From Rhodothermales bacterium (lineage in GTDB: Bacteria > Bacteroidota > Rhodothermia > Rhodothermales > VXPQ01): a stretch of 64,000 nt of DNA. The stretch spans positions 2,523,175-2,587,174 of the forward strand of contig OX638293.1 of assembly GCA_951812335.1 (NCBI GenBank), in the 5' to 3' direction. How positions within the stretch are numbered: position 1 is the first letter of the stretch; each line of letters starts with the position of its first letter. The notes beneath the pieces were generated by a model. That model worked only from the letters and a program-made list of their open reading frames with translations, did no database searches and had not been told where the DNA came from. The translations under genes were made by a program, and so were the position numbers. Below are positions 1 to 64,000 of the stretch, in pieces.

Positions 1-324
1 GCTGTCATGCCGCGCATTCGTTTCGACGCCGTTCAGGTGGCTGTGCAGGCCGGACAGAATGACTGCCCGGCTGGGCGCGCAAATGGAATTGGTCACGAAG
101 GCGTTCCGAAACAGCATGCCCTCGTCCGCGAGGCGGTCGAGATTGGGCGTGGGATCCAGTGTGGCGAGACGCCCCCCATAAGCTCCGAGCGCCTGCGTCG
201 CATGATCGTCCGAAAAAATAAAGACGATATTGGGGCGTTCGGCAGGCTGCGCCGAGACGGGCGAAACGGCGGCCGTTGCGCCAGCCAGCATCCACAGGCA
301 TAAAAACCTGAGTAGACGGCGCAT
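1..324 (-). CDS. formylglycine-dependent sulfatase, N-terminal 108 codons (gene continues beyond the left edge)
   Basis: The frame is open to position 1, so it is absent from the ORF track. My translation from the ATG at 324-322 reads MRRLLRFLCLWMLAGATAAVSPVSAQPAERPNIVFIFSDDHATQALGAYGG...NAFVTNSICAPSRAVILSG. This gives a signal peptide, the DDH metal site and the C-x-P-x-R motif. Confidence 0.8.
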   Translation of the reverse strand, partial: MRRLLRFLCLWMLAGATAAVSPVSAQPAERPNIVFIFSDDHATQALGAYGGRLATLDPTPNLDRLADEGMLFRNAFVTNSICAPSRAVILSGLHSHLNGVETNARHDS

Positions 325-377
325 CCGAATGCATGAATACAATTGCAGGGCGGGTGAGCGGGTGAACGTAGTCGGTT

Positions 378-1343
378 TCATTGTAGCGGATGGAATGTTG
401 GAATAAACGGCGGGCGGGGAGTCTCAAACGCAAACGCCCTTGCAGGATTGTTTGTCAGCAAGTCGTCGACCGCCGCATCGCTTACGCCGATCTCCCGCAA
501 ACGCGGGACGAACCCTTTCAGGATATAGGCAAATCCGGGGCCTTCGGCATGGCCCCAGGCAGGCCAGTAGGAACGACGGGCCAGGTCTCCCCCAAGGAGT
601 ATCTGGCTTCCATGTCCGGCGTCGACAAGATGGGCAATCGCCTCGGCCCGCTCCCGATCCAGGTAATACTGCACCTTGCTGATCTGGTCGTATCCCAGAA
701 AAGCGCCGGTGGAAGCCACCTCGAGGTGATACGACAGGTCCAGTTTGCGATCCATATGTCCGATGACAACGCGCCGCGGATCGACCCCGGCGGATTCCAG
801 CAGACGGACCTGTTCGAGCGCCATCGTTCCGGCCTCGGTATGCGTCGAAATGGGTGCGCCGGTCCGAAGATGCGCAGCGGCCGCCGCGCGAAACACTTTT
901 TGCGCAACCGGGCTGATTTCGTCGAGCGTGGAGGACGCCTTAACCAGGCCGGCGCGGATACCGGTATCGTCGATGCCCTCGACAATCTCCCGCACGAAAC
1001 GCTCCGTGAGTTCTTCCACAGAGGCGCCGTTGACGAAGGGAGCCGAGAACGGATCCTTGTTGTATCCGGCGGCGCACACGATATGTACGCCCGTCCGCTC
1101 GGAGATACGGCGCAGGCCGGCGGGATCCCGACCATAATCCGGGGTGGTCATCTCCACCACAGCCGATCCCCCGGCCCTGCGGAAACTCTGCATTTCGAGG
1201 GCGGCGGCGTCCTCGTCGTCGAGTACGAAGTCCATCTCTTCGGGAGATGGCTCCGGGGGCGTACTTAGCAGATGCTCGTGGCCGTAGCACACGCCCAGTT
1301 CGGCGGCTTCGATCGGTCCCCGGACCGTCTGGATCATCGGCAT
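378..1343 (-). CDS. phosphotriesterase-related (PTER/Php-like) amidohydrolase-fold metal hydrolase
   Basis: 321-aa ORF. It has the N-terminal HxH metal motif (CYGHEHLL) and full-length resemblance to phosphotriesterase-homology proteins. Confidence 0.8.
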   Translation of the reverse strand: MPMIQTVRGPIEAAELGVCYGHEHLLSTPPEPSPEEMDFVLDDEDAAALEMQSFRRAGGSAVVEMTTPDYGRDPAGLRRISERTGVHIVCAAGYNKDPFSAPFVNGASVEELTERFVREIVEGIDDTGIRAGLVKASSTLDEISPVAQKVFRAAAAAHLRTGAPISTHTEAGTMALEQVRLLESAGVDPRRVVIGHMDRKLDLSYHLEVASTGAFLGYDQISKVQYYLDRERAEAIAHLVDAGHGSQILLGGDLARRSYWPAWGHAEGPGFAYILKGFVPRLREIGVSDAAVDDLLTNNPARAFAFETPRPPFIPTFHPLQ

Positions 1344-1362
1344 GGCAATGCAGGAAATATTA

Positions 1363-1398
1363 GGATACTCTGATCAAAACCGCTTCGATCAGCGCTTC
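1363..1398 (-). repeat. dispersed repeat, 36-nt version (GAAGCGCTGATCGAAGCGGTTTTGATCAGAGTATCC read on the minus strand)
   Basis: Ends 19 nt upstream of the PTER-like ATG. Shares 32/36 nt with the copy at 23393-23428, and 34/39 nt with the copy at 50294-50329 when both are extended 3 nt upstream. Confidence 0.8.
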
Positions 1399-1482
1399 GA
1401 GTTCATGCGTAAAAGATATTATAATTGCATCGTTGAAATTAGCGGGAAACGCTACGGATTCGGGGATTCCCGATCTACAGGT

Positions 1483-2775
1483 TTACAATACGGCGCCCAT
1501 CCCGACGAGCCGCTCCCGAAGGGTATCGACCGGTAGCACATGGGGCAGGGTCTTTCCCTGGCACGACAGCGCCGCCGCCGTACCCGCAGCCTGTCCCATC
1601 GCCATGCACTGCCCCATGCTGCGCACGGAAGCATGGGCGTCGTGCTCTGCGGACAGGCACCGGCCTGCCACAAGCAACCCCTCCACCCGCTGCGGCAACA
1701 GGCAGCGGTACGGTATGTCGCAGGTTGCGCCGTCCGGAAGATATTCCCAGTGCGTGTCGCGCCCGGCACGGTGATCCTCGATGGGCGCCCCGCATTGCGC
1801 AATGGCATCGTCGAACTTGCAGGCCGCCAGCACATCTTCTTTCGTCAGCCGATAGACGCCCCGGATACGGCGGCTTTCCCGTACGCCGATCTGGTTGCTG
1901 AAGTCGGTCAGGAAGGCATGCTCGTACCCCGGAACGAAATTGCGCAGAAAACGAGCATACTCCATGGCCTGCCGGCGGCCTTCGACCTCGGCGCGGGTCA
2001 GTTGTTCGGGATCGGTGGCGTCCACATCGCCCACACGGGTCATGTTGGCGGCCATCACACCGGGGTACGGGGTAATGTGGATGCTTCCTTCGCGGCGCGG
2101 CAGGTCGTACTTGCCGGATTCGGCGGCTTGCGCCAGCAAGGCATGCAATTCATCCTTGCGCACGGCGCGGGCCTTGGCATCGTCCACGCCGGTCATGCGG
2201 AAAGTGGTCGTGAGCGATTGCACGGGGCTTTCATCGGGGCCTTCGTACGGCGCTCCGGACCAGGCGGCCACATCCGCATCGCCGGTGGCGTCCACGATAC
2301 AGTCGGCGCGGATCTCGAACCAGCCCTGCTTGGTGGCCGCCACCACGCCCGCCACACGGGCGCCGTCCATCAGGACATCCATGACGAAGGTGTGAAAAAG
2401 GAGCCGTACCCCGGCTTCGAGCGCAAGCGACTCCCAGACCATCTTGAGCGTTTCGGGGTCGTAGGTCACGCCGTCGCCCGCCCCGTAGGTGTTCGGGCGG
2501 ATGAGCATGGCCCCGCGCTGTTTCAAAGCGTCCACCACGAGGTCCGGCACGCCGCCTACGACTTTTCTGGAGGAACTGCCCGGCGTATAGAATCCATAGA
2601 ACGTATCCAGTACCTGGGTGCTGACGCCGCCCATGAAACCGTATCGCTCGACGAGCAGCGTGTCCGCGCCCGTCTTTGCGGCTGCGATGGCGGTGGTAGC
2701 CCCGGCGGAGCCGCTGCCCACGACAAGCACTTCGGCGCGTTTCTCGGCGATTATTTGCTTGCTGTGAATGCGCAC
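1483..2775 (-). CDS. FAD-dependent oxidoreductase
   Basis: 430-aa ORF with an N-terminal dinucleotide-binding motif (VVGSGSAGATTAIAAAKTGADTLLVE). Confidence 0.75.
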   Translation of the reverse strand: MRIHSKQIIAEKRAEVLVVGSGSAGATTAIAAAKTGADTLLVERYGFMGGVSTQVLDTFYGFYTPGSSSRKVVGGVPDLVVDALKQRGAMLIRPNTYGAGDGVTYDPETLKMVWESLALEAGVRLLFHTFVMDVLMDGARVAGVVAATKQGWFEIRADCIVDATGDADVAAWSGAPYEGPDESPVQSLTTTFRMTGVDDAKARAVRKDELHALLAQAAESGKYDLPRREGSIHITPYPGVMAANMTRVGDVDATDPEQLTRAEVEGRRQAMEYARFLRNFVPGYEHAFLTDFSNQIGVRESRRIRGVYRLTKEDVLAACKFDDAIAQCGAPIEDHRAGRDTHWEYLPDGATCDIPYRCLLPQRVEGLLVAGRCLSAEHDAHASVRSMGQCMAMGQAAGTAAALSCQGKTLPHVLPVDTLRERLVGMGAVL

Positions 2776-2918
2776 AGGATATCCCGGAAAGCGGATCTAA
2801 AGGAAAAGTTGTACGGGATGCGGCGGTCGGATAATCCGTCCGCACACTCATTGCACGTCAATGGCTCCGTCGGTAGATTGGGGCGATCTGCTTCATACCC
2901 AACGAGACACCGCCCACC

Positions 2919-3155
2919 ATGGAAGATCTATTCACCGGCGCCGCTGGACTTACAATTATTTTCTTCATCTTTCTTGTTTTGCTGGCCATACTCTGGACGC
3001 TTCTTCCGTTTGCAATCTTTGGTATCAAAAAACGGCTGGACGAGCAGATAAAGATCGGAAATAAACTGGTTTCATACCATCAAGCCCTGCACGAACACCT
3101 AAAGAATGCCAGGAATACCCAGGCGCCGTCGTCCCCTTTCGAGAAACCGCAATAG
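2919..3155 (+). CDS. small single-pass membrane protein, unknown function
   Basis: 78-aa ORF with one strongly hydrophobic helix (LTIIFFIFLVLLAILWTLLPFAIFGI) followed by a charged tail. It is the only plausible coding frame in this gap. Confidence 0.45.
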   Translation: MEDLFTGAAGLTIIFFIFLVLLAILWTLLPFAIFGIKKRLDEQIKIGNKLVSYHQALHEHLKNARNTQAPSSPFEKPQ

Positions 3156-3271
3156 GAAGACTGGCTCCGCTTTGCGCCTGCCGTTCCTTACACCCGCTAT
3201 GAAAGAAATCACGCCCGTCCGGACGTATGCCCGGTCGGGCCGGCGTTCGACAAAAAATTCTTAGATCTGCC

Positions 3272-4486
3272 ATGACAGACACTACCCCCAAAGGATCCTC
3301 CATCACGTTGCTCGGAACCGGCCTGATCGGCATGTTCTATGCGCAGGCCGTCAACGGTTGCCGGGGGCGCGACCGCATCCGCAGCGTGTTTTCGCGCAGC
3401 GCGGAGCGGGCGGAGACCTTCGCCGGAGAATGGGGCATCGCCCATCACACCGACGACCTGGAAACCGCTATCCGGCATCCCGAAACGGACATGGCGATCA
3501 TCGGCCTGCCCAACCAGTTGCACGAGGAATGCGTCCGGCTGGCGGCAGAGGCCGGTAAAGGCGTCCTTTGCACGAAACCGTTGGGCCGGACCGCCGCCGA
3601 GGCAAAACGCATGCTGGCCATGGTCGAGGAAGCCGGCGTATTTCACGGGTATCTCGAAGACCTCGTGTATACCCCCAAGACGCTCAAGTCCATCCGAAGC
3701 GTGCAGGAAGGCGCACTGGGAGACATTTTGTGGGTGCGCTCCCGTGAAACGCATCCGGGGCCGCACAGCGCCTGGTTCTGGGACATCGAACAGGCGGGCG
3801 GCGGCGCGCTGATCGACATGGGGTGCCACACGATCGAAATTGTCCGGAATTTCGTAGGCAAAAACAACCGCCCGGTGGAAGCTATGTGCTGGGCCGACAC
3901 GCTCGTCCACCCCATCGATGCAGAGGATCACAGCGTAGCGCTCATCCGCTTCGAAAGCGGGGCGGTCGGGCAGATCGAGGTAAGCTGGGCGTTCCGGGGG
4001 GGCATGGACCTGCGCGACGAGGTGGCCGGAACAGAAGGCACGATCTGGCTCAACCACTGGCTGCGCACCGGGTTCGAGATGTTTACCTCGGGCGAAACGG
4101 GCAGCTACGTGGCCGAGAAAGTCGAATCGCCGAGCGGATGGCTTTTTCCGGTAGGCGACGAATCGAAAGCGCTCGGCTACACGGACATGTTTCAGGATAT
4201 GTTCGAGGCGGCGGAGAAAGGCCGGGAGCCGATGGAAACTTTTTACGACGGATACGTAGTCAATGCGGTCCTCGACGCCTGTTACAAATCGGCGAAATCG
4301 AGGCAATGGGAAGAGGTCGTGCTGGACGACTGGCGAGCGGAAGAACCGCATCCGAGAGTGGCGCCGACCGTACGCGAGGTGGACGGGCATGTCGTCATCA
4401 AGGAAGAGGTGCTGCCCGACGGCACGACGCGCCGCATCCTGAAAAACAAGCAAACGGGACACGTTACGCAGGTAACGCTCGATTGA
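3272..4486 (+). CDS. Gfo/Idh/MocA family NAD(P)-dependent oxidoreductase
   Basis: Rossmann N-terminus [15 protein letters not shown] and the family-typical LCTKPLG segment. The ORF opens at 3227, but the ATG at 3272 (MTDTTPKG) fits the family N-terminus better. Confidence 0.8.
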
Positions 4487-4530
4487 CGATCTTGAACGGT
4501 TCGCTCGAACATCCTGTCGTCCGCATTGCG

Positions 4531-5364
4531 ATGTGGTCGGGACCGCGCAACATTTCCACGGCGCTGATGCGCGCATGGGAAGCCCGCGGCGATACGCTCG
4601 TAACGGACGAGCCGCTGTATGCGCATTATCTGCTGAAAACCGGCGCCCTGCACCCTGGACGCGACGAAATCATTGCGCACTGCGAAACGGACTGGCGCAA
4701 GGTGGTGGCGAAGTTGACCGGTGAAACGGACTACGAAGAAGACCTTGTCGATGGAGCGAATCGCAGCGGGCCCCGGAAGCACGATACGCTCGGCGAGCAT
4801 GCCGATATGCACGGCTCCGGGCAGCGCAACGAGATCGGAGAGCGGGATGCGCCCGCCGAAAAACGAATCCACTACCAGAAACATATGGCGCATCATCTGC
4901 TTCCGGAAATGGAGGGGCCTTGGCTGGAACGGCTGACCCATGCTTTCCTGATCCGCGATCCGGCAGAGATGGCGGTGTCGCTGGCGCGCATCACCGAGAA
5001 TCCCGGACCGGACGATACCGGACTGCCGAACCAATGCGCCCTGTACCGGCGCGTGACGGAAGAGTTCGGTCGCCCGGCGCCCGTGATCGACGCGCGGGAT
5101 GTGCTGGAAAACCCGGCCGGCGTGCTCGAAAAACTCTGTGCGGCGCTCGGCGTACCCTGGACCCCGTCCATGCTCTCCTGGGAGCCCGGCCTGCGGCCCG
5201 CGGACGGCGTCTGGGCTCCTCACTGGTATGATCGGGTTGCAACCTCGACGGGGTTTCGTTCCCGCCCCCCGGGAAACCGGGAGATCCCGGAAGCGCTGCA
5301 CGAGCTGGTCGAGACCTGCCGCCCCCTGTACGAAGCATTGCACCGCAACCGGATCACCGCCTGA
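4531..5364 (+). CDS. P-loop sulfotransferase-like protein (a family usually paired with a class IV aminotransferase)
   Basis: N-terminus MWSGPRNISTALMRAW, then YQKHMAHHLLPE, LIRDPAEM and DGVWAPHWY blocks typical of this family. An in-frame TTG at 4492 is an alternative start. The stop lies 1 nt before the next gene's ATG. Confidence 0.6.
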   Translation: MWSGPRNISTALMRAWEARGDTLVTDEPLYAHYLLKTGALHPGRDEIIAHCETDWRKVVAKLTGETDYEEDLVDGANRSGPRKHDTLGEHADMHGSGQRNEIGERDAPAEKRIHYQKHMAHHLLPEMEGPWLERLTHAFLIRDPAEMAVSLARITENPGPDDTGLPNQCALYRRVTEEFGRPAPVIDARDVLENPAGVLEKLCAALGVPWTPSMLSWEPGLRPADGVWAPHWYDRVATSTGFRSRPPGNREIPEALHELVETCRPLYEALHRNRITA

Positions 5365-5365
5365 T

Positions 5366-6268
5366 ATGCTCCAGACCTTCGACGAACGCAACCGGAATAT
5401 TCTTATCAATATCAACGGTACGCTCACGCCCCGGGACAAGGCGGGCGTGAGTCCGTTCGACAGTGCGGTACAGGGCGGGGACCTCGTATGGGAAGGACTC
5501 CGTCTGTACGAGGGCCGCATCTTTCGCCTTATCGAACATCTCGACCGGCTGAAAGCGTCGGCACAGGCGCTGGCGTTTGCCGTCATTCCCTCGCACGAAG
5601 AAATCATCGAGGAAATACAGCGCACGCTGGAGGCAAACGGCATGCGGGACGGAGTGCATATCCGCCTGTCGCTGACGCGGGGAGTGAAGATCACATCGGG
5701 CATGGATCCGCGCCTGAACCGGAGCGGCCCGACGCTGATCGTGCTGGCCGAATACAAAGCCCCCGTATACCAGACGGACGGATTGTCGCTCATAACGAGT
5801 TCCATACGGCGGTTTCCGCCCGACTGCCTGGATCCGAAAATTCACCACGGGAATCTGCTCCAGTCGATCCTGGCCAAAACGGAAGCGAATGTTGCGGGGG
5901 CGGACGATGCGCTGATGCTGGACCGCAGCGGGTTCATTGCCGAAACGAACGCCACGCATACCTTTCTGGTAAAGAACGGAGCCGTGCTGACGGGGCATAC
6001 CCATGCCTGCCCGGAGGGCATCACCCGGCAGGTCGTTCTCGAATTGTGCGCAGCGCACGGCATCGAATCCGATGTGCGGAATCTGTCTCTGACGGAAGCG
6101 TACAGCGCCGACGAAATGTTCTGCACCGGCACGATGGGGGAACTGGCGGGCGTTACGCAGCTCGACGGAAGAACGATCGGCGACGGGCGGATCGGACCCA
6201 TGACGCAGCGCCTTGCTGGCCTGTACCGGGAGGAGACGGCGCGCAGTGGAGCAGTGGTGGTGGAATGA
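5366..6268 (+). CDS. class IV aminotransferase (branched-chain / D-amino-acid aminotransferase fold)
   Basis: 300-aa product (MLQTFDERNRNILININGTL...GVSPFDSAVQGGDLVWEGLRLYEGRIFRLIEHLDRL...). The ORF-track frame opens at 5099, but the ATG at 5366 follows the upstream stop. Confidence 0.8.
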   Translation: MLQTFDERNRNILININGTLTPRDKAGVSPFDSAVQGGDLVWEGLRLYEGRIFRLIEHLDRLKASAQALAFAVIPSHEEIIEEIQRTLEANGMRDGVHIRLSLTRGVKITSGMDPRLNRSGPTLIVLAEYKAPVYQTDGLSLITSSIRRFPPDCLDPKIHHGNLLQSILAKTEANVAGADDALMLDRSGFIAETNATHTFLVKNGAVLTGHTHACPEGITRQVVLELCAAHGIESDVRNLSLTEAYSADEMFCTGTMGELAGVTQLDGRTIGDGRIGPMTQRLAGLYREETARSGAVVVE

Positions 6269-6358
6269 GACCGGTGGCGAATCGCGCCGGTGACACAGCG
6301 CCTCGGTAAACTGCACCGGCAGGAAATGGCGCACACTGTGATTGTGGCGGCGACATGA
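6269..6358 (+). other. diverged, in-frame duplicate of the last 29 codons of the preceding aminotransferase gene
   Basis: Codon-by-codon alignment of 6269-6358 with 6182-6268 gives 60/87 identical nt with one codon indel. The peptides are DRWRIAPVTQRLGKLHRQEMAHTVIVAAT* versus DGRIGPMTQRLAGLYREETARSGAVVVE*. Confidence 0.7.
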
Positions 6359-6631
6359 GCCGGTCGCAAGGTGGTCAATCGTGGGTGGACCTCTGTATGA
6401 AGTGCGCGGATATCTCGGCATAATGTTCGTATGCGTACATCCATGAATGCGTCGGAAACACCGCCCGGCAGGCGGAATTCCAACGAACGGAGATAGTAAG
6501 CCAACGCCCCCGATCGCTGCTGCCCGGGCATGAAGCAAGGGAACCGGAAACGCTTCTTTCTCTTTCATAGATACCCGGCCAGTCGATCCTGCAATATCCT
6601 GGACGATCTCATTCCGAAACCTTACTACGCC

Positions 6632-7084
6632 ATGACTTCCTTTCGCTCCACCGCCAAAATCGCCCTTTGCCTGCTCGCTGCCGGCGGACTCCTTTCGCAA
6701 GCAGCTTTCGCGCAGGATATGCCCCGCACCGCCGCACCCGAAGGCGCTTCGGTATATATCGTCAGCCCCGAAGACGGCGCCACAGTCGAAGGCGGCAAAG
6801 TGCATGTCGTGTTCGGCCTGAAAGGCATGGGCATAGCCCCCGCGGGCATCGACTATCCCGGCACCGGACACCATCACCTGCTGGTCAATGCGGAAGAGCT
6901 GCCCCCTTTGAACATGCCCATCCCTACCGATGAAACCCATATCCACTTCGGTATGGGCCAGACAGAAACGACGCTTGACCTCGAACCGGGCGTGTACACC
7001 CTGCAACTACTGGTTGGGGACAAAAACCATATTCCCCACGATGCGCCGGTAATGTCGGAGAAAATCACCGTGACGGTGGAGTAA
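6632..7084 (+). CDS. DUF4399 domain-containing secreted protein
   Basis: Signal peptide MTSFRSTAKIALCLLAAGGLLSQAAFAQ, followed by the GTGHHHLLVN block characteristic of DUF4399. Confidence 0.6.
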   Translation: MTSFRSTAKIALCLLAAGGLLSQAAFAQDMPRTAAPEGASVYIVSPEDGATVEGGKVHVVFGLKGMGIAPAGIDYPGTGHHHLLVNAEELPPLNMPIPTDETHIHFGMGQTETTLDLEPGVYTLQLLVGDKNHIPHDAPVMSEKITVTVE

Positions 7085-7140
7085 TTCCTTCCATCCGCAC
7101 CATAGCAAAAATCGCCTGCTGCCTGCTCACAGTCGGCGGG

Positions 7141-8145
7141 TTGTCTGTCCAAACGGTTCTGGCGCAGGATATATCCGGTACCGTCGCACCCGCCCCCGAT
7201 CCGGCGTACAACAACACCGGCCCCAAGGACGGAGCAACGATCGAAAACGACTTCACGGACATCGCATTCGGTCGCGATCCAGAGGCTATGCCGGAAACGA
7301 CCGCAAGGACCGCTCCGACAGCCAACCGGTTTTATATCGGGCTCGAAGCAGGTTTGTCGATATCGGGCGATCTCGATGTCTCCCAGTCCTTCGTGAACCA
7401 CCTGACCCGGTGCGACCCGTTTCTTTACGCCCCCGGCGCCGCGCCGACCGACGGAGAGTGTGCGGCGGGACAAATATCCATAATCGAAAACGTATTCACC
7501 CACGGCGCAAGCTTCACCGGCAGTGCGGCGCTGGGGTATACCCTTGGCAACGGACTGCGCCTCGAGGCGGAATATCTCCACCGCCGCCAGGGTTCGGATG
7601 ACCGGCGCATTCCCCTCGGACCGGGCGGCGACGACCCCCTTGCTCAAAAGAGCAGCGAATGGGATGCGAACGATCCGCCTTCGGAGCGTATCTATGACTT
7701 GAGCACCCATCATGTTTTCCTCAACGCCTGGTACGATCTGCGGACCGGCTCACGCTTGACGCCCTATATCGGGGGCGGCGTGGGTATGGCCTCGACGACG
7801 ATGCACTACTCGGGCAGATTCCTGCGAAGAAGCGATCTGGGACCGGAACCGTGGCAACTGGCCGCTGCGGGCACGCTCAGCCACATAGACGCCGAACTGG
7901 CGAGCACCGGCCTGGGATTCCAAGTGGCAGGAGGTATTGATTACGCGCTGCGCGACCATGTTTCAATCGGCGCAAAGGTGCGCTGGATACGCTCCGGCGG
8001 TTTCGACGACAGCGGCAAACTCTGGACGCAAATCCGGGATCATGACCCGGTTCGCTCCGACGGCGTTACGCCGTTTACAAGCGATTTCAATGTGGGCAAC
8101 ATGCAGAACTGGGTCATGACGGTCGGACTCAGGTATTATCTCTGA
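7141..8145 (+). CDS. outer-membrane beta-barrel protein (OmpA-like / porin family)
   Basis: Alternating-hydrophobic beta-strand pattern with C-terminal ...WVMTVGLRYYL. The coordinate is the first canonical start (TTG). The in-frame stretch 7084-7140 encodes the rest of a signal peptide (IPSIRTIAKIACCLLTVGGL) but has no ATG/GTG/TTG, so the true start is unresolved. Confidence 0.6.
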   Translation: MSVQTVLAQDISGTVAPAPDPAYNNTGPKDGATIENDFTDIAFGRDPEAMPETTARTAPTANRFYIGLEAGLSISGDLDVSQSFVNHLTRCDPFLYAPGAAPTDGECAAGQISIIENVFTHGASFTGSAALGYTLGNGLRLEAEYLHRRQGSDDRRIPLGPGGDDPLAQKSSEWDANDPPSERIYDLSTHHVFLNAWYDLRTGSRLTPYIGGGVGMASTTMHYSGRFLRRSDLGPEPWQLAAAGTLSHIDAELASTGLGFQVAGGIDYALRDHVSIGAKVRWIRSGGFDDSGKLWTQIRDHDPVRSDGVTPFTSDFNVGNMQNWVMTVGLRYYL

Positions 8146-8399
8146 CGCCCGGGAGCGCCTTACTTTTTGACATTTCCATTTTTCCCCGGTAACGCCCCTG
8201 CTTTCCCGGCGTCGCAGCCCGCCGAATCCGGCGGACGAGCATTAAGTTTAGAGCGCACCACATTGCGACCGGTCACGAGGCCACAGGCGCTGTAACAACG
8301 GCAGAAAAAACTGGCCCCTCTGTCTGCCCAACTGGACAGGAATTCTCCTCTCCCCCGCATCTATCGGGAACCCGTTTTCGTATAAAGTACATTAGGGAT

Positions 8400-8411
8400 A
8401 TCAGAGTATCC
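8400..8411 (+). repeat. dispersed repeat, core only (ATCAGAGTATCC)
   Basis: Lies 71 nt upstream of the decarboxylase ATG. It is embedded in local palindromes GGATA..TATCC and TATCCTTAAGGATA. Confidence 0.5.
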
Positions 8412-8481
8412 TTAAGGATAAGAGGGCGCCGGTTGAATTTTTCCCGGCGGAGTATTGTGGTATAAAAGAGAGAGGTAAGAT

Positions 8482-10176
8482 ATGGCTGCGCCTTATAGAG
8501 AAATTATCAAGGATATACGGCTCGCATTTCCCCAGCCGACTTCTGACCGGATTCACGACTCGTATCTCGTGCACTCGTTCATGAATGCGCTGAATCAGGT
8601 GGATGCCCTAAAAATGCACTTGCCGATGCTCGGCCCCGTCGTCGAACCTGACTACGAGCAGGCAAGACACGCCGAGTTACCCCAGGACATGTCCTCGGTG
8701 GAAGAGGTCGCATCCGAACTCGTAAGCTACCTGCGGGGAATGACGGTCGTCGGACATCCGCGGACACAGCAGAACGTCATTTGCCCGCCCTCCATTCCCA
8801 GCGTGATCGGGGTATTGCTCGCCGCCCTGCACAACCCGAACCTGGGGTGGGACGAACACAGCCGGCTCTTTGCGCTGGCCGAGATCGAAGCCACCGGCAT
8901 TACTGCCGGACTGATCGGCTATGATCAGAAAGAGGCCGCCGGCGTGTTCACGTTCGGGGGCACCGGCACTTCGCTGTACGGAATCCGGATCGGCCTGGAA
9001 AAGGCCTGCCCGGGAACCTTGCGCCACGGATTGTCCGAAGAGGCTGTGGTGTTTGTGGCGGACACAGGCCATTACTGCGCGTACAGCATTGCAGGATGGG
9101 TCGGCATAGGCTCGGATCAGGTGGTTTCTATTCCCACCACGCCCGAAAACGAAATCGACCTGAACCTGCTCGAAGAGGCAGCGCGCACGGCGCTGCAGGA
9201 CGGCAAAAAGATCGCGGCCTTCATTGCGACGATGGGCAGCACCGACGCCTTCGGCGTGGACGACCTGCAGGCTATTGTCGCGCTTCGGGACAGGCTGGTC
9301 GAGGAATTCGATCTCCCCTACCGCCCGCATGTGCACGCCGATGCCGTGATCGGGTGGGCCTGGTCGGTCTTCAACGACTACGATTTCGAGAAGAACGAGC
9401 TGGGCTTCCGGCCCCGCACCCTGCGGGCGCTCGCAGGCGCATGCCGGCGGATACGCCATCTGCCGCTCGCCGACTCCGTGGGCGTGGATTTCCACAAGAC
9501 CGGTTTTACGCCCTACATATCCAGCCTCGTGCTCGTCAAGGACTACAAAGACCTCCGGTTGCTGAAACGCGACCGGGAGCAGATGCCGTATCTCTACCAA
9601 TTCGGGAAATACAAGCCGGGGATGTATACGCTGGAGACGTCCCGGGCGGCGACGGGTCCCATGGCGGCGCTCGCCAATTACCGCTTGCTCGGCGTGCAGG
9701 GCATACGCGTCCTGATAGGGCATCTCGTGGAAATGGCCCAACTCCTGCGGGAGCATCTCGAAGGGCACGAAGGCATTATCGTGCTGAACCGGGATAATTA
9801 CGGACCGGTCACGCTGTTCCGGGTATACCCTCCCGGTAAGGAGGCGTTTGCGACCTTCACGAACAGGCGGAAGGAATTCACGGACCCCGCCTGCCGGGAC
9901 GCCCTGCTCGCATACAACGACTACAACCGGAAGGTCTCGGCGTATGTGCACGAGGAGGCCATGGCGGGCCGGGGCGTGTTGCTTTCCCTGACGGATTGCT
10001 ACCGGCACACCATCTACGGGGAACCCGTCGTGGCCCTGAAATCCTATATCATGTCCCCGTTCGTAGACCGGGAGAACCTCGAAATCATCGTGGAGAAAGT
10101 GCTGGAAGCGCGGGAGCGGTTGAGGAAAGACACGGTGTCCAGAAAGGACCGAAAGATTCTGCACTGGTTTGCTTAG
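8482..10176 (+). CDS. pyridoxal-phosphate-dependent decarboxylase (group II fold)
   Basis: 564-aa ORF with HADAVIGW and the PLP-lysine block VGVDFHKTGF. Confidence 0.75.
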   Translation: MAAPYREIIKDIRLAFPQPTSDRIHDSYLVHSFMNALNQVDALKMHLPMLGPVVEPDYEQARHAELPQDMSSVEEVASELVSYLRGMTVVGHPRTQQNVICPPSIPSVIGVLLAALHNPNLGWDEHSRLFALAEIEATGITAGLIGYDQKEAAGVFTFGGTGTSLYGIRIGLEKACPGTLRHGLSEEAVVFVADTGHYCAYSIAGWVGIGSDQVVSIPTTPENEIDLNLLEEAARTALQDGKKIAAFIATMGSTDAFGVDDLQAIVALRDRLVEEFDLPYRPHVHADAVIGWAWSVFNDYDFEKNELGFRPRTLRALAGACRRIRHLPLADSVGVDFHKTGFTPYISSLVLVKDYKDLRLLKRDREQMPYLYQFGKYKPGMYTLETSRAATGPMAALANYRLLGVQGIRVLIGHLVEMAQLLREHLEGHEGIIVLNRDNYGPVTLFRVYPPGKEAFATFTNRRKEFTDPACRDALLAYNDYNRKVSAYVHEEAMAGRGVLLSLTDCYRHTIYGEPVVALKSYIMSPFVDRENLEIIVEKVLEARERLRKDTVSRKDRKILHWFA

Positions 10177-10382
10177 TGAGGGGGAATAATGGCGGGAGCA
10201 GCCTGACAGTTTCAGGGAAGATTGGTGGAGTAGCAGCCCGAAACGGCCTTGCTTGCGCGCCGTTTGACATTCAGGCTGATTCTCACGATATTTTTGCTTC
10301 CATAAACTGTATTCGCCAAACATCCGACTCAGCATTGATCTGGACTACCGTCTCGAAAATCAGAAACATCGGAGGAACCAGG

Positions 10383-11327
10383 ATGCCCCGACGCAATTCT
10401 CCGGCGACACTCTGCATCGCCGCAACGCTTCTTATGTCGACCGCTTGCAGCGCCCAGGATTTCGTCTACCGGCTTGACCCGGAACCCGGAGTCCGCTACA
10501 AGGGCGCAATGACGATGGAGACTCGGTCGCAAACTCGAACACAGGGCATGGACATCGAAATGATAATGACCGTGCATATGGACCACGATGTGGTGTTCGA
10601 GGCGGTCGCCGACGACACAGTGATCGTGCGGTACACCACTACGGCCGCGTCGGCGGAGATGGGCGGAATGCCCGGCCTGGACCAGGCCCCGTTCGACCTG
10701 AACGATCTCTATCAGGGGATGGTCGGGGTGACGTTCACAATGGTGATGACCCGTGACGGCGAGATGGTCGAATTCGACGGACTCGACTCGATGATGGAGG
10801 CAATGCTGGATCGGATGGACGCACCGGACGAGATTCGCGCCATGACAAGCCTGTTCCTCGAGGAGAACTTCGGCGAAGAGCAGATGAAACAGATGATCGG
10901 GCAGGACGGTCTCTCGATGCCCGATCATCCGGTGGCAATCGGAGACACTTGGACGAACTCGGTGAGCGCGCTCGGAATCGAGTTCGGAACGACATACACG
11001 CTGGCTGACCGCAGCGACGGTTCGGCGACCATCGAAGCTGCGGGAACCCTGTCCGACTCGGATAACGCCGGGTTCAATCTACCGGGTGCTCCGAACATGC
11101 CCGGCGTCGAGATGAAATTCGAGAACCTGTCGGGTGCGCTTGAAAGCTCGTACGAACTAGACGAGGCAACCGGATTGACCGTCGCCTACAACACGAACAT
11201 GACCATGAATACCGACATGGTCATGGAAATGCCGCAGGTGGACGGTCAGTCGATCGACGCCCCCTCAATGTCTATGTCCATTTCAACGGAAACAACGACA
11301 TCGGGTACGCTCAGCAGAGCGCCGTAG
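10383..11327 (+). CDS. methionine-rich lipoprotein, unknown function
   Basis: The ATG at 10383 gives MPRRNSPATLCIAATLLMSTAC (lipobox-like). The mature part is unusually Met-rich (for example MTMETRSQTRTQGMDIEMIMTVHM, NMTMNTDMVMEM). The ORF-track frame opens earlier, at 9996. Confidence 0.6.
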   Translation: MPRRNSPATLCIAATLLMSTACSAQDFVYRLDPEPGVRYKGAMTMETRSQTRTQGMDIEMIMTVHMDHDVVFEAVADDTVIVRYTTTAASAEMGGMPGLDQAPFDLNDLYQGMVGVTFTMVMTRDGEMVEFDGLDSMMEAMLDRMDAPDEIRAMTSLFLEENFGEEQMKQMIGQDGLSMPDHPVAIGDTWTNSVSALGIEFGTTYTLADRSDGSATIEAAGTLSDSDNAGFNLPGAPNMPGVEMKFENLSGALESSYELDEATGLTVAYNTNMTMNTDMVMEMPQVDGQSIDAPSMSMSISTETTTSGTLSRAP

Positions 11328-11360
11328 CTCGCTCCTGCGCGCTATACGGAATCCGCCCCC

Positions 11361-12422
11361 TCACCCCTCCCCAAACGCCCCGCTGTCTATCATCTGCTGA
11401 AAGAAGTCCGTCATGGACTCTTTCAGCGGCCGGTACGTCATACCCAGAGCGCGTTTGCTCTTGGAATTGTCGGCTATCCAAGGGAGGCCCATGTTCCGGG
11501 ACACCATTTTGCGGGTAATGTCTTTGTTGACCATGGGCGCCATGAGCCAGATCAACCACTTGGGCATGGCCCGCCGCGGAATCGGATAGTCTTTGCCATA
11601 TTTGTCGATCAGCGTTCCGGCCATCTCCGTGAAGGTCGTATTGTGGCCTGATACGATGTGACGCCCCTCGGCGTCGGGCAGGTAGGCGGCGGCGATATGC
11701 GCCCGGGACAGATCGCGCACATCGACCGCTCCGAGATGCATATCCGGGACCCCCATTTTATAGGTGCCGTCCCCAAACTGACGGACCAGATCGAAACTCG
11801 CGGAGGTGCCATGGGGACTGATTCCCGGTCCCAGCACCAGCGAGGGATTGATGACGACCAGTCTCCACCGGGCCTGCGCCCCGACGATCTTCCACGCCTC
11901 TTTCTCGGCAACCGTTTTCGAGAAGGAATACGGCTGGTGGACAATACTTGAGGTGGTATTCCATATCTCTTCCGTGAAGACTCCGTTGGGCGTTTGGGCC
12001 AGATCGGCACTGTCGCCGTATATCGCGACGCAACTGCTGGTAAGCACCACACGCTGCACGCTGGACGTGCGGTTGGCTTCTTCCAGTACGTTCCGGGTGC
12101 CGAGTAGCGCTGGGTCGATCAGTTCTTTCTGGGGATCCGCAACCCCGAGCCGGAAAGGCGAGGCGGTGTGGAAGACAATCGAACAGCCGGCCATCGCGTC
12201 CGCGTAAGACCCCTCGCTGAGCAGATCCGCCTTGAAGTATTTGATCGTACCCGGCGTGCTTTCTGCAATCCTGTTCAGGTAGTGCAGTTTGTCCGCATTG
12301 CCCGGATCCCGCACCGGCGCATGCACGGTCACGCCCGCTTCAAGAAGATATTTGACAATCCATCCGGCCACATATCCGGTGGCGCCGGTGACCATGACCG
12401 GGGAAGATGCGTCGATTTGCAT
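11361..12422 (-). CDS. NAD-dependent epimerase/dehydratase family (extended SDR, aldehyde/flavonol-reductase-like)
   Basis: VTGATGYVAG glycine motif and the catalytic YSFSK (YxxxK). Confidence 0.8.
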   Translation of the reverse strand: MQIDASSPVMVTGATGYVAGWIVKYLLEAGVTVHAPVRDPGNADKLHYLNRIAESTPGTIKYFKADLLSEGSYADAMAGCSIVFHTASPFRLGVADPQKELIDPALLGTRNVLEEANRTSSVQRVVLTSSCVAIYGDSADLAQTPNGVFTEEIWNTTSSIVHQPYSFSKTVAEKEAWKIVGAQARWRLVVINPSLVLGPGISPHGTSASFDLVRQFGDGTYKMGVPDMHLGAVDVRDLSRAHIAAAYLPDAEGRHIVSGHNTTFTEMAGTLIDKYGKDYPIPRRAMPKWLIWLMAPMVNKDITRKMVSRNMGLPWIADNSKSKRALGMTYRPLKESMTDFFQQMIDSGAFGEG

Positions 12423-12645
12423 GAGTTTTTTTGAAGGGTTGAAGGACGTTTGGAAGTCGGATCAAAGATAGAGCAAAACCCCGAATTGAACCCGTGCCCT
12501 GGGGTTGGGAAAATCCACTTTGGTGAAATGCACAGCGGCAAAAAATGTATGCCATTCTGTCACACTTTTCGCATCGGCACGGCATTTGATAAACAGGAAG
12601 GCAACATTCACGCAACCAACCCACCATCCCTTTGGGAGGTACATC

Positions 12646-13122
12646 ATGAATAGCCTCGTACGCTTTACGCCGGTCAGCGGGTTGCACACTATGCAGCACG
12701 AGATCGACCGGCTCTTTCATAACTTTTTCCCCGCGAGAAGCCTCGGAAACATCTGCACCGACACGGACTGCTGCTCCCCGGACGGGAATGCGGTCAACTG
12801 GTCCCCCCGCGTGGACATCGCCGAATCGGAGCAGGAATACGTCCTGCATGCGGACGCGCCCGGCATGACCAGGGACGAGTTCGACATCCACTGGCAGGAG
12901 AACGTGCTGACCGTGCGCGGCGAACGGGAGATTCCCGCCCTCGATGAGAGCGAGAAGTCGGTGCGCGCCGACAGGGTCCGCGGAAAGTTCGGGTTCTCGT
13001 ACCGCCTGCCGAAGGCGACCAGCGACGGGGGGCGCATTGCGGCTTCCTACGAAGCCGGAGTGCTCACCATCCGCATTCCGAAGGAGGAAGCCGCCCGTCC
13101 GCACCGCATCGCGGTTTCGTAG
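12646..13122 (+). CDS. Hsp20/alpha-crystallin small heat-shock protein
   Basis: The ATG at 12646 is preceded by GGGAGG. Alpha-crystallin domain with the C-terminal YEAGVLTIRIPK block. Confidence 0.85.
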   Translation: MNSLVRFTPVSGLHTMQHEIDRLFHNFFPARSLGNICTDTDCCSPDGNAVNWSPRVDIAESEQEYVLHADAPGMTRDEFDIHWQENVLTVRGEREIPALDESEKSVRADRVRGKFGFSYRLPKATSDGGRIAASYEAGVLTIRIPKEEAARPHRIAVS

Positions 13123-13170
13123 CGCGGATCACTCATAACCGAGCGGCTCCTGCCGGTCGAAGCCATGCAT

Positions 13171-13201
13171 AAGCCCGCGCGGGAATGCCCCGTGCGGGCT
13201 T
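13171..13201 (+). terminator. hairpin downstream of hsp20 (possible intrinsic terminator)
   Basis: AAGCCCGC...GCGGGCTT 8-bp arms with an inner CGGG/CCCG pairing. It is followed only by CTT, so the U-tract is weak. Confidence 0.35.
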
Positions 13202-13367
13202 CTTGCGTACGCACGCACAGGCATGGTTCACTGCACAGCAAAGAGATCGACTCGAACGAGCGGTGCACATGTACACGCGGCGCGCGGCGCTGGGCATCCT
13301 GGACAATGTCTTCGGACGAGAAGCAGCCCAAACCAACAGACCGCTTTAAAGATGTGGCGCTCCGGGG

Positions 13368-14282
13368 CTACCGGTCCGGATTGGGCAGCACCCGAAACCG
13401 TATGGAGGCGGTTGCGAAACTGCCGAACAGGCCGCGCCCGCCCTCCACATGATCGATCACATTAGGCACTTCGCCCGGCGCTAATGTCGAACCGCCGCCC
13501 TCGCCCCCCTGTTGCACCGCGTTCGAGCGCACAAAATCGAACACGTTGTCGTCGATCGCCTGAATCCGCATCTCGTTGAGCCCATAAAAAGTCAGACCGA
13601 TCCACGGATAGCGGATGTGCATTCCGCCGCTCGGCGTCCGGTCGAAATTCTCGCCGTTCAGAGGCGGCGACACGTTCTCGCGAAGCGTAAAAATATCCTC
13701 GTTGGTGACTTCGTAGAACGGGGTCAGATTCGTCGTATCGGGCTCGAGCGAAACCGTGGTGATCAGAAAAATGCTCTGACGGCCGGGATAAAAGGGCTCC
13801 GTAATTTCGAACAGGGGCGCTTCGCCCGTATCGTACACGAACGTTCGTTCTTCCCTGTCCACAAACCGGAAAAGGGCGGGCACCGTCGTTTCCGACGTGA
13901 TCGTTCCGGCTCCGGGAACGTCCACGACGAGGCGGTACGTCCGGAGCGGCAACACATCCACTACCTCCCGCGTGCGGTACCGTCCGGAAGCCGCGTCGGG
14001 GGCAAACAAGTCCCAGGACGCCTCGACGCCGTTGCCGTCGTTTTCAAGGAGTTCGATGCGCACCGCGGCGCCCGGCACAGCCTGAGCGGCAGGATCGTAG
14101 GTTTCGTTGACCGGAAGCGTCCGGCTCACGGTAACGTAGCCGACAGGTTGTCCGGCTTCGAGATAGCCCTCCACAACGATCTCTTCCTCGAACGCCGGCG
14201 GATCGACGGTATCGCAACCGGACAGCGCAGCCATAAAGACAGCCGCAGCAAGAACGGATATCCATGCAAAGGTCGGAGGCAT
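13368..14282 (-). CDS. DUF4249-like lipoprotein (partner of the upstream TonB-dependent receptor)
   Basis: The ATG at 14282 lies 1 nt after the receptor stop. N-terminus MPPTFAWISVLAAAVFMAALSGC (lipobox). This position and size are typical of DUF4249. Confidence 0.55.
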   Translation of the reverse strand: MPPTFAWISVLAAAVFMAALSGCDTVDPPAFEEEIVVEGYLEAGQPVGYVTVSRTLPVNETYDPAAQAVPGAAVRIELLENDGNGVEASWDLFAPDAASGRYRTREVVDVLPLRTYRLVVDVPGAGTITSETTVPALFRFVDREERTFVYDTGEAPLFEITEPFYPGRQSIFLITTVSLEPDTTNLTPFYEVTNEDIFTLRENVSPPLNGENFDRTPSGGMHIRYPWIGLTFYGLNEMRIQAIDDNVFDFVRSNAVQQGGEGGGSTLAPGEVPNVIDHVEGGRGLFGSFATASIRFRVLPNPDR

Positions 14283-14283
14283 G

Positions 14284-16548
14284 TCAGAAATCGAAGGTGA
14301 ACGAGATATTCGGCAGGGGCACGGGAATCTGCGGGATGTCGTTGCGTACGATATCCGCCGCATCGGTGAAATCGAAGAAATAAAACCAGATATTGCGCCG
14401 GTTGTAGGCGTTGAGCACCTGCGCTTGCAGTTCGAAACCCGCCCCGAACAATGTGGTGCGCCAGGAAACGCCGAGATCCAGCCGGTGATAGGCGGGCAGG
14501 CGGCGATTGTTGTATTCCGTAACCAGTACATTGGACCAGTCCGAATCGAACGGCGAATTCACGAGCCGATACTGTCCGAACGGTTCGGTGTAGGCCTGAC
14601 CGGTCGCATAGACCCAGACGGCGCTGGCCCGGAAAGCGCTCGATATTTCAAAATTGACGACCGTCTTCACGTCCAGCGTGCGATCGTATTTGGGCGGATA
14701 GAACCTGAAATCGTTGACGATCGGAAACCGTCGCCGGGTCCGGCTCAGCGTGCCGGCCACAAACCCGTTTACGCGCCCTTGCACGCGCTGCACCGTCGTT
14801 TCAAGGCCATAGGCGTGGCCGTCCCCGACACGAAACAATTCTGCATACGCCAGCCCCGCTACGTCCTGCACGAAAGGATCCCATTCGAAGAGATTCTCCA
14901 TCGTGCGGTAATAGGCCTCCACATCCAGATTGAAGCCAAGCGGCGAGATATGCTTCATGCCGATTACCGCCTGATTGCCGTGCGAAGGGCGTACCCCCTC
15001 TCCGGTGGCCAGCCAGGTGTCGAATCCCGGTAAAAGTTCGCTGGTTATGAGCGTAAGAAACTGGTAGTACCGCCCGTAGGCGGCCTGAAGCCGCAAGGCC
15101 GGCGTCGGCTCGTATTCGAACGACAGGCGGGGCGACGCCCGGAAAAACCCGCCTTCCTCGAAATAATTGCCCCGGATGCCGCCTTCGACCGTCATGCGGG
15201 GCGCCGGGCGCCAGCTGGCCTGCGCATACGCGGAGGTATACACGCTCCGGGTACGCCAATTGATCGCCGTTTCCTCGTTGAAATCCGTGCGAAAACGCAA
15301 GGTCAGAAATCCCGACCAGAAACCGGCCTTCGCGGACATATTCCCGCCGGGGATATATTCGAAGTCGCCCTTGACGGAAATATCGTCTACCGTGTTTTCG
15401 TTCTCGATAGGCGTGGCCGCCAGATTGATCGTCGGCGTGTTGAAATACCGGGATCCCGTGAACGTAAAGTTGGAAAAGAGTTCCTGCGAAAAAAGATGGG
15501 TCCAGTTCACGCTCAACGTCCTGTTCCCGTACCGGATACTCGCCAGTGCAGCATCCACGATTTCGATATCGAGCACATCCCGCCCGGCATAGAACGCAAG
15601 CGAAACGAAGTCTCTGTTCGACAGATCGAAATTGAATTTCCCGTTCACGTCCACAAAGTAAAACGCGTCCGGAATGCCCTCTGTCTCCGCCTTGCGCAAA
15701 AAGTACAATACCGGCTCGATGGTGGATCGCCGCATCGCCAGCATATAGGAACCGCGGCTCCACGGCCCCTCGACGATCGCCCGCGAAGAAAGCAAACCGA
15801 TGCTGAGGCCGGCGTCGAATTCGCGCCGGTTTCCGTCCCGGTTGTAGATATCGACCACCGAACCCAGACGCCCGCCGTACTCGGCAGGAAATCCACCCTT
15901 GTAGAGGCGTACGTCCTTGATGGCGTCCGGGTTGAATGTCGAAAATACGCCGAAGAAATGCGACGGGTTATAGATGGACGTACGGTCGAGCAGAATAAGC
16001 GTCTGGTCCGGACCGCCGCCCCGGATATAGAGACCGCTGGAATAATCCGAAGACGCCTTCACGCCGGGCAGCAGTTGCAGGGATCGGAATACGTCCGGCT
16101 GAAGAAGCGCCGGGAGCGACTTGATGAGCTGCGTCTGGAGTTGCTGTATGCCGACCTTGCGGGCTTCGTACAACTCCTCCCGCTCCCCGGTGACCGTGAT
16201 TTCCTCGATAGCTTGCTCTTCCGGAAGCAGTTCGACATCCAGCCGGCGCTGCTCGCCGGGGGCCAGTTCGACTTCGACGCGTTCCGTGCGATACCCGATG
16301 TAGGACACTGAAACCGTCAAGGCGCCCGGCGGAATGTTCGCTACCGTGTAGTACCCCGAGTTGTTGGTGGCCGCGCCGATCGACGTGCCCTCCACCCGCA
16401 CATTCGCCAATAGCAGGGTTTCCCCGGAAGTGGCGTCGCGGACATATCCGCTGAGCGAGGCGCTATCCCGGACGGTATCCTGAGCGAGCGTCGCTCCTGC
16501 AATCGCAATGGACAGAAGCACCTGCAAGAGACAATACGAAATGCGCAT
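14284..16548 (-). CDS. TonB-dependent receptor with N-terminal carboxypeptidase-regulatory-like domain
   Basis: Signal peptide MRISYCLLQVLLSIAIAGATLAQD, a CarboxypepD_reg-like segment (SGYVRDATSGETLLLANVRVEG...YYTVANIPPG), a plug plus barrel, and a terminal ...NISFTFDF. Confidence 0.85.
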   Translation of the reverse strand: MRISYCLLQVLLSIAIAGATLAQDTVRDSASLSGYVRDATSGETLLLANVRVEGTSIGAATNNSGYYTVANIPPGALTVSVSYIGYRTERVEVELAPGEQRRLDVELLPEEQAIEEITVTGEREELYEARKVGIQQLQTQLIKSLPALLQPDVFRSLQLLPGVKASSDYSSGLYIRGGGPDQTLILLDRTSIYNPSHFFGVFSTFNPDAIKDVRLYKGGFPAEYGGRLGSVVDIYNRDGNRREFDAGLSIGLLSSRAIVEGPWSRGSYMLAMRRSTIEPVLYFLRKAETEGIPDAFYFVDVNGKFNFDLSNRDFVSLAFYAGRDVLDIEIVDAALASIRYGNRTLSVNWTHLFSQELFSNFTFTGSRYFNTPTINLAATPIENENTVDDISVKGDFEYIPGGNMSAKAGFWSGFLTLRFRTDFNEETAINWRTRSVYTSAYAQASWRPAPRMTVEGGIRGNYFEEGGFFRASPRLSFEYEPTPALRLQAAYGRYYQFLTLITSELLPGFDTWLATGEGVRPSHGNQAVIGMKHISPLGFNLDVEAYYRTMENLFEWDPFVQDVAGLAYAELFRVGDGHAYGLETTVQRVQGRVNGFVAGTLSRTRRRFPIVNDFRFYPPKYDRTLDVKTVVNFEISSAFRASAVWVYATGQAYTEPFGQYRLVNSPFDSDWSNVLVTEYNNRRLPAYHRLDLGVSWRTTLFGAGFELQAQVLNAYNRRNIWFYFFDFTDAADIVRNDIPQIPVPLPNISFTFDF

Positions 16549-16626
16549 GAACAGCGATCGCCTCAACGGCATGCCAGGGTGTAAGGATTGGGCATCTTGT
16601 TTTAGCACGGCGACGGGAAAGGTTCC

Positions 16627-16750
16627 GGGGGAAAGAAAGACGCGCTTCGAGCAGTTGGGGATCGTCCCATAAGGCTTGCGCCGCTTGAAAGCCCATGTCG
16701 CGTTTCTGGAGATTGCGCTTGCTTTCTCCGAGGTCGAATTCGAATTGCAT
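16627..16750 (-). pseudogene. BrnT (DUF497) toxin remnant, N-terminal about 40 codons only
   Basis: MQFEFDLGESKRNLQKRDMGFQAAQALWDDPQLLEA matches the BrnT N-terminus (M.FEWD..K...N..KHG..F.EA...F.DP). Similarity is lost afterwards, and no BrnA partner follows. Confidence 0.5.
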
Positions 16751-16784
16751 AACGATACAGGGGATTAAATGCGCCTTGAATACA

Positions 16785-16857
16785 CCATTTTGAGTAAAAA
16801 AAACCCAAAAAAAGGAGATAAATTGTTTAAAAAAGGAGTAATTTCTACTCAAAATGG
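16785..16857. repeat. 12-bp perfect inverted repeat flanking an A-rich spacer
   Basis: CCATTTTGAGTA (16785-16796) and TACTCAAAATGG (16846-16857). The 49-nt spacer carries two AAAAAAGGAG(A/T)AA direct repeats. It sits just upstream of the BrnT remnant on the minus strand. Confidence 0.8.
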
Positions 16858-17219
16858 ACAAAACGGAACATCGGGGACCCAAGCGAGCTCGCCAAACGTG
16901 CTGTCGCCGCGCACGGTGACGAGGGCTACCTTTGCCTCGAAGAATGGACTATGGGTTCTGTGTGTTCGTCTTGACATGGGTTTCGTCGGACTGATCGGCT
17001 GGAAACAAGGTCGCAACATTACACCTTCAATTTCCGCGGGAATCTGTCTGATCAACCTGAACCACTTATTGGCGAGGCAGGCTTGATCACGTCGGTAAGA
17101 CCGGCGAGCAATTCGTTGCTCAAAGGCGCGGCTATCGCCAGGAACCGTACGATGTTCATTCATCCGTATAAGTCCCAAAAAGAAAGGGGCTTGCGACAAC
17201 CACCTAAACCCGGAAGAAG

Positions 17220-17579
17220 ATGACCTACTTTATAGACAGCGGAAAAACAAACACATACACCATTACCCCCATTGACAGCCCAATCGAGTTTGACAAGGGA
17301 TCGGACAAGCCGTTTACGTTCAACGGATCAGCAGACGACGCTGTGAGGCAATGGTACTACCAGAACACCCAAGAGACTTATGACCGCCTCAACTGGGAAG
17401 AGGGGCACATGGCTGTCGTGAATGTCAAAATCGAGAACCCGGAACTGGGCATTATCGGCAACTTCCCCGCCAAGATTCTCCCCACATGGACAGGCGTGGA
17501 CATCTTGCCCGCAAGCAAGTCCACGCCCGTCGAGGATATGCTTGCCCAAGCCCGTTCCCTAACAAAAGAGAGAACATGA
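17220..17579 (+). CDS. orphan small protein A (119 aa), unknown function
   Basis: ATG preceded by GGAAGAAG. The stop TGA overlaps the next ATG (ATGA at 17576-17579). No family is recognisable to me, and G+C is lower than in the core genes. Confidence 0.5.
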   Translation: MTYFIDSGKTNTYTITPIDSPIEFDKGSDKPFTFNGSADDAVRQWYYQNTQETYDRLNWEEGHMAVVNVKIENPELGIIGNFPAKILPTWTGVDILPASKSTPVEDMLAQARSLTKERT

Positions 17580-17794
17580 AAGACATGCAATATATCGTGT
17601 ACGGCGCCGGGCGTGAGATAGCATGTACCGACAGCATGGATCGTGTGAATCGTGTCATAGACCACCACCTTTGGCTTTGCAAAAGAGACGAAGAGATGGG
17701 CCACAAGCGATTGGAAGAAGCGACGGCGGAGGGGGTGGTGCGAGCGATTTTTCGAGCCGCCAATCGCAAGGTGAAACCCGATTTGTCAAGTTAA
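17576..17794 (+). CDS. orphan small protein B (72 aa), unknown function
   Basis: Starts MKDMQYIVYGAGREIACTD at the ATG within the ATGA overlap with protein A. The ORF-track frame opens at 17486. Confidence 0.45.
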   Translation: MKDMQYIVYGAGREIACTDSMDRVNRVIDHHLWLCKRDEEMGHKRLEEATAEGVVRAIFRAANRKVKPDLSS

Positions 17795-17852
17795 ACGTAT
17801 AATTCCCAACCTACTCCCCTGAAGCGTAGCCAGATTGCGTGGCGCTGCACTG

Positions 17853-18725
17853 TTATTGTTGCACCTCTGCCCTATACAGCTGCGGGGCAAGGGCAACATG
17901 CTGCTTGATACATCCTGGAAGCGAGAACATATGAGGATTGCGACTAAAAGAAAACAATCGATACAATGCATACTGCGAACCCCTTTCCTCCGAAAAAGCA
18001 ACTTCGTTCTGCGTAATTAAAAAGGGCTGATATATACCGCTATTGGTGGTTTTCACCTCAATAAAAAGTTCATTGTCCGTTTGACCATCAAACGAGCGAA
18101 TGTCATACCCCGCGCCATCGCCACGCTCCTTGCTTGTCCATTCTACGTCGGAAAGCAAATCGTCGCGCCCCAAATGTCTCAGGCGAAATTTTTCGTATTC
18201 CAGTGCAAATTCCTCTCCTCGTTCACCGAGTTGTCTGTTACGCGCTTCCCGCGCGGCGTAGTCGATACGGCGCGGTCGGGCAGTATACCCGAGAGCAGGC
18301 TCGGATACGATTCCTTTCTTTAGAGGTGTAATTTTCTTCTCTGGAGGAGCAACAAGAACCTCTTCAAAATTCGACTTGTCAAATAACATGCCCAACTCCT
18401 GATTCAGTATATCTTCTTGTTCAATCAGGTTGTTTCCTCCTATGGCCAGCCTGTCTACGACCACTTCCCGTAACATTCTTTGATAATTTTTAGCAGGGAG
18501 ATAACCTTGTATATAAACGTGGCCTTCTTCCAATAATATCGCGGATATATTTTGATGTTTAAATTCTATGGAACCTTCGGACCTGTTGTTCAACTTCTCT
18601 TGCAGAACTCGACGATGCTCCGCTTTACTAAAGGGCTCTCCACGACATTCGCGCGACAACATATCGATATAATCGGCAACGATCGCTTCACACTCCACCC
18701 TACTCCATGTATCACCTCGGGCCAT
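17853..18725 (-). CDS. DUF3883-type PD-(D/E)xK nuclease-fold protein with an N-terminal restriction-associated domain
   Basis: The C-terminal core is GYDIRSF...LFIEVKTT...FLITQNEV...YALYRLF (D...ExK...Q, DUF3883 pattern). The N-terminal W..VE...V.DY..M...RSEGSIEFKHQNISAIL...GYLPAKNYQ block is one I associate with the N-termini of stand-alone restriction-type nucleases. G+C is low: I counted 41 G+C in 18361-18460. Confidence 0.7.
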   Translation of the reverse strand: MARGDTWSRVECEAIVADYIDMLSRECRGEPFSKAEHRRVLQEKLNNRSEGSIEFKHQNISAILLEEGHVYIQGYLPAKNYQRMLREVVVDRLAIGGNNLIEQEDILNQELGMLFDKSNFEEVLVAPPEKKITPLKKGIVSEPALGYTARPRRIDYAAREARNRQLGERGEEFALEYEKFRLRHLGRDDLLSDVEWTSKERGDGAGYDIRSFDGQTDNELFIEVKTTNSGIYQPFLITQNEVAFSEERGSQYALYRLFSFSRNPHMFSLPGCIKQHVALAPQLYRAEVQQ

Positions 18726-18813
18726 CTATGAAGGTTTGGGAAGATTAAAAGGGCTTCCAGGGTACAGTTTACGGGCCAAGCAGAACACCCTGCACGGCAC
18801 TTGACCTACTTCC

Positions 18814-18843
18814 AGAATACGCCATCCGATATTGTCCTGTCAA
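18814..18843 (-). promoter_or_regulatory. possible sigma70-type promoter for the nuclease gene
   Basis: The minus strand reads TTGACA-N18-TATTCT. The -10 element ends about 88 nt upstream of the ATG at 18725. Confidence 0.3.
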
Positions 18844-19005
18844 GTAAAACCTGCCGGATTACACCCCGGATATAGCGTCTTGATTTTCTGCCCGCCGCCC
18901 CCATCGCAAACACCCCGGCCACACACCCCATAACCCCTTCACGAAATTTCCCTTTAATTCCTTGCATATCAAAGACTTGTGAACTTTCCGGGAATCTCCG
19001 AAAAG

Positions 19006-19070
19006 TTGCAATCCAGGGGCAAATTTCGTATTTTGTCAGAATAGGGTCTTTCCCGGAATTCCTCCGGGAA
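19006..19070 (+). promoter_or_regulatory. possible gyrA promoter plus leader hairpin
   Basis: TTG (19006-08), a 20-nt spacer, then TATTTTG (19029-35), which is close to the Bacteroidota TTTG / TAnnTTTG pattern. An 8-bp hairpin TTCCCGGA-ATTCC-TCCGGGAA follows at 19050-19070. The gyrA ATG is at 19105. Confidence 0.3.
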
Positions 19071-19104
19071 GCATCGAGGCAATTCCAACCGGTACGTAAC
19101 CTAT

Positions 19105-21678
19105 ATGGAACAGGACGACTCGCGGATCATCCCGATCAATATCGAGGAGGAAATGAAGTCCTCCTACATCGATTATTCGATGTCGGTGATCGTTAGCCGG
19201 GCGTTGCCGGACATCCGCGACGGCCTCAAGCCCGTACACCGGCGCGTGCTGTTCGGTATGAGCGATCTGGGCCTGACAGCGGGGTCCGGCTACAAGAAAA
19301 GCGCCCGCGTGGTCGGGGAAGTGCTCGGGAAGTACCACCCGCACGGGGACGGCTCGGTGTACGACACCATGGTGCGCATGGCCCAGGGTTTCTCCATGCG
19401 GTCTCCGCTCGTCGACGGACAGGGCAACTTCGGCTCGATCGACGGGGACGCCGCCGCCGCCATGCGGTACACGGAGGCCCGGATGACGCGCATCGCGGAG
19501 GAAATGCTCCGCGACATCCAGAAGGAAACGGTCAATTTTCAGGAGAACTTCGACGGCTCCCTCGAGGAACCGTCCGTATTGCCTGCGGCGATTCCCAATC
19601 TGCTCCTGAACGGCTCCGACGGCATTGCCGTGGGCATGGCCACGAAAATCCCTCCGCATAATCTGAAGGAAACGATCGACGCCGTCATCGCTTATATCGA
19701 CGACAACGCCATCGACATCGACGGCCTGATGGAGCACCTGCCTGCCCCCGACTTTCCTACGGGCGGCATCATCTACGGCTACGCAGGCGTGCAGGAAGCG
19801 TACCGGACGGGCCGCGGCCGCATTGTGATGCGCGCCAAAATGCACGAGGAAGAAATTCGGGCCGGAAGGGACGCGCTCATTATTACGGAAATCCCCTACC
19901 AGGTCAACAAGAGTTCGCTACTCGAGAAAATCGCCCATTACGTCAAGGAAAAGCGCATCGAGGGCATCAGCGACCTGCGCGACGAATCCGACCGCGACGG
20001 CCTGCGCATCGTGGTCGAGATAAAAAACGATGCGATGCCGCTCGTCGTGCAGAACCAGCTGTACAAATACACGCAGTGCCAGCAGTCCTTCGGCGTGAAT
20101 ATGGTGGCGCTGGTAAACGGGCGCCCGAAGATCATCACGTTGAAAGACGCCATACAGCATTATGTGAGGCATCGGCACGAGATCGTGGAGCGGCGCACCC
20201 GGTTCGATCTGCGCAAGGCGAAGGAACGGGCGCACATCCTCGAAGGCCTCACGATCGCGCTCGACCATCTCGATCAGGTCATTACGATCATCCGCCATTC
20301 GGACGATACGGATACGGCCCGCGCCAACCTGATGAAAGGGGTCTATCCGGAGCAGTTGACGGCAGCGCAGCTTGAACGGCTCGGCTTGCCGCCCGCGGAC
20401 GGTTCCATGTTCTCGCTCACGCAGCTCCAGGCCGACGCCATCCTTGCGCTGCGGCTGAGCCGCCTGACGGGCCTCGAACGCCAGAAGATCGAACAGGAAT
20501 ACCGGGATGTCCTCGAAGAAATAGACCGCCTCGAGAACATTCTCACCGAACGCGGTCTGCGCATGCAGATCATCAAGGACGAGTTGCTCGATATCCGGGA
20601 CAAGTACGCCGACGAGCGGCGCACGGAAATCGACTATATGGGCGGCGGCGATTTCGAGATGGAGGACATGATCGAAGAGGAGCAGGTGGTCGTTACCATC
20701 TCGCACCAGGCGCTGATCAAACGGACCTCCCTGGCCGAATACCGCCAGCAAGGGCGGGGCGGTATCGGCATGAAGGGGACCGGAAAGCGGGACGAGGATT
20801 ATGTCGAGCACATGTTCGTCTCGTCCACGCACGATTATCTGCTGTATTTCACCGATGACGGCCAGTGCTACTCGCTGCGCGTCTACGAGATACCGGACGG
20901 ATCGCGCACCGCCAAAGGCAGGTCGATCCGTAACCTGATACAGATAGACCAAGGGGACCGCGTACGGGCCGTCCTCGCGGTGCCGAAAGCGCAGTTCAAA
21001 GACGAGGCGTTCCGCAAAACGCATTACGTCATGATGGCCACGCGCAAGGGGCTGGTCAAGAAAACGGCGCTGGAAGCCTTCAAGCGCCCGTTGCGGTCGG
21101 GGATCATCGCCATCTCCGTCGTGGAGGGAGACGAATTGATCGAGGCCCGGCTGACGAGCGGCAACGCCCATGTGTTTCTGGCTTCGTCGGGCGGAAAGGC
21201 CATTCGCTTCGACGAAAAGGAAGCCCGTCCCATGGGGCGCGACACGCGCGGCGTGCGAGGCATTTCGCTGCGCGAGGGTGAAGACGTGGTCGGGATGGTC
21301 GTGGTGGAAAACGGGGAGCGGGAAATTCTCGCTATCAGCAAAAACGGCTACGGCAAACGCAGCCGCATGGAGGATTACACGCCGCAGGGACGAGGCGGCA
21401 TGGGCCGCATCACGCTCAAAACGACGGAAAAGGTGGGGCCGCTTGTAGCCATCCGGGATGTGGTGGGCGACGACGACCTGATGATCGTGACCCAGAACGG
21501 CCTGATGATCCGCATGAATGTAGGCGACATTTCGGTGCTGAGCCGGAATACGCAGGGCGTCCGCCTCATTCACCTGAAGAAAGGAGACGCCATCGCCGAC
21601 GTCACCCGCCTTGTGGTCGAGGAGAACGGCAAGGAAGGAGAGGAAGGAGAAGGAGCGGAAAACGAGCAAGGCGAATAA
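19105..21678 (+). CDS. gyrA: DNA gyrase subunit A
   Basis: 857 aa. Contains the active-site region [10 protein letters not shown], the QRDR-type segment [11 protein letters not shown], and C-terminal beta-pinwheel repeats. Confidence 0.97.
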
Positions 21679-22004
21679 CGGATCGGGCGCGATTTCCTGT
21701 GCATAGCCTCCTGCTGCGGTCCGCACGATATGGGCTCCGCATAGTCGGAGGCTGGACGATCCGGGTTCCGAATAATGGCGTTTCGAGGGCTGGCGATCCG
21801 AACTATACGAATTCTGCATAATTCGGGGTATATCTATGCATATTTTGCATAGATCACTCCGATTACCTCCGCAAAGCCCAGAGACTGAGAAGGGCGCGCT
21901 GGCAAGGAATGACGAAGCAGTGCGGCAGGCGCCTCCGCACACGAAGCGATCCGTTGCGGAAAATCGTGGGGAATCGTGGAAACAGGCCAGCGATCAGGAC
22001 CCAT

Positions 22005-23351
22005 CTACCGGTCCATCTTCCGCAGCGCCGTATCGATGAGGTCTATCCCCCGGTCCAGTTCGTCCGTCGTGACGATAAGCGGCGGTCTGAAGCGCACGGA
22101 TGAAGCCCCGCAACCCAGCATAACCAGTCCGGCCTCGTAACACGCGTCGAGAAAGGCGGCGCGCACGTCCGAATCGGGCAGATCGAAAGCGCACATCAGA
22201 CCCCGGCCCCGAACATTGCCGATAGAGGGATGCACGGCAGCCAGTTCCTGCAGGCGCGTGAGCAGATGCGCCCCCAGCCCGTCCACCCGGCTCACGATAT
22301 CCTGCTCCTCCATCACCTCCAGGATCCGGTCGAAGCGGACCATATCCGCGAGATTGCCGCCCCAGGTCGAGTTGATGCGGCCCGGCAAGCGGAATACATG
22401 ATCTTCCACCTCGTCCATTTTCGGACCGGCCAGCACGCCGCAGACCTGGGTCTTCTTTCCGAATGCAATCAGATCGGGACGCACGCCAAGCGCCTGGTGC
22501 GCCCAGAACCGCCCGGTAATGCCGATGCCGGTCTGTACTTCGTCGAAGATGAGCAGCGTGTCGTTCTCGTGGGCCAATTCCTTCAGCCGGGCAAGAAATT
22601 CCGGGCGAAAGTGATTGTCTCCCCCCTCCCCCTGAATGGGTTCGACGATCACGGAGGCGATATCGTCTCCGTACGCCATAAAATGCTCCCGGGCCCGGTC
22701 GAGCGCAACAGCCTCGGCCCGCTCGACTTCTTCGAGATGCGCATCCAGCGGATGAACGATTTTCGGGTTCGGTATGCGCGGCCAATCGAAGATGGGAAAG
22801 TGCCGGGTCTTGTTGGGATCCGCCGTGTTGGTGAGCGAAAGCGTGTATCCGGTACGTCCATGGAACGCCTGCTCCAGATGCAACACCCGCCTCCCGAACT
22901 CGCCCCGGCGGCCCTTCGCCCTGTTTTTCCGGATCTTCCAGTCGAACGCCGCCTTCAGGGCATTCTCGACGGCCGCCGCCCCGCCGGAAATAAAGAACGC
23001 ATAGGGCAGGTACTCCGGAATCGCCACCCGGCCGAACGTCCGGGCGAACCGAGCCATATGCACGGTGGCTATATCCGAATTCGTGACTTTGTGGAGCGCC
23101 GCCTCCAGCAAACGCTCACGGAAATCCGCGTCCCCAACGAGGGCGGGATGGTTCATGCCCAGCACACTGGTGGCGAAGAATCCGAAAAAGTCGAGATATT
23201 CCTTGCCCGTGGCCGCATCGCGAAGATGTACCCCCCGGCTGCGCTGCATGTCCAGCACAAGGGGCGTCATGCCGCTCACCAGCAAATGCTCCGACAGAAT
23301 ACGCCGTACGTCCTGGTGGGGGGACACGGTGTTTGAAGCCGCACTATTCAT
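22005..23351 (-). CDS. lat: L-lysine 6-transaminase (class III aminotransferase)
   Basis: 448 aa with the PLP-lysine block LIAFGKKTQVCG, plus ISGGAAAVENALKAAFDWK and DEVQTG blocks typical of lysine epsilon-aminotransferase. Confidence 0.75.
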   Translation of the reverse strand: MNSAASNTVSPHQDVRRILSEHLLVSGMTPLVLDMQRSRGVHLRDAATGKEYLDFFGFFATSVLGMNHPALVGDADFRERLLEAALHKVTNSDIATVHMARFARTFGRVAIPEYLPYAFFISGGAAAVENALKAAFDWKIRKNRAKGRRGEFGRRVLHLEQAFHGRTGYTLSLTNTADPNKTRHFPIFDWPRIPNPKIVHPLDAHLEEVERAEAVALDRAREHFMAYGDDIASVIVEPIQGEGGDNHFRPEFLARLKELAHENDTLLIFDEVQTGIGITGRFWAHQALGVRPDLIAFGKKTQVCGVLAGPKMDEVEDHVFRLPGRINSTWGGNLADMVRFDRILEVMEEQDIVSRVDGLGAHLLTRLQELAAVHPSIGNVRGRGLMCAFDLPDSDVRAAFLDACYEAGLVMLGCGASSVRFRPPLIVTTDELDRGIDLIDTALRKMDR

Positions 23352-23392
23352 GCAGATAGGCGAACGGGTGCAAAAAGCATTGATCCTCTTGG

Positions 23393-23428
23393 GAAGCGCT
23401 GATCGAAGTAGACTTGATCAGAGTATCC
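23393..23428 (+). repeat. dispersed repeat, 36-nt version (GAAGCGCTGATCGAAGTAGACTTGATCAGAGTATCC)
   Basis: Lies in the divergent lat-lipA intergenic region. Contains the hairpin CTGATC-N11-GATCAG. Confidence 0.8.
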
Positions 23429-23506
23429 CTTGCTACATACCATCGCCATTAAGGATTCCGGGGGATCCGATCGGGCAATCAACCGTATTCCTGCATCGGA
23501 GAATTT

Positions 23507-24565
23507 ATGAACGGAATTCATTCCGGAAGCCACCCCGTCAACGTACGCGCCCTTTCCCGTTCCATGCCCCGCCCATCCACAGAAAAGCCCAGGCGCCCCG
23601 GCGACATCCGACTCGAACGGGTGAAGAAGGAGCCGCTTTTCTCTTCCGGCGACGGCGATCCGGGCATGTTCGAACTCCCGGTAGTGCAGCAGCCGGACAT
23701 TGCCAATACCCGGGGCCGCCGTCCCGACTGGCTCCGCGTCAAGCTCCCGTACGGCCCCACCTACCGGAACGTGGCCCGCATCATCGAGGACCACAACCTG
23801 CACACGGTCTGCCAGAGTGCGCGATGCCCCAATATGGGTGAATGCTGGAGCGCGGGCACGGCCACCTTCATGATCCTGGGGAACGTATGCACCCGTTCGT
23901 GCGGCTTCTGCGCCGTGATGACGGGCCGCCCGCCGGAGGGCCTGGACTGGGACGAGCCGGACCGCGTCGCCGAGGCGGCCCGCCTCATGGAATTGAATCA
24001 TGCCGTCGTGACGAGTGTCAACCGCGACGAACGCAAGGACGGCGGCGCACCGATCTTCGCAGAAACGATCCGAAAGATCCGCGAAGCGCGGGAAGGGTGT
24101 ACGGTCGAAGTGCTGATTCCCGATTTCCGGGGCGACCGGGAGGCGCTGCAGCAGGTAATCGACGCCCGCCCGGATATCATGAATCACAATGTGGAAACGG
24201 TCCCGCGCCTCTACCGCCGCGTCCGTCCGCAAGCCGACTACCGGCAATCGCTCGAGGTGCTTCGCATCTCTAAGGAAGCGGGGTTGCGCACGAAAAGCGG
24301 CATCATGGTCGGGCTGGGCGAAACGGAAGCCGAGGTGCTGGACCTGATGGACGATTTCGTGGCGAACGGGGTGGACGTCATGACGATCGGGCAGTACCTG
24401 CAACCGACGCGCATGCATCTGCCCGTCGAGAAATTCGTCCATCCGGACATGTTCGCACACTACAAGGTCGTCGGCGAAGCCAAAGGCATCGATCATGTCG
24501 AAAGCGGCCCCCTCGTGCGATCGTCCTACCACGCCGAACGGCATGTAGCGTCCGATCCGGCCTGA
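23507..24565 (+). CDS. lipA: lipoyl synthase
   Basis: [12 protein letters not shown] auxiliary cluster motif and the radical-SAM CTRSCGFC motif. The start is uncertain: the ATG at 23666 (MFELPVVQ) would give 299 aa. Confidence 0.93.
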
Positions 24566-24643
24566 CCAAAAGATGCTGCTGTTATTCACAGCCAGCCTCT
24601 ACACGCACCGCCACACCCGTTTTATCCGATTCACCGTATACCT

Positions 24644-25069
24644 ATGGAGCGCACGCTTGCCATTCTGAAACCCGACTGCATCCGAAAGGGCCTTGTCGGA
24701 GAAGTCATTCGTCGCATTCAGGAAGCCGGATTCGTCCTGCGCGCCCTGCGGATGCAGCAACTCACCCGGAAGGAAGCCGAAGGGTTTTACGCCGTACACA
24801 AGGGACGTCCGTTCTTCGACGAACTGACGGAGTTCATGTCGAGCGGTCCATGCGTCCCGATGGTGCTGGAAAAAGAGAATGCCGTGGAAGATTTTCGCGC
24901 ATTGATCGGCGCCACCGACCCGGCGGAAGCGGCGGAAGGCACCATCCGCCACGCTTTTGCGGACAACAAGGGACAAAACATCGTTCACGGATCCGATTCC
25001 GTCGCCAATGGAACCATCGAGATCGGCTATTTCTTCTGCGAACGCGAACTGGTGGCGAACGGAGCATAA
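24644..25069 (+). CDS. ndk: nucleoside-diphosphate kinase
   Basis: 141 aa. [11 protein letters not shown]...NIVHGSDS, including the active-site His. Confidence 0.95.
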
Positions 25070-26360
25070 CGCCCTGCGCACCGGCATCCTTGCCACGCTG
25101 CTTTTTTGCTCGGCGTGCGGCAACACCGCCGAACGCCCCGATCCTGTCGCAGCGCCCTCCGAGGCGGCGGAGGCGCCGCCTGTTAAAACAGGAGCGGCGG
25201 TGCTGGCGGAGCGGGGTTTCGACCTGCTCGACGGAAAACGCGTCGGCCTGGTGGTCAACCACACGGCCCGCGTCGACACGACACATCTGATCGACCTGAT
25301 TGCCGCCGCCCCGAACGTGGAGCTTACGGCGCTCTTCGGCCCCGAACATGGCCTGCGCGGCACGGCCGACGCCGGAGAGAGAATCGCCGACGGGCGGGAC
25401 GAACGCACCGGCGTACCGGTGTACAGCCTCTACGGGGAAACGCGCAAACCGACCCCGGATATGCTGCACGGCGCCGATGTACTGGTATTCGACATTCAGG
25501 ATATCGGAGCCCGGTTCTACACCTACATTTCAACGATGGGTCTGGCCATGCAGGCAGCGGCCGAACAGGGCATTTCGTTCGTCGTGCTGGATCGCCCCAA
25601 CCCGCTGGGAGGGAACTACGTATCGGGCTTCGTGCTCGAACCGGAACATATGTCCTTCGTAGGGCAATATCCCATACCCATGGTCCACGGTATGACCGTC
25701 GGAGAACTGGCCCGTATGATCCGGAACGAATCCATGATGGAAGGGCTTGAGGAGCTGGATCTTCATGTCGTCGAAATGGAAGGATGGCGACGAGACATGC
25801 TCTGGCCCGAAACCGGGCTGCCCTGGATTCCGCCCAGTCCCAACATTCCGGACTTCGGAACGGCCCTCGTCTACCCCGGCCCCGTCCTTTTCGAGGCCAC
25901 GTCGGCCAGCGAAGGACGAGGCACCCGGCAGCCTTTCGTGCAGGTCGGGGCGCCCTGGCTTGACGGGCAGGCGGCTGCCGATTCGCTCAACGCAAAGGGA
26001 CTCGCCGGCGTGCGGTTCGAGGCCATCGTATTTACCCCGGAAAGCATACCGGGCATGGCCTCCCACCCGAAACTGGAAGGGCAAACCCTGGGGGGAATTC
26101 GCCATATCCTTACCGACGAACAGGCATTCCGACTGGTGGAAACCGGAATACACGTCCTCGACGTATTCCGGAAACAGGCTGCATCGAATACGCCGGAAGA
26201 GTTGGTGGATCGCCCCGAGGGAATGGCCCGGCTTGCCGGCACGCAACGCCTGCTGAGCATGCTGCGGCAAGGGGCATCGCCCGAAACCGTCATCGCATCG
26301 TGGGAACGCGAGGTGCTCGCCTTTCGCGAGTTGCGCGCGGGATATTTGCTTTATCCGTGA
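25008..26360 (+). CDS. DUF1343 domain protein (NamZ-type exo-beta-N-acetylmuramidase family)
   Basis: [18 protein letters not shown] and LDRPNPLGG blocks. The start is uncertain. The only in-frame ATG (25008) overlaps ndk by 62 nt. The hydrophobic leader [13 protein letters not shown] begins after the ndk stop but has only a CTG (25074) as a candidate start. Confidence 0.8.
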
Positions 26361-26397
26361 GGCGAAGCGACGTGTAACCGTTTATCGGGCAAGCCGT

Positions 26398-26685
26398 TTA
26401 TCGGGCGGGGGATCGGGATTTTTTCGGAGAATCTTTCTCCTCTTCCGACCGCACAAGAATGGCCCAGATGATCTCCAGATACCCGCCCAGAATAATGAGC
26501 GGAGCAAGGTACAACGAAACGAATCCTTCCACCTCGTTCTCGATACGCATCATAGCGTATCCCAGCACAATCGCCGCCACGCCAATCAGGATCAACAGGT
26601 AATTCCTGCGGCGGAACACCATGCGCACATTGCGGCGCGCCCTACGGGCCTGCGGGGTGCGTCGTCGTCCGGAAGGCTTTGCCAT
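26398..26685 (-). CDS. DUF3098-like small two-TM membrane protein
   Basis: 95 aa. A basic N-terminus is followed by NYLLILIGVAAIVLGYAMM and a second helix, which is the typical DUF3098 layout. Confidence 0.6.
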   Translation of the reverse strand: MAKPSGRRRTPQARRARRNVRMVFRRRNYLLILIGVAAIVLGYAMMRIENEVEGFVSLYLAPLIILGGYLEIIWAILVRSEEEKDSPKKSRSPAR

Positions 26686-26754
26686 CTATACCATGAACAG
26701 GATGTGTATCGAAACGTACTTTCAAGGCGAACCCGACGGGCGCATTCAGGTTCC

Positions 26755-28239
26755 ATGCCCTTGCGATCCCTTATGCGAAACATCGTGAACGACATACCAG
26801 CTACGAAGCACCGCCGTCTTGCAACCCTGCCGGCAGCAATCATCGCTCTTGCGCTCGCAACGGCCCCTACCGGCCCGCCGCCGGACCTTGACGCCATTCT
26901 CGGTGGGACCATCTCGCAGAACGCCTTCTGGGGTGTGTATGTGCAGCATGTCGCAACCGGCGAGACCTGGTACGAGCACAACGCCTCGAACGCCTTCCTG
27001 CCCGCATCCAACCAGAAAATCTTCACTTCGGCCGCTGCGCTCGACGCCCTCGGAAGCGATTACCGGTACCGCACGGTGCTGTATCTCGACGGACAGGTGG
27101 AAGGGAGCGTCCTGAAAGGCGATCTCGTGCTGCGCGGCTCGGGCGACCCCACGTTCGGTAGCGAACATGTCCGCCGCGGCGATCCGCTCAGAATATGGGC
27201 AAGGAACCTCGCAGACATGGGCGTCACGCGAATCGAGGGGCGTATCGTGGGGGATGACAATACCTTCGACGATCAGCCGTACGCCGAGGGCTGGGATATC
27301 GACTTTGTCACGTCGAGCGCCAGCCGAGAGGTTGGGGTAAGCATCGGGGGCCTCGCGTACAACGACAATGTCGTCCTGGTGAATATCCGGGCCGGCGCCC
27401 CCGGACGTCCCGCCCGGGTCAATATGCAACCCGACGGATTTCTCGATTTCCGGAACCGGATGGTCACGGCCAACCGGCGGCGGGGCATCGCCATAACCAC
27501 CCGCCGAGACTTCAGAGAAGAACGTATTACCCTGCAAGGAAGCCTCCCCCGCACATATAACGGGACGATCGGGGTCCCGGTAGCGAACCCCACGACCTTT
27601 GCTGCCGCAACCTTGACAAAATACCTGCGCGAAGCAGGTATCGAGGTGCAAAACGAACCGGTCGATATCGACGATCTGAACAATTTTCGGTACGACAGAG
27701 ACGATCCCTTATTCGTGTACGTATCGCCCCCGTTGCTGGACATTCTGCGTATCGTCAACAAGGAAAGCAATAATTTCTATGCAGAGCAGGTCTTTCGGAC
27801 GTATGCTTCCGACGGCTCTGCGCAAGGTGCGGAAAACCGCATCAAACAACTGTTGAGACGCGCCGGAGCCGCAACGGGGAACATAGAAGTTCGTGACGGA
27901 TCGGGATTGTCTCGCAAAAATATGATCACGCCTCGCGCCATGGGCAACCTGTTGACCTACATGCACGGGCACGAACAGCGTGAAGCATTCCTCGCTTCGC
28001 TCGCCAGGGGTGGAGAGCGAGGATCCACGCTCCGCTACCGGCTGAACAGGGCGCCCGTCCGGGCCAAAACGGGATCCCTCGAATTCGTGCGGTCCCTCAG
28101 CGGCTACGTTACGACGCAAGACGGGCACACGCTGGCCTTCGCTGTTTTCGCCAACAATTGCTCGGGGCCATCCTATCGAATCACGCAAACGATCGACCGC
28201 ATTGTCATGGAACTGGCCGCTTCCTCTTCCCCATCGTAA
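26755..28239 (+). CDS. dacB: D-alanyl-D-alanine carboxypeptidase/endopeptidase (PBP4 family)
   Basis: SxxK motif (PASNQK) and KTG motif (VRAKTGSL). The ATG at 26755 is preferred over the GTG at 26704. Confidence 0.8.
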   Translation: MPLRSLMRNIVNDIPATKHRRLATLPAAIIALALATAPTGPPPDLDAILGGTISQNAFWGVYVQHVATGETWYEHNASNAFLPASNQKIFTSAAALDALGSDYRYRTVLYLDGQVEGSVLKGDLVLRGSGDPTFGSEHVRRGDPLRIWARNLADMGVTRIEGRIVGDDNTFDDQPYAEGWDIDFVTSSASREVGVSIGGLAYNDNVVLVNIRAGAPGRPARVNMQPDGFLDFRNRMVTANRRRGIAITTRRDFREERITLQGSLPRTYNGTIGVPVANPTTFAAATLTKYLREAGIEVQNEPVDIDDLNNFRYDRDDPLFVYVSPPLLDILRIVNKESNNFYAEQVFRTYASDGSAQGAENRIKQLLRRAGAATGNIEVRDGSGLSRKNMITPRAMGNLLTYMHGHEQREAFLASLARGGERGSTLRYRLNRAPVRAKTGSLEFVRSLSGYVTTQDGHTLAFAVFANNCSGPSYRITQTIDRIVMELAASSSPS

Positions 28240-28251
28240 TCCGGCGCCTGC

Positions 28252-28728
28252 ATGCCCTCATCGCTTGCTTACATTCTCGTCGGCGCGCTGATTATCGCTG
28301 TGCAATGGCTTTTTCTGGGAAGAATCCATATAGGAAATGCCTGGCCGGACGCCGTGCTGCTGTACGTAGCCTGGACAGCCATACAGCTCGGTCGGCGGAA
28401 AGGAGCCCTTACGGGATTCGCAAGCGGTTTTTTTATGGATGCCCTCTACGGAACATGGGGCATTCAGATGTTCGTGAAAACGTTGACAGGATTTCTCATA
28501 GGACTTTTCAAGCCCACCGAACGGGAAAGCTTCCCGGTAATCCCCTCGTATATTTTCGTCGGCAGCCTCGCCGTGGCGCTATTGCACAACGGGCTGTTCG
28601 CCCTGTTTATCGCGCTGGACGCAAGCACGAAAAACGTATCCATCGTCACCGGCGTATGGCTTGGTTCCTCGCTCTACACCGCTGCCCTTGCAGGATTGGC
28701 TATCCTCTTCTTGATCAGAACGCGCTGA
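28252..28728 (+). CDS. mreD: rod shape-determining protein MreD
   Basis: 158-aa polytopic membrane protein with PDAVLLYVAW...GFASGFFMDALYG, the MreD signature region. No mreB or mreC is adjacent. Confidence 0.6.
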   Translation: MPSSLAYILVGALIIAVQWLFLGRIHIGNAWPDAVLLYVAWTAIQLGRRKGALTGFASGFFMDALYGTWGIQMFVKTLTGFLIGLFKPTERESFPVIPSYIFVGSLAVALLHNGLFALFIALDASTKNVSIVTGVWLGSSLYTAALAGLAILFLIRTR

Positions 28729-28736
28729 CGGACTTA

Positions 28737-28748
28737 ATCAGAGTATCC
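28737..28748 (+). repeat. dispersed repeat, core only (ATCAGAGTATCC)
   Basis: Overlaps the last codons and the stop of dapA on the opposite strand, 9 nt after the mreD stop. Confidence 0.5.
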
Positions 28749-29634
28749 CCAGGTGGGGACGAAACGCCCCGATCACGCGCGGAAGCGCCCGCTTCGTAAT
28801 CCCGACCAGAGGCAGGCGCAGGCTACCGTTCATGCGCCCCATTTCCGCCAGCATGGCCTTGACCGGGATCGGATTCGTCTCGTAAAAACAGGCCCGCATG
28901 GCCTCCAGCAGGTCGAAATGCCCCCGGCGCGCATCGCCGAGGCGGCCTTCCAGCGCTGCACGAGTAAGATTCGAGAAAGCCGCAGGCAACACATTAGCAA
29001 CCACGGAAATCACGCCATGTCCGCCCATCGCAACCAGCGGCAACGTCATTTCGTCGTCGCCGGAATACACGGCCAGGCGATCGGGACGGCCCGCAATCAG
29101 GTCGCCTATCTGCGCAATGCTTCCCGAGGCCTCTTTGATGCCAACCACCGAAGGGAGCTCCTGCGCCAGTTCGAGAATGGTGTCCGGAAGAATATTGAAG
29201 CTGGTGCGGCCGGGCACATTGTACAGCACGATCGGACAATCCGTCTCTGCGGCGATCGCCTGTACGTGGGCCTTGAAGCCCGCCTGCGTCGGTTTGTTGT
29301 AGTAGGGGCCCACCACAAGCAGACCGTCGGCGCCGGCATCTGCCGCCTGCTTCGAAAAAATAATGCTCTCGCTCGTGGAGTTGTTGCCCGTACCTACAAT
29401 GACGGGTACGCGTCCATCCACGTGTTCGATGGCGGCAACCACGAGCTTCTCGCGCTCTTTGGGCCAGATTGTGGCGTTCTCGCCGGTCGTGCCGAGCACG
29501 ACAAGCGCCTCGACGCCCCCGGCGACCTGCATATCCATGTGGCGGCAAAACGCCTCGAAATCAATCCGGTCTCCATCCGGAGTAAACGGCGTAACGAGGG
29601 CCGTTCCGGTACCGGTAAAAAGAAAATCGCCCAT
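28738..29634 (-). CDS. dapA: 4-hydroxy-tetrahydrodipicolinate synthase
   Basis: The start at 29634 gives MGDFLFTGTGTALVTPF. GTTGE motif and the Schiff-base lysine block VGIKEASG. The ORF-track frame opens at 29874. Confidence 0.93.
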   Translation of the reverse strand: MGDFLFTGTGTALVTPFTPDGDRIDFEAFCRHMDMQVAGGVEALVVLGTTGENATIWPKEREKLVVAAIEHVDGRVPVIVGTGNNSTSESIIFSKQAADAGADGLLVVGPYYNKPTQAGFKAHVQAIAAETDCPIVLYNVPGRTSFNILPDTILELAQELPSVVGIKEASGSIAQIGDLIAGRPDRLAVYSGDDEMTLPLVAMGGHGVISVVANVLPAAFSNLTRAALEGRLGDARRGHFDLLEAMRACFYETNPIPVKAMLAEMGRMNGSLRLPLVGITKRALPRVIGAFRPHLGIL

Positions 29635-29663
29635 GCCTGTGCTCTGAAATGATGGTTCTGGTG

Positions 29664-29705
29664 AAAAAAGATGCGCCCGCGGCATGATGCGCCGGTGCGC
29701 ATCAT
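29664..29705 (-). terminator. hairpin / U-tract element between dapB and dapA (terminator- or attenuator-like)
   Basis: The minus strand reads AUGAUGCGC-ACCG-GCGCAUCAU, overlapping the dapB stop. A second GCGCAUC arm follows, directly abutting UUUUUU. The two alternative 3' arms compete for the same 5' arm. Confidence 0.4.
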
Positions 29706-30460
29706 GATCCGAGCCATTCGGCCAGCAGATCGTCCAACGTAAAAAGTCCCTTCCGACCCGGAAGCCACTCGGCGGCCCGTACCGCCCCGAACGCGAAACC
29801 GCGCCGGTCTTTCGCTTCGTGCGAAAACACCAGTTTGTCGAACGGGCTGTCGAGCGAAAGATCGTGCTTGCCAACCACGCCGCCCAGCCGGGACGAGGTT
29901 ACGTGGAGCGCATGAGCGTCGATGCGCCCGTGTTGCGTTTCGGTTTCAACACGACGCTTCCTCTCGAGCCCATCCAAAATCAGATCGCCCAGCATGAGCG
30001 CCGTACCGGAAGGGCTGTCGGCCTTGCCGATATGATGGGATTCGTGGACGGAAACATCGTATTCCGGCAATTCGTCAAGGAGCGGCAGGATAGATTGCAC
30101 TGCCCTTGCGAGCAATGCCACACCGATAGAAAAATTCGGGGCGTAGAGGATGGAGCCATCGTGCTTGTCCACCAGCGCCTGCACTTCGTCGAGCCGGTCA
30201 TACCAACCGGTCGTGCCGATCACGGCGGGAAGACCCCACAGGCAATACCGTTCGATATTCTCCGGCGCCGCATCGGGAAGCGTAAAGTCGATGACTGCGT
30301 CGGCGGATTCCAGCGCATCCGGCATATCCGGGGCGTGGGGCAGGGACGGGTACCGGTCGATGTACTCGTCGAACCGGGCCGCGATTTCGTGACCGCGCCT
30401 CGCGGCGAGTTCGCTCACCGCCTCGCCCATCCGTCCCATGCCAACCAATATTATTCGCAT
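29702..30460 (-). CDS. dapB: 4-hydroxy-tetrahydrodipicolinate reductase
   Basis: MRIILVGMGRMG Rossmann start and the ESHHIGKADSPSGTA signature. Confidence 0.93.
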   Translation of the reverse strand: MRIILVGMGRMGEAVSELAARRGHEIAARFDEYIDRYPSLPHAPDMPDALESADAVIDFTLPDAAPENIERYCLWGLPAVIGTTGWYDRLDEVQALVDKHDGSILYAPNFSIGVALLARAVQSILPLLDELPEYDVSVHESHHIGKADSPSGTALMLGDLILDGLERKRRVETETQHGRIDAHALHVTSSRLGGVVGKHDLSLDSPFDKLVFSHEAKDRRGFAFGAVRAAEWLPGRKGLFTLDDLLAEWLGS

Positions 30461-30508
30461 ACCATATCCCCGGTCTTTATTGAGGCTGTATGTTCGTACG
30501 CCCCGCCG

Positions 30509-32977
30509 TCAGGCTCCCAGTTCCGCAGCTTTGATCAGGTCGGCCAGAATGCCTGCGGCCGTCACCTCGGGCCCGGCGCCCGGTCCCTGCACCACAAGCG
30601 GATTGTCGAGGTAGCGTTCCGTCGTATACACGACCATGTTATTGCTGCCGTCGAGCCGCGCAAAAGGCGAATCCTGTTCGATACGCCGCGTTTGTACGCT
30701 CAGCCTCCCCTCCTCCATGCGGCCGATGTACTGCAAACGCTGCCCTGCACCGGCAGCTTCCTCGATACGTTCTTTCCATACGGCATCCAATTCGGTTGCG
30801 CGCTCCATGAACCCGTCCAACGATACGCCGAGCAGGGAGGACGGCGCCAGCGAATCGACCGCAATATCACTTCGTTCGACCTGAAGCCCTGTCTCCCGAG
30901 CCAGAATAAGAATCTTGCGCGCCACATCCTCTCCTTGCAGGTCTTCCCTCGGATCCGGTTCCGTGTAGCCTTTCTCACGGGCGTTGCGAACGGCCTCGGA
31001 AAACTTCATCCCCATCGCCATGCTGTAGAAAATATAGGCCAGCGTCCCCGAAAATACGCCCTCGATCCGTATCACCCGGTCGCCGCTTCGAATCAGGTCG
31101 CGCAGCGTGGAAATCACCGGCAACCCCGCACCCACCGTCGTCTCGTAGAGATACGGGACCTGCCGGCGGTGCGCCGTGCTTAACAATTCTTCATAGAACG
31201 CCTGGTCTTGCGTATTGGCGCGCTTATTGGGCGTGATGATCGATATGGAACGCGACAGCAACTCGGGATACTTCGAGGCTACTTGCTCGGAAGCCGTAGC
31301 GTCGATGACCATCATCCGGTGCAACCGCCCTGCCTGGAGTTGATCCATCACCGCATCGATCCCTCCCTGTCCTCCATTTCCCAGCGCCTCGACAGCATGA
31401 GCAAAGGGGATGCCCGCCACATCCCAGGCCATTTTCCTGGTATTGGCAAGCCCCACGAGCTGGATATTCAGCCTGAGACTATGCAAAAGCGTTTCCTGTT
31501 GATGCTCCAGCATTCTCAGCAGCGCCCGCCCGATCACGCCTGCGCCGATAAGAAAGACATGCACCCGGTGTCGCAACAAGGCGAATTCATCGTGCAGGGC
31601 ATGCACGGCGTGTTTGACCTCCGCATCGGATACCACCGCCGAAATGTTCGTCTCCGCCGCCCCCTGCGCAATAGCCAGCACGTTGACCCCGTCGCGCCCC
31701 AGCGTGGAAAACATGCGACCGGCCAGCCCGGGACGCTGCCGCATATTGTCTCCCACCACCGATACGATGGCGCATTGCCCCATGGTATATACACGAGCCA
31801 CATCGCCCCGGACCAGTTCGAGTTCGAACTCTTCCCGAACCAGATTGGCGGAAAGTTCAGCGTGCCCGGACGGCACCACCGCACAAAGGCTCTGCTCCGA
31901 CGAAGCCTGCGCGATCAAAAACACATTGATGTTGCGGGCAGCCAGCGCTGTCAGCGCACGTGCGGAAATGCCCGGTATCCCTGCGAGCCCTGTTCCCTCC
32001 AGCATAACCACCGCAACATCCCGGATCGTGGTAATGGCTTTGACATGCCCCTCCATCGTCGTCGTATCCTTCGAAATAAGGGTACCCGGCGCCGATGGAT
32101 TCAGCGTATTCCGAATGCAAAGAGGGATGTTTTGCGAAAGCAAGGGGCGCATCGTGCGGGAATGCAGCACTTCCGCCCCGAAATAGGCGAGTTCCGCCGC
32201 TTCCCGGTAACTCAACCGGGGGAGTGCGAAGGCTTCCGGCACCAACCGGGGGTCGGCGGACAGCACCCCGTCCACATCGGTCCAGATCGTGACCCGCTCC
32301 GCCCCGAGAGCACCCCCGATAATCGTGGCCGTATAATCGCTCCCCGAACGACCCAGCGTGGTCGACACCTTGCGCACCGTGGACGCAATGAACCCGGTCG
32401 CCACCAGGATATCGCCCTTGTCGCATGAAGCGAAACGGGCGCGGACCCGTTCATTGGTCTCGTCGAACAGTACATTCGCTTCTCCGAACGAGGCATCCGT
32501 ACAAACGATATCCCTGGCGTCCACGGCCTCCGCATTCTGACCCGCCGCGCGAAAGGCGGCCGCCACCATCGGGGCGGATAATTGTTCTCCCAGGCCGAGT
32601 ACGGCATCGCGAGCCCGATCCGTACATTCCCGAAGCAGGTACACGCCATCCAGAAGCTCGGTGAGTTCCAGCATCCTGGCTTCGATCAATCCCCGCAGAG
32701 AAGCCTTCTCCGCATCGCTGGCCAGCGCATCTGCAACGCCAAGATGCTGCGTCCCGAGCTCGCGAAGGATATCGCCATGGTTACCGGCACGCGCAATGGC
32801 CAGATCGATCGCTTCGAGAAGAGTGTCCGTCACCCCGCCCAGTGCAGATACGACCACGATGCGCAAGCCGTCGCTATCTTCGTTCGACACGAGATCGACT
32901 ACCCGCCGAATACGCTCCGCCGTCGCCACGGAGGTGCCGCCAAATTTGTGTATGTAAACGGGGCGTTCGGAGGACAT
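30509..32977 (-). CDS. thrA: bifunctional aspartate kinase / homoserine dehydrogenase
   Basis: The start at 32977 gives MSSERPVYIHKFGGTSV (aspartokinase). ACT region, then the homoserine dehydrogenase NAD motif FLIGAGVIGRALL. The ORF-track frame opens at 33151. Confidence 0.9.
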   Translation of the reverse strand: MSSERPVYIHKFGGTSVATAERIRRVVDLVSNEDSDGLRIVVVSALGGVTDTLLEAIDLAIARAGNHGDILRELGTQHLGVADALASDAEKASLRGLIEARMLELTELLDGVYLLRECTDRARDAVLGLGEQLSAPMVAAAFRAAGQNAEAVDARDIVCTDASFGEANVLFDETNERVRARFASCDKGDILVATGFIASTVRKVSTTLGRSGSDYTATIIGGALGAERVTIWTDVDGVLSADPRLVPEAFALPRLSYREAAELAYFGAEVLHSRTMRPLLSQNIPLCIRNTLNPSAPGTLISKDTTTMEGHVKAITTIRDVAVVMLEGTGLAGIPGISARALTALAARNINVFLIAQASSEQSLCAVVPSGHAELSANLVREEFELELVRGDVARVYTMGQCAIVSVVGDNMRQRPGLAGRMFSTLGRDGVNVLAIAQGAAETNISAVVSDAEVKHAVHALHDEFALLRHRVHVFLIGAGVIGRALLRMLEHQQETLLHSLRLNIQLVGLANTRKMAWDVAGIPFAHAVEALGNGGQGGIDAVMDQLQAGRLHRMMVIDATASEQVASKYPELLSRSISIITPNKRANTQDQAFYEELLSTAHRRQVPYLYETTVGAGLPVISTLRDLIRSGDRVIRIEGVFSGTLAYIFYSMAMGMKFSEAVRNAREKGYTEPDPREDLQGEDVARKILILARETGLQVERSDIAVDSLAPSSLLGVSLDGFMERATELDAVWKERIEEAAGAGQRLQYIGRMEEGRLSVQTRRIEQDSPFARLDGSNNMVVYTTERYLDNPLVVQGPGAGPEVTAAGILADLIKAAELGA

Positions 32978-32990
32978 GGAAGAATTCGGA

Positions 32991-34763
32991 TCAGTCGAGA
33001 CGATGCGTGATTTCAACCTGATGAGGACCCCGCACGAGATCCGGTTCTTCCAGAGAAACCTCAAGCCGGATCGGCCCTGCGGGCAGAGAAAGCCCTTCGT
33101 ACTGCACGACGCCCTCTCCTGCTGCGGCCTCCACGGAGTACTCCATATCATCCGCCCGGAGCAGCACGGTCAGCGGTTTATCGGAGGGGTCGAACCGCAC
33201 CAGTACGTCATAGATCCCTTCGCCCCTGACGTCCAGTAACCAGAAACCCTGTGCATTGCGGCTCCATCCCGCCTCTACGGAGCGCCAGTCCTGCCGGGTA
33301 AGGGTCGTCGGGTTTTCGTGCGGCGTGCCCACGTGAATGCGTGGGGGAGCATAATTATCGGGCCGGGTGCTACCCACATCGTCGAACCAGGCATCGTAGC
33401 GTACCGTCAGGTCCTCCACGACGTCGGGACGTGCGGCAGCCAAATCCGCGAGAGCGTGCGGATCCTCCAGCATGTCGTACAATTCGAACGCCGGCCCCCC
33501 TTCCGGGAGCGCCTCCTGCCTGAACCCGCTGTTGTTGACCAGTTTCCAGCGCGGAGTGCGCACCGAAACATGATGGTAACGATCCGGCGCATTGCCGCGG
33601 TGCGTTTGCAGGACAAGCAAACGATCGCTCTGATCCACTTCCTCGCCCAGTAACGCCGGCAAGAGGCTCTGCCCGTCGATCGTGCGGTCGTCCGGGAGCG
33701 CCACCCCCGCCGCATCGAGCATCGTGGGCATCAGGTCGATATGCGCCGATATGTGATCGTCGACATGTCCCGGGGTAAGCCGCGCAGGCCAGCGCATCAG
33801 GAGCGGCGAACGAATCCCCCCCTCGTACACGCTGGTTTTCATGCCTTGCATGCCCGCCACGTAGCGGCGCGTGTTCGGGCCGTTATCGACCATGAACAGG
33901 ACCAGCGTATTCTCCGCCAGACCCGACTCGTCGAGCCAGGCCGTGAGCCGTCCCATGTTTTCGTCGATGTTGTCGATCATGGCGAAGATGCGGGCGAGGC
34001 GATCCGGGTTGTTCTCTTCCGGCAGCGGGTGTCCGGCTTCCTGCGGAAATCTCGCGGGGTCCAGATCCTGTTCTGCGTAGTACGTATACAGGTCCTCCGG
34101 CACGTCGTGGTACGGCGAATGGGGTGCATTCGCAGCGATATAGGTGAAGAACGGGCGCCCGGCCGCATGTTCGCTTTCCATCCACTGTCGGGCCTCGTCG
34201 AAATAAATGTCGGTGCAATACCCGGTCATTTGCTCCAGTTCGCCATTGCGCAGCAGAATCGGATCGGTGTATGCTCTTTCCCCACCCGGCGGATCCGACG
34301 GCTGGCCAATCCCCCCGCCCCGGTGTACGAGCGCTTCTTCGAATCCCTGGTCCTGCGGGCGCATGGGATAGTTGTCCCCAAGATGCCACTTGCCGAAGAT
34401 GCCCGTGGCATAGCCGGCACCCTGGAGCAATTCGGCCACCGTGATCTCGTCCGGGTCCATCATAGCCCGCCCCAACCAGGTATCGACGACGCGTGTCCGG
34501 TAGTTGTACCGCCCCGTCATGAGCGATGCGCGTGTGGGAGCGCAGACCGGGCTCACATAAAACGGGTTGACCCGGATGCTCTCTGTCGCCAGTTCGTCCA
34601 GGTGGGGCGTCCGGAGAATCGGGTTGCCCGTGAACCCGAAATCCCCGTAGCCCTGGTCGTCCGTAATGACGAGGATGATGTTCGGAGGCGTATCGCCGGA
34701 AGGAGCGGCGCATCCTGCGAGGAGAAGCAGTGGAACGAGAAACGGGAGAGAAAAGCGCATCAT
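32991..34763 (-). CDS. arylsulfatase (formylglycine-dependent) with extra C-terminal domain
   Basis: Lipoprotein-like leader ...LLLAGC, then ITDDQGYGD and CAPTRASLMTGR. Confidence 0.9.
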   Translation of the reverse strand: MMRFSLPFLVPLLLLAGCAAPSGDTPPNIILVITDDQGYGDFGFTGNPILRTPHLDELATESIRVNPFYVSPVCAPTRASLMTGRYNYRTRVVDTWLGRAMMDPDEITVAELLQGAGYATGIFGKWHLGDNYPMRPQDQGFEEALVHRGGGIGQPSDPPGGERAYTDPILLRNGELEQMTGYCTDIYFDEARQWMESEHAAGRPFFTYIAANAPHSPYHDVPEDLYTYYAEQDLDPARFPQEAGHPLPEENNPDRLARIFAMIDNIDENMGRLTAWLDESGLAENTLVLFMVDNGPNTRRYVAGMQGMKTSVYEGGIRSPLLMRWPARLTPGHVDDHISAHIDLMPTMLDAAGVALPDDRTIDGQSLLPALLGEEVDQSDRLLVLQTHRGNAPDRYHHVSVRTPRWKLVNNSGFRQEALPEGGPAFELYDMLEDPHALADLAAARPDVVEDLTVRYDAWFDDVGSTRPDNYAPPRIHVGTPHENPTTLTRQDWRSVEAGWSRNAQGFWLLDVRGEGIYDVLVRFDPSDKPLTVLLRADDMEYSVEAAAGEGVVQYEGLSLPAGPIRLEVSLEEPDLVRGPHQVEITHRLD

Positions 34764-34906
34764 GTGGAAAGTCCGGATAAATCAGAGAAAACGGGGGAAA
34801 CAGGGAAAATGCTGAAAAGCAGGCAAAACAAAAAATCAGGGAAATTACAAAATGCGTGGAAAATAGAAAATGTCAAGGGGAACAATAAAGTGCGGGGAAA
34901 ACATCG

Positions 34907-36490
34907 TCATCTGGTCAATCGCGCCGCAAGAGGCAGCACCGGATCGTCGATCTCGGTCATGCGCTCCACCAGACGGGCGTCGAGGTACTCGAGCGCGGTG
35001 CGGACTTCCGGCGTGTCTTCCGCAATGAGATTCACGCTTTCGGCGGGGTCTTCCGCCAGATTGAACAACTCGTCGCGGCGTGCATCGAGCAGATCGCGGA
35101 CGAGTTTCCATTCGGGAGTCCGATACGCACGCATGTGTGTCCAGGACTGATGATGCGTGGAATATTCCGCATACAACTCGGTAGGCCAATCTTCCGGCGT
35201 ATCGCCCCGTAATAGCGGCACGAAACTGCGCCCCCGGAGCAGTACCCCGGCAGGCACATCGGCTCCGCCCATCTCCGCAAGCGTGGCGTACCAGTCGAGA
35301 TTGCTTACGATCGATTCCACCACCGTACCGGGCGCGGTTACTCCCGGCCACCGGACGAGCAGCGGCACCTTCAGCGAATTGTCGTACATGTTCGGACGCT
35401 GCCCCTGCGGCACATGGTACGTCCCCGGCGGCGGATCGGTCAGGATCCAGTGTCCGTTCCCCTTGTGCCATATCCCGTTATGGCCCATGTTGTACCCATG
35501 ATCGGACGTGAAAACGACAATGGTGTGATCTGTAAGGCCGAGTTCGTCGAGCACCTCCAGAATGCGCCCCAGGTTACGGTCGATGCTAGCCACTGCCGCA
35601 AGATACTCGGGCATATAGCGGCGCAGGCGTTCCGTATCGAGCTGGGGATAATCGGGATTGGGGAAAACGGGGTCGAGTCCGTCGTACGGCGCCCAGTCTT
35701 CCTCCGGCAACGGCAGCCAGGCGGCATGGGGGGCCCGGTAGTGTAGCGACAGCATGAAAGGGCCCTCCCGATGCTCCCGAAGAAACTCGATGGCCCGGTC
35801 CGTCAGGATGTTCTGGGGAAACCCTTCGTGCACCGCCGTCACGCCGTTCTCTTCGAGAACAGCATCTCGCGGGGGAATGCCCCCGCCGCGAAATCCGAAG
35901 AAAGAATCGTACCCCATCGTGGTGGGATGGTACCGATCCTGCGTGCCAAGATGCCACTTGCCGATCAGTCCCGTCGCATAGCCCTCCTGGTTCAGCAGAT
36001 CGACCCAGGTGAGAAGGCCCGGATCCAACCCGTGACCGACCTCCCGTTGAGGATTGATCCAGTCCCATATATCCACTTCCGAGCCATAGCGGCCTGTCAT
36101 AAGTTCGGCCCGGGACGGACTGCACACGGGCGTCGCAACGAAGGCATTACTGAAAAAGGCCCCCTCGGCTGCAAGGCGATTCATGTGGGGCGTGCGCAGA
36201 TTCGGGTGACCCGCACCAAGCACGGCGAAATTTTCGGGGGCGCTCTCCATGGCTTGCCCCATGGACGCGGCCAGCGCATGGCCCTCTGCACCCAGCGCCC
36301 ACGGCGCCTGATCGTCGGTCAGAATGAAGAGAATATTGGGTTTCTCCGGCGGGTCGGCGGCGCCTGTATCCTGGGCAGCGGCAGGGAACGCCAGGAAAGC
36401 GGCAAAGAAGATCGCCAGCGCCCGACATACAAGGAACACTCGGCCTGCCCGGCGGGCAGCCATACGATCGGACGCGGATTCGATGCCCAT
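34907..36490 (-). CDS. sulfatase (formylglycine-dependent)
   Basis: LTDDQAPWALG and CSPSRAELMTGR. The start is uncertain: candidate ATGs at 36490 or 36463, and the ORF opens at 36568. Confidence 0.85.
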   Translation of the reverse strand: MGIESASDRMAARRAGRVFLVCRALAIFFAAFLAFPAAAQDTGAADPPEKPNILFILTDDQAPWALGAEGHALAASMGQAMESAPENFAVLGAGHPNLRTPHMNRLAAEGAFFSNAFVATPVCSPSRAELMTGRYGSEVDIWDWINPQREVGHGLDPGLLTWVDLLNQEGYATGLIGKWHLGTQDRYHPTTMGYDSFFGFRGGGIPPRDAVLEENGVTAVHEGFPQNILTDRAIEFLREHREGPFMLSLHYRAPHAAWLPLPEEDWAPYDGLDPVFPNPDYPQLDTERLRRYMPEYLAAVASIDRNLGRILEVLDELGLTDHTIVVFTSDHGYNMGHNGIWHKGNGHWILTDPPPGTYHVPQGQRPNMYDNSLKVPLLVRWPGVTAPGTVVESIVSNLDWYATLAEMGGADVPAGVLLRGRSFVPLLRGDTPEDWPTELYAEYSTHHQSWTHMRAYRTPEWKLVRDLLDARRDELFNLAEDPAESVNLIAEDTPEVRTALEYLDARLVERMTEIDDPVLPLAARLTR

Positions 36491-36632
36491 CGTGGCGGAA
36501 CGAATCGGATCGCGCCCGGAAATCGGCGTCCGCAGGGTACGAGAAGACAGAAATTGCACCATAGCCATATGCAGAAAGGAGTCATCGCCCTAATGATACC
36601 GGCCGCAGAGCGTTTCGGCAAGGGGATCGCAC

Positions 36633-38948
36633 TTAAAGACGGTACGTGTAGTTGAGTTTGAGCGAGGCGCCTCGCGACAACGTGATCAGATCGCGGTCTT
36701 CAAACAGGTCGGCGCCCATATTCCGCCAGTTGTGCCGGTACACGAGAAAGATGTTCGAGCCCGGCTTTACGATCCAGCGCAGACGCGCAAAAAGACCTGC
36801 CAGGTCGCTGACTTCATCATACTGGATCTGCAGCCTTGCGGAAACCGATGGCGTCGGGTCCCAATCGGTTTCGATCTCATAGACGTTGGCAGTGAAGTTG
36901 CCCTGGGGCAGCATCACATCGTTGTACCCGACGTTTGTCCCGATACTGACGCCGGCGTTCGGACGAAACGTCATGCGTATGGAGGCCTCCTTGCTGGAAC
37001 CGTTCCAGAAATCGCCCCACTCCACGTTCCCATATACCGAGATCTTCCTCCTGCCCGCGGTGTATCCCTCGACCGTATACCGCTGCACCGTATACCCGTC
37101 GGGCGAAATCTCTATCCCGTCGCCGACCTCAAAAGCAAGGTCGAGTTTTTCAAAGCGCTGCGTAAAGCAGAAAGACACATTATCCCCGCTTTCAAACTCA
37201 ATCCCTAGCAATTCCACATCCCATTCCCGTTCTTTGGGAATACCCGTGTCCATTGCGACCAAATGCCGGTATTGCACGCCAAAGCGAAGCTGCCGTATCT
37301 GCTCTATGTTGCCGGGCCGTGGTCTCCAATTGATGCGCGGCTCGACGCGACGAAAATTATTGCGCTGTACAAAACCCGCCCGTGGACGGTAATCTGCGCC
37401 GAACTCCCGATAGGAAATGTGGCCGGACCATATGTCATTGGGAAAGTTGAAGCGGAGGCCGCGTGCGGTCAAGTCGTTCAACGAGTTATCCGTATTCGGA
37501 TCGATGTTGGAATTCCCTACGGCAAAGACTTCGAGTTCCGCATTTTTATCCCCGAAAAAGCGCCGGGTGGCGAGCTGCATATCCACACCGAACGTGTGTC
37601 CGGTTTCGGGGGCAAAACTTGTCGAGTCTTCCGAGGCGGCAAAGCCTGTATGGTTTTGCGAGGTGGCGCGGCGCGTATAGATGGCCCCGATCGTAGATTG
37701 TTCGAAAATGGGATGCCGGACGCGGGCAACGGTAAACTGTTCGGAAGGAATCGCTACATCTTCTCCGTCTTCGGCACGGTATCGATCATCGCCGACGCCT
37801 ACCTGAAAAAATCCCACATCGGTCCGACCGACCTGCCCCGTCATACGGACGCCGTAGTCGATAGGGACAGGACGCCCGCCCACCAAACCAATGTTGCGCG
37901 AAAAGAACGGGGTGGGGTTGCTGCGGGGGGCGAAAGAAAAAATGCCGGCCCCTTCCAGAAAGAACCCGCGCTGCTCCGGAAAACGAAGCGGGAAGCGTGT
38001 CAGGTTTACGCGCCGCCGATCCGCCTCGACCTCGGCAAAATCGGTATTGAACGACAGAGATGCACGCAGGCTTGGCGTAACGCTGTAGTTGAGATCCAGA
38101 CTGACATCGCCGGGGTACGTCACAGGATCGGCGTTTTCGGGTACGTTGCGCCAGCCCCCGATCACCGAAGGAACTCCCTCGAGCCCGATCCCCTGAGAGA
38201 TATCCCGAAGCCCGACAAGCCGGCCGGCGTAGATCGGGCGCAGCAGTCCTTCGTTTCGGCGCCACCCCCGCCATAGTATTTCTTCGTTGGTGCGCTGGAT
38301 CGTGCGCTGGAAATTGATTCCCCATTCGTCCGACCCCGGATCGAAGTTCAGCGTCCGAAAGGGTATGCTGACTTCCAGTGACCACCCGTCGGGCCGCCGG
38401 GCCGTGCGCACGTCCCAGATGCCGTTCCACGCGCGGCCGATGCCGAAATACGACTGGCTGCCTCCAATAAGGAGCGCATCGCCCCGCATGCCGTTGGGAT
38501 TCGTCTCGAAAAAATACCCTGTGCGTCCGCCCCGGAAGGTGTCCAGTATCCACATGAACCGGTCGTCCGTGTACAGAAGCGCGTCGCGCCGCTTCTGATA
38601 GGCAATGATGCCTTCGGGATCGTCGTACAGAATCGCCCCGATGTACAACCGATCCTGGTCGTAGACGATCCGTATTTCCGTGGGATGCGAGGGACTGCCC
38701 CCTTCAACCGGCTCCTGCTGTGTGAAGTCGGCGATCGGAATGGCCTGATTCCAGGCATCCTCTATGATCCGTCCGTCCAGGTCGATCCGGTCGTCGTCGG
38801 CAAGCCGATGCGCTTGCAAAACAGGAGACTCGTCATTCGTGGATTCCTGAGCAAACGCCAAGGCCGGCAAGCCTGCGAGTACGCACCCGGCCAGCAGTAA
38901 GACGAAACCGGGAAGGCGCTTCAGCGAGGAATGCGGACGAGCGATCAA
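36633..38948 (-). CDS. DUF5916 / CBM9-like carbohydrate-binding outer-membrane protein
   Basis: 771 aa. Signal peptide, then an N-terminal CBM9-like block (IDLDGRIIEDAWNQAIPIADFTQQEP), followed by a long beta-rich region ending ...LKLNYTYRL. Confidence 0.65.
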   Translation of the reverse strand: MIARPHSSLKRLPGFVLLLAGCVLAGLPALAFAQESTNDESPVLQAHRLADDDRIDLDGRIIEDAWNQAIPIADFTQQEPVEGGSPSHPTEIRIVYDQDRLYIGAILYDDPEGIIAYQKRRDALLYTDDRFMWILDTFRGGRTGYFFETNPNGMRGDALLIGGSQSYFGIGRAWNGIWDVRTARRPDGWSLEVSIPFRTLNFDPGSDEWGINFQRTIQRTNEEILWRGWRRNEGLLRPIYAGRLVGLRDISQGIGLEGVPSVIGGWRNVPENADPVTYPGDVSLDLNYSVTPSLRASLSFNTDFAEVEADRRRVNLTRFPLRFPEQRGFFLEGAGIFSFAPRSNPTPFFSRNIGLVGGRPVPIDYGVRMTGQVGRTDVGFFQVGVGDDRYRAEDGEDVAIPSEQFTVARVRHPIFEQSTIGAIYTRRATSQNHTGFAASEDSTSFAPETGHTFGVDMQLATRRFFGDKNAELEVFAVGNSNIDPNTDNSLNDLTARGLRFNFPNDIWSGHISYREFGADYRPRAGFVQRNNFRRVEPRINWRPRPGNIEQIRQLRFGVQYRHLVAMDTGIPKEREWDVELLGIEFESGDNVSFCFTQRFEKLDLAFEVGDGIEISPDGYTVQRYTVEGYTAGRRKISVYGNVEWGDFWNGSSKEASIRMTFRPNAGVSIGTNVGYNDVMLPQGNFTANVYEIETDWDPTPSVSARLQIQYDEVSDLAGLFARLRWIVKPGSNIFLVYRHNWRNMGADLFEDRDLITLSRGASLKLNYTYRL

Positions 38949-39123
38949 AACGGGGGACGCTTTGCAAGCGTTGGGAGCAACGCCTAAATATAGTATTCGT
39001 CCGACTTACGTTCGGGCTCTTTAATCACTACAGGCAAAGGCGCCTGAAAAAATTCTTTACGCGGATCGATGCGAAATTTTTAAAATGCTTCATGGGCCTG
39101 GATTTCGGCAATGTCCTATTGCA

Positions 39124-39134
39124 GGATACTCCGA
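39124..39134 (-). repeat. dispersed repeat, core variant (TCGGAGTATCC on the minus strand)
   Basis: About 73 nt upstream of the fucD ATG. Shares the 14-mer GAGTATCCTGCAAT with the copy at 58938-58951. Confidence 0.5.
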
Positions 39135-39206
39135 CACAGCATTCGGAACCGCAGCCCGGAGCCGCCCATACTTTACTCCCCCACAAAAAGAATACCCCCT
39201 CGCCCC

Positions 39207-40499
39207 ATGCGCATTACCCATGTAGAAGCCCGGGATATCCGGTTTCCCACCTCGCGGATGCTGGACGGATCGGATGCGGTGAATGTCGATCCCGATTACT
39301 CCGCCGCATACGTTACCCTCCGAACCGATCAGGACGGTCTCGAAGGCAACGGCCTTGCATTCACCTGCGGGCGCGGGACGGAAATCGTGGTCGCGACGAT
39401 CCGGGCCTTTACGCCGCTTGTCGAGGGACTAACCCTCGACGAAATCCGCGACGACATGCTGGGGTTCTGGCGGCGCCTGACCTCGGATAGCCAGATGCGG
39501 TGGCTGGGACCGGAAAAGGGAGTGATTCATCTTGCCACGGCAGCCATTACCAATGCCGTATGGGACCTGCTGGCCCGCTGCGACGAGAAACCGCTGTGGC
39601 GGTACTTGCTGGATATGCCTGTGGAGACGCTGGTGGCGTGTATCGAATTCCGGTACGTCACCGACCTGATTACGCCGGAGGAAGCGACGGATATGCTGCG
39701 GGCGCTCGCGCCTTCCCGCGCCTCCCGACTCGACGACTTGCATAAGAACGGATATCCCGCCTATACGACCAGCGCCGGCTGGCTGGGCTACTCCGACGAA
39801 AAGCTCCGTAAGCTATGCCGCGAAGGCGTTGCGCAGGGGTGGACCCGCTTCAAACAGAAGGTTGGCGCAAATATCGAGGACGACCGGCGGCGGGCGCGTA
39901 TTATCCGGGAAGAGATCGGGAAGGACGGCATCCTGATGATGGATGCGAACCAGTACTGGAACGTGGACGAGGCCATTCGCCATATGAACCGCTTGCGGGA
40001 GTTCGATCCGTACTGGATCGAGGAGCCGACCAGCCCGGACGACGTGCTGGGGCATGCCGCCATCGCCCAGGCTCTCCGGCCCATTCGCGTCGCGACCGGC
40101 GAACACGCGCAGAACCGTGTCCTGTTCAAACAATTCCTGCAGGCGGACGCTATCGGCGTGTGCCAGATCGACGCCTGCCGCCTGGGCGGCGTGAACGAGG
40201 TATTGGCGGTGCTGCTCATGGCTGCAAAATGCGGCGTACCGGTGTGCCCCCATGCGGGGGGCGTGGGCCTGTGCGAATACGTACAGCACCTGTCCGTTTT
40301 CGATTACGTGGCCGTAAGCGGGGAGCTGGAGCACCGCGTGCTGGAGTATGTGGATCACCTGCACGAGCACTTTGTCCATCCCGTAACGATCAAAGACGGG
40401 AACTACGTCGTGCCGGAAACGCCCGGCTACAGCATCGCGATGCACCCGGCTTCGCTCGACCGCTACGAGTATCCCCGAGGAGCGGCCTGGAAACAATAG
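39207..40499 (+). CDS. fucD: L-fuconate dehydratase (enolase superfamily, mandelate racemase subgroup)
   Basis: MRITHVEARDIRFPTSRMLDGSDAVNVDPDYSAAYVTL... with metal-ligand blocks MMDANQYW, IEEP and ATGEH. The overall pattern is as in characterised FucD. The ORF-track frame opens at 39111. Confidence 0.8.
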   Translation: MRITHVEARDIRFPTSRMLDGSDAVNVDPDYSAAYVTLRTDQDGLEGNGLAFTCGRGTEIVVATIRAFTPLVEGLTLDEIRDDMLGFWRRLTSDSQMRWLGPEKGVIHLATAAITNAVWDLLARCDEKPLWRYLLDMPVETLVACIEFRYVTDLITPEEATDMLRALAPSRASRLDDLHKNGYPAYTTSAGWLGYSDEKLRKLCREGVAQGWTRFKQKVGANIEDDRRRARIIREEIGKDGILMMDANQYWNVDEAIRHMNRLREFDPYWIEEPTSPDDVLGHAAIAQALRPIRVATGEHAQNRVLFKQFLQADAIGVCQIDACRLGGVNEVLAVLLMAAKCGVPVCPHAGGVGLCEYVQHLSVFDYVAVSGELEHRVLEYVDHLHEHFVHPVTIKDGNYVVPETPGYSIAMHPASLDRYEYPRGAAWKQ

Positions 40500-40530
40500 T
40501 TACCCGCTGCCGTACTGCCTGCCGATACCG

Positions 40531-40606
40531 GGGCCATAGCTCAGTTGGTAGAGCGCTACAATGGCATTGTAGAGGTCAGGGGTTCGATTCCCCTTGGCTC
40601 CACCAG
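40531..40606 (+). tRNA. tRNA-Ala (anticodon GGC), CCA encoded
   Basis: 73-nt cloverleaf GGGGCCA-TA-GCTC-AGTTGGTA-GAGC-G-CTACA-ATGGCAT-TGTAG-AGGTC-AGGGG-TTCGATT-CCCCT-TGGCTCC-A followed by CCA. It carries the G3:U70 alanine identity pair. Confidence 0.93.
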
Positions 40607-40684
40607 TCCGCCGGGACAAACAGGCGGGGTAAGCGGGTATATCGTATCCGCGACCTTGCAGAACGGCACATCTCCGTTTCCCGC

Positions 40685-41137
40685 TCACTCGTCATCCACA
40701 CCCGGATCTTCCTCCGTTTCGAGGAAGCGGGAAGCAAGATCCGGCGGAGGCGCCGAGCACGAAGCGCTTCGACCGAACCAGCGATAACGGTTACGAACAA
40801 GAAAACGGTAGGCCGCGTCTCGCAGCGGTCGGGGAATAATTTGCGCAAGGACGAGCAGGGACCAGGGAAAGCGCAGGTACCGGGCGATACGAAGGTTGGC
40901 GGTAGAATCGGTATGGATGCCGTTTTCGTCCACAAACACTACGCTGTCGGGAAGCGTTTCAAACTCGATTCCGGGGTCGGCCAAAGCGATAATGCGGCGG
41001 GCCGCAGGAGACCGGAGACGCGCAAAATGAAGCCGCTTGTGTTTTTCTCGTGATGCGGTCCAGCGAACGGCCGTGTTGCAGAAGTTGCACTCGCCGTCAA
41101 ACAGGATAACGGGGCGGGGATCGTCCATGGGGTCCAT
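40685..41137 (-). CDS. thiol-disulfide oxidoreductase DCC family (DUF393)
   Basis: ILFDGECNFCN motif near the N-terminus. The ATG at 41137 lies 1 nt after the upstream stop. The ORF opens at 41251. Confidence 0.7.
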   Translation of the reverse strand: MDPMDDPRPVILFDGECNFCNTAVRWTASREKHKRLHFARLRSPAARRIIALADPGIEFETLPDSVVFVDENGIHTDSTANLRIARYLRFPWSLLVLAQIIPRPLRDAAYRFLVRNRYRWFGRSASCSAPPPDLASRFLETEEDPGVDDE

Positions 41138-41138
41138 G

Positions 41139-42044
41139 TCAAGAATCCGGATGCGCCGCATCCGGATTCCACGGTCTGCCGATAGGCGCCCAGGGCGGCG
41201 CCGCTTCCTGCCGCATGGCCCCCAGTTGCTCGATTTCCAGGTCCACGACATAGCCCACCCGGAGATACCTCGGGGGCGTCATGGCCAGCCCGACTCCTTC
41301 CGGCGTGCCCGTGGAAAGAATGTCCCCCGGAAGCAGCGTCATGAAACGGCTCACGTAGCTTACGAGGAAAGGAACGGGAAAGATCATATCTGCGGTCGAA
41401 CTGTGCTGCATCTCCTCGCCGTTGACCGCAAGCCGCATATCCAGATCGTGTACATCGGCGATCTCGTCCGGGGTGACGAGCGCGGGGCCCAGCGGAGAAA
41501 AGGTGTCGCAACTCTTGCCCTTGACCCACTGCCCGCCCCGCTCGATCTGGTATTCCCGCTCGGAAACGTCGTTCATGATCGAATACCCCGCTACATACTC
41601 CAGCGCTTCGCTTTTCGCTACATACTTCGCCCGGCGCCCGATAATCACGGCCAGTTCGATTTCCCAGTCGGTTTTTCTCGAACCGCGCGGCAGTACGATG
41701 GGGTCGAACGGCCCGCTGAGCGACGAGCTCGCCTTCATGAACAATACCGGTTCCTCCGGCACGGCCATTTTCGATTCTTGCGCATGCTTGTGGTAATTCA
41801 GCCCGATGCAGATAATCTTGCTCGGGCGGGCTACCGGCGGCGCAAGACGCACGTTTGCATCGACCCGCGGCGCATCGGCGGCCTTGCCCGCCTCCAACCA
41901 TTTGCGCAACCGGGTGATACCATCCCCGACGAAAAACGCTTCGTCGTAGTCGTTGGCTACGGCAGAGGCGTCCACACGCGTTCCGTCCGGGAGCAAGAGG
42001 CCCGGCTTTTCGGCTCCGAGCGAACCGAATCGAATAAGTCGCAT
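41139..42044 (-). CDS. fumarylacetoacetate hydrolase family protein (candidate 2,4-diketo-3-deoxy-L-fuconate hydrolase)
   Basis: Starts MRLIRFG at 42044. FAH-fold blocks KIICIGLNYHKHAQE, WEIELAVIIG and GDILSTGTPEGVG. The specific role is inferred from the neighbouring SDR and fucD. Confidence 0.8.
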   Translation of the reverse strand: MRLIRFGSLGAEKPGLLLPDGTRVDASAVANDYDEAFFVGDGITRLRKWLEAGKAADAPRVDANVRLAPPVARPSKIICIGLNYHKHAQESKMAVPEEPVLFMKASSSLSGPFDPIVLPRGSRKTDWEIELAVIIGRRAKYVAKSEALEYVAGYSIMNDVSEREYQIERGGQWVKGKSCDTFSPLGPALVTPDEIADVHDLDMRLAVNGEEMQHSSTADMIFPVPFLVSYVSRFMTLLPGDILSTGTPEGVGLAMTPPRYLRVGYVVDLEIEQLGAMRQEAAPPWAPIGRPWNPDAAHPDS

Positions 42045-42076
42045 CGGAATAACGGATAATGGTCGATGATCGCAGA

Positions 42077-42883
42077 TCAGGGACGGAGCAGAATCGTCCC
42101 CCCGTCTATTGGAAAGATCGCCCCGGTAATGAATCCCGCCGCATCCGAGCACAGGTACAGCACCAACTCCGCCACTTCTTCCGGCGTTCCCATCCTTCCG
42201 ATGGGCTGCGCTGCGGCCAGCCGGTCATACATTTCCTGCTCCCTGCCCGGATAATTTTTTGCAAGGTATCCGTCCACGAACGGGGTGTGAATGCGGGCGG
42301 GAGCAATGGCGTTGCACCGTATGCCCTCCTGCAGATAGTCGCAGGCCACGGAAAGGGTCATGGTCAACACGGCCCCCTTGCTCATCGAATAGGCGAAGCG
42401 ATCCGGGATGCCGATGGTCGACACGGTCGAAGCCATGTTTACGATAGCGCCGCCCCGCCCGCACATTTCCTGCACTGCGGCCTGGAGGCAATGGTACACG
42501 CCTTTTACGTTGACCCGGTAGACCCGGTCGAAATCCTCTTCGGCGGTCGTCGCCACGGTGCCGACATGGGATACGCCGGCATTGTTGAACAGCACATCCA
42601 CAGGGGCGAGGTCCCCGGCGATAGCCCGGAAGGTTTCGTGCACGGCCTCCCCGTCGGACACATCGCAGGCATAGAAGGCCGCAGACGAACCCAGGTCGGC
42701 GGCCAGCGCCCGGCCCGCTTCCTCGTTCACATCCAGCAGAGCGACACGGGCGCCTTCCTGCGCAAACAACTCCGCCGTAGCTTTTCCGATGCCTGAAGCC
42801 GCGCCGGTCACCACCGCCGTACGACCCGAAAGCCGCCCTACGGGGCGATTCGCTTCCCGCATATCCGGAGCAGGCTGATTCAT
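42077..42883 (-). CDS. classical SDR oxidoreductase (candidate 2-keto-3-deoxy-L-fuconate dehydrogenase)
   Basis: VVTGAASGIG and the catalytic YSMSK. The specific role is inferred from context. Confidence 0.8.
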   Translation of the reverse strand: MNQPAPDMREANRPVGRLSGRTAVVTGAASGIGKATAELFAQEGARVALLDVNEEAGRALAADLGSSAAFYACDVSDGEAVHETFRAIAGDLAPVDVLFNNAGVSHVGTVATTAEEDFDRVYRVNVKGVYHCLQAAVQEMCGRGGAIVNMASTVSTIGIPDRFAYSMSKGAVLTMTLSVACDYLQEGIRCNAIAPARIHTPFVDGYLAKNYPGREQEMYDRLAAAQPIGRMGTPEEVAELVLYLCSDAAGFITGAIFPIDGGTILLRP

Positions 42884-42909
42884 ATTCCGTTTAGGATCAA
42901 AGTTATCCT

Positions 42910-44376
42910 TTATTCCTCGATGCGGGCGTCAAGCTGGGTCGGATAGGGATCCAACCCGGCCCGATGCTCCGCCACACGCGCGGCAATCTCTTCCAGCACC
43001 TCCGGGTGCTCTGCGGACACGTCGAACCGCTCGGACGGATCGTGCTCCAGATGATTCAAAATAGGCGTGTCGTGAGACACAGGATCGTCCCCGATGTAGG
43101 CCCGCTGCGTGATGAAGTGCGCTTTCCAGGGCCCCACTCGCGCGGCATAAATGCGCGTACCCCGATAGTACAGGATCATGTCGTGAGCATCCTCGTCACT
43201 TCCCCGGAGGATATTTCCAATATCTATCCCGTCGATCGTGCGGTCGTCCGGAACCGGCACGCCCGCCATACCCAGCACCGTGGGAAACACATCCATTGCC
43301 GTCACGAGCGCCGAATTAACCGCCCCCGCCGGGACCGTGCCGGGCCACCATGCAAGCGCAGGCGACCGCATGCCTCCCTCGTAGGTGGTGCCCTTGCCGT
43401 CCCGCAAAAGCCCCGCCGAACCGCCATGCGTGCGGAAAATAAGCCAGGGACCGTTGTCGCTCGTGAAGAAAACGAGCGTGTTCTCCGCAATGCCCTCTTC
43501 TTCGAGCGTCTGCATGACCTGCCCTACGCTCCAGTCGATCTCTTCGATCACGTCTCCGTAGAGCCCCGCCTTGCTATGACCGGCAAACGCGGCGCTTCGG
43601 AAAAGCGGCGTGTGCGGCATGGTGTGCGCCAGATACAGGAAGAACGGCTCCCCGGCATGGTCGCGGATGAAGGCCACGGCCTCCTGCGCATACCGACGGG
43701 TAATCGTTTCCTGGTCAACCGGGCGCTCGATGACTTCCGTATCGCGCAGCAGCGGCACATTCCAGTATTCGGATTTGGGCTCCCAGAATATTTCCTGCCA
43801 TTCGCCGCCTGCCACGCGATCCATGTCGTTGGAATAGGGAATCCCGTACCAGGAATCGAAGCCGTGGTTTGTCGGCAAAAACGGTTCGAGATGGCCGAGA
43901 TGCCACTTCCCTACGATGCCCGTAGCGTACCCGGCGTCCCTGAGCGCTTCCGCGATCGTAATTTCGCGCGCCGGCAGGCCCAGTTTGGAATCCGGGAAAA
44001 GCACCCGGCGCCGGTCGCTGGCCATCCCGCTCCGGATCGGCAGACGCCCGGTCAACAGCGCGGCCCGGCTGGGCGTACATACCGAAGCGCCCACATAAAA
44101 CTGGGTGAACTTCATCCCTTCCGCCGCCATGCGGTCCAGATGGGGCGTGCGGATCGTGGGGTGCCCGTATACCCCGATATCGCCGTAGCCGAGGTCGTCC
44201 GCAAAAATCAGGACCACATTCGGAGGACGATCTTCCTGCGCCGCCGCCGGACGCGCGGAACATGCCGTCAGGCATAGGAAAAATGCAGTACAGGCCAGGC
44301 AGCGAATGGCAAGCGATCGGAATCGAAACGCGAAAAACGCCGGATGGCGCATTGCATCAGGCATCGAAGCGAACAT
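42910..44376 (-). CDS. arylsulfatase A-type sulfatase
   Basis: FADDLGYGD and CTPSRAALLTGR. The start is uncertain: candidate ATGs at 44376, 44364 or 44352, and the ORF opens at 44523. Confidence 0.88.
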   Translation of the reverse strand: MFASMPDAMRHPAFFAFRFRSLAIRCLACTAFFLCLTACSARPAAAQEDRPPNVVLIFADDLGYGDIGVYGHPTIRTPHLDRMAAEGMKFTQFYVGASVCTPSRAALLTGRLPIRSGMASDRRRVLFPDSKLGLPAREITIAEALRDAGYATGIVGKWHLGHLEPFLPTNHGFDSWYGIPYSNDMDRVAGGEWQEIFWEPKSEYWNVPLLRDTEVIERPVDQETITRRYAQEAVAFIRDHAGEPFFLYLAHTMPHTPLFRSAAFAGHSKAGLYGDVIEEIDWSVGQVMQTLEEEGIAENTLVFFTSDNGPWLIFRTHGGSAGLLRDGKGTTYEGGMRSPALAWWPGTVPAGAVNSALVTAMDVFPTVLGMAGVPVPDDRTIDGIDIGNILRGSDEDAHDMILYYRGTRIYAARVGPWKAHFITQRAYIGDDPVSHDTPILNHLEHDPSERFDVSAEHPEVLEEIAARVAEHRAGLDPYPTQLDARIEE

Positions 44377-44479
44377 GGAATCGGCGGAATATTGCTGCAA
44401 GAAAAATTTGAACGGAAGAATATGCTTCCAAGCCCATAGACTTGTGCATAAAATACATGCGGGACAAACGGATTTCGCC

Positions 44480-45139
44480 TTATCCCTCCTTTTTCGCTTC
44501 CGCAACGCTCCGGCACAGCACACGCGCGTTTTCCGTCAGTTTGCCGAAGTTACCTTCTGCGATGGCCTGCTTGTCCAGCAGGGAAGACCCTACGCCCACC
44601 GCCACGGCTCCGGCGCGAATCCAGTCGCCCGCATTCTCCGGGGATACGCCCCCGGTGGGCATCAACTTCAGGTGGGGCATGGGCGCCAGCACCGCCTTGA
44701 AATACGACATCCCCACCACGCCGGAAGGAAACACCTTGACCACATCGGCCCCGGCCTCGGTCGCTTCGAGAATCTCCGTGGGGGAGAAAGCGCCGGGCAT
44801 CGCGGGCACGCCCCGTTCGTGCGCGGCGTCTATGAGTTCCTTCTTGTACACCGGGCTCACCACATACCGCGCCCCCGCGTCGACCGCCCGGTGCACGCCC
44901 GCCGCATCCAGCACGGAACCCACCCCGATCTCGACGTCGCTCATACTCCCCGCCACCTCCGCGATCGCCTGCAAGGCGCCCGGGGTCGTCATGGTGATTT
45001 CAATGGCGGTAACCCCTCCTTCCCGGATAGCGTCCACGACGCGGAGCACATGCGCAGCGTCGGGCAAACGCACCACAGCCACCACGCCGGTGGCGAGAAT
45101 TCGCTTCAGAACCGCTTCGCGGCGATGTACGGCGGACAT
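44480..45139 (-). CDS. eda: 2-dehydro-3-deoxyphosphogluconate / 4-hydroxy-2-oxoglutarate aldolase
   Basis: Starts MSAVHRREAVL at 45139. Blocks VVAVVRL...AIEITMTTPGA and the Schiff-base region VVKVFPSG. The ORF-track frame runs on through the tandem repeat to 45367. Confidence 0.85.
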   Translation of the reverse strand: MSAVHRREAVLKRILATGVVAVVRLPDAAHVLRVVDAIREGGVTAIEITMTTPGALQAIAEVAGSMSDVEIGVGSVLDAAGVHRAVDAGARYVVSPVYKKELIDAAHERGVPAMPGAFSPTEILEATEAGADVVKVFPSGVVGMSYFKAVLAPMPHLKLMPTGGVSPENAGDWIRAGAVAVGVGSSLLDKQAIAEGNFGKLTENARVLCRSVAEAKKEG

Positions 45140-45175
45140 AGTTGATCTCGATGAATTTTCGGATGCAAACCGGAG

Positions 45176-45307
45176 CATATCGCGCAAGACATTGCGCGTC
45201 CATATCCGGAAGCGACAAGGCATTGCGCGTCCATATCCGGAAGCGACAAGGCATTGCGCGTCCATATCCGGAAGCGGCAAGGCATTGCGCGTCCATATCC
45301 GGAAGCG
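45176..45307. repeat. 31-bp tandem repeat, about 4 copies
   Basis: The unit CATTGCGCGTCCATATCCGGAAGCGACAAGG occupies 45190-45220 and 45221-45251 (identical). A third copy at 45252-45282 has 1 substitution. A partial fourth copy lies at 45283-45307, and a degenerate partial copy at 45176-45189. Confidence 0.95.
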
Positions 45308-45406
45308 CCCGGCGCGAAAGCGCAAGATACGGCCTTGCGCCGGGAACCGGAAGAGATAAAGCGGCAATTCGACGGCGCTATCGTCATGGGCAGCCTGCCG
45401 CCGCCG

Positions 45407-48400
45407 CTACGCCTGCAACCCCGGCGACAGAGCAACCTCGACCGTATCGATCGCTCCATCGCGGCGGAATATGCTTTCGCTGGAGGCAGGGTCGAGCGTC
45501 GATCCGTCCAGAATGCGGGGGGCGCCGTCCCGGTCTGTAATGTGGATACTTGCCTCCTCAGCCACGCGATAGAAGAAGGGCGTCTGGCAACAGGTGAAGG
45601 CCAGCATACCCGGCAGGAGTTCCAGCGTCCGAAGGCGCCCGCCTGTATCGTACCAGCGGAATTCGGCAGGGTGCGTAAGAAATTCGGAGCGGCGCAGCAG
45701 CGTGGGCCGGAAACGGATCTTGCCGTCCCGGATCATGACCCCCAGTTCCCCCCAGCGGCACAGGATATCTTCCTTCACCTGCCCTGTCATGCCCGGCTGT
45801 TGCGCACCCGCATGCGCCGGCGTATGCGAATACGGATCGGAGGGAAAGGCCCCGAATTGCTCCGGCGTTCTGTGCATGCCCAATCCCCCGCGAATAGCGT
45901 AGTACTGTTCGACCAGGGCTTGTTGCACCGCCATGTCCTCCCCGGCGTCCTCCGCAGCCCGAAAACATTCCAGCACCGCAAGCAACAACTTGGACACCAT
46001 GTGCCAGTACACGCTTCCCAGACCCTCGTATCCGAAGAACGTGCCGGAGCGCCCGGTGTACGAGCGGTGATCGAACACGTCCTCGAACAGGGCAAGCACC
46101 GCGTCCCCATCCTGTTCGACCGCCTCGGCGTACCCCTCCCGCCGTAAGGTTTCGAGCGCGGCTTTCACGGAGTCCGCGTTACGGAAGGCGCCGTTGAAAT
46201 GCCACCCCCCTTCCCCGTCCTGCACGATCAACCGGCGATCGCCTGCGTCGGCCAGCGTCCGAAGGAGCGCGATGTCCTCCACCCGACCGGCTTCGAACCG
46301 GTTTTTTTCGATAAACCGGGGCAACGTGCGATCGGGATACAGCAGATAGGTGTTCCGGCGCGGACAATACAGCGGCCCGTCCCTCAGCGTCGATAACACC
46401 TCGAGCGCCTCCCTGCCCGAAAGCGTTCCGGCGCTCAGCACAGCGACCTGCCCTTCCAGCATCGCGTACATAGACCGAAGCGCCACCGTTTTCGGAGACG
46501 TAACCGACATCAGGCTGTAGGCATGAAACAACCCGTCGGGGCGCCGGGCGGTCCGGATACTGTGTTCCGCAAACGCCGAAGCGCGCCCAAGCAATGTCAG
46601 CACCGCATCGCGGCGCACGGCCCGCACCTCGCCGGAAAATCCATCCTCGTATATCTTCCCGCGATACGCGCTCCCCGCTTCGCCCAGCGCGTCCATCACC
46701 GTCCTCCGGTCTTCGTCGGTCCAGACCCCGGCCGCAAGATGTTCGTGCCGGCCGAGCGCTTCGGAAATCGTATCCATGAAACCGGCTGCTTCTTCGGAAA
46801 GCTCGAGGGTTTCGTGCGGCAGACCGGCGAAGAGATCGGCGACAACATCCACGAAACGCCGTACGTAACACAGCGTAACCATGGACACGCCGTACCCCAC
46901 GAGCGCATTATTCGCGTCGTTCCACTCCGGTCGCTGCGTGTTCATCCAGACGCCGCCGCCGGGAATGAAGCCGGTTAGCCGGGCCAGCAGCGTCACCAGC
47001 AATTTTTCGCTCAGATTGACCAGATACACATCGCCGTCGGGACCCGGAACGAGCTTGCCATCCCCCCCGATCTCCGCAACGCGCCGGGTGGAGCGCGCCG
47101 CCGACTCGTCGTCGAAATCGATCGTTTCGTGGGGGTTTTCCAGCATCTCGCGATACGGTCGAATGCGGTACGGTACATCCGCGTAGGCGAATATCTTCCG
47201 CGCAAGAAATTCCTCCAGTCTGCCGGGGTGATGCGCGCGGGAGCATTCGAGCAGTTTAAGCAGATAGGCGACCTGGTGATCGCCCCAATACCCGATGTAT
47301 GACCAGGGATCGTTGGGATCGAGCACCTCCCAGTCGATGCCGTCTTGCGTCAGACGGTAGGGATTGTATCCGTCGGGGGTCGATGCATTGACGAACTTGC
47401 AGACCATGCTTTCGACATATTCCGGATACGAAAAGGCCAGCGCCTCCCAGTTCTGGAAAATATCCCTCCAGTTGCCCTCGTAGGCGATTTTTCGCGAGCC
47501 GTCCTCGTTGTGCGTATCGATGGCGAAGCGGTTCCACGGACGACTCGGATCGCCATGGCGGCGTCCAAACGTAAGCGGCAGGTACTCGTGGCACAGGCGC
47601 TCCATCTGCGGATCGTGCAGGGATTCTGCTTCCGCAAGCAAACGGTGGACCGGCATCCGGTCGGGGAGTCCGGCGATCCATGCCTCATGCCGGGCGGCCA
47701 CGGAACTGTTGCGGCGATGCAGAAAGGACGTCAGATCGAAACGGGATATCAGGCCGTTTCCGACGAACACCCCGCCCCGCATCACATTGAACATCACATG
47801 CGAGAAGTGCCTCGCCGCCATCATCGGCTCGGCGGTACGCTGCAACCCGTCCCCGCCGGCCACGAGGCGAGCCAGCCGCTCGCCCCCTTCCCGGACATCC
47901 TGTTCTATCAGCGAAACAATGTCTGCGCTTCCCCGGGAGGGGTCGTTCAGCATGGCCCGCAACGCCACCGCATCGTCCGGCCCCTGTTTGACATCGGCGA
48001 CGATATACCAGACATGCTCGGTATCGGGCGTCGCGTCGAATGAAGCTTGCACAAAAAAGCCCCCTTTTATACCCCGCACATCCTCTTCTTGTTCCACGAA
48101 CGCTCCCTGCCGGAAGCGGTCCAGCTGGGCCGAAGACAAGAGGTGCGCCTCGGCCTCCAGCCCCACCGACCATGCCGCCGTAGCCATGAGCGCCTCGCTC
48201 GGTTCGGGCTTATCCACCGGGATGGAACTCAATACGAACAGGGCCGGGCCCGCCGGGCCATACCATTCGCTCTTCTTGTAGGCGTCCACCAGGTTGCTGC
48301 GGTCGGCTTGCAGAACCTGGGGAACTCCGTAGGGCAGAATATTCCGGATCCCGTCAAGAACCCGCACCCTTGCCTGCCCGGAGCCGGTATTGCGGAGCGC

Positions 48401-48928
48401 CGACCGCTTGACGAAACCGAATCGCCGGCTGGTGGCCCAGGTATACGCGAAGACAAGCTGGAGGTCGCGATTGATTTCCTCGTAGCGAATCTTGTGTCCG
48501 TACAGGCTCTTGTACAGATTACGCTCGACGGCATACGCTCCCCGATACCGATCCGAAAACGGCTCCCACAGCGCGTGTCCGTCCTGCCGCTCCACCAGCA
48601 GGATCGTTTTCCCGCCCACCTGATCCTGCGCATCGTGGATCTTGTCGTCCGTGCAATAGGGAAAAAGCGCCTGCTCGGCGGTACCTCTGCCTGCCGTCAG
48701 GCCCCCATTGCTCGACGCAAACAGCCAGTGATCGCCATCGCTGACCATCGACATGAAGAAAGGAGGCAATCGGTCGCACCGTCCGATCTTGTAGAACGTC
48801 TCGCCGTCGAGTTCGACGAACGCACCGGTGACCGGGCCATCGATATCCCGCATGGGGACGGCTCCCGCAAAAACGGGGGACCCCGGCGGCGGAGCCGGGG
48901 GCTTACGACTCCCACGGGATGCACTCAC
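45407..48928 (-). CDS. 1173-aa conserved-looking protein of unknown function
   Basis: Single uninterrupted ORF. The GTG start lies 2 nt after the stop of the upstream glycoside hydrolase (an alternative ATG is at 48853). There is no signal peptide and no motif I can assign. The only weak hint is GNWRDIFQNWEAL / WGDHQVAYLLKLLE, which is reminiscent of (alpha/alpha)6-barrel carbohydrate enzymes. Confidence 0.7.
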   Translation of the reverse strand: MSASRGSRKPPAPPPGSPVFAGAVPMRDIDGPVTGAFVELDGETFYKIGRCDRLPPFFMSMVSDGDHWLFASSNGGLTAGRGTAEQALFPYCTDDKIHDAQDQVGGKTILLVERQDGHALWEPFSDRYRGAYAVERNLYKSLYGHKIRYEEINRDLQLVFAYTWATSRRFGFVKRSALRNTGSGQARVRVLDGIRNILPYGVPQVLQADRSNLVDAYKKSEWYGPAGPALFVLSSIPVDKPEPSEALMATAAWSVGLEAEAHLLSSAQLDRFRQGAFVEQEEDVRGIKGGFFVQASFDATPDTEHVWYIVADVKQGPDDAVALRAMLNDPSRGSADIVSLIEQDVREGGERLARLVAGGDGLQRTAEPMMAARHFSHVMFNVMRGGVFVGNGLISRFDLTSFLHRRNSSVAARHEAWIAGLPDRMPVHRLLAEAESLHDPQMERLCHEYLPLTFGRRHGDPSRPWNRFAIDTHNEDGSRKIAYEGNWRDIFQNWEALAFSYPEYVESMVCKFVNASTPDGYNPYRLTQDGIDWEVLDPNDPWSYIGYWGDHQVAYLLKLLECSRAHHPGRLEEFLARKIFAYADVPYRIRPYREMLENPHETIDFDDESAARSTRRVAEIGGDGKLVPGPDGDVYLVNLSEKLLVTLLARLTGFIPGGGVWMNTQRPEWNDANNALVGYGVSMVTLCYVRRFVDVVADLFAGLPHETLELSEEAAGFMDTISEALGRHEHLAAGVWTDEDRRTVMDALGEAGSAYRGKIYEDGFSGEVRAVRRDAVLTLLGRASAFAEHSIRTARRPDGLFHAYSLMSVTSPKTVALRSMYAMLEGQVAVLSAGTLSGREALEVLSTLRDGPLYCPRRNTYLLYPDRTLPRFIEKNRFEAGRVEDIALLRTLADAGDRRLIVQDGEGGWHFNGAFRNADSVKAALETLRREGYAEAVEQDGDAVLALFEDVFDHRSYTGRSGTFFGYEGLGSVYWHMVSKLLLAVLECFRAAEDAGEDMAVQQALVEQYYAIRGGLGMHRTPEQFGAFPSDPYSHTPAHAGAQQPGMTGQVKEDILCRWGELGVMIRDGKIRFRPTLLRRSEFLTHPAEFRWYDTGGRLRTLELLPGMLAFTCCQTPFFYRVAEEASIHITDRDGAPRILDGSTLDPASSESIFRRDGAIDTVEVALSPGLQA

Positions 48929-48930
48929 GA

Positions 48931-50271
48931 TTACGACTCGACGTAGAAAGGAATATTGGCGTGGGCAGCGTGCCCCTCGCCGTCATACACATAGATAAAG
49001 AGGCGGTACGCGCCTTCCTCGGCGGGCGCCGTCAGCGTGACCTCCGGGGTATCCATACGGTCCAGCACGTTCTCTATGTGTTCGGGAACCTCCTCGTCAT
49101 CGCCTCCCGTGCTCTGCACCGTGCTCTCGCGGCGCATCTCCCATTCGTACCGCAGCGCATCGCCGTCCGGATCGACGGACGAGACCGAGGCCGCGTACGA
49201 CTGTCCGGGACGAAGATAAATGCCTTCGTGGGCCTCTTTGCCGTCAAGCAGGGCCTGCTCCAGACGGGGACTCCGGTTCTCGGGCCACGCCCCGTTCCAT
49301 ACGTAATGCATTACGTCGACGGTTTCGGTCTCTTCCCCCGTAGGCAAAAACATGCCGTACCAGGTCGGCGTGCGCTCCTGCTTTTGCCCCCACAGAAAAA
49401 CATACGACCCCACACACTGGTCCCGCATGGATTCGATGACGGTCCGGTAGCGCCTCAGGTAATCGTCGGCCTTGACGGAACTGTTGTTTTCGAGGGGCGC
49501 GCCCCAGGGCGTGCTCGGAACCTCCCAATGGCCGGTAGCGCCCCACTCGGTAACCATGAACGGCCCGTCCCATCCGATTTCTTCGATGTACCGGGGCAGA
49601 TTTTCGATATCCGCGTACATCTGGATACTGAGCAGGTCCAGGTCGGGAGCCCGCATCTTTATGTCGTCGGCCAGCTCCTGCCAGATCCCCGCCAGCATGG
49701 TGGTGGTCAAGTGGTTGGGGTCGATCTCGTGAATCATTTCCGAGATTTCGTTGACGGCGTCCCAGACGCGGGGGTTGGTTGCGCCGAGGTTAAGTTCGTT
49801 GCCGATGCCCCAGACGATCAACGCCGGATGATCCTTGTACTGCATGACTTCGGCCCGAATCCGTTCGAGTTGCTCCGCCACAGCCTCTTCGTCGTCGTAG
49901 TCGAATCCGAAAAACCCCCGTCCTTCGCCCTCGCGCTCCCGAGCGATCTCCAGGCCCATCGTAACCACCAGACCCGCCTCATGGGCACGGCGCAACACCT
50001 CGTCGCCCGTATCGCGCCCGTTGTCCGTACGCCATGTTCTGAACGAATTGGCCCCGTTCTGCGCCAACCGCTCTATATCGCCGAACTCGAGACCTGCCCC
50101 GTGGATGTAAAAAGGCTCCCCGTCCTTGAGCAGTTCGTAGCGGCCGTCCACCTGCCGCAATTCCATCTTGACCGGCCCTTCGACGGAAGGGGTTTCCGCA
50201 CTCGACCGGCACCCCGAAAGAACAAGCGTGGAGAGTAAGAGGCCTGCGATGGGACCATACGATGATTTCAT
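48931..50271 (-). CDS. clan GH-A (beta/alpha)8 glycoside hydrolase lipoprotein with C-terminal beta-sandwich
   Basis: Lipobox LVLSGC. Acid/base block VWGIGNELN and nucleophile block FMVTEWG. Confidence 0.75.
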   Translation of the reverse strand: MKSSYGPIAGLLLSTLVLSGCRSSAETPSVEGPVKMELRQVDGRYELLKDGEPFYIHGAGLEFGDIERLAQNGANSFRTWRTDNGRDTGDEVLRRAHEAGLVVTMGLEIAREREGEGRGFFGFDYDDEEAVAEQLERIRAEVMQYKDHPALIVWGIGNELNLGATNPRVWDAVNEISEMIHEIDPNHLTTTMLAGIWQELADDIKMRAPDLDLLSIQMYADIENLPRYIEEIGWDGPFMVTEWGATGHWEVPSTPWGAPLENNSSVKADDYLRRYRTVIESMRDQCVGSYVFLWGQKQERTPTWYGMFLPTGEETETVDVMHYVWNGAWPENRSPRLEQALLDGKEAHEGIYLRPGQSYAASVSSVDPDGDALRYEWEMRRESTVQSTGGDDEEVPEHIENVLDRMDTPEVTLTAPAEEGAYRLFIYVYDGEGHAAHANIPFYVES

Positions 50272-50293
50272 GATGTGTTATACTCGAGAACGT

Positions 50294-50329
50294 GAAGCGC
50301 CGGGCGAAGTGGTTTTGATCAGAGTATCC
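50294..50329 (+). repeat. dispersed repeat, 36-nt version (GAAGCGCCGGGCGAAGTGGTTTTGATCAGAGTATCC)
   Basis: Lies between the MFS stop (50397) and the GH start (50271). It is antisense to both genes. Confidence 0.8.
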
Positions 50330-50396
50330 GATAGTTGCCGGGACGGCATGTATGTAGGGGGTACAGCGTCGATCCGCGTGGAGGCGCCGGAGACGA

Positions 50397-51953
50397 TCAT
50401 TTCACGAGTATTTTTTCCAGTTCCTCCAGCGATTTCCCTTTCGTTTCCGGCAGCACCGCCATGACGAAAACGAATCCGACGGCAGCGAACAGACCGTAAA
50501 TCAGGAACGTCGGGGCGCTGCCGATCTGGGATAATTCCCACGGAAACACGAGTTGCACCGTAAAACTCACGGCGGAGTTGATCAGGCCCACGAAGGAAAT
50601 AGCCAGACCGCGAATGCGGTTGGGGAACAGTTCGGAAAAGAGCACCCACATCACCGGTCCGATCGACACCGCGAAAAAGGCGACGAAGGCGAGGATGCCC
50701 GCCAGGATCAGCCCGGGGTTAATGTCGATAGCAGCCGTGACCAGCGTACTTTCGTGCTGTCGGGCGGCCTCCTCGCCAAGCGCATCGGCCACGGCAGCCT
50801 TGAAGGCCACGTCGGAATCGTACGTCCGATCGGCCATGGATTCGAGCGCAACGGTTGGAACCTCTTCCGGCAGCGAAGCAATAGCATCCGGGGTAAGGGT
50901 ATAACTCGCCTGGAAGAATCCGAACGCCAGCACCAGCATGGACACGGTGACGCCGCCCAGCCCGACGGCGAGCAGCGGCTTGCGCCCGAGGCGGTCGATG
51001 AGCAATATGGCCAGTACGGTAAAAACAAGATTGGTCAAGCCGACCAGAATGGCCTGCATGAACGACGCGTTCGTGCCGATGCCGGATTGCTCGAAGATCA
51101 TCGGCGCATAGAAGAACACCGCATTGATGCCGGTGATCTGCTGGATGACAGCCACGACGACGCCAATAAGCAGCACCAGGCGAAGGGCCGGAGCGAACAA
51201 CTCGCGCAGGGGCGCTTTTACCTTGCCGGCGTCACTGGCGATGCTCGCTTTTACGGCTTGAATCTCCTCGTCCGCGCGTCCCTCGCCGCTGGCCCGAATC
51301 ATGATGGGCCGCGCCAGCGCCTCCCGTCCCCGCATGATCAGCCAGCGAGGACTTTCCGGCACGAAGAAGAGGCACGAGAAGTAGAGCACGGCGGGAAGCG
51401 TTTCCAGACCCAGCATCCAGCGCCAGTTCCAGGGGCCGAAGCGAAGCGCCTCCGCCCATGCCATGTCCGATTGCCCCAACAGCAGTACGAGGTAATTCGT
51501 AAAGAACGCCACCGAGATGCCGATCACGATATTCAATTGATTGAACGACACCAGCTTCCCCCGCACGGCCGGAGGCGAAATCTCGGCGATATACATCGGC
51601 GCAATGATGAGCGAGGCCCCTACCCCGAACCCTCCGATCATGCGGGCCGCCACCAGAAACCAGAAAGAAGGCGCCAGCGCGGAAGCGATCGCCGACACGG
51701 CATACAGTACGGCGGCGAAAAACAGCACCCGCCGACGCCCGAGGGCATCGCTCAGCGGGCCGGCCACCATCATGGCCAGGGTGGCCGTAAGGGTCAACGA
51801 ACTGACCGCCCAGCCGAGCTCCAGTTTGGTCAGGGTAAACTGCGTCTCGATGAATCCGACAACGCCGGATATGACCGAGGCGTCGAAGCCCATCAGAAAG
51901 CCCCCGAGGGCCACGATCAGGGCGGTACGGGTTATGTAGCTTCGATCAGGCAC
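50397..51953 (-). CDS. MFS sugar porter family transporter (sugar:H+ symporter)
   Basis: 518 aa with the signatures DALGRRRVL, PESPRWL and PETKGKSLEE. Confidence 0.9.
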   Translation of the reverse strand: MPDRSYITRTALIVALGGFLMGFDASVISGVVGFIETQFTLTKLELGWAVSSLTLTATLAMMVAGPLSDALGRRRVLFFAAVLYAVSAIASALAPSFWFLVAARMIGGFGVGASLIIAPMYIAEISPPAVRGKLVSFNQLNIVIGISVAFFTNYLVLLLGQSDMAWAEALRFGPWNWRWMLGLETLPAVLYFSCLFFVPESPRWLIMRGREALARPIMIRASGEGRADEEIQAVKASIASDAGKVKAPLRELFAPALRLVLLIGVVVAVIQQITGINAVFFYAPMIFEQSGIGTNASFMQAILVGLTNLVFTVLAILLIDRLGRKPLLAVGLGGVTVSMLVLAFGFFQASYTLTPDAIASLPEEVPTVALESMADRTYDSDVAFKAAVADALGEEAARQHESTLVTAAIDINPGLILAGILAFVAFFAVSIGPVMWVLFSELFPNRIRGLAISFVGLINSAVSFTVQLVFPWELSQIGSAPTFLIYGLFAAVGFVFVMAVLPETKGKSLEELEKILVK

Positions 51954-52044
51954 GGCATATACATATTCAACGTTTGGGAATCCCTAACATATCTCCCTTT
52001 GCGGCGGTATACAAATTTCTCGTCGGATGCACCGAAAAAAGAGG
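51632..52044. repeat. 413-bp direct repeat, copy A (5' 322 nt of the MFS gene plus 91 nt upstream)
   Basis: Base-by-base comparison with 54555-54967 gives 410/413 identical, at an offset of 2923 bp. Confidence 0.95.
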
Positions 52045-52788
52045 AATTACCGGGTTAACTTGACGGATCCTTGATCCAGCCCGTATGTTCCGTTTATGGA
52101 ATCTACCTAGACAAATCATGCAGCGTCGCGGCGGTCGTATCTTCGACGACCTCGGCCTTGATCTTGCCGGTCGCCCGATCTTTTGCGCCAACGACTGCCG
52201 TCTTGCCTACGACGCCCCTGCCTGCGTGCAGCTTTTTTGACTCGTGCTTGTTCGCTTCTTTGCCGCCGACGAACGTCTCGTCCACCTCTACCGGGCCGCC
52301 GAAGAGATTGTCTTCTCCGGCGTCGAACGCCTTGCGAATCCGTTGGAGCAGATGCCACGCGCTGCTCTGGTGAATATCTATGTCCCGTGCAATCTTCGTG
52401 CTCGATACGCCTTTCAGGCTCGTCATGTGCAGGTAGATGGCGTATACCCACTTGCGCAGCGGAAGCCGCGAGGCTTCCATGACCGTGCCAACCCTGACGC
52501 TGAAATACTTCCGGCAATCGGTGCACCAGTAGGGCATAGGCTTTGCAGCCTTCACCTCGCGGGTGCGGGTGCTCTTGCAGCGCGGGCAATGGCGCCCGTC
52601 GGGCCAGATGCGGGATTCGAACCACCGCCGGGCCGCTTCCTCGTCGGGAAACATCTCGGCCAACTGCATTACGGATATGCCGTTTCGATGTGTTCTGTGA
52701 GCCATGTTTTTGATCTCTCTATATTCGTTATAACTATCTGTAAATATAGGAACTTACATCAAAAATATCAAGTTAACCCGGTAATTCC
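52043..52788 (-). mobile_element. internally deleted IS1595-family element (746 bp) with perfect 21-bp terminal inverted repeats
   Basis: GGAATTACCGGGTTAACTTGA at 52043-52063 and its exact reverse complement at 52768-52788. The element encloses a truncated transposase. The flanking 8-mers differ, so there is no target-site duplication. Confidence 0.85.
52103..52705 (-). pseudogene. IS1595-family transposase, N-terminal 200 aa only (Zn-ribbon plus start of ISXO2-like domain)
   Basis: CPRC...C..C zinc ribbon, LPLRKWVYAIYL, and VEVDETFVGGKEANKH. The ORF ends at ...TLHDLSR, with only a short out-of-frame FHKRNIR remnant of the C-terminus before the IR. The DDE core is missing. Confidence 0.8.
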
Positions 52789-52835
52789 TTTTTCAGATAA
52801 TTTCACTTCCTTTTCATTTTTTTTGCGCCAGGGTC

Positions 52836-52864
52836 TTGACATTGCCGGATCGCCTCCTTACATT
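52836..52864 (+). promoter_or_regulatory. sigma70-type promoter-like element facing the cargo ORFs
   Basis: TTGACA (52836-41), a 17-nt spacer, then TACATT (52859-64). A direct ACATTGCC repeat spans both elements. Confidence 0.4.
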
Positions 52865-52928
52865 GCCATCCGGTGTGAGGATTTCCATAAATCCGGTTTT
52901 TGTACAACTTGCTTTTGGGGGGATTGCG

Positions 52929-53168
52929 ATGACTCATTTCTTACATACCTGCTGGGATTTTGCTAATACGCATTACTTCCTTGATCGGCCTCTCTCCTTC
53001 TATATTAAGGTCATTGTTCCTTTTATTCTTTTTATGTTGTTTTATGATACTGTTCATGCACAACAAAGGGGGCATCCTTGTAATCGAGCTTTTTCGAGTT
53101 ATAATGAAGCAAATTGTCGAAACTGCTTTGGGTCTTCAAGATTGGCAAGCTACCCCGAATATTTATAG
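52929..53168 (+). CDS. alternative small ORF (79 aa) with hydrophobic segment; may be a frame artefact of T-rich DNA
   Basis: ATG preceded by GGGGG. It encodes ...IKVIVPFILFMLFYDTVHA-QQRGHPCNRAF..., and overlaps the next ORF by 65 nt in another frame. Confidence 0.2.
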   Translation: MTHFLHTCWDFANTHYFLDRPLSFYIKVIVPFILFMLFYDTVHAQQRGHPCNRAFSSYNEANCRNCFGSSRLASYPEYL

Positions 53169-53478
53169 AAATTGGGACCCTTGGCTTGGAGGTTGGGGCT
53201 ATGGTTATGGTACGCCTGATCCTTGTTATCAGGATGCCGGGATGACTCGTCTTATTGGGGCTGGTGGTATAGTTGGAGGTTATGGAGCTAATTCGCCTTT
53301 AACTTCATTTTTTGGTGCTGTAACGTTTTATCAGGGAATTCGACAACATAATAATTGCTATGGTACTTCTGAGGATAATTGGAATTTCTTCGGATGGGGA
53401 CGTGGTTCTGATAACGACCCATCATCTTATTGTTCAGCTAGAGAAAGTCACTGTGATGATGGTGATCGTCGTGAATAA
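53104..53478 (+). CDS. Gly/Trp/Tyr-rich four-cysteine small protein (124 aa), unknown function
   Basis: MKQIVETALGLQDWQATPNIYRNWDPWLGGWGYGYGTPDPCYQDAGMTRLIGAGGIVGGYGANSPL...NNCYG...SYCSARESHCDDGDRRE. The ORF opens at a TTG at 52960, which would add a hydrophobic N-terminal helix. G+C is below that of the core genes. Confidence 0.4.
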   Translation: MKQIVETALGLQDWQATPNIYRNWDPWLGGWGYGYGTPDPCYQDAGMTRLIGAGGIVGGYGANSPLTSFFGAVTFYQGIRQHNNCYGTSEDNWNFFGWGRGSDNDPSSYCSARESHCDDGDRRE

Positions 53479-53549
53479 ACGATATGCTCTCGTGTGATTT
53501 ACAAGTTTTTTGTATCTCATCTTGAATTGAACGCTAGAGTATATCATTG

Positions 53550-54090
53550 GGAATTACTTGGCAAAGCCGCGTGGTATCCGAGCCAGCGCGTACGCGGGGC
53601 ATCTGTGTTTGTCGGTACGATTGAGATTGACGAATACCTACATGGGCGGTAAGGAAGCAAATAAGCACCGAAACAAGGAATCTTTCGCTTGACGCGGTAC
53701 AGCGAGCAAGGTGGCCGTCATGGGTGCAAAGCAGCAGGCTGGCGAGATCGTTTCCTGCCCTTATAGATTGGGGGCCAGAAGAGACGCTGGCCGGGTTCGC
53801 GCTCTAAATCCGGCCTAGCCCGGCGAAACAGTTTACACAGACGATCACAGAGCATACCGGAACCTGCGACATACATTCCGGGTCAGAATTTTTTTAAGCC
53901 ATACCCCTCAAGCGTGGATACAAGGACACGTTGCATAAAATCGGGCGGAAGCACCCCGACGGCTATGTCAACGAGATTGCCGGACGGCACAATATCCGGG
54001 GCTTCGATACACTGGACCAGATGGCTGCTATCGTGCGGGGCATGGACCAAAAACGTCCTCGGTACACCGTATCGCAGGATCCGTATACAG
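53550..54090 (+). pseudogene. decayed IS1595-family transposase (5'-truncated, frameshifted, internally deleted)
   Basis: Piecewise frames read ...AAWYPSQRVRGA..GTIEIDEY / MGGKEANKHRNKE / RGTASKVAVMGAKQQAGEI / PEETLAGFAL* / LKRGYKDTLHKIGRKHPDGYVNEIAGRHNIRGFDTLDQMAAIVRGM. These pieces are colinear with IS1595 transposases but are broken by stops. Confidence 0.7.
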
Positions 54091-54127
54091 GTAAAATGAC
54101 AAAGCCGAATAACTATGGTGCTCTATC

Positions 54128-54439
54128 ATGTCCTTGACTAAAATAAACTATATTGCATGGAGTCTTATCCTGATTCCTTGTTTGCAATTTGCATATAATA
54201 TAATTCATTATGTTAATCTTGGAGCTCCAGTAAGTGCTATCATTGTACCTGCTGTTAGCGGTTTTGTCACAAATTTTTTGTTATTTTTCTTTCTTGGACG
54301 TTTCATTGTACAAACGGCTATCAATAAGCGCATACTCCGTAGACTTGATGAATTGAATCGTGCTTCTGCGCCTCCGGGCTATCCGGAAACTCTTGAGGAA
54401 CTGGACTCTCAACCGGGCGCACGCTCGGGCGATTCTTGA
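54128..54439 (+). CDS. small two-TM membrane protein (103 aa), unknown function
   Basis: Helices INYIAWSLILIPCLQFAYNIIHYV and VSAIIVPAVSGFVTNFLLFFFLGRFIV, followed by a charged tail. This is the most AT-rich gene in the window. Confidence 0.45.
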   Translation: MSLTKINYIAWSLILIPCLQFAYNIIHYVNLGAPVSAIIVPAVSGFVTNFLLFFFLGRFIVQTAINKRILRRLDELNRASAPPGYPETLEELDSQPGARSGDS

Positions 54440-54554
54440 GTCATTCCCTGCATTTGCCTTCGCGCTGGCGCGAGCGAGAGCACGTTCCCGGGCCGGCTGC
54501 CCCAGTGCGATCTTGGTGGCCCGTGCACCTGGCTATCGTTGCACACCCTATCCT

Positions 54555-54876
54555 CTCCGATCATGCGGGCCGCCACCAGAAACCAGAAAGAAGGCGCCAG
54601 CGCGGAAGCAACCGCCGACACGGCATACAGTACGGCGGCGAAAAACAGCACCCGCCGACGCCCGAGGGCATCGCTCAGCGGGCCGGCCACCATCATGGCC
54701 AGTGTGGCCGTAAGGGTCAACGAACTGACCGCCCAGCCGAGCTCCAGTTTGGTCAGGGTAAACTGCGTCTCGATGAATCCGACAACGCCGGATATGACCG
54801 AGGCGTCGAAGCCCATCAGAAAGCCCCCGAGGGCCACGATCAGGGCGGTACGGGTTATGTAGCTTCGATCAGGCAC
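54555..54876 (-). pseudogene. duplicated 5' fragment of the MFS sugar porter (first 107 codons)
   Basis: Identical to the MFS N-terminus except for I->V (ATC->GTT) and one synonymous change. The frame then runs into unrelated sequence (…ARMIGEDRVCNDSQ...). Confidence 0.9.
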
Positions 54877-54967
54877 GGCATATACATATTCAACGTTTGG
54901 GAATCCCTAACATATCTCCCTTTGCGGCGGTATACAAATTTCTCGTCGGATGCACCGAAAAAAGAGG
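54555..54967. repeat. 413-bp direct repeat, copy B (adjacent to valS)
   Basis: See copy A. Beyond 54967 the sequence continues into the valS 3' end. Below 54555 it continues into foreign sequence. Confidence 0.95.
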
Positions 54968-54981
54968 GGGTAAGCCCCAAC

Positions 54982-57654
54982 TTATCCCAGCTGTTCGAGA
55001 TTCCTGCGCAGCCGGGCAATATCCGCAGCGGCGTCCTGTTCCTTTCTGCGTTCCCGTTCCACTACCTCGGGCCGTGCTCTCGTAACGAACTGTTCGTTCT
55101 GCAATTTCCGGCGCACGCTGCCGAGAAAACGTTCCTTTTGCGTGACTTCCTTCTGCAGGCGCTCGCGTTCCACATCAAGATCGATGATCCCCGCCAGCGG
55201 AACGAACGCCTCGCACGGACCGGCCACATGGGAAGCGGCGCCGGCCGGACGCGCCAGATCGCTGCCCACGGTCAGGGTATGCACGCGGGCCAGCTTGCGG
55301 AAATAGTCCCCGTGCGCCGCCAACGACGCGCCAATCGCTTCCGCATCGGGAGAAACATGCACCAGCGCCTCGATCTCCGCACCGGGCGCCACCCTGTATT
55401 CGCTTCGGACGGTGCGAATGCCGGACACCACATCCTGTATCAGGTTGAACGTGGCGGCAGCGTCGCGGTCCATCAGGGAAAGGTCCTGCTCAGGCCAGGG
55501 CGCCGTCATACAGCAGGCTCCCTCCTCCCGGGGCTGCAACTGCGCCCACAACTCCTCGGTGATGAACGGCATGAACGGGTGCAGCAGCCGGAGCATCGCA
55601 TCGTAGAGTTCGATGGCGAGCGCCAGCGTTTCCTCGTCCGGCTCCTCGCCCGGCGCCGGCTTGATCAGTTCGAGATACCAGTCGCAGTAATCCTTCCAAA
55701 AAAGATCGTATATCCGGCCCAATGCCTCGTTGAGGCGATAACGCGCCAACGCCTCGTTCACCTCCCCGATCCCGGCGTGCAGCCGGTGCATCATCCACCG
55801 TTCCACCAGTTCCAGTTCCTCGAAAGAGCGCGTCCGGCGGTACGTTTTCCCTGACTCGATGAACCGCCCGAACACCTTGAACGCATTCCATATCTTGTTC
55901 GCAAAATTGCGGCCCATCTCGAATTTCGTCGGGTCCAGCCGGATGTCCTGCCCCTGGGCGCACAAGATGACCAACGAGAAGCGGACGGCGTCGGCGCCGT
56001 ACCGGTCGATCATGTCCAGCGGATCGATGCCGTTTCCGAGGCTTTTCGACATCCAGCGCCCCTGCTTGTCCTTGATCATCCCCGTAATGAAGATATCGCT
56101 GTAGGGCGGCTCGCCCATGAAGCGGCATCCCGCCATGATCATGCGGGCGATCCAGAAGAAAAGAATGTCGTACCCGGATACGAGCACCTGCGTGGGGTAG
56201 AAACAGGCAAGGTCTTCCGTCTGCTCCGGCCATCCCAGGGTGGCGAACGGCCACAACCACGACGAAAACCAAGTGTCGAGCACATCCTCGTCCTGCACCA
56301 TGCCGGGAGCGGGCCGATCCACCGAAACGACATACCCGCGCCGTTCGTCGATCCTGCCGTCCTCGCCGGTATGGTACCAGACAGGAATGCGGTGTCCCCA
56401 CCAGAGTTGCCGCGAGATGGTCCAGTCCCGGATGTTTTCCATCCACCGGAAGTACTCGTTCTCCCAGCGCTTCGGGTGAAACGCGACCTTGCCCGCGCGA
56501 ACCGCCTCGATGGCCGGTTCGGCCAGCGGCGTCATCTTCACGAACCACTGCCGGGAAACAAGGGGTTCGACAACCGCCCTGGACCGGCTCGACACAGGGA
56601 TCGTGCCTTTCATGGGCTCCGTCTTGACAAGGAGCCCTTCTTTTTCGAGATCCGCCACGATGCGGTCGCGGGCGGCAAAGCGATCCATCCCCTCGTACGG
56701 TCCCCCCTGCTCGTTGATCGCGCCGTCGGGCCGGATCACATTAAGGACCTCGAGGCCGTGCCGCCGCCCGATCTCGAAATCGTTCCGGTCGTGGCCGGGC
56801 GTCACCTTCAGCGCCCCGCCGCCGAAATCCATCTTGACATACTCGTCCGCAATCACCGGAATTTCCCGACCCGCAAGCGGAAGCACCACCTTCTTCCCGA
56901 TCAGGTCGGTATAACGCGGATCGTCGGGATGTACGGCGACCGCCGTATCCCCCAGCATGGTTTCCGGGCGGGTCGTGGCGATCGTAATCGCGCCGGAACC
57001 GTCCGCCAGCGGATAATCGATATACCACAGGTGTCCTTCCCGCTCCACATTGTCCACTTCCTCGTCGGACAGCGCCGTCCGGTTTTCCGGATCCCAGTTG
57101 ACCAGGTAATCCCCCCGATAGACCAGCCCTTCTTCATACAGACGCACGAATACTTCCTGCACCGCTCGCGTGAAGCCCTCGTCCATCGTAAACCGCTCTC
57201 TGCTCCAGTCGCACGAGTCTCCGAGGCGGCGTTTCTGTTCCAGAATCCTGCCGCCGTATTCGCGCTTCCACGCCCAAACGCGTTCGACGAAACGCTCGCG
57301 GCCCAGATCATGGCGGGTCTTGCCCGCTTGGGCCAGCTGCTGCTCCACGACGTTCTGCGTGGCGATACCGGCATGATCCATTCCCGGCATCCAGAGCGCC
57401 TCGTAGCCCTGCATGCGCCGGAGGCGCGTCACGGCGTCCTGAATGGCGTCCTGCAGCGCATGCCCCATATGCAGCGCGCCGGTCACATTGGGAGGCGGCA
57501 TGACAATGACATGCGGAGGCTTGCCGGAATGCGGCCGGACTCGAAAGAGGTCGTTCTTTTCCCACCAGGCATACCATTTGGCTTCGATCTCGGCCGGGCG
57601 ATACGCCGTACTGCGGTCGACTTGCTCCTTGCGGGACGTTTCCTTCGTAGACAT
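54982..57654 (-). CDS. valS: valine--tRNA ligase
   Basis: 890 aa. Class I HIGH-type motif (GALHMGHA), KMSKS-type motif (WMSKSLGN), and a C-terminal coiled coil. Confidence 0.97.
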   Translation of the reverse strand: MSTKETSRKEQVDRSTAYRPAEIEAKWYAWWEKNDLFRVRPHSGKPPHVIVMPPPNVTGALHMGHALQDAIQDAVTRLRRMQGYEALWMPGMDHAGIATQNVVEQQLAQAGKTRHDLGRERFVERVWAWKREYGGRILEQKRRLGDSCDWSRERFTMDEGFTRAVQEVFVRLYEEGLVYRGDYLVNWDPENRTALSDEEVDNVEREGHLWYIDYPLADGSGAITIATTRPETMLGDTAVAVHPDDPRYTDLIGKKVVLPLAGREIPVIADEYVKMDFGGGALKVTPGHDRNDFEIGRRHGLEVLNVIRPDGAINEQGGPYEGMDRFAARDRIVADLEKEGLLVKTEPMKGTIPVSSRSRAVVEPLVSRQWFVKMTPLAEPAIEAVRAGKVAFHPKRWENEYFRWMENIRDWTISRQLWWGHRIPVWYHTGEDGRIDERRGYVVSVDRPAPGMVQDEDVLDTWFSSWLWPFATLGWPEQTEDLACFYPTQVLVSGYDILFFWIARMIMAGCRFMGEPPYSDIFITGMIKDKQGRWMSKSLGNGIDPLDMIDRYGADAVRFSLVILCAQGQDIRLDPTKFEMGRNFANKIWNAFKVFGRFIESGKTYRRTRSFEELELVERWMMHRLHAGIGEVNEALARYRLNEALGRIYDLFWKDYCDWYLELIKPAPGEEPDEETLALAIELYDAMLRLLHPFMPFITEELWAQLQPREEGACCMTAPWPEQDLSLMDRDAAATFNLIQDVVSGIRTVRSEYRVAPGAEIEALVHVSPDAEAIGASLAAHGDYFRKLARVHTLTVGSDLARPAGAASHVAGPCEAFVPLAGIIDLDVERERLQKEVTQKERFLGSVRRKLQNEQFVTRARPEVVERERRKEQDAAADIARLRRNLEQLG

Positions 57655-57731
57655 CGTTGTTTCGGACAGATAAAATGCTCCGTGCGTCCTCGAAATATCC
57701 GCCCGGAATATACGTTCTTTTCCCTGCTTGT

Positions 57732-58931
57732 CTACTCTTCTGTCCGGCCTGACCCGGCGACTTCGGCATCGTAGCGGGCTTGGATCTCCGACAGGCTGTC
57801 CCCGCCGAACTTTTCCAGAAATGCATTGGCGATCGCCAGCGCCACCGTGGCCTCCGCAACGATCGAGGCCGCCGGCACGGAGGTGACGTCGCTTCGCTCG
57901 TACCGTGTCGGCTGCGCAGCGCCCGAAGCCACATCCACCGTATCGAGCGGCTTGATGAGCGTAGGAATGGGCTTCATATAGCCGCGGACCACGATGGGCA
58001 TGCCGTTCGACATACCGCCCTCCACACCGCCTGCACGATTGGTGCGCCGGGAAAAACCCTCCCCGTCGCCGACGATAGGATCGTGCACCCGCGATCCCGG
58101 ACGCGCCGAGCCGGCCACTCCATCGCCGATCTCGACCGCTTTCTGGCCCTGAATGGACAGAATGGCCTGCGCCAGGAGCCCGTCGAGCCGCCGGTCCCAG
58201 TGCACATACGAACCGAGCCCCGCAGGAACGCCCGATACGATCACTTCATACGCCCCGCCCAGCGAATCTCCCTGCTTCTTCGTTGCATCGATATGTTCGA
58301 TGCACTGGCGGGTGAGCGCCGCGTCCAGCATGCGCACTTCGCTCGCATCGGCGGCTTCGCTCACCTTCTCCGCCCCTGCGGCAAGAAGTTTCCCTACCGC
58401 ATCCGCTCCGTATTCCGGGCGCCCCACTTCCCCGATGCGCAGCACATGGCTGCCCACCTCGATACCGAACTGGGCCAGAAATTGCCGTGCAATAGTGCAG
58501 CACGCCACGCGCATGGCCGTCTCGCGCGCACTGGCCCGGTCGATGACAGGCCGGATATCGTCGAAGCCGTACTTCTGCAAGCCGGCCAGGTCTGCATGGC
58601 CCGGCCTCGGCAGCGTCACCTTCTCCACGCCTTCTCCCGTGCCGGTCAAAGCCATCACCTCGGGCCACCCGGACCGGTCCTTCGTATAGGCCGCATTGTC
58701 GAGGCGCAATCCGATGGGGCTTCCCATTGTTCTGGAAAATCGCACGCCGGAATAGATATGTATCCGGTCCCGTTCGAACTTCGACCGGCCTCCCCGCCCG
58801 TAGCCCTGCCAGCGCCGGGCCAGTTGGCGGTCAATATTTTCGGAGGCAAGCGGTACGCCCGCCGGCATTCCTTCGACGATCCCCACAAGCGCCTCGCCGT
58901 GCGATTCCCCCGCAGTCAGAAAACGTATCAT
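57732..58931 (-). CDS. aroC: chorismate synthase
   Basis: MIRFLTAGESHGEALVGIVEGMPAG..., with a full-length match to the AroC pattern. Confidence 0.95.
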   Translation of the reverse strand: MIRFLTAGESHGEALVGIVEGMPAGVPLASENIDRQLARRWQGYGRGGRSKFERDRIHIYSGVRFSRTMGSPIGLRLDNAAYTKDRSGWPEVMALTGTGEGVEKVTLPRPGHADLAGLQKYGFDDIRPVIDRASARETAMRVACCTIARQFLAQFGIEVGSHVLRIGEVGRPEYGADAVGKLLAAGAEKVSEAADASEVRMLDAALTRQCIEHIDATKKQGDSLGGAYEVIVSGVPAGLGSYVHWDRRLDGLLAQAILSIQGQKAVEIGDGVAGSARPGSRVHDPIVGDGEGFSRRTNRAGGVEGGMSNGMPIVVRGYMKPIPTLIKPLDTVDVASGAAQPTRYERSDVTSVPAASIVAEATVALAIANAFLEKFGGDSLSEIQARYDAEVAGSGRTEE

Positions 58932-58933
58932 AA

Positions 58934-58945
58934 ATCAGAGTATCC
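58934..58945 (+). repeat. dispersed repeat, core only (ATCAGAGTATCC)
   Basis: Occupies most of the 19-nt spacer between the htrA-like stop (58951) and the aroC ATG (58931). Confidence 0.5.
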
Positions 58946-58950
58946 TGCAA

Positions 58951-60558
58951 TCACCGTGGAACTTCCATTTCGTAAAACGCAGCGCTGCCGTCGCGCCGGC
59001 GCACCTTGACGAGCACCCATTCTCCCGAACGGGCCGCCCGGCTCAATGCGCGCAACGCCTGGCCGGGAGAACCTGTATCCATCTCTTCGATCTGCACGAT
59101 CACCGCATCCCTCGGCAACCCGGCCTTGCCCGCCGGACTGCCATGCTCTACCCAGGCGACATACACCCCTTCCTCTATATCGAAATCTCTGGCCTCCTCT
59201 GCGGTAAGCTCCCGCAGGCCAATACCCCAATCTCCCAACGCATAGATGCTTTCGCGTTCTCCCGGAGCCGAGGGCGATTCGGGAACGGGAGACTCTTCAG
59301 GTACACGCGGCCGCCTTTCGAATTGGCTGAACCATGCCGTATACGCCGGGGCGTCGCGGGGCTGCAATTCCACCGGGAGTTCGCGAACCTCGCCATCCCG
59401 CCACACCTGTACGATCAACATCTCTCCCGGACGTCTGCGGGCAATTATGCTCTGCAACTCGTTGGAGGCATTCACGGCGCGGTCGTCCACCGACAAGATG
59501 ACGTCTTCGTCGCGCATCCCGGCCAGCGCTGCCGAGCCGTTATTCGCAACCCCGGCTATATACACGCCGCGAATCCGGTCCATACCGAGCCGGCCCGCCA
59601 GCACTGCGTCCACGGTCCGGATACGCACACCCAGATACCCCCGCTGCACTTCTCCGTATTCGATGATGTCGCCGGCCACCCGCGCCATCAGGTTGACGGG
59701 GACCGCAAATCCGTAGCCTTCGTACGACCCGGTTTCGGTGGCGATGGCCGTGGAGATACCCACCAGCTCGCCGTTCAGATTGACGACGGCCCCTCCCGAA
59801 TTGCCGGGGTTGATGGCGGCGTCGGTCTGAATGAAATCCTCGATCCCGAAATCGTCCTCGATGATATTCACCTGACGGCCCGTAGCGCTGACGATCCCCG
59901 CCGTAACGGTGGAAGTAAGCCGGAACGGATTGCCCACGGCAAGCACCCACTCGCCCGCATGCAGCCCGTCGGAATCGCCGAACAGGATCGCGGGGAGGTC
60001 CTCGCCGCCTTCTATTTCGAGCACGGCAATATCCGTGGAGGGGTCGGCGCCCACGATCCGGGCGTCGAACGTGCGCTTGTCGGCAAGGGTCACCCGGACG
60101 CGTTCCGCACGCTCCACCACATGATGATTCGTCACCACATACCCCTGTGGACTGATCAACACCCCGCTCCCCACCGCTTCCTGCGACGGATCTCTCCGGA
60201 AAAAGCGCCCCTCTTCGTCCTCGAAATCGTGATACCGATCCCCTGCGAAGGGCGCCTCTACCTCTATGTAAACCACCGAGGGCGTGACCCGATCGGCTAC
60301 CTGGCGAAATACCCGATTCAGGGCGGCGACGTCAGGCAGTCGTTCCAGCGAATCCGCAACCGGAATGTCCGACGCCGTATACGAACGACCCAACTGGACG
60401 CGCTCCACCATACGCGTTTCCCCGGAAAGAGCGCGCTCGTTGCCCCCTGCGACCAGCACCCACAAAATGCCCGCCGCAAGCACGACCAGCACCAATCCAA
60501 TGCCGATAAGGACATGGATACTCGTGCGCAACTGCTTATTGAGTGGTTTGTCGGTCAT
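58951..60558 (-). CDS. HtrA/DegP-family serine protease with PDZ domains
   Basis: N-terminal membrane anchor, a trypsin-like domain with catalytic-Ser block INPGNSGGAVVN, and two PDZ-like regions. Confidence 0.88.
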   Translation of the reverse strand: MTDKPLNKQLRTSIHVLIGIGLVLVVLAAGILWVLVAGGNERALSGETRMVERVQLGRSYTASDIPVADSLERLPDVAALNRVFRQVADRVTPSVVYIEVEAPFAGDRYHDFEDEEGRFFRRDPSQEAVGSGVLISPQGYVVTNHHVVERAERVRVTLADKRTFDARIVGADPSTDIAVLEIEGGEDLPAILFGDSDGLHAGEWVLAVGNPFRLTSTVTAGIVSATGRQVNIIEDDFGIEDFIQTDAAINPGNSGGAVVNLNGELVGISTAIATETGSYEGYGFAVPVNLMARVAGDIIEYGEVQRGYLGVRIRTVDAVLAGRLGMDRIRGVYIAGVANNGSAALAGMRDEDVILSVDDRAVNASNELQSIIARRRPGEMLIVQVWRDGEVRELPVELQPRDAPAYTAWFSQFERRPRVPEESPVPESPSAPGERESIYALGDWGIGLRELTAEEARDFDIEEGVYVAWVEHGSPAGKAGLPRDAVIVQIEEMDTGSPGQALRALSRAARSGEWVLVKVRRRDGSAAFYEMEVPR

Positions 60559-60606
60559 GGCGCAACCATCGTCGCGGGCCTCGCGAAAGACTCATGGCAA
60601 GCCCGA

Positions 60607-61386
60607 TCAGGTGCGAGCCGAATGCAGAGATACCCGAATTCGTTCAACCGCATTACGAGCAAGTTGTGCCAATTCCTTGCGATTCCGTCCTTCGGCGGAT
60701 ATCGGCTCGCCGATATGCACCGTGTATTCGAGGCTCCGCAGCGCGGCCAGACCCCACACGTGCGACCAGAAGGACGTATGTTCCAGCCATACGATGCGGC
60801 GGCGCACATCGTCGGTTGCCGGGTCGTCCTCTACGCTATCGAGAGACAGGTACGCGGGCAGCACCATGCCGCCGACCTTTCCCGCCACGGCCTCGAACGC
60901 GCCTGTCCTGAAGGGGCGGACAGCGAGGTCCTCGCTGGTGTTTCCCTCCGGAAAAACAAGCACGTTCAGTCCGGCCGCCAGCCGCTCTCCAACTCGCTCG
61001 ACAAAAGAAGCTACGGCGGTCCGGCGGTCCCTGTCCACAGGGATCATGCCGTGCGCCATAGATACGTTGCCAATGATCGGCCAGCTCTGCAGATCGGCCC
61101 GTGCGACAGGCGCCATGGGCGCCACCGAAGCGAGTATGAGCGGATCGAGTACAGTAAAGTGATTCGCCACCACGAGCATGCCCGACCGGTCCGGCATCTT
61201 CCCTTGCGGTCGTACGCGGATGCCCACCAGTTCGCAAAGCTGTACGCACCCCTCGTGAATCTGTTGGGCCCGGCGCCGCAACTCGTCCGTACGCTCCAGA
61301 CCCGCAGCCTTGCGGTTTGTCTGCAACGTGCGCGAAAGCATCAGCCGGAATATCCTCAGGACGTTCAGAATACGGTACATGCGCAC
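60607..61386 (-). CDS. 1-acyl-sn-glycerol-3-phosphate acyltransferase family (PlsC-like)
   Basis: HX4D motif in VVANHFTVLDP, and an FPEGNTS block. Confidence 0.8.
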   Translation of the reverse strand: MRMYRILNVLRIFRLMLSRTLQTNRKAAGLERTDELRRRAQQIHEGCVQLCELVGIRVRPQGKMPDRSGMLVVANHFTVLDPLILASVAPMAPVARADLQSWPIIGNVSMAHGMIPVDRDRRTAVASFVERVGERLAAGLNVLVFPEGNTSEDLAVRPFRTGAFEAVAGKVGGMVLPAYLSLDSVEDDPATDDVRRRIVWLEHTSFWSHVWGLAALRSLEYTVHIGEPISAEGRNRKELAQLARNAVERIRVSLHSART

Positions 61387-61431
61387 AGGGGAAAGACGAC
61401 GCCCAAAGATACGCCGGGGAATCCGGTTCCC

Positions 61432-61965
61432 CTATTCCTCTTCCCCCTGGTATTCCTCGAAAGTAAAATCCACGAACGCGTCGCTTCCGATGTAGGTCAG
61501 CACCTCCAGAAACTCCGGAGCCGCCATGAAACCGGGCAAACGGGTGATATATTTGCCTTCCTCGTCCAGAAACACTGTGGTCGGAAATCCGGAAGCGCCG
61601 AGGCCGGCCGCCATTTCCGAGGGGGTCAGCGTATAATCGCGGAAACTGAGACTGTCCTCCGTGTTCTCCGCATCGAGACGGGTCAGTACGAAATGGTCGC
61701 GGACATACGCCTGCACCGATTCGTCCGTATACACCTCGCGTTGCAATCGCCGGCACCACGGACACCACACCGCATAGACGTCCACGATCAATTTCTTGTC
61801 CTGCGCTTCTGCCTGCGTTACGGCCTCTTCGAATATTTTCCAGTCAAGTCCTTCGGCAGGTACGCTGGCGTCTTGCGCACATACGTCCGCCAGTGCAAGC
61901 ATGCAGGCCGAAAACGCAAACAGGCTCGCGAGACCAAACGAAACAAACGATCCGGGACGATTCAT
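61432..61965 (-). CDS. secreted thioredoxin-fold protein
   Basis: Signal peptide, then the VDVYAVWCPWCRRL CxxC motif. Confidence 0.8.
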   Translation of the reverse strand: MNRPGSFVSFGLASLFAFSACMLALADVCAQDASVPAEGLDWKIFEEAVTQAEAQDKKLIVDVYAVWCPWCRRLQREVYTDESVQAYVRDHFVLTRLDAENTEDSLSFRDYTLTPSEMAAGLGASGFPTTVFLDEEGKYITRLPGFMAAPEFLEVLTYIGSDAFVDFTFEEYQGEEE

Positions 61966-61970
61966 GACGC

Positions 61971-63104
61971 TTATCGGAGCAACTCTCCGTAGATATGCAT
62001 AAGTCGTTCTGATACCGAATCCGGGTTAAAAGTTTCGAAGACGCGGGGAATGTTTCGACGCCACTGCTCCCGAAGCGGTTTCTGTGCAACGGCCCGGCGC
62101 AGAGCGGCAACAAGCGCGGCTTGATCACCGGGTTCAATTAGGATGCCCGCATCGTGCGGGGCAACCACCCGCCGGATTTCGGGCAGGTCCGAGGCAATAA
62201 CCGGAAGCCCGGCCATAAAGTACTGGAACAATTTGTTCGGCAGAGCGAAGCGATGATTCAGGCAGGTATCCTGAAGCAGCGTGATGCCGAGATCGGCGGA
62301 AGCGGTGTACGCCGGTAATCGGTCCGATGGCACGGAATCCACGAAACGTACGCGGTCCGCGATACCGGCCTCTGCTACCTGCTTTTGCAACGCAGGCCGA
62401 AGCGGTCCTCCGCCGAGGAACACGAGCACGGCGCCTTCGATGTCCCGCATGGCGTCCACGAGTTGCGCGCAGCCGCGATCTTTCATCATGGAACCTTGAT
62501 GCAGCAACGTTACAGTATTCGGATCGAGGCCCGGAACAAGCGGAGACGGCGACAGAGCGGGAGGTTTTCGATCAGGAATGTTATAGAGCACCGCAGGGCG
62601 AACAATCCCGTACGTTCCGGCAAGCCTGTCCGCAATGGCGTTCCCCACGGTCAGGACGGCATCGGCCCGGCGGATGTACCGATGTTCGATCATGTACCAG
62701 AACACACGCGCCCAGGGTCTTCCGGCCGTAGCGGAAACGTGGGTGTACAATTCCCGGGCGTCATACACAATGCGCCCCCCATACCTGCGGGCAGCCGAAC
62801 AGGCAGCCGGCAGCACGTACAGGCCCGATGCGTGATACAGCCGCGCCGGCGTTTCGAGAAGCGCCTTGCGCACGCGGCGGTGCAGTTCCAGAAAAAAACG
62901 AGGGCCGGAGAAGCCGGAAAGGGGTACGGCGCACAGGCTTGCGCCACGTATTTCCGGAGTGCCGGATGCTCCTGTGCCCGCGGCAACGATCCGGATACGC
63001 AGGCCGGCGTCGCCAAGAACCCTGAGTTGCCGGAGTACCCTCGAATTATTGCGCAGATCGCCGTACAGGCCGAATGCTACATCGAACCGGTCTTCGGCAT
63101 GCAC
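61971..63104 (-). CDS. glycosyltransferase family 4 (GT-B, group 1)
   Basis: 377 aa. The C-terminal half has the typical GT4 nucleotide-sugar-binding region (...FLGGGP...FALPNKLFQYFMAGLPVIASD...). Confidence 0.75.
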   Translation of the reverse strand: MHAEDRFDVAFGLYGDLRNNSRVLRQLRVLGDAGLRIRIVAAGTGASGTPEIRGASLCAVPLSGFSGPRFFLELHRRVRKALLETPARLYHASGLYVLPAACSAARRYGGRIVYDARELYTHVSATAGRPWARVFWYMIEHRYIRRADAVLTVGNAIADRLAGTYGIVRPAVLYNIPDRKPPALSPSPLVPGLDPNTVTLLHQGSMMKDRGCAQLVDAMRDIEGAVLVFLGGGPLRPALQKQVAEAGIADRVRFVDSVPSDRLPAYTASADLGITLLQDTCLNHRFALPNKLFQYFMAGLPVIASDLPEIRRVVAPHDAGILIEPGDQAALVAALRRAVAQKPLREQWRRNIPRVFETFNPDSVSERLMHIYGELLR

Positions 63105-63233
63105 AGGGGTAATGGGGAAACGAATGAAAGGGAGAGAACCGGATCGGAGAAGAAACGACGCATGAAGTACGCCGCCTCAAAACGCAACGACATCCGTACG
63201 GGATGGTTCCTGGCAACCGGGCCTGCCCGATTC

Positions 63234-64000
63234 TTATCCCTGTCGCCGCCCTATCGCGATCCGGTCCCGTCCGGCCATATCCTTCTCCAGGCAAACCGCC
63301 ACGTACCCGGCTTCTTCCAGCATCCGCCGCACGGACTCGCCGTAGTCCGCATGCGCCTCCAGCACGATCCAGCCGCCCTCCCGGATCATGCGCAGGCCAT
63401 GTTGCGCCAGTCCCCGGTAAAAAACGAGCGGATCGCCAGGTGCAACCAGCGCCGAGCGCGGCTCCCAACTGCGCACTTCTTCCGGCAAGGTCGGGATTTC
63501 TTCCTCCGGCACGTACGGCGGGTTGGAAATCAACAGATCAAGTCCGGCAGGAACCTTGTCCGAAAAATCCTCCCTCAACATATCGGCCTCGATCCACGTA
63601 ACAGTAAGATCGTGCGCAGCCGCATTACGCCGGGCCACGGCAAGCGCTGCCGCCGACACGTCGCACGCATAAACCTCGGCATCGGGACGGGTCGTTTTTA
63701 CGGCCAGCGCGATGCAGCCGCTTCCCGTGCCGGCGTCGAGTACGACAGGAGATATGCATTTATCGAGGCATGCCAGCGCCGCCTCCGCTGCTTCCTCGGT
63801 CTCGGGCCGCGGGATGAGCACATCGGGGGTAACGATCGTTCGAAGCCCCATGAAGTCCGTATATCCGAGGATATACTGGACGGGCTCGTGCTGTAATCGG
63901 CGCGCCAGCATTTCGCCGAAGCGCATCGCCGCTTCCGGTTCGACCCGCTCCCGGGACGCCGCGTATAACCCGGCGCGGGACATCCCCAGGGCCTCGCACA
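63234..64000 (-). CDS. prmC: release-factor glutamine N5-methyltransferase (PrmC/HemK), 5' end probably beyond the right edge
   Basis: SAM motif LDAGTGSGCIAL and the catalytic NPPY. The frame stays open to position 64000, so the ATG at 63983 may be internal. Confidence 0.85.
   Translation of the reverse strand, partial: CEALGMSRAGLYAASRERVEPEAAMRFGEMLARRLQHEPVQYILGYTDFMGLRTIVTPDVLIPRPETEEAAEAALACLDKCISPVVLDAGTGSGCIALAVKTTRPDAEVYACDVSAAALAVARRNAAAHDLTVTWIEADMLREDFSDKVPAGLDLLISNPPYVPEEEIPTLPEEVRSWEPRSALVAPGDPLVFYRGLAQHGLRMIREGGWIVLEAHADYGESVRRMLEEAGYVAVCLEKDMAGRDRIAIGRRQG

Follow-up and report, generated by a model that had tools for sequence, protein, structure and literature searches.

A predicted GH149 beta-1,3-glucan phosphorylase gene adjoining GH158 glucanase and sugar-porter genes in a Rhodothermales bacterium

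The bacterial GH149 beta-1,3-oligosaccharide phosphorylase Pro_7066 has been both crystallised (PDB 6HQ6/6HQ8) and biochemically characterised (PMC5827456, PMC6771811), and the recognition of the sugar 1-phosphate by its RD motif, as well as the roles of its WND loop and a His residue, have been defined (PMC6771811). Another member of the family, EgP1 from Euglena gracilis, is a eukaryotic beta-1,3-glucan phosphorylase described as having another chain-length preference (PMC5827456). In clan GH-Q, the GH94 and GH161 families, which comprise laminaribiose, cellobiose, and cellodextrin phosphorylases and, in GH161, beta-1,3-glucan phosphorylases such as 9QQK, share the (alpha/alpha)6 fold and inverting phosphorolysis with GH149, and the domains Dom 1 and Dom 2 of GH149 are missing from GH94 (PMC6771811). 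Laminarin loci of marine Bacteroidota and Gammaproteobacteria, such as the Formosa agariphila PUL, carry GH149 together with GH158, GH16_3, GH17, GH30_1, and GH3, and the joint presence of GH149 and GH158 is already taken to indicate a laminarin PUL (PMC10108472; bioRxiv 10.64898/2026.01.10.698779; PMC5827456).

Herein, we analyzed a 64,000-nt stretch of Rhodothermales bacterium DNA (the window), the longest open reading frame of which encodes a 1173-aa protein, the runner-up being 949 aa. A preliminary description of this window had correctly reported the extent, the GTG start, and the size rank of this frame, leaving its minus-strand location unstated, and had likewise recognised that the protein bears no signal peptide, as inspection of the sequence revealed no hydrophobic N-terminal stretch. 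An in-frame ATG occurs at codon 26, position 48853, and gene callers have taken this start in several close relatives, giving proteins of 1148 aa. A motif found near the N-terminus throughout the family, P-x-[FY]-x-G (here PVFAG at residues 18-22), is located 5' of this ATG, and its G22 is kept in at least 90% of sequences. In addition, M26 is replaced by I, L, or A in 6 of the 10 close relatives, whose starts lie at the GTG-equivalent position, and the GTG is the sole ATG/GTG/TTG codon in the open frame 5' of the PVFAG motif. These three features of the sequence thus supported the GTG as the start codon. The codon-26 ATG, called as the start for relatives P0001, P0003, P0005, and P0006, was rejected as the true start, because it would delete the family-conserved PVFAG and because the Met is absent from most close relatives; in several database relatives, the start codon has apparently been called 25 codons too far downstream.

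To assign the protein to a family, it was compared with NCBIfam, PDB, and Pfam. The NCBIfam equivalog profile NF058639.1 (GH149 1,3-beta-D-glucan phosphorylase; cutoff of 1150 bits) matched it end-to-end with a score of 1546.9 bits, residues 33-1167 being aligned on positions 5-1133 of the 1134-position profile. Pro_7066 (6HQ6/6HQ8) matched with 1185 bits (residues 26-1167 on chain 32-1169); over 1141 aligned residues the two proteins are 46.7% identical, and the alignment has 8 gap positions overall. At least 8000 homologues occur in the databases. On the strength of this profile match and the 6HQ6 match, the protein was assigned as a GH149 beta-1,3-glucan phosphorylase, with GH94 and GH161 as its relatives in clan GH-Q. 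It therefore belongs to an already known family, and the earlier view of it as an orphan without a family, possibly founding a new one, had to be abandoned. The orphan impression arose because a Pfam scan, with E values of up to 1 allowed, gave no match, and the NCBIfam and PDB matches settled the family. Pfam has neither a GH149 nor a GH158 model, so that such genes look orphan in Pfam-only pipelines, an appearance to which the unnamed or "hypothetical protein" public records of the relatives add. A GH161 chain and a "cellobiose phosphorylase" chain in the PDB matched residues 546-799 only (~1e-11), which is consistent with kinship within clan GH-Q; with such local and weak matches, the protein is a member of neither GH94 nor GH161. 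GH94 membership in particular was rejected, as no full-length match was found, the sole possible GH94 match in the PDB was the local one to the "cellobiose phosphorylase" chain, and the Pfam scan was empty.

Residues were mapped onto Pro_7066 by alignment, and motif conservation was judged on an alignment of 26 diverse homologous sequences. As shown in Table 1, the protein has the RD, WND, and His motifs of Pro_7066 unchanged, and D671 of the WND loop aligns with the predicted catalytic residue D653. The two segments quoted in the preliminary description, GNWRDIFQNWEAL and WGDHQVAYLLKLLE, were found to start at residues 485 and 548, respectively, and the "WRD" segment singled out there, within GNWRDIFQNWEAL, is the RD motif. 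The predicted N-terminal beta-sandwich, linker, (alpha/alpha)6 barrel with Dom 1 and Dom 2, and C-terminal jelly roll could all be aligned with those of Pro_7066, the alignment being unbroken through the two insert regions peculiar to GH149, and both proteins have no signal peptide. They differ, however, in approximately 53% of residues and in the longer Pro/Gly-rich N-terminal extension that precedes PVFAG in the present protein. At the surface oligosaccharide-binding site, Y841/E990/Y993/E994 of Pro_7066 correspond to N859/E1007/Y1010/A1011, so that two of the four residues are kept. With EgP1, likened by description, the protein would share the family, the catalytic apparatus, and beta-1,3-specific phosphorolysis.

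Table 1. Features of the locus, with positions in the window
Feature	Position	Strand	Remarks
Predicted GH149 beta-1,3-glucan (laminari-oligosaccharide) phosphorylase gene	45407..48928	-	1173 aa; GTG start; without signal peptide
RD motif, R488-D489	47462..47467	-	R470/D471 of Pro_7066; invariant in 26 sequences
WND catalytic loop, W669-N670-D671	46916..46924	-	W651-N652-D653 of Pro_7066; invariant in 26 sequences
H976, YWHM motif	46001..46003	-	H959 of Pro_7066, predicted phosphate recognition; invariant in 26 sequences
2-nt spacer TC	48929..48930	-	Between TAA stop of GH158 gene and GTG start of GH149 gene
Predicted GH158 (clan GH-A) beta-1,3-glucanase lipoprotein gene	48931..50271	-	446 aa; directly upstream of GH149 gene
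MFS sugar-porter-family transporter gene	50397..51953	-	518 aa; upstream of GH158 gene; Pfam Sugar_tr 356.9 bits, TIGR00879 347.9 bits
KDPG/KHG aldolase gene	44480..45139	-	~219 aa from ATG at 45139; Pfam Aldolase 149 bits, TIGR01182 189 bits
Sulfatase gene	42910-44523		Downstream of GH149 gene
Two further sulfatase genes	32991-36568		

The preliminary description had named the neighbours accurately: the sugar porter is of the MFS type, sulfatases are present, the fucose-type pathway consists of SDR, FAH, and MR_MLE genes, and the lipoprotein belongs to clan GH-A. The lipoprotein could be placed more precisely. It matched PDB 9ORO, GH158(Pro), with 320.7 bits (E 1.5e-94, residues 33-445) and PDB 6PAL with 248 bits, and the catalytic residues of GH158(Pro), Glu143 and Glu229 (PMC13195107), have their counterparts in its E159 (GNE, acid/base) and E242 (VTE, nucleophile), respectively. 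Based on the similarity to GH158 structures, in which a TIM barrel is joined to an Ig-like domain, and on the GH-A catalytic pair, it was assigned to GH158 by comparison; Pfam returned a weak Glyco_hydro_2_C match and nothing further. By inspection, its signal sequence contains the lipobox LSGC with Cys21. The 2-nt distance between its stop and the GTG of the GH149 gene, as had been reported, is repeated in two related loci (L081 and L046); in L002, L066, L006, and L031, the starts overlap or lie close. From this spacing, the GH158 and GH149 genes may be translationally coupled. The MFS, GH158, and GH149 genes may also be co-transcribed as an operon. A promoter consensus scan of positions 44400-52200 gave 4 promoter-like sites against 1.8 expected, and a terminator scan of the same region gave 8 terminator-like sites against 6.6 expected, neither of which exceeds the background; the host may use promoters that are not of the sigma-70 type.

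Downstream of the GH149 gene, the KDPG/KHG aldolase gene lies at a distance of 267 nt, and the genes for an SDR, an FAH-family hydrolase, an MR_MLE dehydratase, and a sulfatase are all situated within 6 kb. The ORFs of the window that were scanned included no beta-glucosidase, phosphoglucomutase, or glucokinase, and no SusC/D pair, GH16, GH17, GH30, or GH3 gene was found adjacent to the MFS-GH158-GH149 cassette. The window also contains a CarboxypepD_reg-type TonB receptor, DUF4249, and DUF5916, which give a slight hint of the Bacteroidota/Rhodothermota group. As in the known laminarin loci, GH149 is placed beside a beta-1,3-glucanase and a transporter. In contrast to those loci, the cassette is minimal, consisting of MFS, GH158, and GH149, and is bordered by a fucose/sulfatase module; moreover, its transporter is a sugar-porter (PF00083) MFS, whereas type II clusters have been described with PF13347-type MFS.

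Synteny was then counted over 81 related loci, in which homologues within 8 kb of the GH149 gene were considered. GH158 and MFS homologues were each present in 20 of the 81 loci. In 12 loci, GH158 lies directly upstream of GH149 on the same strand, with an MFS gene upstream of GH158 in 11 of these 12, and the MFS-GH158-GH149 order was found in Rhodothermales, Verrucomicrobiota, and Flavobacteriaceae loci. The aldolase, SDR, and FAH neighbours recurred only in a relative with 91% identity; apart from this relative, the sulfatase gave a weak match in one locus, and MR_MLE was found in none. The gene order therefore favoured GH158 and MFS as the partners of GH149 and led us to reject the connection with fucoidan, sulfatases, and fucD drawn in the preliminary description. 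These results indicated that the fucose and sulfatase genes bordering the cassette are a separate, unrelated module. The aldolase is a doubtful member of the cassette, its gene adjoining GH149 elsewhere only in the close relative L081.

Taken together, the protein is very probably a cytoplasmic GH149 beta-1,3-glucan phosphorylase performing the last step of a three-gene utilisation cassette for laminarin or related beta-1,3-glucan. The function is assigned by homology, as the nearest characterised enzyme to the protein and its clade of 78-91% identity is 46.7% identical. In the proposed pathway, the GH158 lipoprotein would cleave beta-1,3-glucan (laminarin) outside the cytoplasm into short laminari-oligosaccharides. 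GH158(Pro), the solved protein nearest to it, gives laminaribiose as the main product (PMC13195107), and BuGH158 is a predicted cell-surface endo-beta-1,3-glucanase (PMC7157763). The products of GH158 would be moved across the inner membrane by the MFS transporter, upon which the GH149 enzyme, using inorganic phosphate, would release the non-reducing glucose as alpha-D-glucose 1-phosphate. In this reaction, D671 would act as the general acid, R488 and D489 would hold the glucosyl-phosphate site, and H976 is predicted to recognise phosphate. Phosphorolysis would spare one ATP per bond relative to hydrolysis, and glucose 1-phosphate and the leftover glucose would enter central metabolism. Monosaccharides are the best-known cargo of MFS transporters of the sugar-porter family, and disaccharide import by this one is accordingly our inference; the substrates, the transporter cargo, and the position of GH158 in the cell envelope are likewise proposed here as the most plausible ones. 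The earlier proposal of a cytoplasmic (alpha/alpha)6-barrel phosphorylase for imported oligosaccharides hence stands as to the type of enzyme, GH149 being just this, and falls as to the new family and fucoidan.

A true GH149 enzyme could also have a clade-specific substrate other than plain linear laminari-oligosaccharides, such as beta-1,3-glucan fragments with beta-1,6 branches, mixed beta-1,3/1,4 linkages, or other decorations. Its own clade (P0001-P0010, 78-91% identical) is indeed set apart from the rest of the family (at most 66%), the two exchanged surface-site residues differ from Pro_7066, a sulfatase gene is nearby, and GH158(Pro) also cuts mixed-linkage glucans (PMC13195107). However, no variation occurs in the donor-site and catalytic motifs, the profile score is far over the equivalog cutoff, no acceptor-site difference was identified, and the residues of the surface site vary across the family in many members (PMC6771811), so that we consider such a substrate highly improbable. 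A mainly synthetic role in vivo, in which glucose 1-phosphate would be built into a beta-1,3-glucan store inside the cell, is brought to mind by the Euglena homologue, whose host makes paramylon. On the contrary, GH149 is tightly linked in many phyla to genes for a sugar importer and a secreted beta-1,3-glucanase. Such linkage is the signature of a catabolic locus, and such loci are expressed in laminarin-rich algal blooms (PMC10108472), which makes a synthetic role very improbable here. Finally, a new cytoplasmic family handling imported fucoidan-derived, sulfated fucose oligosaccharides, to which the missing Pfam model and the sulfatase and L-fucose genes on the downstream side (Table 1) had lent some credit, can practically be dismissed, because it is refuted at the family level by the full-length GH149 matches, its fucose-type neighbours are nearly confined to the one 91%-identical relative, the immediate and tightly linked partner of GH149 is a beta-1,3-glucanase, and characterised GH149 enzymes act on beta-1,3-glucosides only (PMC5827456).

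Returning to the laminarin cassette, its recurrence allows a tentative, rather doubtful generalisation: MFS-GH158-GH149 might be a self-contained, SusC/D-less laminaribiose-phosphorolysis unit spread across phyla (Rhodothermales, Verrucomicrobiota, and Flavobacteriaceae), in which a PF00083 MFS imports the beta-1,3-disaccharide or oligosaccharide and the hydrolase and phosphorylase genes are translationally coupled in high-GC lineages. The correct labels would be GH149 1,3-beta-D-glucan phosphorylase and, for its neighbour, GH158 beta-1,3-glucanase, and the significance beyond annotation is small. The combination of GH149, GH158, and MFS would mark this organism as a consumer of laminarin or beta-1,3-glucan, which is a common trait of ecological importance for the marine carbon cycle.

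The product of the longest ORF in the window (runner-up, 949 aa) looked like an orphan because a Pfam scan of the protein gave no match. The NCBIfam equivalog NF058639.1 ("1,3-beta-D-glucan phosphorylase, GH149 family") matched residues 33-1167 over profile positions 5-1133 of 1134 with 1546.9 bits (curated cutoff, 1150), and a PDB sequence search aligned residues 26-1167 with chain positions 32-1169 of 6HQ6/6HQ8, the "bacterial beta-1,3-oligosaccharide phosphorylase" Pro_7066, at 1185 bits. These matches refuted the preliminary description of the protein as an orphan possibly founding a new family; its intuition about fold and mechanism, an (alpha/alpha)6-barrel phosphorylase or hydrolase, proved right. 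BLASTP against the Pro_7066 chain segment, rebuilt from the printed PDB-search alignments, showed 46.7% identity over 1141 positions with 8 gap positions, and the alignment ran unbroken through Dom 1 and Dom 2, the GH149-specific inserts in the (alpha/alpha)6 barrel (PMC6771811). Weak local matches (E ~1e-11, residues 546-799) to GH161 and "cellobiose phosphorylase" chains in the PDB search fit clan GH-Q kinship. The family was very large, with at least 8000 database proteins at E <= 1e-10 from taxa including Bacteroidota, Rhodothermales, Verrucomicrobiota, Gammaproteobacteria, Acidobacteriota, Chloroflexota and archaeal MAGs, and the named homologues were mostly labelled "hypothetical protein".

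In Pro_7066, the WND catalytic loop comprises W651, N652 and D653, the last being the predicted catalytic residue, the RD motif (R470, D471) serves sugar 1-phosphate recognition, and H959 is predicted to recognize phosphate (PMC6771811). Once the 19-residue offset introduced by the tag in the PDB chain was corrected, the equivalent residues were W669-N670-D671, R488-D489 and H976, all invariant in an alignment of 26 sequences (A1). Both peptide segments that had been quoted as hints were found, beginning at residues 485 and 548, and the "WRD" of the first was the RD motif itself. At the surface-binding site, which varies within the family (PMC6771811), E990 and Y993 of Pro_7066 were kept as E1007 and Y1010, whereas Y841 and E994 were replaced by N859 and A1011.

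The ORF itself had been described accurately: 1173 codons opening with GTG, separated by "TC" from the TAA stop of the upstream GH158 gene, and encoding an N terminus (VSASRGSRKPPAPPPGSPVFAGAVPMRDIDG...) without a hydrophobic signal-like stretch, in line with the reported lack of a signal peptide. An in-frame ATG preceded by GGGAG lies at codon 26 (48853, versus 48928 for the GTG), and the public gene calls of four close relatives (P0001, P0003, P0005 and P0006; 1148 aa) begin at its equivalent. Six other close relatives (78-89% identical) carry I, L or A in place of M26 and start 22 residues farther upstream; their opening residues, M-[RG]-[AV]-S-[SGI]-G, correspond in the alignment to V-S-A-S-R-G here. 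Upstream of M26, a P-x-[FY]-x-G motif recurs across 26 diverse family members (here PVFAG, residues 18-22; G22 conserved in at least 90%), and the GTG is the sole ATG/GTG/TTG between the upstream in-frame stop and this motif. The GTG is therefore favoured and the codon-26 ATG disfavoured. The 1148-aa calls omit about 25 N-terminal codons including the motif, and to judge from these alignments the starts of several database relatives were probably mis-called. Codons 11-24 of GH149, within the N-terminal extension, also contain a GC-rich hairpin followed by CCCCGTTTTT, flagged by a terminator scan that was overall at background level; in this segment the gene also differs from close homologues by a 3-codon indel.

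The GH158 protein (446 aa) matched only a GH2 TIM barrel, weakly, in Pfam, but it matched strongly the GH158 structures 9ORO (GH158(Pro), 320.7 bits, residues 33-445) and 6PAL (248 bits); its N terminus, MKSSYGPIAGLLLSTLVLSGC, bears a lipobox. GH158 enzymes have beta-1,3-glucanase activity. BuGH158 is a predicted cell-surface endo-laminarinase (PMC7157763), and GH158(Pro) yields almost solely laminaribiose (PMC13195107). Upstream of GH158 lies a sugar-porter MFS transporter gene (518 aa; Pfam Sugar_tr, 356.9 bits; TIGR00879, 347.9 bits).

To assess synteny, the window proteins were compared by tblastn with 81 loci, namely 80 GTDB species representatives and L081, the contig encoding P0001 (91% identical). 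Homologues of GH158 and of the MFS transporter each occurred within 8 kb of GH149 in 20 of the 81. In 12 loci, belonging to Rhodothermales, Verrucomicrobiota/Limisphaerales and several Flavobacteriaceae, GH158 stood immediately upstream on the same strand, and the MFS gene preceded it in 11 of these; a Lewinellaceae locus (L001) shared this gene order, with an additional gap separating GH158 from GH149. The 2-nt spacing recurred in L081 and a Verrucomicrobiia locus (L046), and overlapping or closely spaced starts in L002, L066, L006 and L031, whereas the flavobacterial spacers were 70-170 nt. This pattern makes translational coupling plausible in high-GC lineages.

The KDPG aldolase, SDR and FAH hydrolase genes recurred in L081 alone, MR_MLE had no tblastn match in the 81 loci, and the only sulfatase match outside L081 was weak (30% identity, L036). 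These counts mark the sulfatase/fucose block as a neighbour specific to the lineage rather than a conserved partner, and the proposed link to fucoidan falls. The block is a separate module beside the cassette (39111-44523 and 32991-36568), not conserved next to GH149 outside the closest relative; its genes, for the MR_MLE-family dehydratase, the FAH-family protein, the SDR and three sulfatases, fit a non-phosphorylative L-fucose/L-rhamnose-type pathway combined with desulfation.

Features of the window
Feature	Position	Strand	Remark
ORF, 550 aa	5354-7006	-	coding-like GC3; no Pfam family
Sulfatase	32991-34763	-	
Sulfatase	34907-36568	-	
ORF, 771 aa	36633-38948	-	coding-like GC3; DUF5916 match only
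MR_MLE-family dehydratase	39111-40499	+	
tRNA-Ala (GGC)	40530-40605	+	between MR_MLE and FAH genes; sole Rfam or ARAGORN match
FAH-family 2,4-didehydro-3-deoxy-L-rhamnonate-hydrolase-like protein	41139-42152	-	
SDR	42077-42883	-	
Sulfatase	42910-44523	-	
KDPG/KHG aldolase	44480-45139	-	
31-nt tandem repeat	45185-45307		4.0 copies, 97% matches, TRF score 232
Hairpin GCGCAAG-GCCGTAT-CTTGCGC	45320-45340	-	about 70 nt past GH149 stop
GH149	45407-48928	-	
GC-rich hairpin and following segment	48879-48896	-	within GH149
GH158	48931-50271	-	
MFS transporter	50397-51953	-	
413-bp direct duplication	51632-52044, 54555-54967		3 mismatches
26-nt inverted repeats	52038-52063, 52768-52793		at insert
Insert between duplicates	52045-54554		2.5 kb, GC 0.40-0.55
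IS1595-type transposase fragment	52103-52705	-	in insert
Truncated MFS N-terminal ORF	54409-54876	-	99% identical to intact gene
ORF, 949 aa	59143-61992	+	coding-like GC3; no Pfam family
ORF, 503 aa	62385-63896	+	coding-like GC3; no Pfam family

Downstream of GH149, the spacer between its stop (45407) and the aldolase ATG (45139) holds a 31-nt tandem repeat in perfect register, whose unit contains CTTCCGGATATGGACGCGCAATG on the minus strand (4 exact matches versus 0 expected) and whose last copy overlaps the palindrome CGCGCAA-TGTC-TTGCGCG; L081 has one diverged copy in the same place. One possible role for the repeat is that of an expanded operator or promoter element serving the aldolase gene. 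The nearby hairpin, identical in L081 despite diverged flanks, may act as a terminator or attenuator, its T tail being weak; the consensus terminator scan left it unflagged. At the other, upstream end of the cassette, the 413-bp duplication takes in the opening 322 nt of the MFS gene and 91 nt upstream, and the copies are separated by lower-GC DNA; in L081 the MFS gene directly follows valS. Either an insertion was accompanied by an unusually long duplication here, or the arrangement is an assembly artefact; the cassette may in this way be cut off from its original promoter. Scans of 44400-52200 for consensus promoters and terminators were not above background; co-transcription of the cassette is presumed.

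Both the enzyme family and the locus type are already known. The founding paper on GH149 placed the bacterial genes in clusters that also encode sugar transporters and beta-1,3-glucanases or beta-glucosidases, and located the Bacteroidetes copies in PULs (PMC5827456); GH149 and GH158 jointly serve as laminarin-PUL markers in marine studies (PMC10108472), and the Formosa agariphila laminarin PUL contains GH16_3, GH17, GH30_1, GH149 and GH158 (bioRxiv 10.64898/2026.01.10.698779). Since Pro_7066 uses acceptors from Glc to G6 with similar efficiency (PMC5827456), laminaribiose is a good substrate. The locus is a minimal, SusC/D-less cassette whose sugar-porter-type MFS protein is the presumed disaccharide importer. 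GH158, anchored outside the cytoplasm, would cut laminarin into short oligosaccharides, probably mainly laminaribiose, the transporter would import these products, and GH149 would phosphorolyse them to alpha-glucose 1-phosphate and glucose or a shortened chain.

Follow-up and report, generated by a model that had tools for sequence, protein, structure and literature searches.

In the 64-kb stretch of DNA from a Rhodothermales bacterium that was analysed here (the window), an intact MFS sugar-transporter gene (50397-51953, minus strand, 518 aa, GTG start) and valS (54982-57654, minus strand), the ancestral upstream neighbour of the transporter gene, are separated by a foreign block and a partial second copy of the transporter gene. 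The transporter matches the Pfam families Sugar_tr (2.3e-106) and MFS_1 (3.4e-38) and has orthologues with 88-95% amino acid identity in L001-L004, and the valS product carries the Pfam domains tRNA-synt_1, Anticodon_1 and Val_tRNA-synt_C. A short GGGG-CTTA-CCCC hairpin follows valS; it can be read from the sequence as a terminator and was not called as one in a scan with sigma-70 and terminator consensus models. Exact matches to the transporter, transposase, fusion-ORF and valS proteins of the window were absent from the gene-position index, and proteins of the same genome are on record in the protein collection as P0122 and P0255.

The block (52045-54554, 2510 bp) is bracketed by a direct repeat of 413 bp, whose two copies, A (51632-52044) and B (54555-54967), were found by a repeat search at a spacing of 2923 nt. 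Pairwise alignment covers 413 positions with three mismatches (410/413 identical), and identity ends abruptly at both edges. Self-BLAST of the region found no further copy in the 64-kb window, so the repeat is far beyond chance. Each copy consists of 91 nt upstream and 322 coding nt (107 codons) of the transporter gene, so that the alignment reproduced the duplication of the original prediction in length, identity and content. Copy A runs on into the intact gene and adjoins, on its other side, the terminal inverted repeat of an IS1595-family element; the IS end proposed at this position is therefore genuine, and the intact transporter retains its own 91-nt upstream region, now located beside the IS. 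Copy B directly adjoins valS as the native continuation of its downstream region and is truncated at codon 107. The predicted order of homology, foreign DNA, and homology plus the rest of the gene is thus real at the level of the sequence.

The uninterrupted locus was found in four relatives (L084, L002, L003, L004), which carry a single copy of the order valS-MFS-GH and no block; L084 is collinear with window positions 64000-41943 except for 52044-54556. Comparison of these sequences establishes valS / promoter plus MFS / GH as the ancestral order. The comparison with strains lacking the insert, which the original prediction had proposed, therefore returned one uninterrupted copy in each of the four, and the adjacency of valS and copy B is native, as had been assumed. 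As in a Campbell-type product, the two repeats of the window correspond to one contiguous segment of this locus. Relative to the ancestral order, the window contains 2923 extra bp, made up of the 2510-bp block and a second 413-bp copy that extends from a T-run after valS to MFS codon 107.

Both its composition and its lack in relatives mark the block as foreign: its GC content is 49%, with segments at 41%, compared to 60% for the whole window, which bears out its earlier description as foreign DNA. It is a mosaic of an IS1595-family element and a low-GC two-gene cassette that is split by a second IS fragment. Domain and collection searches found no integrase or recombinase gene and no replication, vector, plasmid or phage feature in the block; its only recognisable domains are remnants of IS1595 transposases. 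Neither the block nor the IS end had a match in plasmid, phage and viral collections, the block was found at no other locus in the collections searched, metagenomes included, and the searches found the block plus 413 bp neither as a circle nor in any other free state. Nothing in its content suggests that the block is mobile by itself at present. A site-specific integrative element of the prophage, ICE or integron type would carry an integrase, which the block lacks. Likewise, the origin and marker of an engineered suicide vector are missing, there is no plasmid-database match, and the junctions occur in several environmental metagenome assemblies, which argues against an engineered insertion.

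The element next to copy A (52043-52788, minus strand) is an internally deleted member of the IS1595 family, combining a zinc-ribbon and DDE transposase with terminal inverted repeats. These repeats (GGAATTACCGGGTTAACTTGA, 52043-52063 and 52768-52788) are exact over 21 nt and 96% identical over 26 nt, and only these two copies occur in the window, where none is expected by chance; the first 2 nt of the element overlap a native CC. Its truncated transposase ORF (52103-52705, 200 aa) matches PF12760 (zinc ribbon, 2e-07), NF033547 (9.4e-27) and PF12762 (ISXO2-like DDE, 2.3e-11), the last match being cut at profile position 69/153. The internal deletion point lies at 52119/52120, and L081 and L082 carry IS sequence past 52119. 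The same IS end is present in L081, L082, L086, L088 and L089. Insertions of this family are described as generating target duplications of 8 bp; none is present around the miniature element, whose flanks are AAAAAAGA and TTTTTCAG, and the two flanks consequently have different histories.

The cassette comprises orf183 (52929-53478, plus strand), coding for a Gly/Cys/aromatic-rich, secreted-looking protein, and orf103 (54128-54439, plus strand), coding for a small hydrophobic, membrane-like protein. In the window, orf183 is frameshifted by an extra A near 53120, and the gene is intact in L086 (P0121); the orf103 protein is identical in L086 and L087. Between both genes lies the degenerate C-terminal fragment of a second IS1595-family transposase (53566-54137, plus strand), which a three-frame reading shows to be interrupted by frameshifts and stops and which matches NF033547 at 3.1e-06. 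It differs from the first transposase (50% identity over 40 aa, tblastn) and is absent between the homologous genes in L088, where the gene beside the orf183 homologue corresponds to orf103 at 36.6% identity (E 1.8e-20). None of orf183, orf103 and their L088 homologues belongs to a Pfam or NCBIfam family, and a full HMMER search of P0121 against 1.84 billion representatives had only two hits, both of them fragments of this gene. The cassette is thus essentially unique among billions of proteins and varies sharply between strains.

At its other end, the block finishes in a GC-rich tail of 115 nt (54440-54554) that is joined illegitimately to MFS codon 107. No inverted-repeat partner was found for the end at 54554, and Smith-Waterman scores of the tail and of the region after the second transposase remnant against the IS ends stayed within the range of shuffled controls. 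The two boundaries hence differ in kind: on the promoter side, the block stops precisely at an IS end, which coincides exactly with the upstream edge of the repeat, whereas the joint at codon 107 is arbitrary and not an IS end. Across this joint, copy B runs into an ORF of 155 aa (54409-54876, minus strand) made up of 107 MFS residues and 48 unrelated residues from the tail, in agreement with the ORF originally described. Its protein is on record from a 2.69-Mb contig (P0122), and the ORF is probably a pseudogene.

Two of the three differences between the copies (51687 and 51689) fall in one codon, ATC (Ile) in copy A and GTT (Val) in copy B, and the third (51780) is synonymous (ACC/ACA). At all three sites, copy A has the state of the close relatives L081 and L001; all relatives examined agree with copy A at the two Ile-codon sites, and at 51780 more distant relatives vary, none having the base of copy B. 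On this sequence comparison, copy B is in the derived state at all three sites and copy A in the ancestral one. In two other strains, L086 and L087, copy B has the two-base Val change as well, together with additional indels and a microhomology deletion of 247 bp. The original prediction had attributed the three differences to a diverged incoming allele, a view at odds with derived states of which two are shared with copy B of L086 and L087. Since the Val change is shared with these decaying copies, the differences read as decay of a dead copy B. All three are confined to the 170 codon-distal nt of copy B, which fits a crossover upstream of them, with the repeats as reciprocal chimeras of donor and recipient, and, equally, pseudogene decay. 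At 51861 and 51961, both copies carry bases that are derived with respect to L081, and the second of these sites suggests gene conversion between A and B. Copy B is a dead 5' fragment in which substitutions and deletions build up and which seems to exchange sequence with copy A from time to time.

Both novel junctions recur in independent assemblies. The IS/promoter junction is present in L081, a conspecific metagenome contig, in a context without valS and with only ~100 nt of the IS before unrelated DNA, so the placement of an IS right in front of the MFS promoter exists independently. The tail and its codon-107 junction are identical to those of the window in L086 and L087. In a third arrangement, that of L088, ~37 nt of the repeated segment follow valS, and then come other DNA, a homologous cassette and the IS end, oriented as in the window; the far IS junction lies off the contig. 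The valS-side junction is thus variable, and the IS end that closes both loci is the same and has one orientation. Other candidate occurrences were rejected. In L083 and L085, valS is followed by truncated MFS ORFs with a different breakpoint (equivalent to window position 54685); they reflect an independent deletion joined to the 3' end of a 1173-aa gene, and a gene for a TonB-dependent receptor lies downstream of the joint. A GGAATTA upstream of the L001 MFS promoter was considered as a 7-nt IS remnant of an ancient insertion and dismissed as native sequence on finding GGATTCC in L084, which has the native arrangement; the rearrangement in L001 is a separate event. Nor does the 3.5% difference between the window and L081 place the IS/promoter junction before the split of copies A and B, because divergence is patchy. 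Identities per 500 bp show a mosaic with a baseline of ~99% and patches at 84-95%, one of them at 51402-51566, just inside the MFS gene, so that junction ages cannot be read from mismatch counts.

In our view, the structure is genuine, is passed on in wild strains and arose by ordinary recombination. For its origin, we give roughly even chances to a natural insertion-duplication in the valS-MFS intergenic region that combined a homology-guided step at the IS/promoter junction with an illegitimate joint and is most simply pictured as a Campbell circle. The starting DNA would have carried the IS and cassette immediately upstream of the MFS promoter and would have recombined with a chromosome of the native arrangement, one exchange using the homology to the right of the IS end and the other joining the tail of the block illegitimately to MFS codon 107. 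In the simplest version, a fragment consisting of tail, cassette, IS and 413 bp would have circularised and then entered by a single homologous crossover of the Campbell type within the 413 bp; a linear, one-ended version would yield the same product.

Such a product resembles the insertion-duplication of suicide plasmids in its order of homology, foreign DNA, and homology plus the rest of the gene; it needs no site-specific recombinase and could in principle be reverted by recombination between the repeats. Unlike Campbell vectors, however, the block has no replicon, marker or vector backbone, and one limit of the homology is an IS end; unlike suicide-plasmid products, the structure arose naturally and is inherited in several strains, where it is decaying. 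The topology of the single-crossover integration originally predicted thus holds, whereas nothing identifies a circular donor, as the block is devoid of replication, integrase, plasmid or phage features. Further points against the Campbell reading are that chromosomal DNA of sibling strains normally integrates by double crossover, without duplication, and that the donor arrangement with a complete cassette was seen in no contig. A precedent exists in E. coli conjugation, where 56/60 recombinants were single crossovers of re-circularised truncated molecules and all 14 sequenced recombinants had duplicated 109-950 bp of the homologous segment (PMC3240628), a range that includes the 413 bp of the window. 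Homology-facilitated illegitimate recombination also combines one homology-dependent and one homology-independent joint with 1-3 kb of foreign DNA, but according to PMC3240628 it usually results in insertion plus deletion of recipient DNA, which in the window is duplicated and not deleted.

Because the final sequence is identical under several mechanisms, sequence alone cannot separate the Campbell version, the one-ended linear version and repair synthesis in situ, and the choice among them is one of plausibility. Repair in situ, which we regard as rather unlikely, requires neither a donor strain nor a circle. The IS and cassette would first have inserted simply, as one element, at the T-run after valS, and a later break at its valS-proximal end would have been repaired by annealing of the valS-side end to the short target duplicate beyond the element, copying of 413 nt of promoter and MFS gene, and end-joining to the eroded element end. 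This would account for one exact IS-end boundary, one arbitrary boundary and the missing terminal repeat at the valS-proximal end; the derived bases shared by copies A and B are expected if B was copied from A within the lineage, and L088, with its related cassette, the same IS and a shorter copied tract, resembles a second instance. The L088 parallel is incomplete, however, owing to the contig end, the presumed intermediate (a simple insertion with an 8-bp target duplication) was present in no genome seen, and the miniature IS lacks a target duplication on its inner side. We rate transposition as less probable still, either by a composite IS1595-bounded element whose target was attacked 413 bp apart, giving a giant duplication, or by insertions of the same element at the T-run and at codon 107 in different chromosomes, followed by recombination within the element. 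The layout of a repeat on either side of an element is formally that of a target-site duplication, and two IS1595-family remnants in opposite orientation around orf183 recall a composite transposon. The block shares with IS1595 derivatives the zinc-ribbon and ISXO2-like DDE transposase, terminal inverted repeats (21-26 nt), a miniature form with an internal deletion and small passenger-like genes nearby. Nevertheless, an inverted repeat is present at the left end but not at 54554, where similarity to IS ends is also lacking, the two transposase remnants are only ~50% identical, and the last remnant lies 377 bp from the end of the block, an interval that holds most of orf103. Moreover, the flanking repeat is host sequence of 413 bp instead of the 8-bp duplication of the family, and a literature search on long target duplications brought up work on the IS1202 family and no precedent for hundreds of bp.

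An assembly artefact, in which haplotypes of two strains were chimerically joined or a repeat of the 2.69-Mb contig was wrongly resolved, is very unlikely, as both junctions were seen in independent assemblies, and we assign it the smallest probability of all readings. The whole structure is spanned by no second contig, and the homopolymer frameshift in orf183 could be a long-read error. However, each novel junction is reproduced in assemblies of other samples (L081; L086 and L087), copy B of L086 and L087 has the same B-specific Val codon, and L086 breaks off at the IS and within the promoter portion of the repeat, where short-read assemblies are expected to break if the repeats are real.

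The cassette bears some likeness to the effector-immunity arrays of the Vibrio cholerae T6SS, in which, according to PMC5361080, variable two-gene cassettes occupy one locus together with remnants of earlier ones; the comparable variation here is that between the window or L086 and L088. In contrast to those arrays, orf183 and orf103 have no secretion-system context, and the likeness is one of layout alone. It is doubtful, though conceivable, that the IS1595-family element and orf183/orf103 spread non-transpositionally by means of an IS-adjacent chromosomal homology arm, the cassette being a new, fast-diversifying toxin/immunity-like pair. If this were true, each arrival would leave a duplicate of the promoter and MFS start of variable length (~37 nt in L088, 413 nt in the window), and the valS-MFS locus would be a recurrent, homology-anchored landing pad and not the scar of a single accident.

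Overall, the locus reveals no new mechanism, but offers a clean natural insertion-duplication whose two novel junctions can be traced through several wild strains. A redundant gene fragment is observed here in decay by point changes, small indels and the 247-bp deletion, and a rare two-gene cassette is flagged. For annotation, caution is advised, since the 155-aa "MFS" ORF is a relic, while the transporter itself is intact.

The two segments at 51632-52044 (copy A) and 54555-54967 (copy B) are direct repeats, each 413 bp long, that differ at three positions and lose identity abruptly at both ends, which bears out the original prediction of a near-identical duplication (410/413) comprising the first 107 codons of a sugar-transporter gene (MFS) and the 91 nt upstream. 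Self-comparison revealed no third copy of the segment within the 64-kb window. Copy A runs on into the intact MFS gene (50397-51953, minus strand, GTG start; Pfam Sugar_tr 2.3e-106), and copy B adjoins the stop codon of valS (54982-57654) and reads into the anticipated 155-aa truncated fusion ORF, in which the MFS 5' fragment is joined to the tail of the intervening 2510-bp block (52045-54554).

A scan in which each species was represented by a single genome assigned the MFS gene to Rhodothermales. In three relatives (L002, L003 and L004; 88-90% aa), valS, MFS and a GH2-like hydrolase gene (GH) are consecutive, and a fourth (L084; ~90% nt identity) is collinear with window positions 64000-41943 except that 52044-54556 is missing. 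All four are uninterrupted and hold the segment in single copy; the window therefore represents the ancestral order plus 2923 bp, namely the block and one additional 413-bp copy. Judged from this shared gene order, valS beside copy B is the native adjacency, as had been proposed.

The promoter-side junction (52044/52045) coincides exactly with the end of an insertion sequence (IS), in agreement with the predicted position of copy A against an IS. The same IS/promoter junction is present in the metagenome contig L081, which matches the window without a difference for long stretches (baseline identity ~99%). There the first 77 nt of IS beyond the junction are shared, ~20 nt of IS sequence missing from the window copy come next, and unrelated DNA with a 748-aa surface-protein gene follows; valS is absent. 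The codon-107 junction (54554/54555) showed neither a terminal repeat nor similarity to IS ends. It is identical in two other metagenome assemblies (L086 and L087), whose copy B has small indels, shares its B-specific Val codon with the window and has lost 247 bp between two occurrences of CACGGCATA. The L086 contig ends at the IS and within the promoter part of the repeat, which is typical of short-read breaks at true repeats. Since both novel joints are seen in independent assemblies, an assembly artefact is very unlikely, although the whole structure is spanned by the window contig only.

Between window 40909-52119 and L081 1-11146, divergence is mosaic for conspecifics: most 500-bp bins are 98-100% identical, with low bins at 44409-45430 (84-86%) and densely spaced, mostly synonymous differences at 51402-51566 in the MFS gene. 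These divergent patches are likely homologous-recombination imports.

The differences between the two copies had been attributed to an incoming copy from a diverged allele of a related strain, and this interpretation is not supported by the polarity of the changes. At 51687 and 51689 (copy A coordinates), copy A has the base of L081, L001 (in the genome collection the nearest relative at species level), L084 and more distant relatives, all of which conserve the Ile codon, so that the derived state lies in copy B. At 51780, copy A matches L081 and L001, and the more distant relatives vary, none with the copy B base. Two of the three changes are common to the L086/L087 B copies and thus older than the split from these strains. 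The derived bases in copy B indicate decay of a dead copy rather than a donor allele. A further site, 51961, has a derived A in both window copies and C in L081, L001, L084 and the L086/L087 B copies; this pattern, at a single site, is best explained by gene conversion between copies A and B.

With a mean GC content of 49% (parts at 41%) against 60% for the whole window, and its absence from L084, the block fits its description as foreign. It begins with a miniature IS1595-family element (52043-52788) whose terminal inverted repeats match exactly over 21 nt (96% over 26 nt) and which encodes a transposase remnant of 200 aa. In L081 and a further contig, L082, IS sequence continues past the equivalent of window position 52119, so the window copy is internally deleted at that point. 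The flanks of the miniature IS are not a direct repeat, and there is thus no target duplication. In all IS flanks seen (52035-52044 and 52789-52793; L081 11061-11069; L082 1683-1700), five to seven consecutive A residues lie 0-4 nt from the GGAATTACC IS terminus, which may mean that the element favours A/T tracts, terminator tails for example, or that its terminal repeat is slightly longer. A degenerate C-terminal piece of a different IS1595-type transposase lies at ~53566-54137 (plus strand), and a GC-rich tail of 115 nt (54440-54554) closes the block. Domain and profile searches detected no integrase, replication or vector functions in the block, and comparison with plasmid, phage and viral collections gave no match.

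The unusual content of the locus is a two-gene cassette. The first gene, orf183 (52929-53478), encodes a Gly-, Cys- and aromatic-rich body behind a hydrophobic N-terminal stretch ending VHA-QQ, signal-peptide-like as judged by eye. Its intact form is the L086 protein P0121; the window copy, with one additional A, is either a pseudogene or a homopolymer error. The second, orf103 (54128-54439), encodes a small hydrophobic protein. Searches with orf183/P0121 against 5.8 billion proteins and 1.84 billion representatives returned only copies of the same gene, and an exact-sequence look-up placed orf103 only in L086 and L087. The only diverged homologues of either gene (orf103 being otherwise looked up by exact sequence) are in the contig L088, where they are directly adjacent with no IS fragment in between (orf183, 33% over 89 aa; orf103, 37%, E 1.8e-20). 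This diverged two-gene cassette (13500-14210, strand opposite valS) occupies the same locus in another strain; the same IS end truncates its Gly/Cys-rich gene on the 5' side, and two genes, one HTH_Crp_2-like (82 aa) and the other of 91 aa, separate the cassette from valS. Among strains, orf183 is hypervariable: the window and L086 (223-774) alleles differ at 57/549 sites, compared with 7/1075 over the remainder of the shared block, and dN/dS is ~1.1 overall and ~2.4 in codons 61-140. Mosaic alleles occur (P0242 and P0243), and frameshifts are independent in the window and L089 (183-812), with the L086 allele intact.

How the arrangement arose is constrained by its parts: a native run from valS to codon 107, a native run from the T-run after valS to the gene end, and between them a block with one IS end and one arbitrary joint. 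Read in this way, the structure requires a homology-guided step anchored where IS and promoter meet, together with one illegitimate joint. A circularised fragment entering by a single crossover (Campbell-type) satisfies both. There is a precedent in E. coli conjugation, where 56/60 recombinants had arisen by single crossover of truncated molecules that had re-circularised; duplications of 109-950 bp were present in the 14 that were sequenced, and only 4 recombinants were true one-ended events, carrying deletions (PMC3240628). L088, which has valS, ~37 nt of the repeated segment, further genes, the homologous cassette and this IS end oriented as in the window, is suggestive of a variable left junction versus a fixed IS-side arrangement; the far junction of its IS is off the contig, leaving the parallel incomplete.

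We consider the chances of a recombinational origin, Campbell or one-ended, to be about even. The proposed Campbell-type architecture holds as regards order and precedent, but other mechanisms give the same sequence. In-situ repair synthesis subsequent to simple insertion at the T-run is one of these and would also account for the terminal repeat missing at the valS side; we regard it as rather unlikely. Transposition, by a giant target duplication or by recombination between two insertions, is more doubtful still because the right end of the block is not a transposon end. The arrangement behaves as a Campbell insertion-duplication would. The block holds a bona fide IS1595-family element, yet is not an IS1595 insertion of the usual type. 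No new mechanism is needed. Overall, the duplication is confirmed, and its original interpretation is partly supported.

Other rearrangements were observed at this locus. In L083 (12674-15768) and L085 (12674-15767), both with valS at 93% aa, MFS is lost after ~64 codons together with GH and most of a 1173-aa gene, and the deletion joint is closely followed by a TonB-dependent receptor gene on the opposite strand; the event is a separate, independent rearrangement. In L001 (1-1700; MFS 95% aa), MFS has a third, unrelated upstream neighbour, an oppositely oriented gene for an Ig-like repeat protein, and the break and the IS insertion point are ~10 nt apart, indicating that the upstream edge of the MFS-GH cluster was repeatedly rearranged. 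A dispersed intergenic repeat (~65-250 nt, 78-85% identity) occurs in the window (1361-1450, 21861-21933, 50269-50333) and related genomes (L081 14247-14494; L003 1-141 and 2996-3253), with one copy inside the enlarged valS-MFS spacer of L003. One member of the valS protein (P0002) cluster is labelled by NCBI as 'Bacteroidetes bacterium SB0662_bin_6 / SB0668_bin_1'; we take these to be sponge-associated metagenome bins, which would make the lineage a sponge symbiont.

Both repeat copies contain the motif GAAATTTGTATACC (52011-52024 and 54934-54947), whose core (AAA, TTG, TNCC) is invariant among the aligned relatives and which is fully identical in the closer ones; it may correspond to the TAnnTTTG -7 element of Bacteroidota-type promoters. 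Given this conservation in both copies, the intact transporter probably retains its own putative promoter, and the valS-side copy can yield only a two-to-three-helix fragment. Recombination between the direct repeats could delete the block, and the copy B deletions in L086 and L087 reduce the homology for such recombination.

Follow-up and report, generated by a model that had tools for sequence, protein, structure and literature searches.

The window analysed here, a 64-kb stretch of DNA, belongs to a host that was placed in the Rhodothermales and contains, between valS and a gene for an MFS sugar transporter, a short region of foreign low-GC DNA lying among remnants of IS1595-family elements, in agreement with the earlier note, which had described IS-associated cargo that is AT-richer than the core genes. 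The GC content is 38-44% at positions 52750-53650 and 54100-54400 compared to 58-66% in the surrounding genes, and the plus strand of the low-GC region is T-rich, with an AT skew down to -0.33. The region is flanked by a direct duplication of host DNA, of which the two copies (Table 1) show 3 mismatches in an offset comparison; the left copy continues into the full-length MFS gene (50397-51953, minus strand; Pfam Sugar_tr, 2e-106). In the closest relative, a GTDB representative (L005), the site is empty: valS is followed directly by the MFS gene and the insert is absent. It would appear that approximately 2.5 kb (52045-54553) went in between these two genes, with 414 bp of duplicated host DNA on each side. 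The insert comprises two IS1595-family remnants, different from each other and both defective, as well as two low-GC segments, of which the first carries an orphan gene and the second a 103-aa ORF for a two-helix membrane protein. The GC-rich segment at the right end of the insert matched only the same locus in the metagenome contig L001 and in L003, while an Rfam scan of positions 51800-55100 gave no match.

Table 1. Features of the insert and its borders (positions in the window; "." stands for no strand).
Feature	Position	Strand	Basis or remark
Left copy of the 414-bp direct duplication of host DNA	51631-52044	.	First 323 nt of the MFS gene and its upstream intergenic region
IS-A, internally deleted non-autonomous IS1595-family element	52043-52788	-	Inverted repeats and truncated 200-aa transposase
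Sigma-70-like promoter motif TTGACA-N17-TACATT	52836-52864	+	Consensus scan
Orphan gene for a putative exported Cys/Gly/aromatic-rich protein, frameshifted in the window	52929-53478	+	Intact allele, codon signature, frame analysis
Putative signal-peptide coding part, 44 codons	52929-53060	+	Hydropathy; predicted cleavage between VHA and Q
ORF of the earlier note (124 aa), out-of-frame 3' portion of the gene	53104-53478	+	Without signal peptide and without the first two Cys
Frameshift site	53119-53123	+	Window CGAAACTGC, alleles B and C CGAGTTGC; net +1 nt
IS-B, dead fragment of an IS1595-family transposase distinct from that of IS-A	53566-54137 (about)	+	tblastn and three-frame translation
Orphan ORF (103 aa), two hydrophobic segments (about 6-29 and 31-66), charged C-terminal tail	54128-54439	+	Hydropathy
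GC-rich DNA (114 bp)	54440-54553	.	Between the two-TM ORF and the right duplication copy
Right copy of the 414-bp duplication	54554-54967	.	Carries truncated MFS 5' fragment; contiguous with valS (54982-57654, minus strand)

The inverted repeats of IS-A (arms at 52038-52063 and 52768-52793) are 26 nt long and 96% complementary, and a 21-mer of these repeats occurs in 2 exact copies compared to none in shuffled sequences. Its truncated transposase ORF (52103-52705), from which the C-terminal catalytic part is missing, matches the NCBIfam model NF033547 (transpos_IS1595) at 9e-27, but over positions 1-127 of 215 only, together with the zinc ribbon PF12760 (2e-7) and DDE_Tnp_IS1595, PF12762 (2e-11). 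No 8-bp target-site duplication was found at IS-A, as the flanks AAAAAAGA and TTTTTCAG do not form a direct repeat. The dead transposase that had been noticed downstream of the small gene was confirmed and assigned to the same family (IS-B); it extends from about residue 115 to the C-terminus, its N-terminus is missing, and the remaining part is spread over three frames with several frameshifts and stops. Its homology stops near 54090, and the relatives of its C-terminal part, which carry PF12762, cover just the first 67% of the query; a near-full-length relative in L085 terminates 10 aa past ...DQKRLRY. Over their overlap, IS-A and IS-B are 36-50% identical at the protein level (tblastn, three-frame translation) and therefore do not form a composite transposon, in which a single IS would be present on both sides of the cargo; in addition, both are defective. 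Terminal repeats of IS-B enclosing the 103-aa ORF were also considered: resemblance to the ends of IS-A was limited to GGAATTAC at 53551 and GTCATTCC at 54441, and 31 of 500 shuffles scored equally well, so that the argument for this ORF as a passenger of IS-B consists of an 8-mer end resemblance that is not significant.

The ORF at 53104-53478 had previously been taken as the main gene of the cargo. Although this ORF exists, the gene itself starts at the ATG at 52929, in another frame, from which the ORF is separated by an extra base at about 53120. According to alignments and translation, the 52929 frame ends in the window at a TAG (53166-53168), whereas the intact allele (P0001), present at the same locus on contig L001 (gene at 223-774 of the contig) with 95.8% identity to the window, encodes 183 aa. 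Both this allele and allele B (P0004, on contig L004) run uninterrupted through ...NEANCRVALRLQDWQATP... In the window the frame is shifted by a complex change that takes about three edits, not by a simple homopolymer slip. Allele B has been broken independently by a 2-nt deletion, a TGG to TGA nonsense codon and a Cys to Tyr replacement, this disruption being present in both L002 and L004, from samples assembled separately. L001, L002 and L004 were obtained from the ENA samples ERZ23495298, ERZ23495240 and ERZ23495265, respectively, and L003 from ERZ6126430. Owing to its frameshift, the window copy is probably a pseudogene, in which the extra base would cut the signal peptide off the mature domain; for this reason translation of the 124-aa ORF would still not lead to an exported product. 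The frameshift could also be an assembly or sequencing error, and the gene may still be functional in part of the population, since the L001 allele is intact, its signal peptide shows an omega of approximately 0.45 and all six cysteines have been kept.

A start at the TTG at 52960 had also been suggested. That frame lacks the bias for T at third codon positions (T3) and has an omega of 1.34 compared to 0.45 for the 52929 frame, and its being open in all alleles is due to base composition; we therefore rejected it. Between 52929 and 53119 the codon signature of the gene is present in the 52929 frame only (T3 59%), while a second frame is open across 52932-53125 in all alleles. The promoter-like element reported at the beginning of the cargo is indeed there, with TTGACA (52836-52841) and TACATT (52859-52864) separated by a 17-nt spacer and located 65 nt upstream of the ATG, and agrees with 10 of the 12 positions of the sigma-70 consensus, which is possibly not the promoter type of this host. 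However, the same scan returned 6 such sites in 2.1 kb compared to 3.0 ± 2.1 in shuffles, and for this reason the motif alone is not significant. Both hexamers are the same in L001 and L004, the spacer of L004 differing once, at 52857.

The N-terminal part of the gene product resembles a signal peptide with a hydrophobic core (residues about 21-44) preceded by a long n-region of 27 residues. Kyte-Doolittle means over 17 residues reach 2.1-2.3 in this core only, and the core stays hydrophobic through 12.5 non-synonymous changes between alleles. In all alleles the residues V-H-A precede Q45, which fits, as a heuristic, the Sec/signal peptidase I pattern, and a Q at +1 after cleavage corresponds to the Q-rule described for Bacteroidetes (PMC5837995). 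We infer from these features that the product was ancestrally exported through a Sec-type signal peptide cleaved between VHA and Q, which would make the intact protein a periplasmic or envelope protein. A signal-anchor topology instead of a cleaved signal peptide is possible, as the n-region is unusually long. A lipoprotein was rejected, because no [LVI][ASTG][GAS]C lipobox is present: the intact allele reads LILC, and the window allele has no Cys at this place.

The mature protein of the intact allele would comprise about 139 aa and is rich in Gly, Trp and Tyr. The four spaced cysteines noted before are those of the 124-aa ORF, but the full mature protein has six, which probably form three disulfides. 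The other features listed for this ORF, namely its richness in Gly, Trp and Tyr, its acidic tail and a glycine-zipper-like stretch (LIGAGGIVGGYGANSPL), are all present. The stretch lies in a short hairpin rich in small residues of GxxxG type; the only GxxxG common to the alleles appears as GIVGG in one and as GIVAG in the other, and the stretch is interrupted by NSP and has Cys at its flanks. With a 17-residue Kyte-Doolittle mean below 1.4, the hairpin is too low in hydrophobicity for a classical transmembrane segment. Structure predictions for the 183-aa protein (5-row alignment; mean pLDDT 42) and for the 124-aa ORF (single sequence; mean pLDDT 34) were too poor for fold searches, the low-confidence model of the 183-aa protein placing helices at residues 99-120 and 124-145 in the hairpin region. 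Association or oligomerisation at a membrane would be the most plausible biochemical property of the intact product. The WLGG-WGYGYG junction, which the earlier note had proposed as a double-glycine processing site 30 aa from the ATG at 53104, does not hold: it owed its apparent position to the wrong start being read, its GG corresponds to residues 73-74 of the repaired precursor, with the Sec-type signal peptide of 44 residues and some 30 residues of the mature part, two Cys among them, lying before it, and in the intact allele this GG reads GT (WLGTMVFGYG).

The second small ORF, for which a 103-aa protein with two transmembrane segments had been reported, does encode two hydrophobic segments. 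Its GC content at the three codon positions is 0.50/0.41/0.31, T3 reaches 47% (p = 0.018), the length of its open frame has a p of ~0.02 against Markov shuffles, and both L001 and L003 carry it with 100% identity. The gene at 52929-53478 has a GC3 of 0.25 and a T3 of 57%, with a strong codon-position periodicity (chi-square 1e-6), and a frame of 183 codons in DNA of 41% GC has a p of ~0.001; in host genes GC3 ranges from 0.65 to 0.78. Because of this low-GC, T-ending codon periodicity, both ORFs look like real genes of one foreign donor, and the 103-aa ORF is probably a real, co-acquired gene, although it has no demonstrable link to the gene at 52929-53478. It starts ~650 bp downstream of that gene, past the dead transposase remnant, and because of this distance and the IS remnant between them the two genes do not form an operon as they stand.

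All homologues found for the two small ORFs represent this one locus in strains that are closely related. None outside this locus was detected among 5.8 billion clusters, in an exhaustive phmmer search of 1.84 billion representatives, or in GTDB genomes, JGI metagenomes, IMG/VR, plasmids and phages. Family searches in Pfam and NCBIfam (even at E up to 10), PHROGs, PADLOC and PDB sequences gave no match for either ORF, and in Pfam and NCBIfam this includes bacteriocin, microcin, glycine-zipper and immunity families. These searches confirm the earlier impression that no homologue can be recognised, and the near absence of conservation in other genomes is a result that the earlier note itself had named as speaking against its bacteriocin proposal. 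Its remark that no dedicated exporter is present was likewise confirmed: neither a C39-peptidase ABC exporter nor any ABC transporter was found in the 64 kb, and no type I secretion system within 10 kb. The large ORFs (42.9-63.9 kb and others) were assigned by Pfam to sulfatases, GH2, MFS, ValS, AroC, HtrA, a glycosyltransferase, a TonB-dependent receptor, GyrA and ThrA, and the sole LSGGQ in the six-frame translation lies antisense to the gene for the TonB-dependent receptor.

The alleles of the small gene differ in an uneven manner. Between the window and allele B, non-synonymous and synonymous changes occur at 11:3, which equals the ratio of sites (dN/dS 1.0), and the coding sequence has diverged by 3.3% compared to 4.4% upstream. 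Between the window and the intact allele dN/dS is 1.07; here the coding sequence is enriched ~7-fold in differences (Fisher 6e-17), and these are strongly clumped (none of 5000 permutations reached the observed clumping), a pattern not expected from simple neutral decay. The variation is concentrated in the hairpin and is lowest in the C-terminal 118 bp. No support was obtained for positive selection in the mature part, whose omega of 1.8 is not significant (Fisher 0.22). Mutagenesis of the DGR type, for which a template repeat and a reverse transcriptase in the vicinity and C-terminal variability would be expected, was rejected as well, given that no second copy or template repeat of the variable region occurs in the 64 kb and that the C-terminal 118 bp vary least.

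Taken together, we consider the best explanation to be a decaying patch of horizontally acquired low-GC DNA in a Rhodothermales chromosome, in which a frameshifted orphan gene for a putative exported protein lies among dead IS1595 remnants, and we give this reading a probability of roughly two in three. T-rich sequence translates into hydrophobic, membrane-like peptides, and one or both small ORFs might accordingly be chance open frames in T-rich foreign DNA, as would suit two orphans on a T-rich plus strand, the second open frame at the start of the gene and the marginally unusual length of the 103-aa ORF. This is nonetheless very unlikely considering the length of the 183-codon frame, its strong periodicity with a T3 of 57-59% in the coding frame only, the omega of the signal peptide and the same T3 bias in the 103-aa ORF. 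It is improbable, too, that the gene is intact and in use, the window frameshift being a sequencing error and the product an envelope or surface protein under diversifying selection (e.g. as the target of a phage or antagonist) with patchy gene conversion from unseen divergent copies: the change in the window is multi-nucleotide and not an error in homopolymer length, the deletion and nonsense codon of allele B recur in two independently assembled samples, neither the window nor the databases searched contain a donor copy or template, and divergence between the window and allele B is uniform and neutral-looking. On the other hand, the differences from the intact allele fall in discrete patches while the blocks between them show no change, not even a synonymous one, which would suit such a history; purifying selection on the signal peptide and conservation of the cysteines in alleles A and C also speak for it.

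The proposal that a toxin and its immunity factor are encoded here is weakened by these results, composition and gene size being its remaining basis. In its present form it would hold that a Sec-dependent, membrane-active, bacteriocin-like toxin and the 103-aa immunity factor form a functional or recently functional antagonism module, into which the IS remnant was inserted later; a hypervariable hairpin and repeated loss of function would in that case point to toxin diversification and to a cost of carriage. The foreign codon signature shared by both ORFs makes a joint arrival possible, and a signal peptide combined with a small-residue hairpin that keeps its GxxxG in both alleles and is helical in the low-confidence model, variation centred on this hairpin, and two independent loss-of-function alleles are what such a module might show. 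The size and topology of the 103-aa ORF also resemble those of CdzI (PMC5380434) and of the immunity proteins of class II microcins (PMC9746304). Nevertheless, we regard this as quite unlikely, since toxin, bacteriocin and immunity homology is lacking in Pfam, NCBIfam, PHROGs, PADLOC and PDB, the double-glycine site has been refuted, the 64 kb contain no exporter, ~650 bp and an IS remnant separate the genes, the hairpin is insufficiently hydrophobic, and the excess of dN/dS over 1 in the mature part (1.8) lacks significance; the 103-aa ORF is invariant, and hence silent on selection. In an extended version, which is a long shot, these genes in their intact form would represent a new family of membrane-active toxins that resemble glycine zippers, are stabilised by disulfides and exported by Sec, and have a two-helix membrane protein as immunity partner; the family would have originated from a low-GC donor of Bacteroidota type, would diversify in the hairpin by patchy conversion and would be repeatedly inactivated by its recipients.

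The decaying-patch reading describes ordinary biology, i.e. low-GC foreign DNA caught among IS1595 remnants and decaying inside a GC-rich chromosome, and its chief worth lies in the correction of an annotation, as a composition-based "bacteriocin" call becomes the tail of a frameshifted orphan gene. At the population level it is of interest that the same orphan gene for a putative exported protein has been inactivated twice independently and that the differences from the sole intact allele are so strongly clumped. Should the intact allele prove to be toxic once exported, it would represent a new Sec-dependent antagonism protein in Rhodothermales or Bacteroidota.

Several known systems can be compared with this locus. 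Glycine-zipper outer-membrane lipoproteins (SlyB/PCP; Gly-zipper, Rick_17kDa_Anti) differ from the small gene product, which has no Pfam match at E up to 10 and no lipobox. Class II microcins such as MccV and MccL have double-glycine leaders, are exported through a PCAT, MFP and TolC and are accompanied by small membrane immunity proteins; their leader occupies about 15-30 residues at the start of the precursor and ends in GG or GA (PMC9746304). The locus shares with them a small Gly-rich, Cys-containing, putatively secreted protein, a nearby ORF for a small membrane protein and a location on horizontally acquired DNA. In contrast, the leader is of the Sec type, the putative GG is neither conserved nor N-terminal, neither a PCAT nor an MFP is encoded in the 64 kb, there is no sequence similarity, and the predicted mature protein of about 139 aa with six Cys exceeds the typical microcin in size.

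The Cdz bacteriocins of Caulobacter (CdzC/CdzD with CdzI) are contact-dependent toxins of ~5-10 kDa with an extended GxxxGxxxG that is uninterrupted by Pro or Cys, and leave the cell through a type I secretion system encoded next to them (PMC5380434). A small-residue hydrophobic stretch with GxxxG, a small candidate transmembrane partner and a genomic islet are common to both, whereas the protein described here has one shared GxxxG, an interruption by NSP, twice the size and six Cys, and no type I secretion system. The Sec-dependent class II bacteriocins of Gram-positives (e.g. enterocin P, lactococcin 972) have an ordinary signal peptide and a small immunity gene downstream. As in these, an N-terminal signal peptide would here take the place of a dedicated transporter; the hosts and their envelope are different, however, there is no sequence similarity and the candidate immunity gene is not adjacent. 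Finally, some subgroups of the IS1595 family carry passenger genes according to ISfinder. The two elements at this locus depart from the family pattern in that both are defective and show no target-site duplication, but both carry IS1595 transposase signatures, and IS-A has retained its terminal inverted repeats.

The interval flagged in the earlier note as AT-richer, IS-associated cargo is part of an insert of 2.5 kb (52045-54553), whose host chromosome has ~60% GC; its reading as foreign, IS-associated DNA is supported, with segments of 38-44% GC lying among IS1595 remnants. A 414-bp direct duplication flanks the insert, one copy on either side, and takes in the initial 323 nt of an MFS sugar-transporter gene along with its upstream region; the copies differ by three mismatches, and each is contiguous with its natural neighbour (transporter gene on the left, valS on the right). 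Among 185,579 species representatives, the closest relative is a Rhodothermales MAG (contig L005), whose ValS is 87% identical. The insert is absent from this genome, in which an uninterrupted valS-MFS junction places the transporter gene directly after valS. The H-I-H topology of the duplication is the arrangement that would be expected if a circle with host homology had integrated by a single crossover, and not that of ordinary transposition. In the strains represented by L001 and L003, metagenome contigs of the same locus, the copied MFS fragment has lost a further ~250 bp, the deletion lying between two microhomologies of sequence ACGGCATA.

We consider the locus, with a probability of about 0.68, to be a decaying, horizontally acquired islet. 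On this view the low-GC DNA stems from a possibly Bacteroidota-like donor that favoured T-ending codons; it would have come in together with IS1595 elements and been fixed at the junction of valS with the transporter gene. Later inactivation would have struck the two IS copies and, in at least two of the three haplotypes, a small gene for an exported protein, with an omega of about 1.

Features of the insert, its borders and its alleles (window coordinates unless stated otherwise)
Feature	Position	Strand	Remarks
MFS sugar-transporter gene, full length	50397-51953	minus	Sugar_tr 2e-106; continues from left copy
Left copy of 414-bp duplication	51631-52044		host DNA
IS-A	52043-52788	minus	26-nt inverted repeats; transposase truncated to 200 aa
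Low-GC segment 1	about 52790-53550		38-44% GC; promoter-like motif and small gene
Patch 1	53009-53046		signal-peptide core
Predicted signal-peptidase site VHA/Q	53058-53063		leaves N-terminal glutamine in every allele
Patch 2	53120-53133
Patch 3	53191-53201
Patch 4	53264-53342		hairpin
IS-B	about 53566-54137	plus	C-terminal two-thirds of a different IS1595-type transposase
Low-GC segment 2			carries 103-aa ORF (54128-54439)
GC-rich DNA, 114 bp			rightmost part of insert
Right copy of 414-bp duplication	54554-54967		host DNA
Deletion of ~250 bp in MFS fragment	54627-54875		L001 about 1918; L003 about 1056
valS	54982-57654	minus	continues from right copy
Allele A (window)			+1 frameshift
Allele B (L002, L004; two separately assembled samples)	53159-53160; 53184		2-nt deletion; TGG to TGA; also Cys to Tyr near C-terminus
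Allele C (L001)			intact

The remaining window is ordinary chromosome, including gyrA, thrA, aroC, htrA, several sulfatases, a GH2-like hydrolase and a TonB-dependent receptor. This gene content suggests a host that degrades sulfated polysaccharides; three sulfatases, the GH2-like hydrolase, the sugar transporter and the TonB-dependent receptor lie within 32991-36568, 42910-44523, 48931-51953 and 14284-16608. A 1173-aa ORF at 45407-48928 (minus) had no Pfam match at 1e-5. Just upstream of gyrA there is a second low-GC island (about 17000-19000, 47-51% GC against about 60%), in which a 290-aa ORF (17853-18725, minus) carries a NOV_C domain (PF13020, 1.7e-21).

Inside the insert, the IS-A transposase fragment aligns to positions 1-127 of 215 only of the IS1595 model, and a search for a target-site duplication of IS-A yielded none. 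IS-B is 36-50% identical to IS-A and is split over three frames with stops, in agreement with the dead transposase reported earlier between the two ORFs; its database relatives carry PF12762, and homology stops near 54090. A composite transposon was rejected, since the two remnants are different elements and not copies of one. All database relatives of the IS-B transposase C-terminus (P0006-P0017) are short fragments of 45-138 aa, and the near-full-length relative inspected (contig L085, 3276-4216) is frameshifted too, so that this IS1595 lineage seems to survive mostly as remnants. In L003 the dead IS-B remnant carries a 16-nt insertion near window position 53598.

A search of 5.8 billion protein clusters with the 124-aa ORF proposed earlier as the main gene (53104-53478) gave just two relatives. 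The relative P0001 (183 aa) is encoded on L001, a 1978-bp contig covering the same locus from IS-A into the transporter fragment at 95.8% identity. P0001 begins at the codon corresponding to ATG 52929, reads MTHFLHTCW...VIFFSSLLILCYNTVHA/QDKRGHPCNRAFSSYNEANCRVALRLQDWQATPNIY... and continues into the 124-aa ORF, whereas in the window the frame from ATG 52929 runs to ...NEANCR and terminates at 53166-53168 after a frameshift, with CGAAACTGC in place of the CGAGTTGC of the other alleles (net +1 base at about 53120). Given the intact 52929 frame and the extra base, ATG 53104 is an internal, out-of-frame methionine; the motifs described in the shorter ORF are real, but its gene model was wrong, the small gene spanning 52929-53478. 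Three lines of evidence show the 52929 frame to be the historical coding frame of 52929-53119: the intact allele is continuous in it; T occupies 59% of third positions, in keeping with 57% in the rest of the gene, against 32% in the other frames; and a comparison of alleles gives an omega of 0.45 here but 1.34 and 0.91 in the two alternative frames. The +1 frame relative to ATG 52929, that of the TTG at 52960 once suggested as a start, is open throughout 52932-53125 in all four alleles, also gives a hydrophobic peptide (..SLFLLFFLCCFMILFM..) and formally allows a 172-aa ORF in the window allele. As it lacks the T-rich codon bias of the gene, we take its openness as an effect of base composition, and the TTG start is not retained.

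In the intact protein, only residues about 21-44 are strongly hydrophobic (Kyte-Doolittle up to 2.3), and V-H-A/Q directly follows this segment in all alleles. Heuristically, this segment is predicted to belong to an N-terminal signal peptide of the Sec/SPase I type whose n-region is unusually long, a less likely alternative being a signal anchor; the product is predicted to have been exported ancestrally. Most signal-peptidase I substrates of Bacteroidetes have Q at +1 (Q-rule; PMC5837995), which would be a weak hint of a Bacteroidota-type low-GC donor. The predicted mature part (about 139 aa) is rich in Gly, Trp, Tyr, Asn and Asp and contains six Cys, the four previously listed being those of the shorter ORF. 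Its small-residue-rich stretch (RLIGAGGIVGGYGANSPLTSFFGAVTFYQGI in the window, RLIGAAGIVAGARINSPSTVVLGVLGFYHGI in L001) is drawn as a helical hairpin in a low-confidence model, the AlphaFold2 models being unusable (mean pLDDT 42 and 34); it is below the hydrophobicity of a classical transmembrane helix, and only one GxxxG is common to both alleles.

Two of the three alleles (A and B) are disrupted. Window and allele B diverge by 3.3% across the coding sequence and by 4.4% in the flank upstream of it, and because non-synonymous and synonymous changes (11:3) match the ratio of sites, this divergence is neutral. For the window against allele C, the overall dN/dS is 1.07; the signal peptide alone gives 0.44 and the mature part 1.8, a value that does not significantly exceed 1 (Fisher 0.22).

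Window and allele C differ at 61 of 553 coding columns against 24 of 1365 flanking columns (Fisher 6e-17), the differences within 52957-53360 forming four dense patches of up to about 40% over 38 bp; the blocks between them show no change, even synonymous (bin-variance permutation 0/5000), and the last 118 bp of the gene are almost identical. Such clumping is contrary to what uniform neutral decay predicts. It could be produced by patchy conversion with an unseen divergent copy as donor, by mutation events that each change several nucleotides, or by a chimeric metagenome assembly; neither a template copy of the variable region nor a reverse transcriptase was found in the window. It is an unlikely alternative that the gene encodes a functional, variable envelope protein and that the window frameshift is an error. 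That the ORFs are not genes at all is very improbable, given the third-position T bias and codon periodicity of both. GC1/2/3 is 0.48/0.48/0.25 in the small gene (chi-square 9e-7; T at 57% of third positions), whose open frame exceeds 99.9% of Markov shuffles in length, and 0.50/0.41/0.31 in the 103-aa ORF (p = 0.018; T 47%; open-frame p about 0.02), against a GC3 of 0.65-0.78 in host genes. We conclude that both ORFs are genuine genes, or once were, and that they come from a single low-GC donor, with a weaker case for the second; this ORF and all surrounding DNA are 100% identical in L001 and L003. In line with the earlier note, which recognised no homologue, both are orphans confined to this locus in closely related strains: an exhaustive phmmer search with P0001 through 1.84 billion representatives recovered nothing but fragments of this gene, the small gene had no match in GTDB genomes, JGI metagenomes, IMG/VR, plasmids or phages, the two-TM ORF none in the last four of these, and neither matched Pfam, NCBIfam, PHROGs, PADLOC or PDB sequences. 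Rfam gave no match over 51800-55100.

A toxin/immunity module, the reading put forward originally, is quite unlikely. A small membrane protein ORF does lie 650 bp from the small gene, beyond the IS remnant, but the product of the window allele is predicted not to be exportable, and the bacteriocin specifics were either refuted or left unsupported, with no family match. Four features define class II microcins, namely an N-terminal signal of the double-glycine type, a C39-peptidase ABC transporter, a membrane fusion protein and an immunity gene (PMC9746304); here the proposed WLGG site is neither N-terminal nor conserved, lying at precursor residues 73-74 and reading GT in the intact allele. No ABC transporter is encoded in the 64-kb window, as already noticed for a dedicated exporter, the sole LSGGQ motif being antisense to the TonB-dependent receptor gene. 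Glycine-zipper bacteriocins of the Cdz type measure 5-10 kDa, carry GxxxGxxxG repeats without interruption and depend on a type I secretion system located within 10 kb (PMC5380434), and the locus departs from them in size, repeats and secretion system alike. An exported small protein with a short small-residue stretch and a small membrane protein would be compatible with a Sec-dependent toxin/immunity pair, but this is a resemblance in kind and does not amount to evidence for such a pair.
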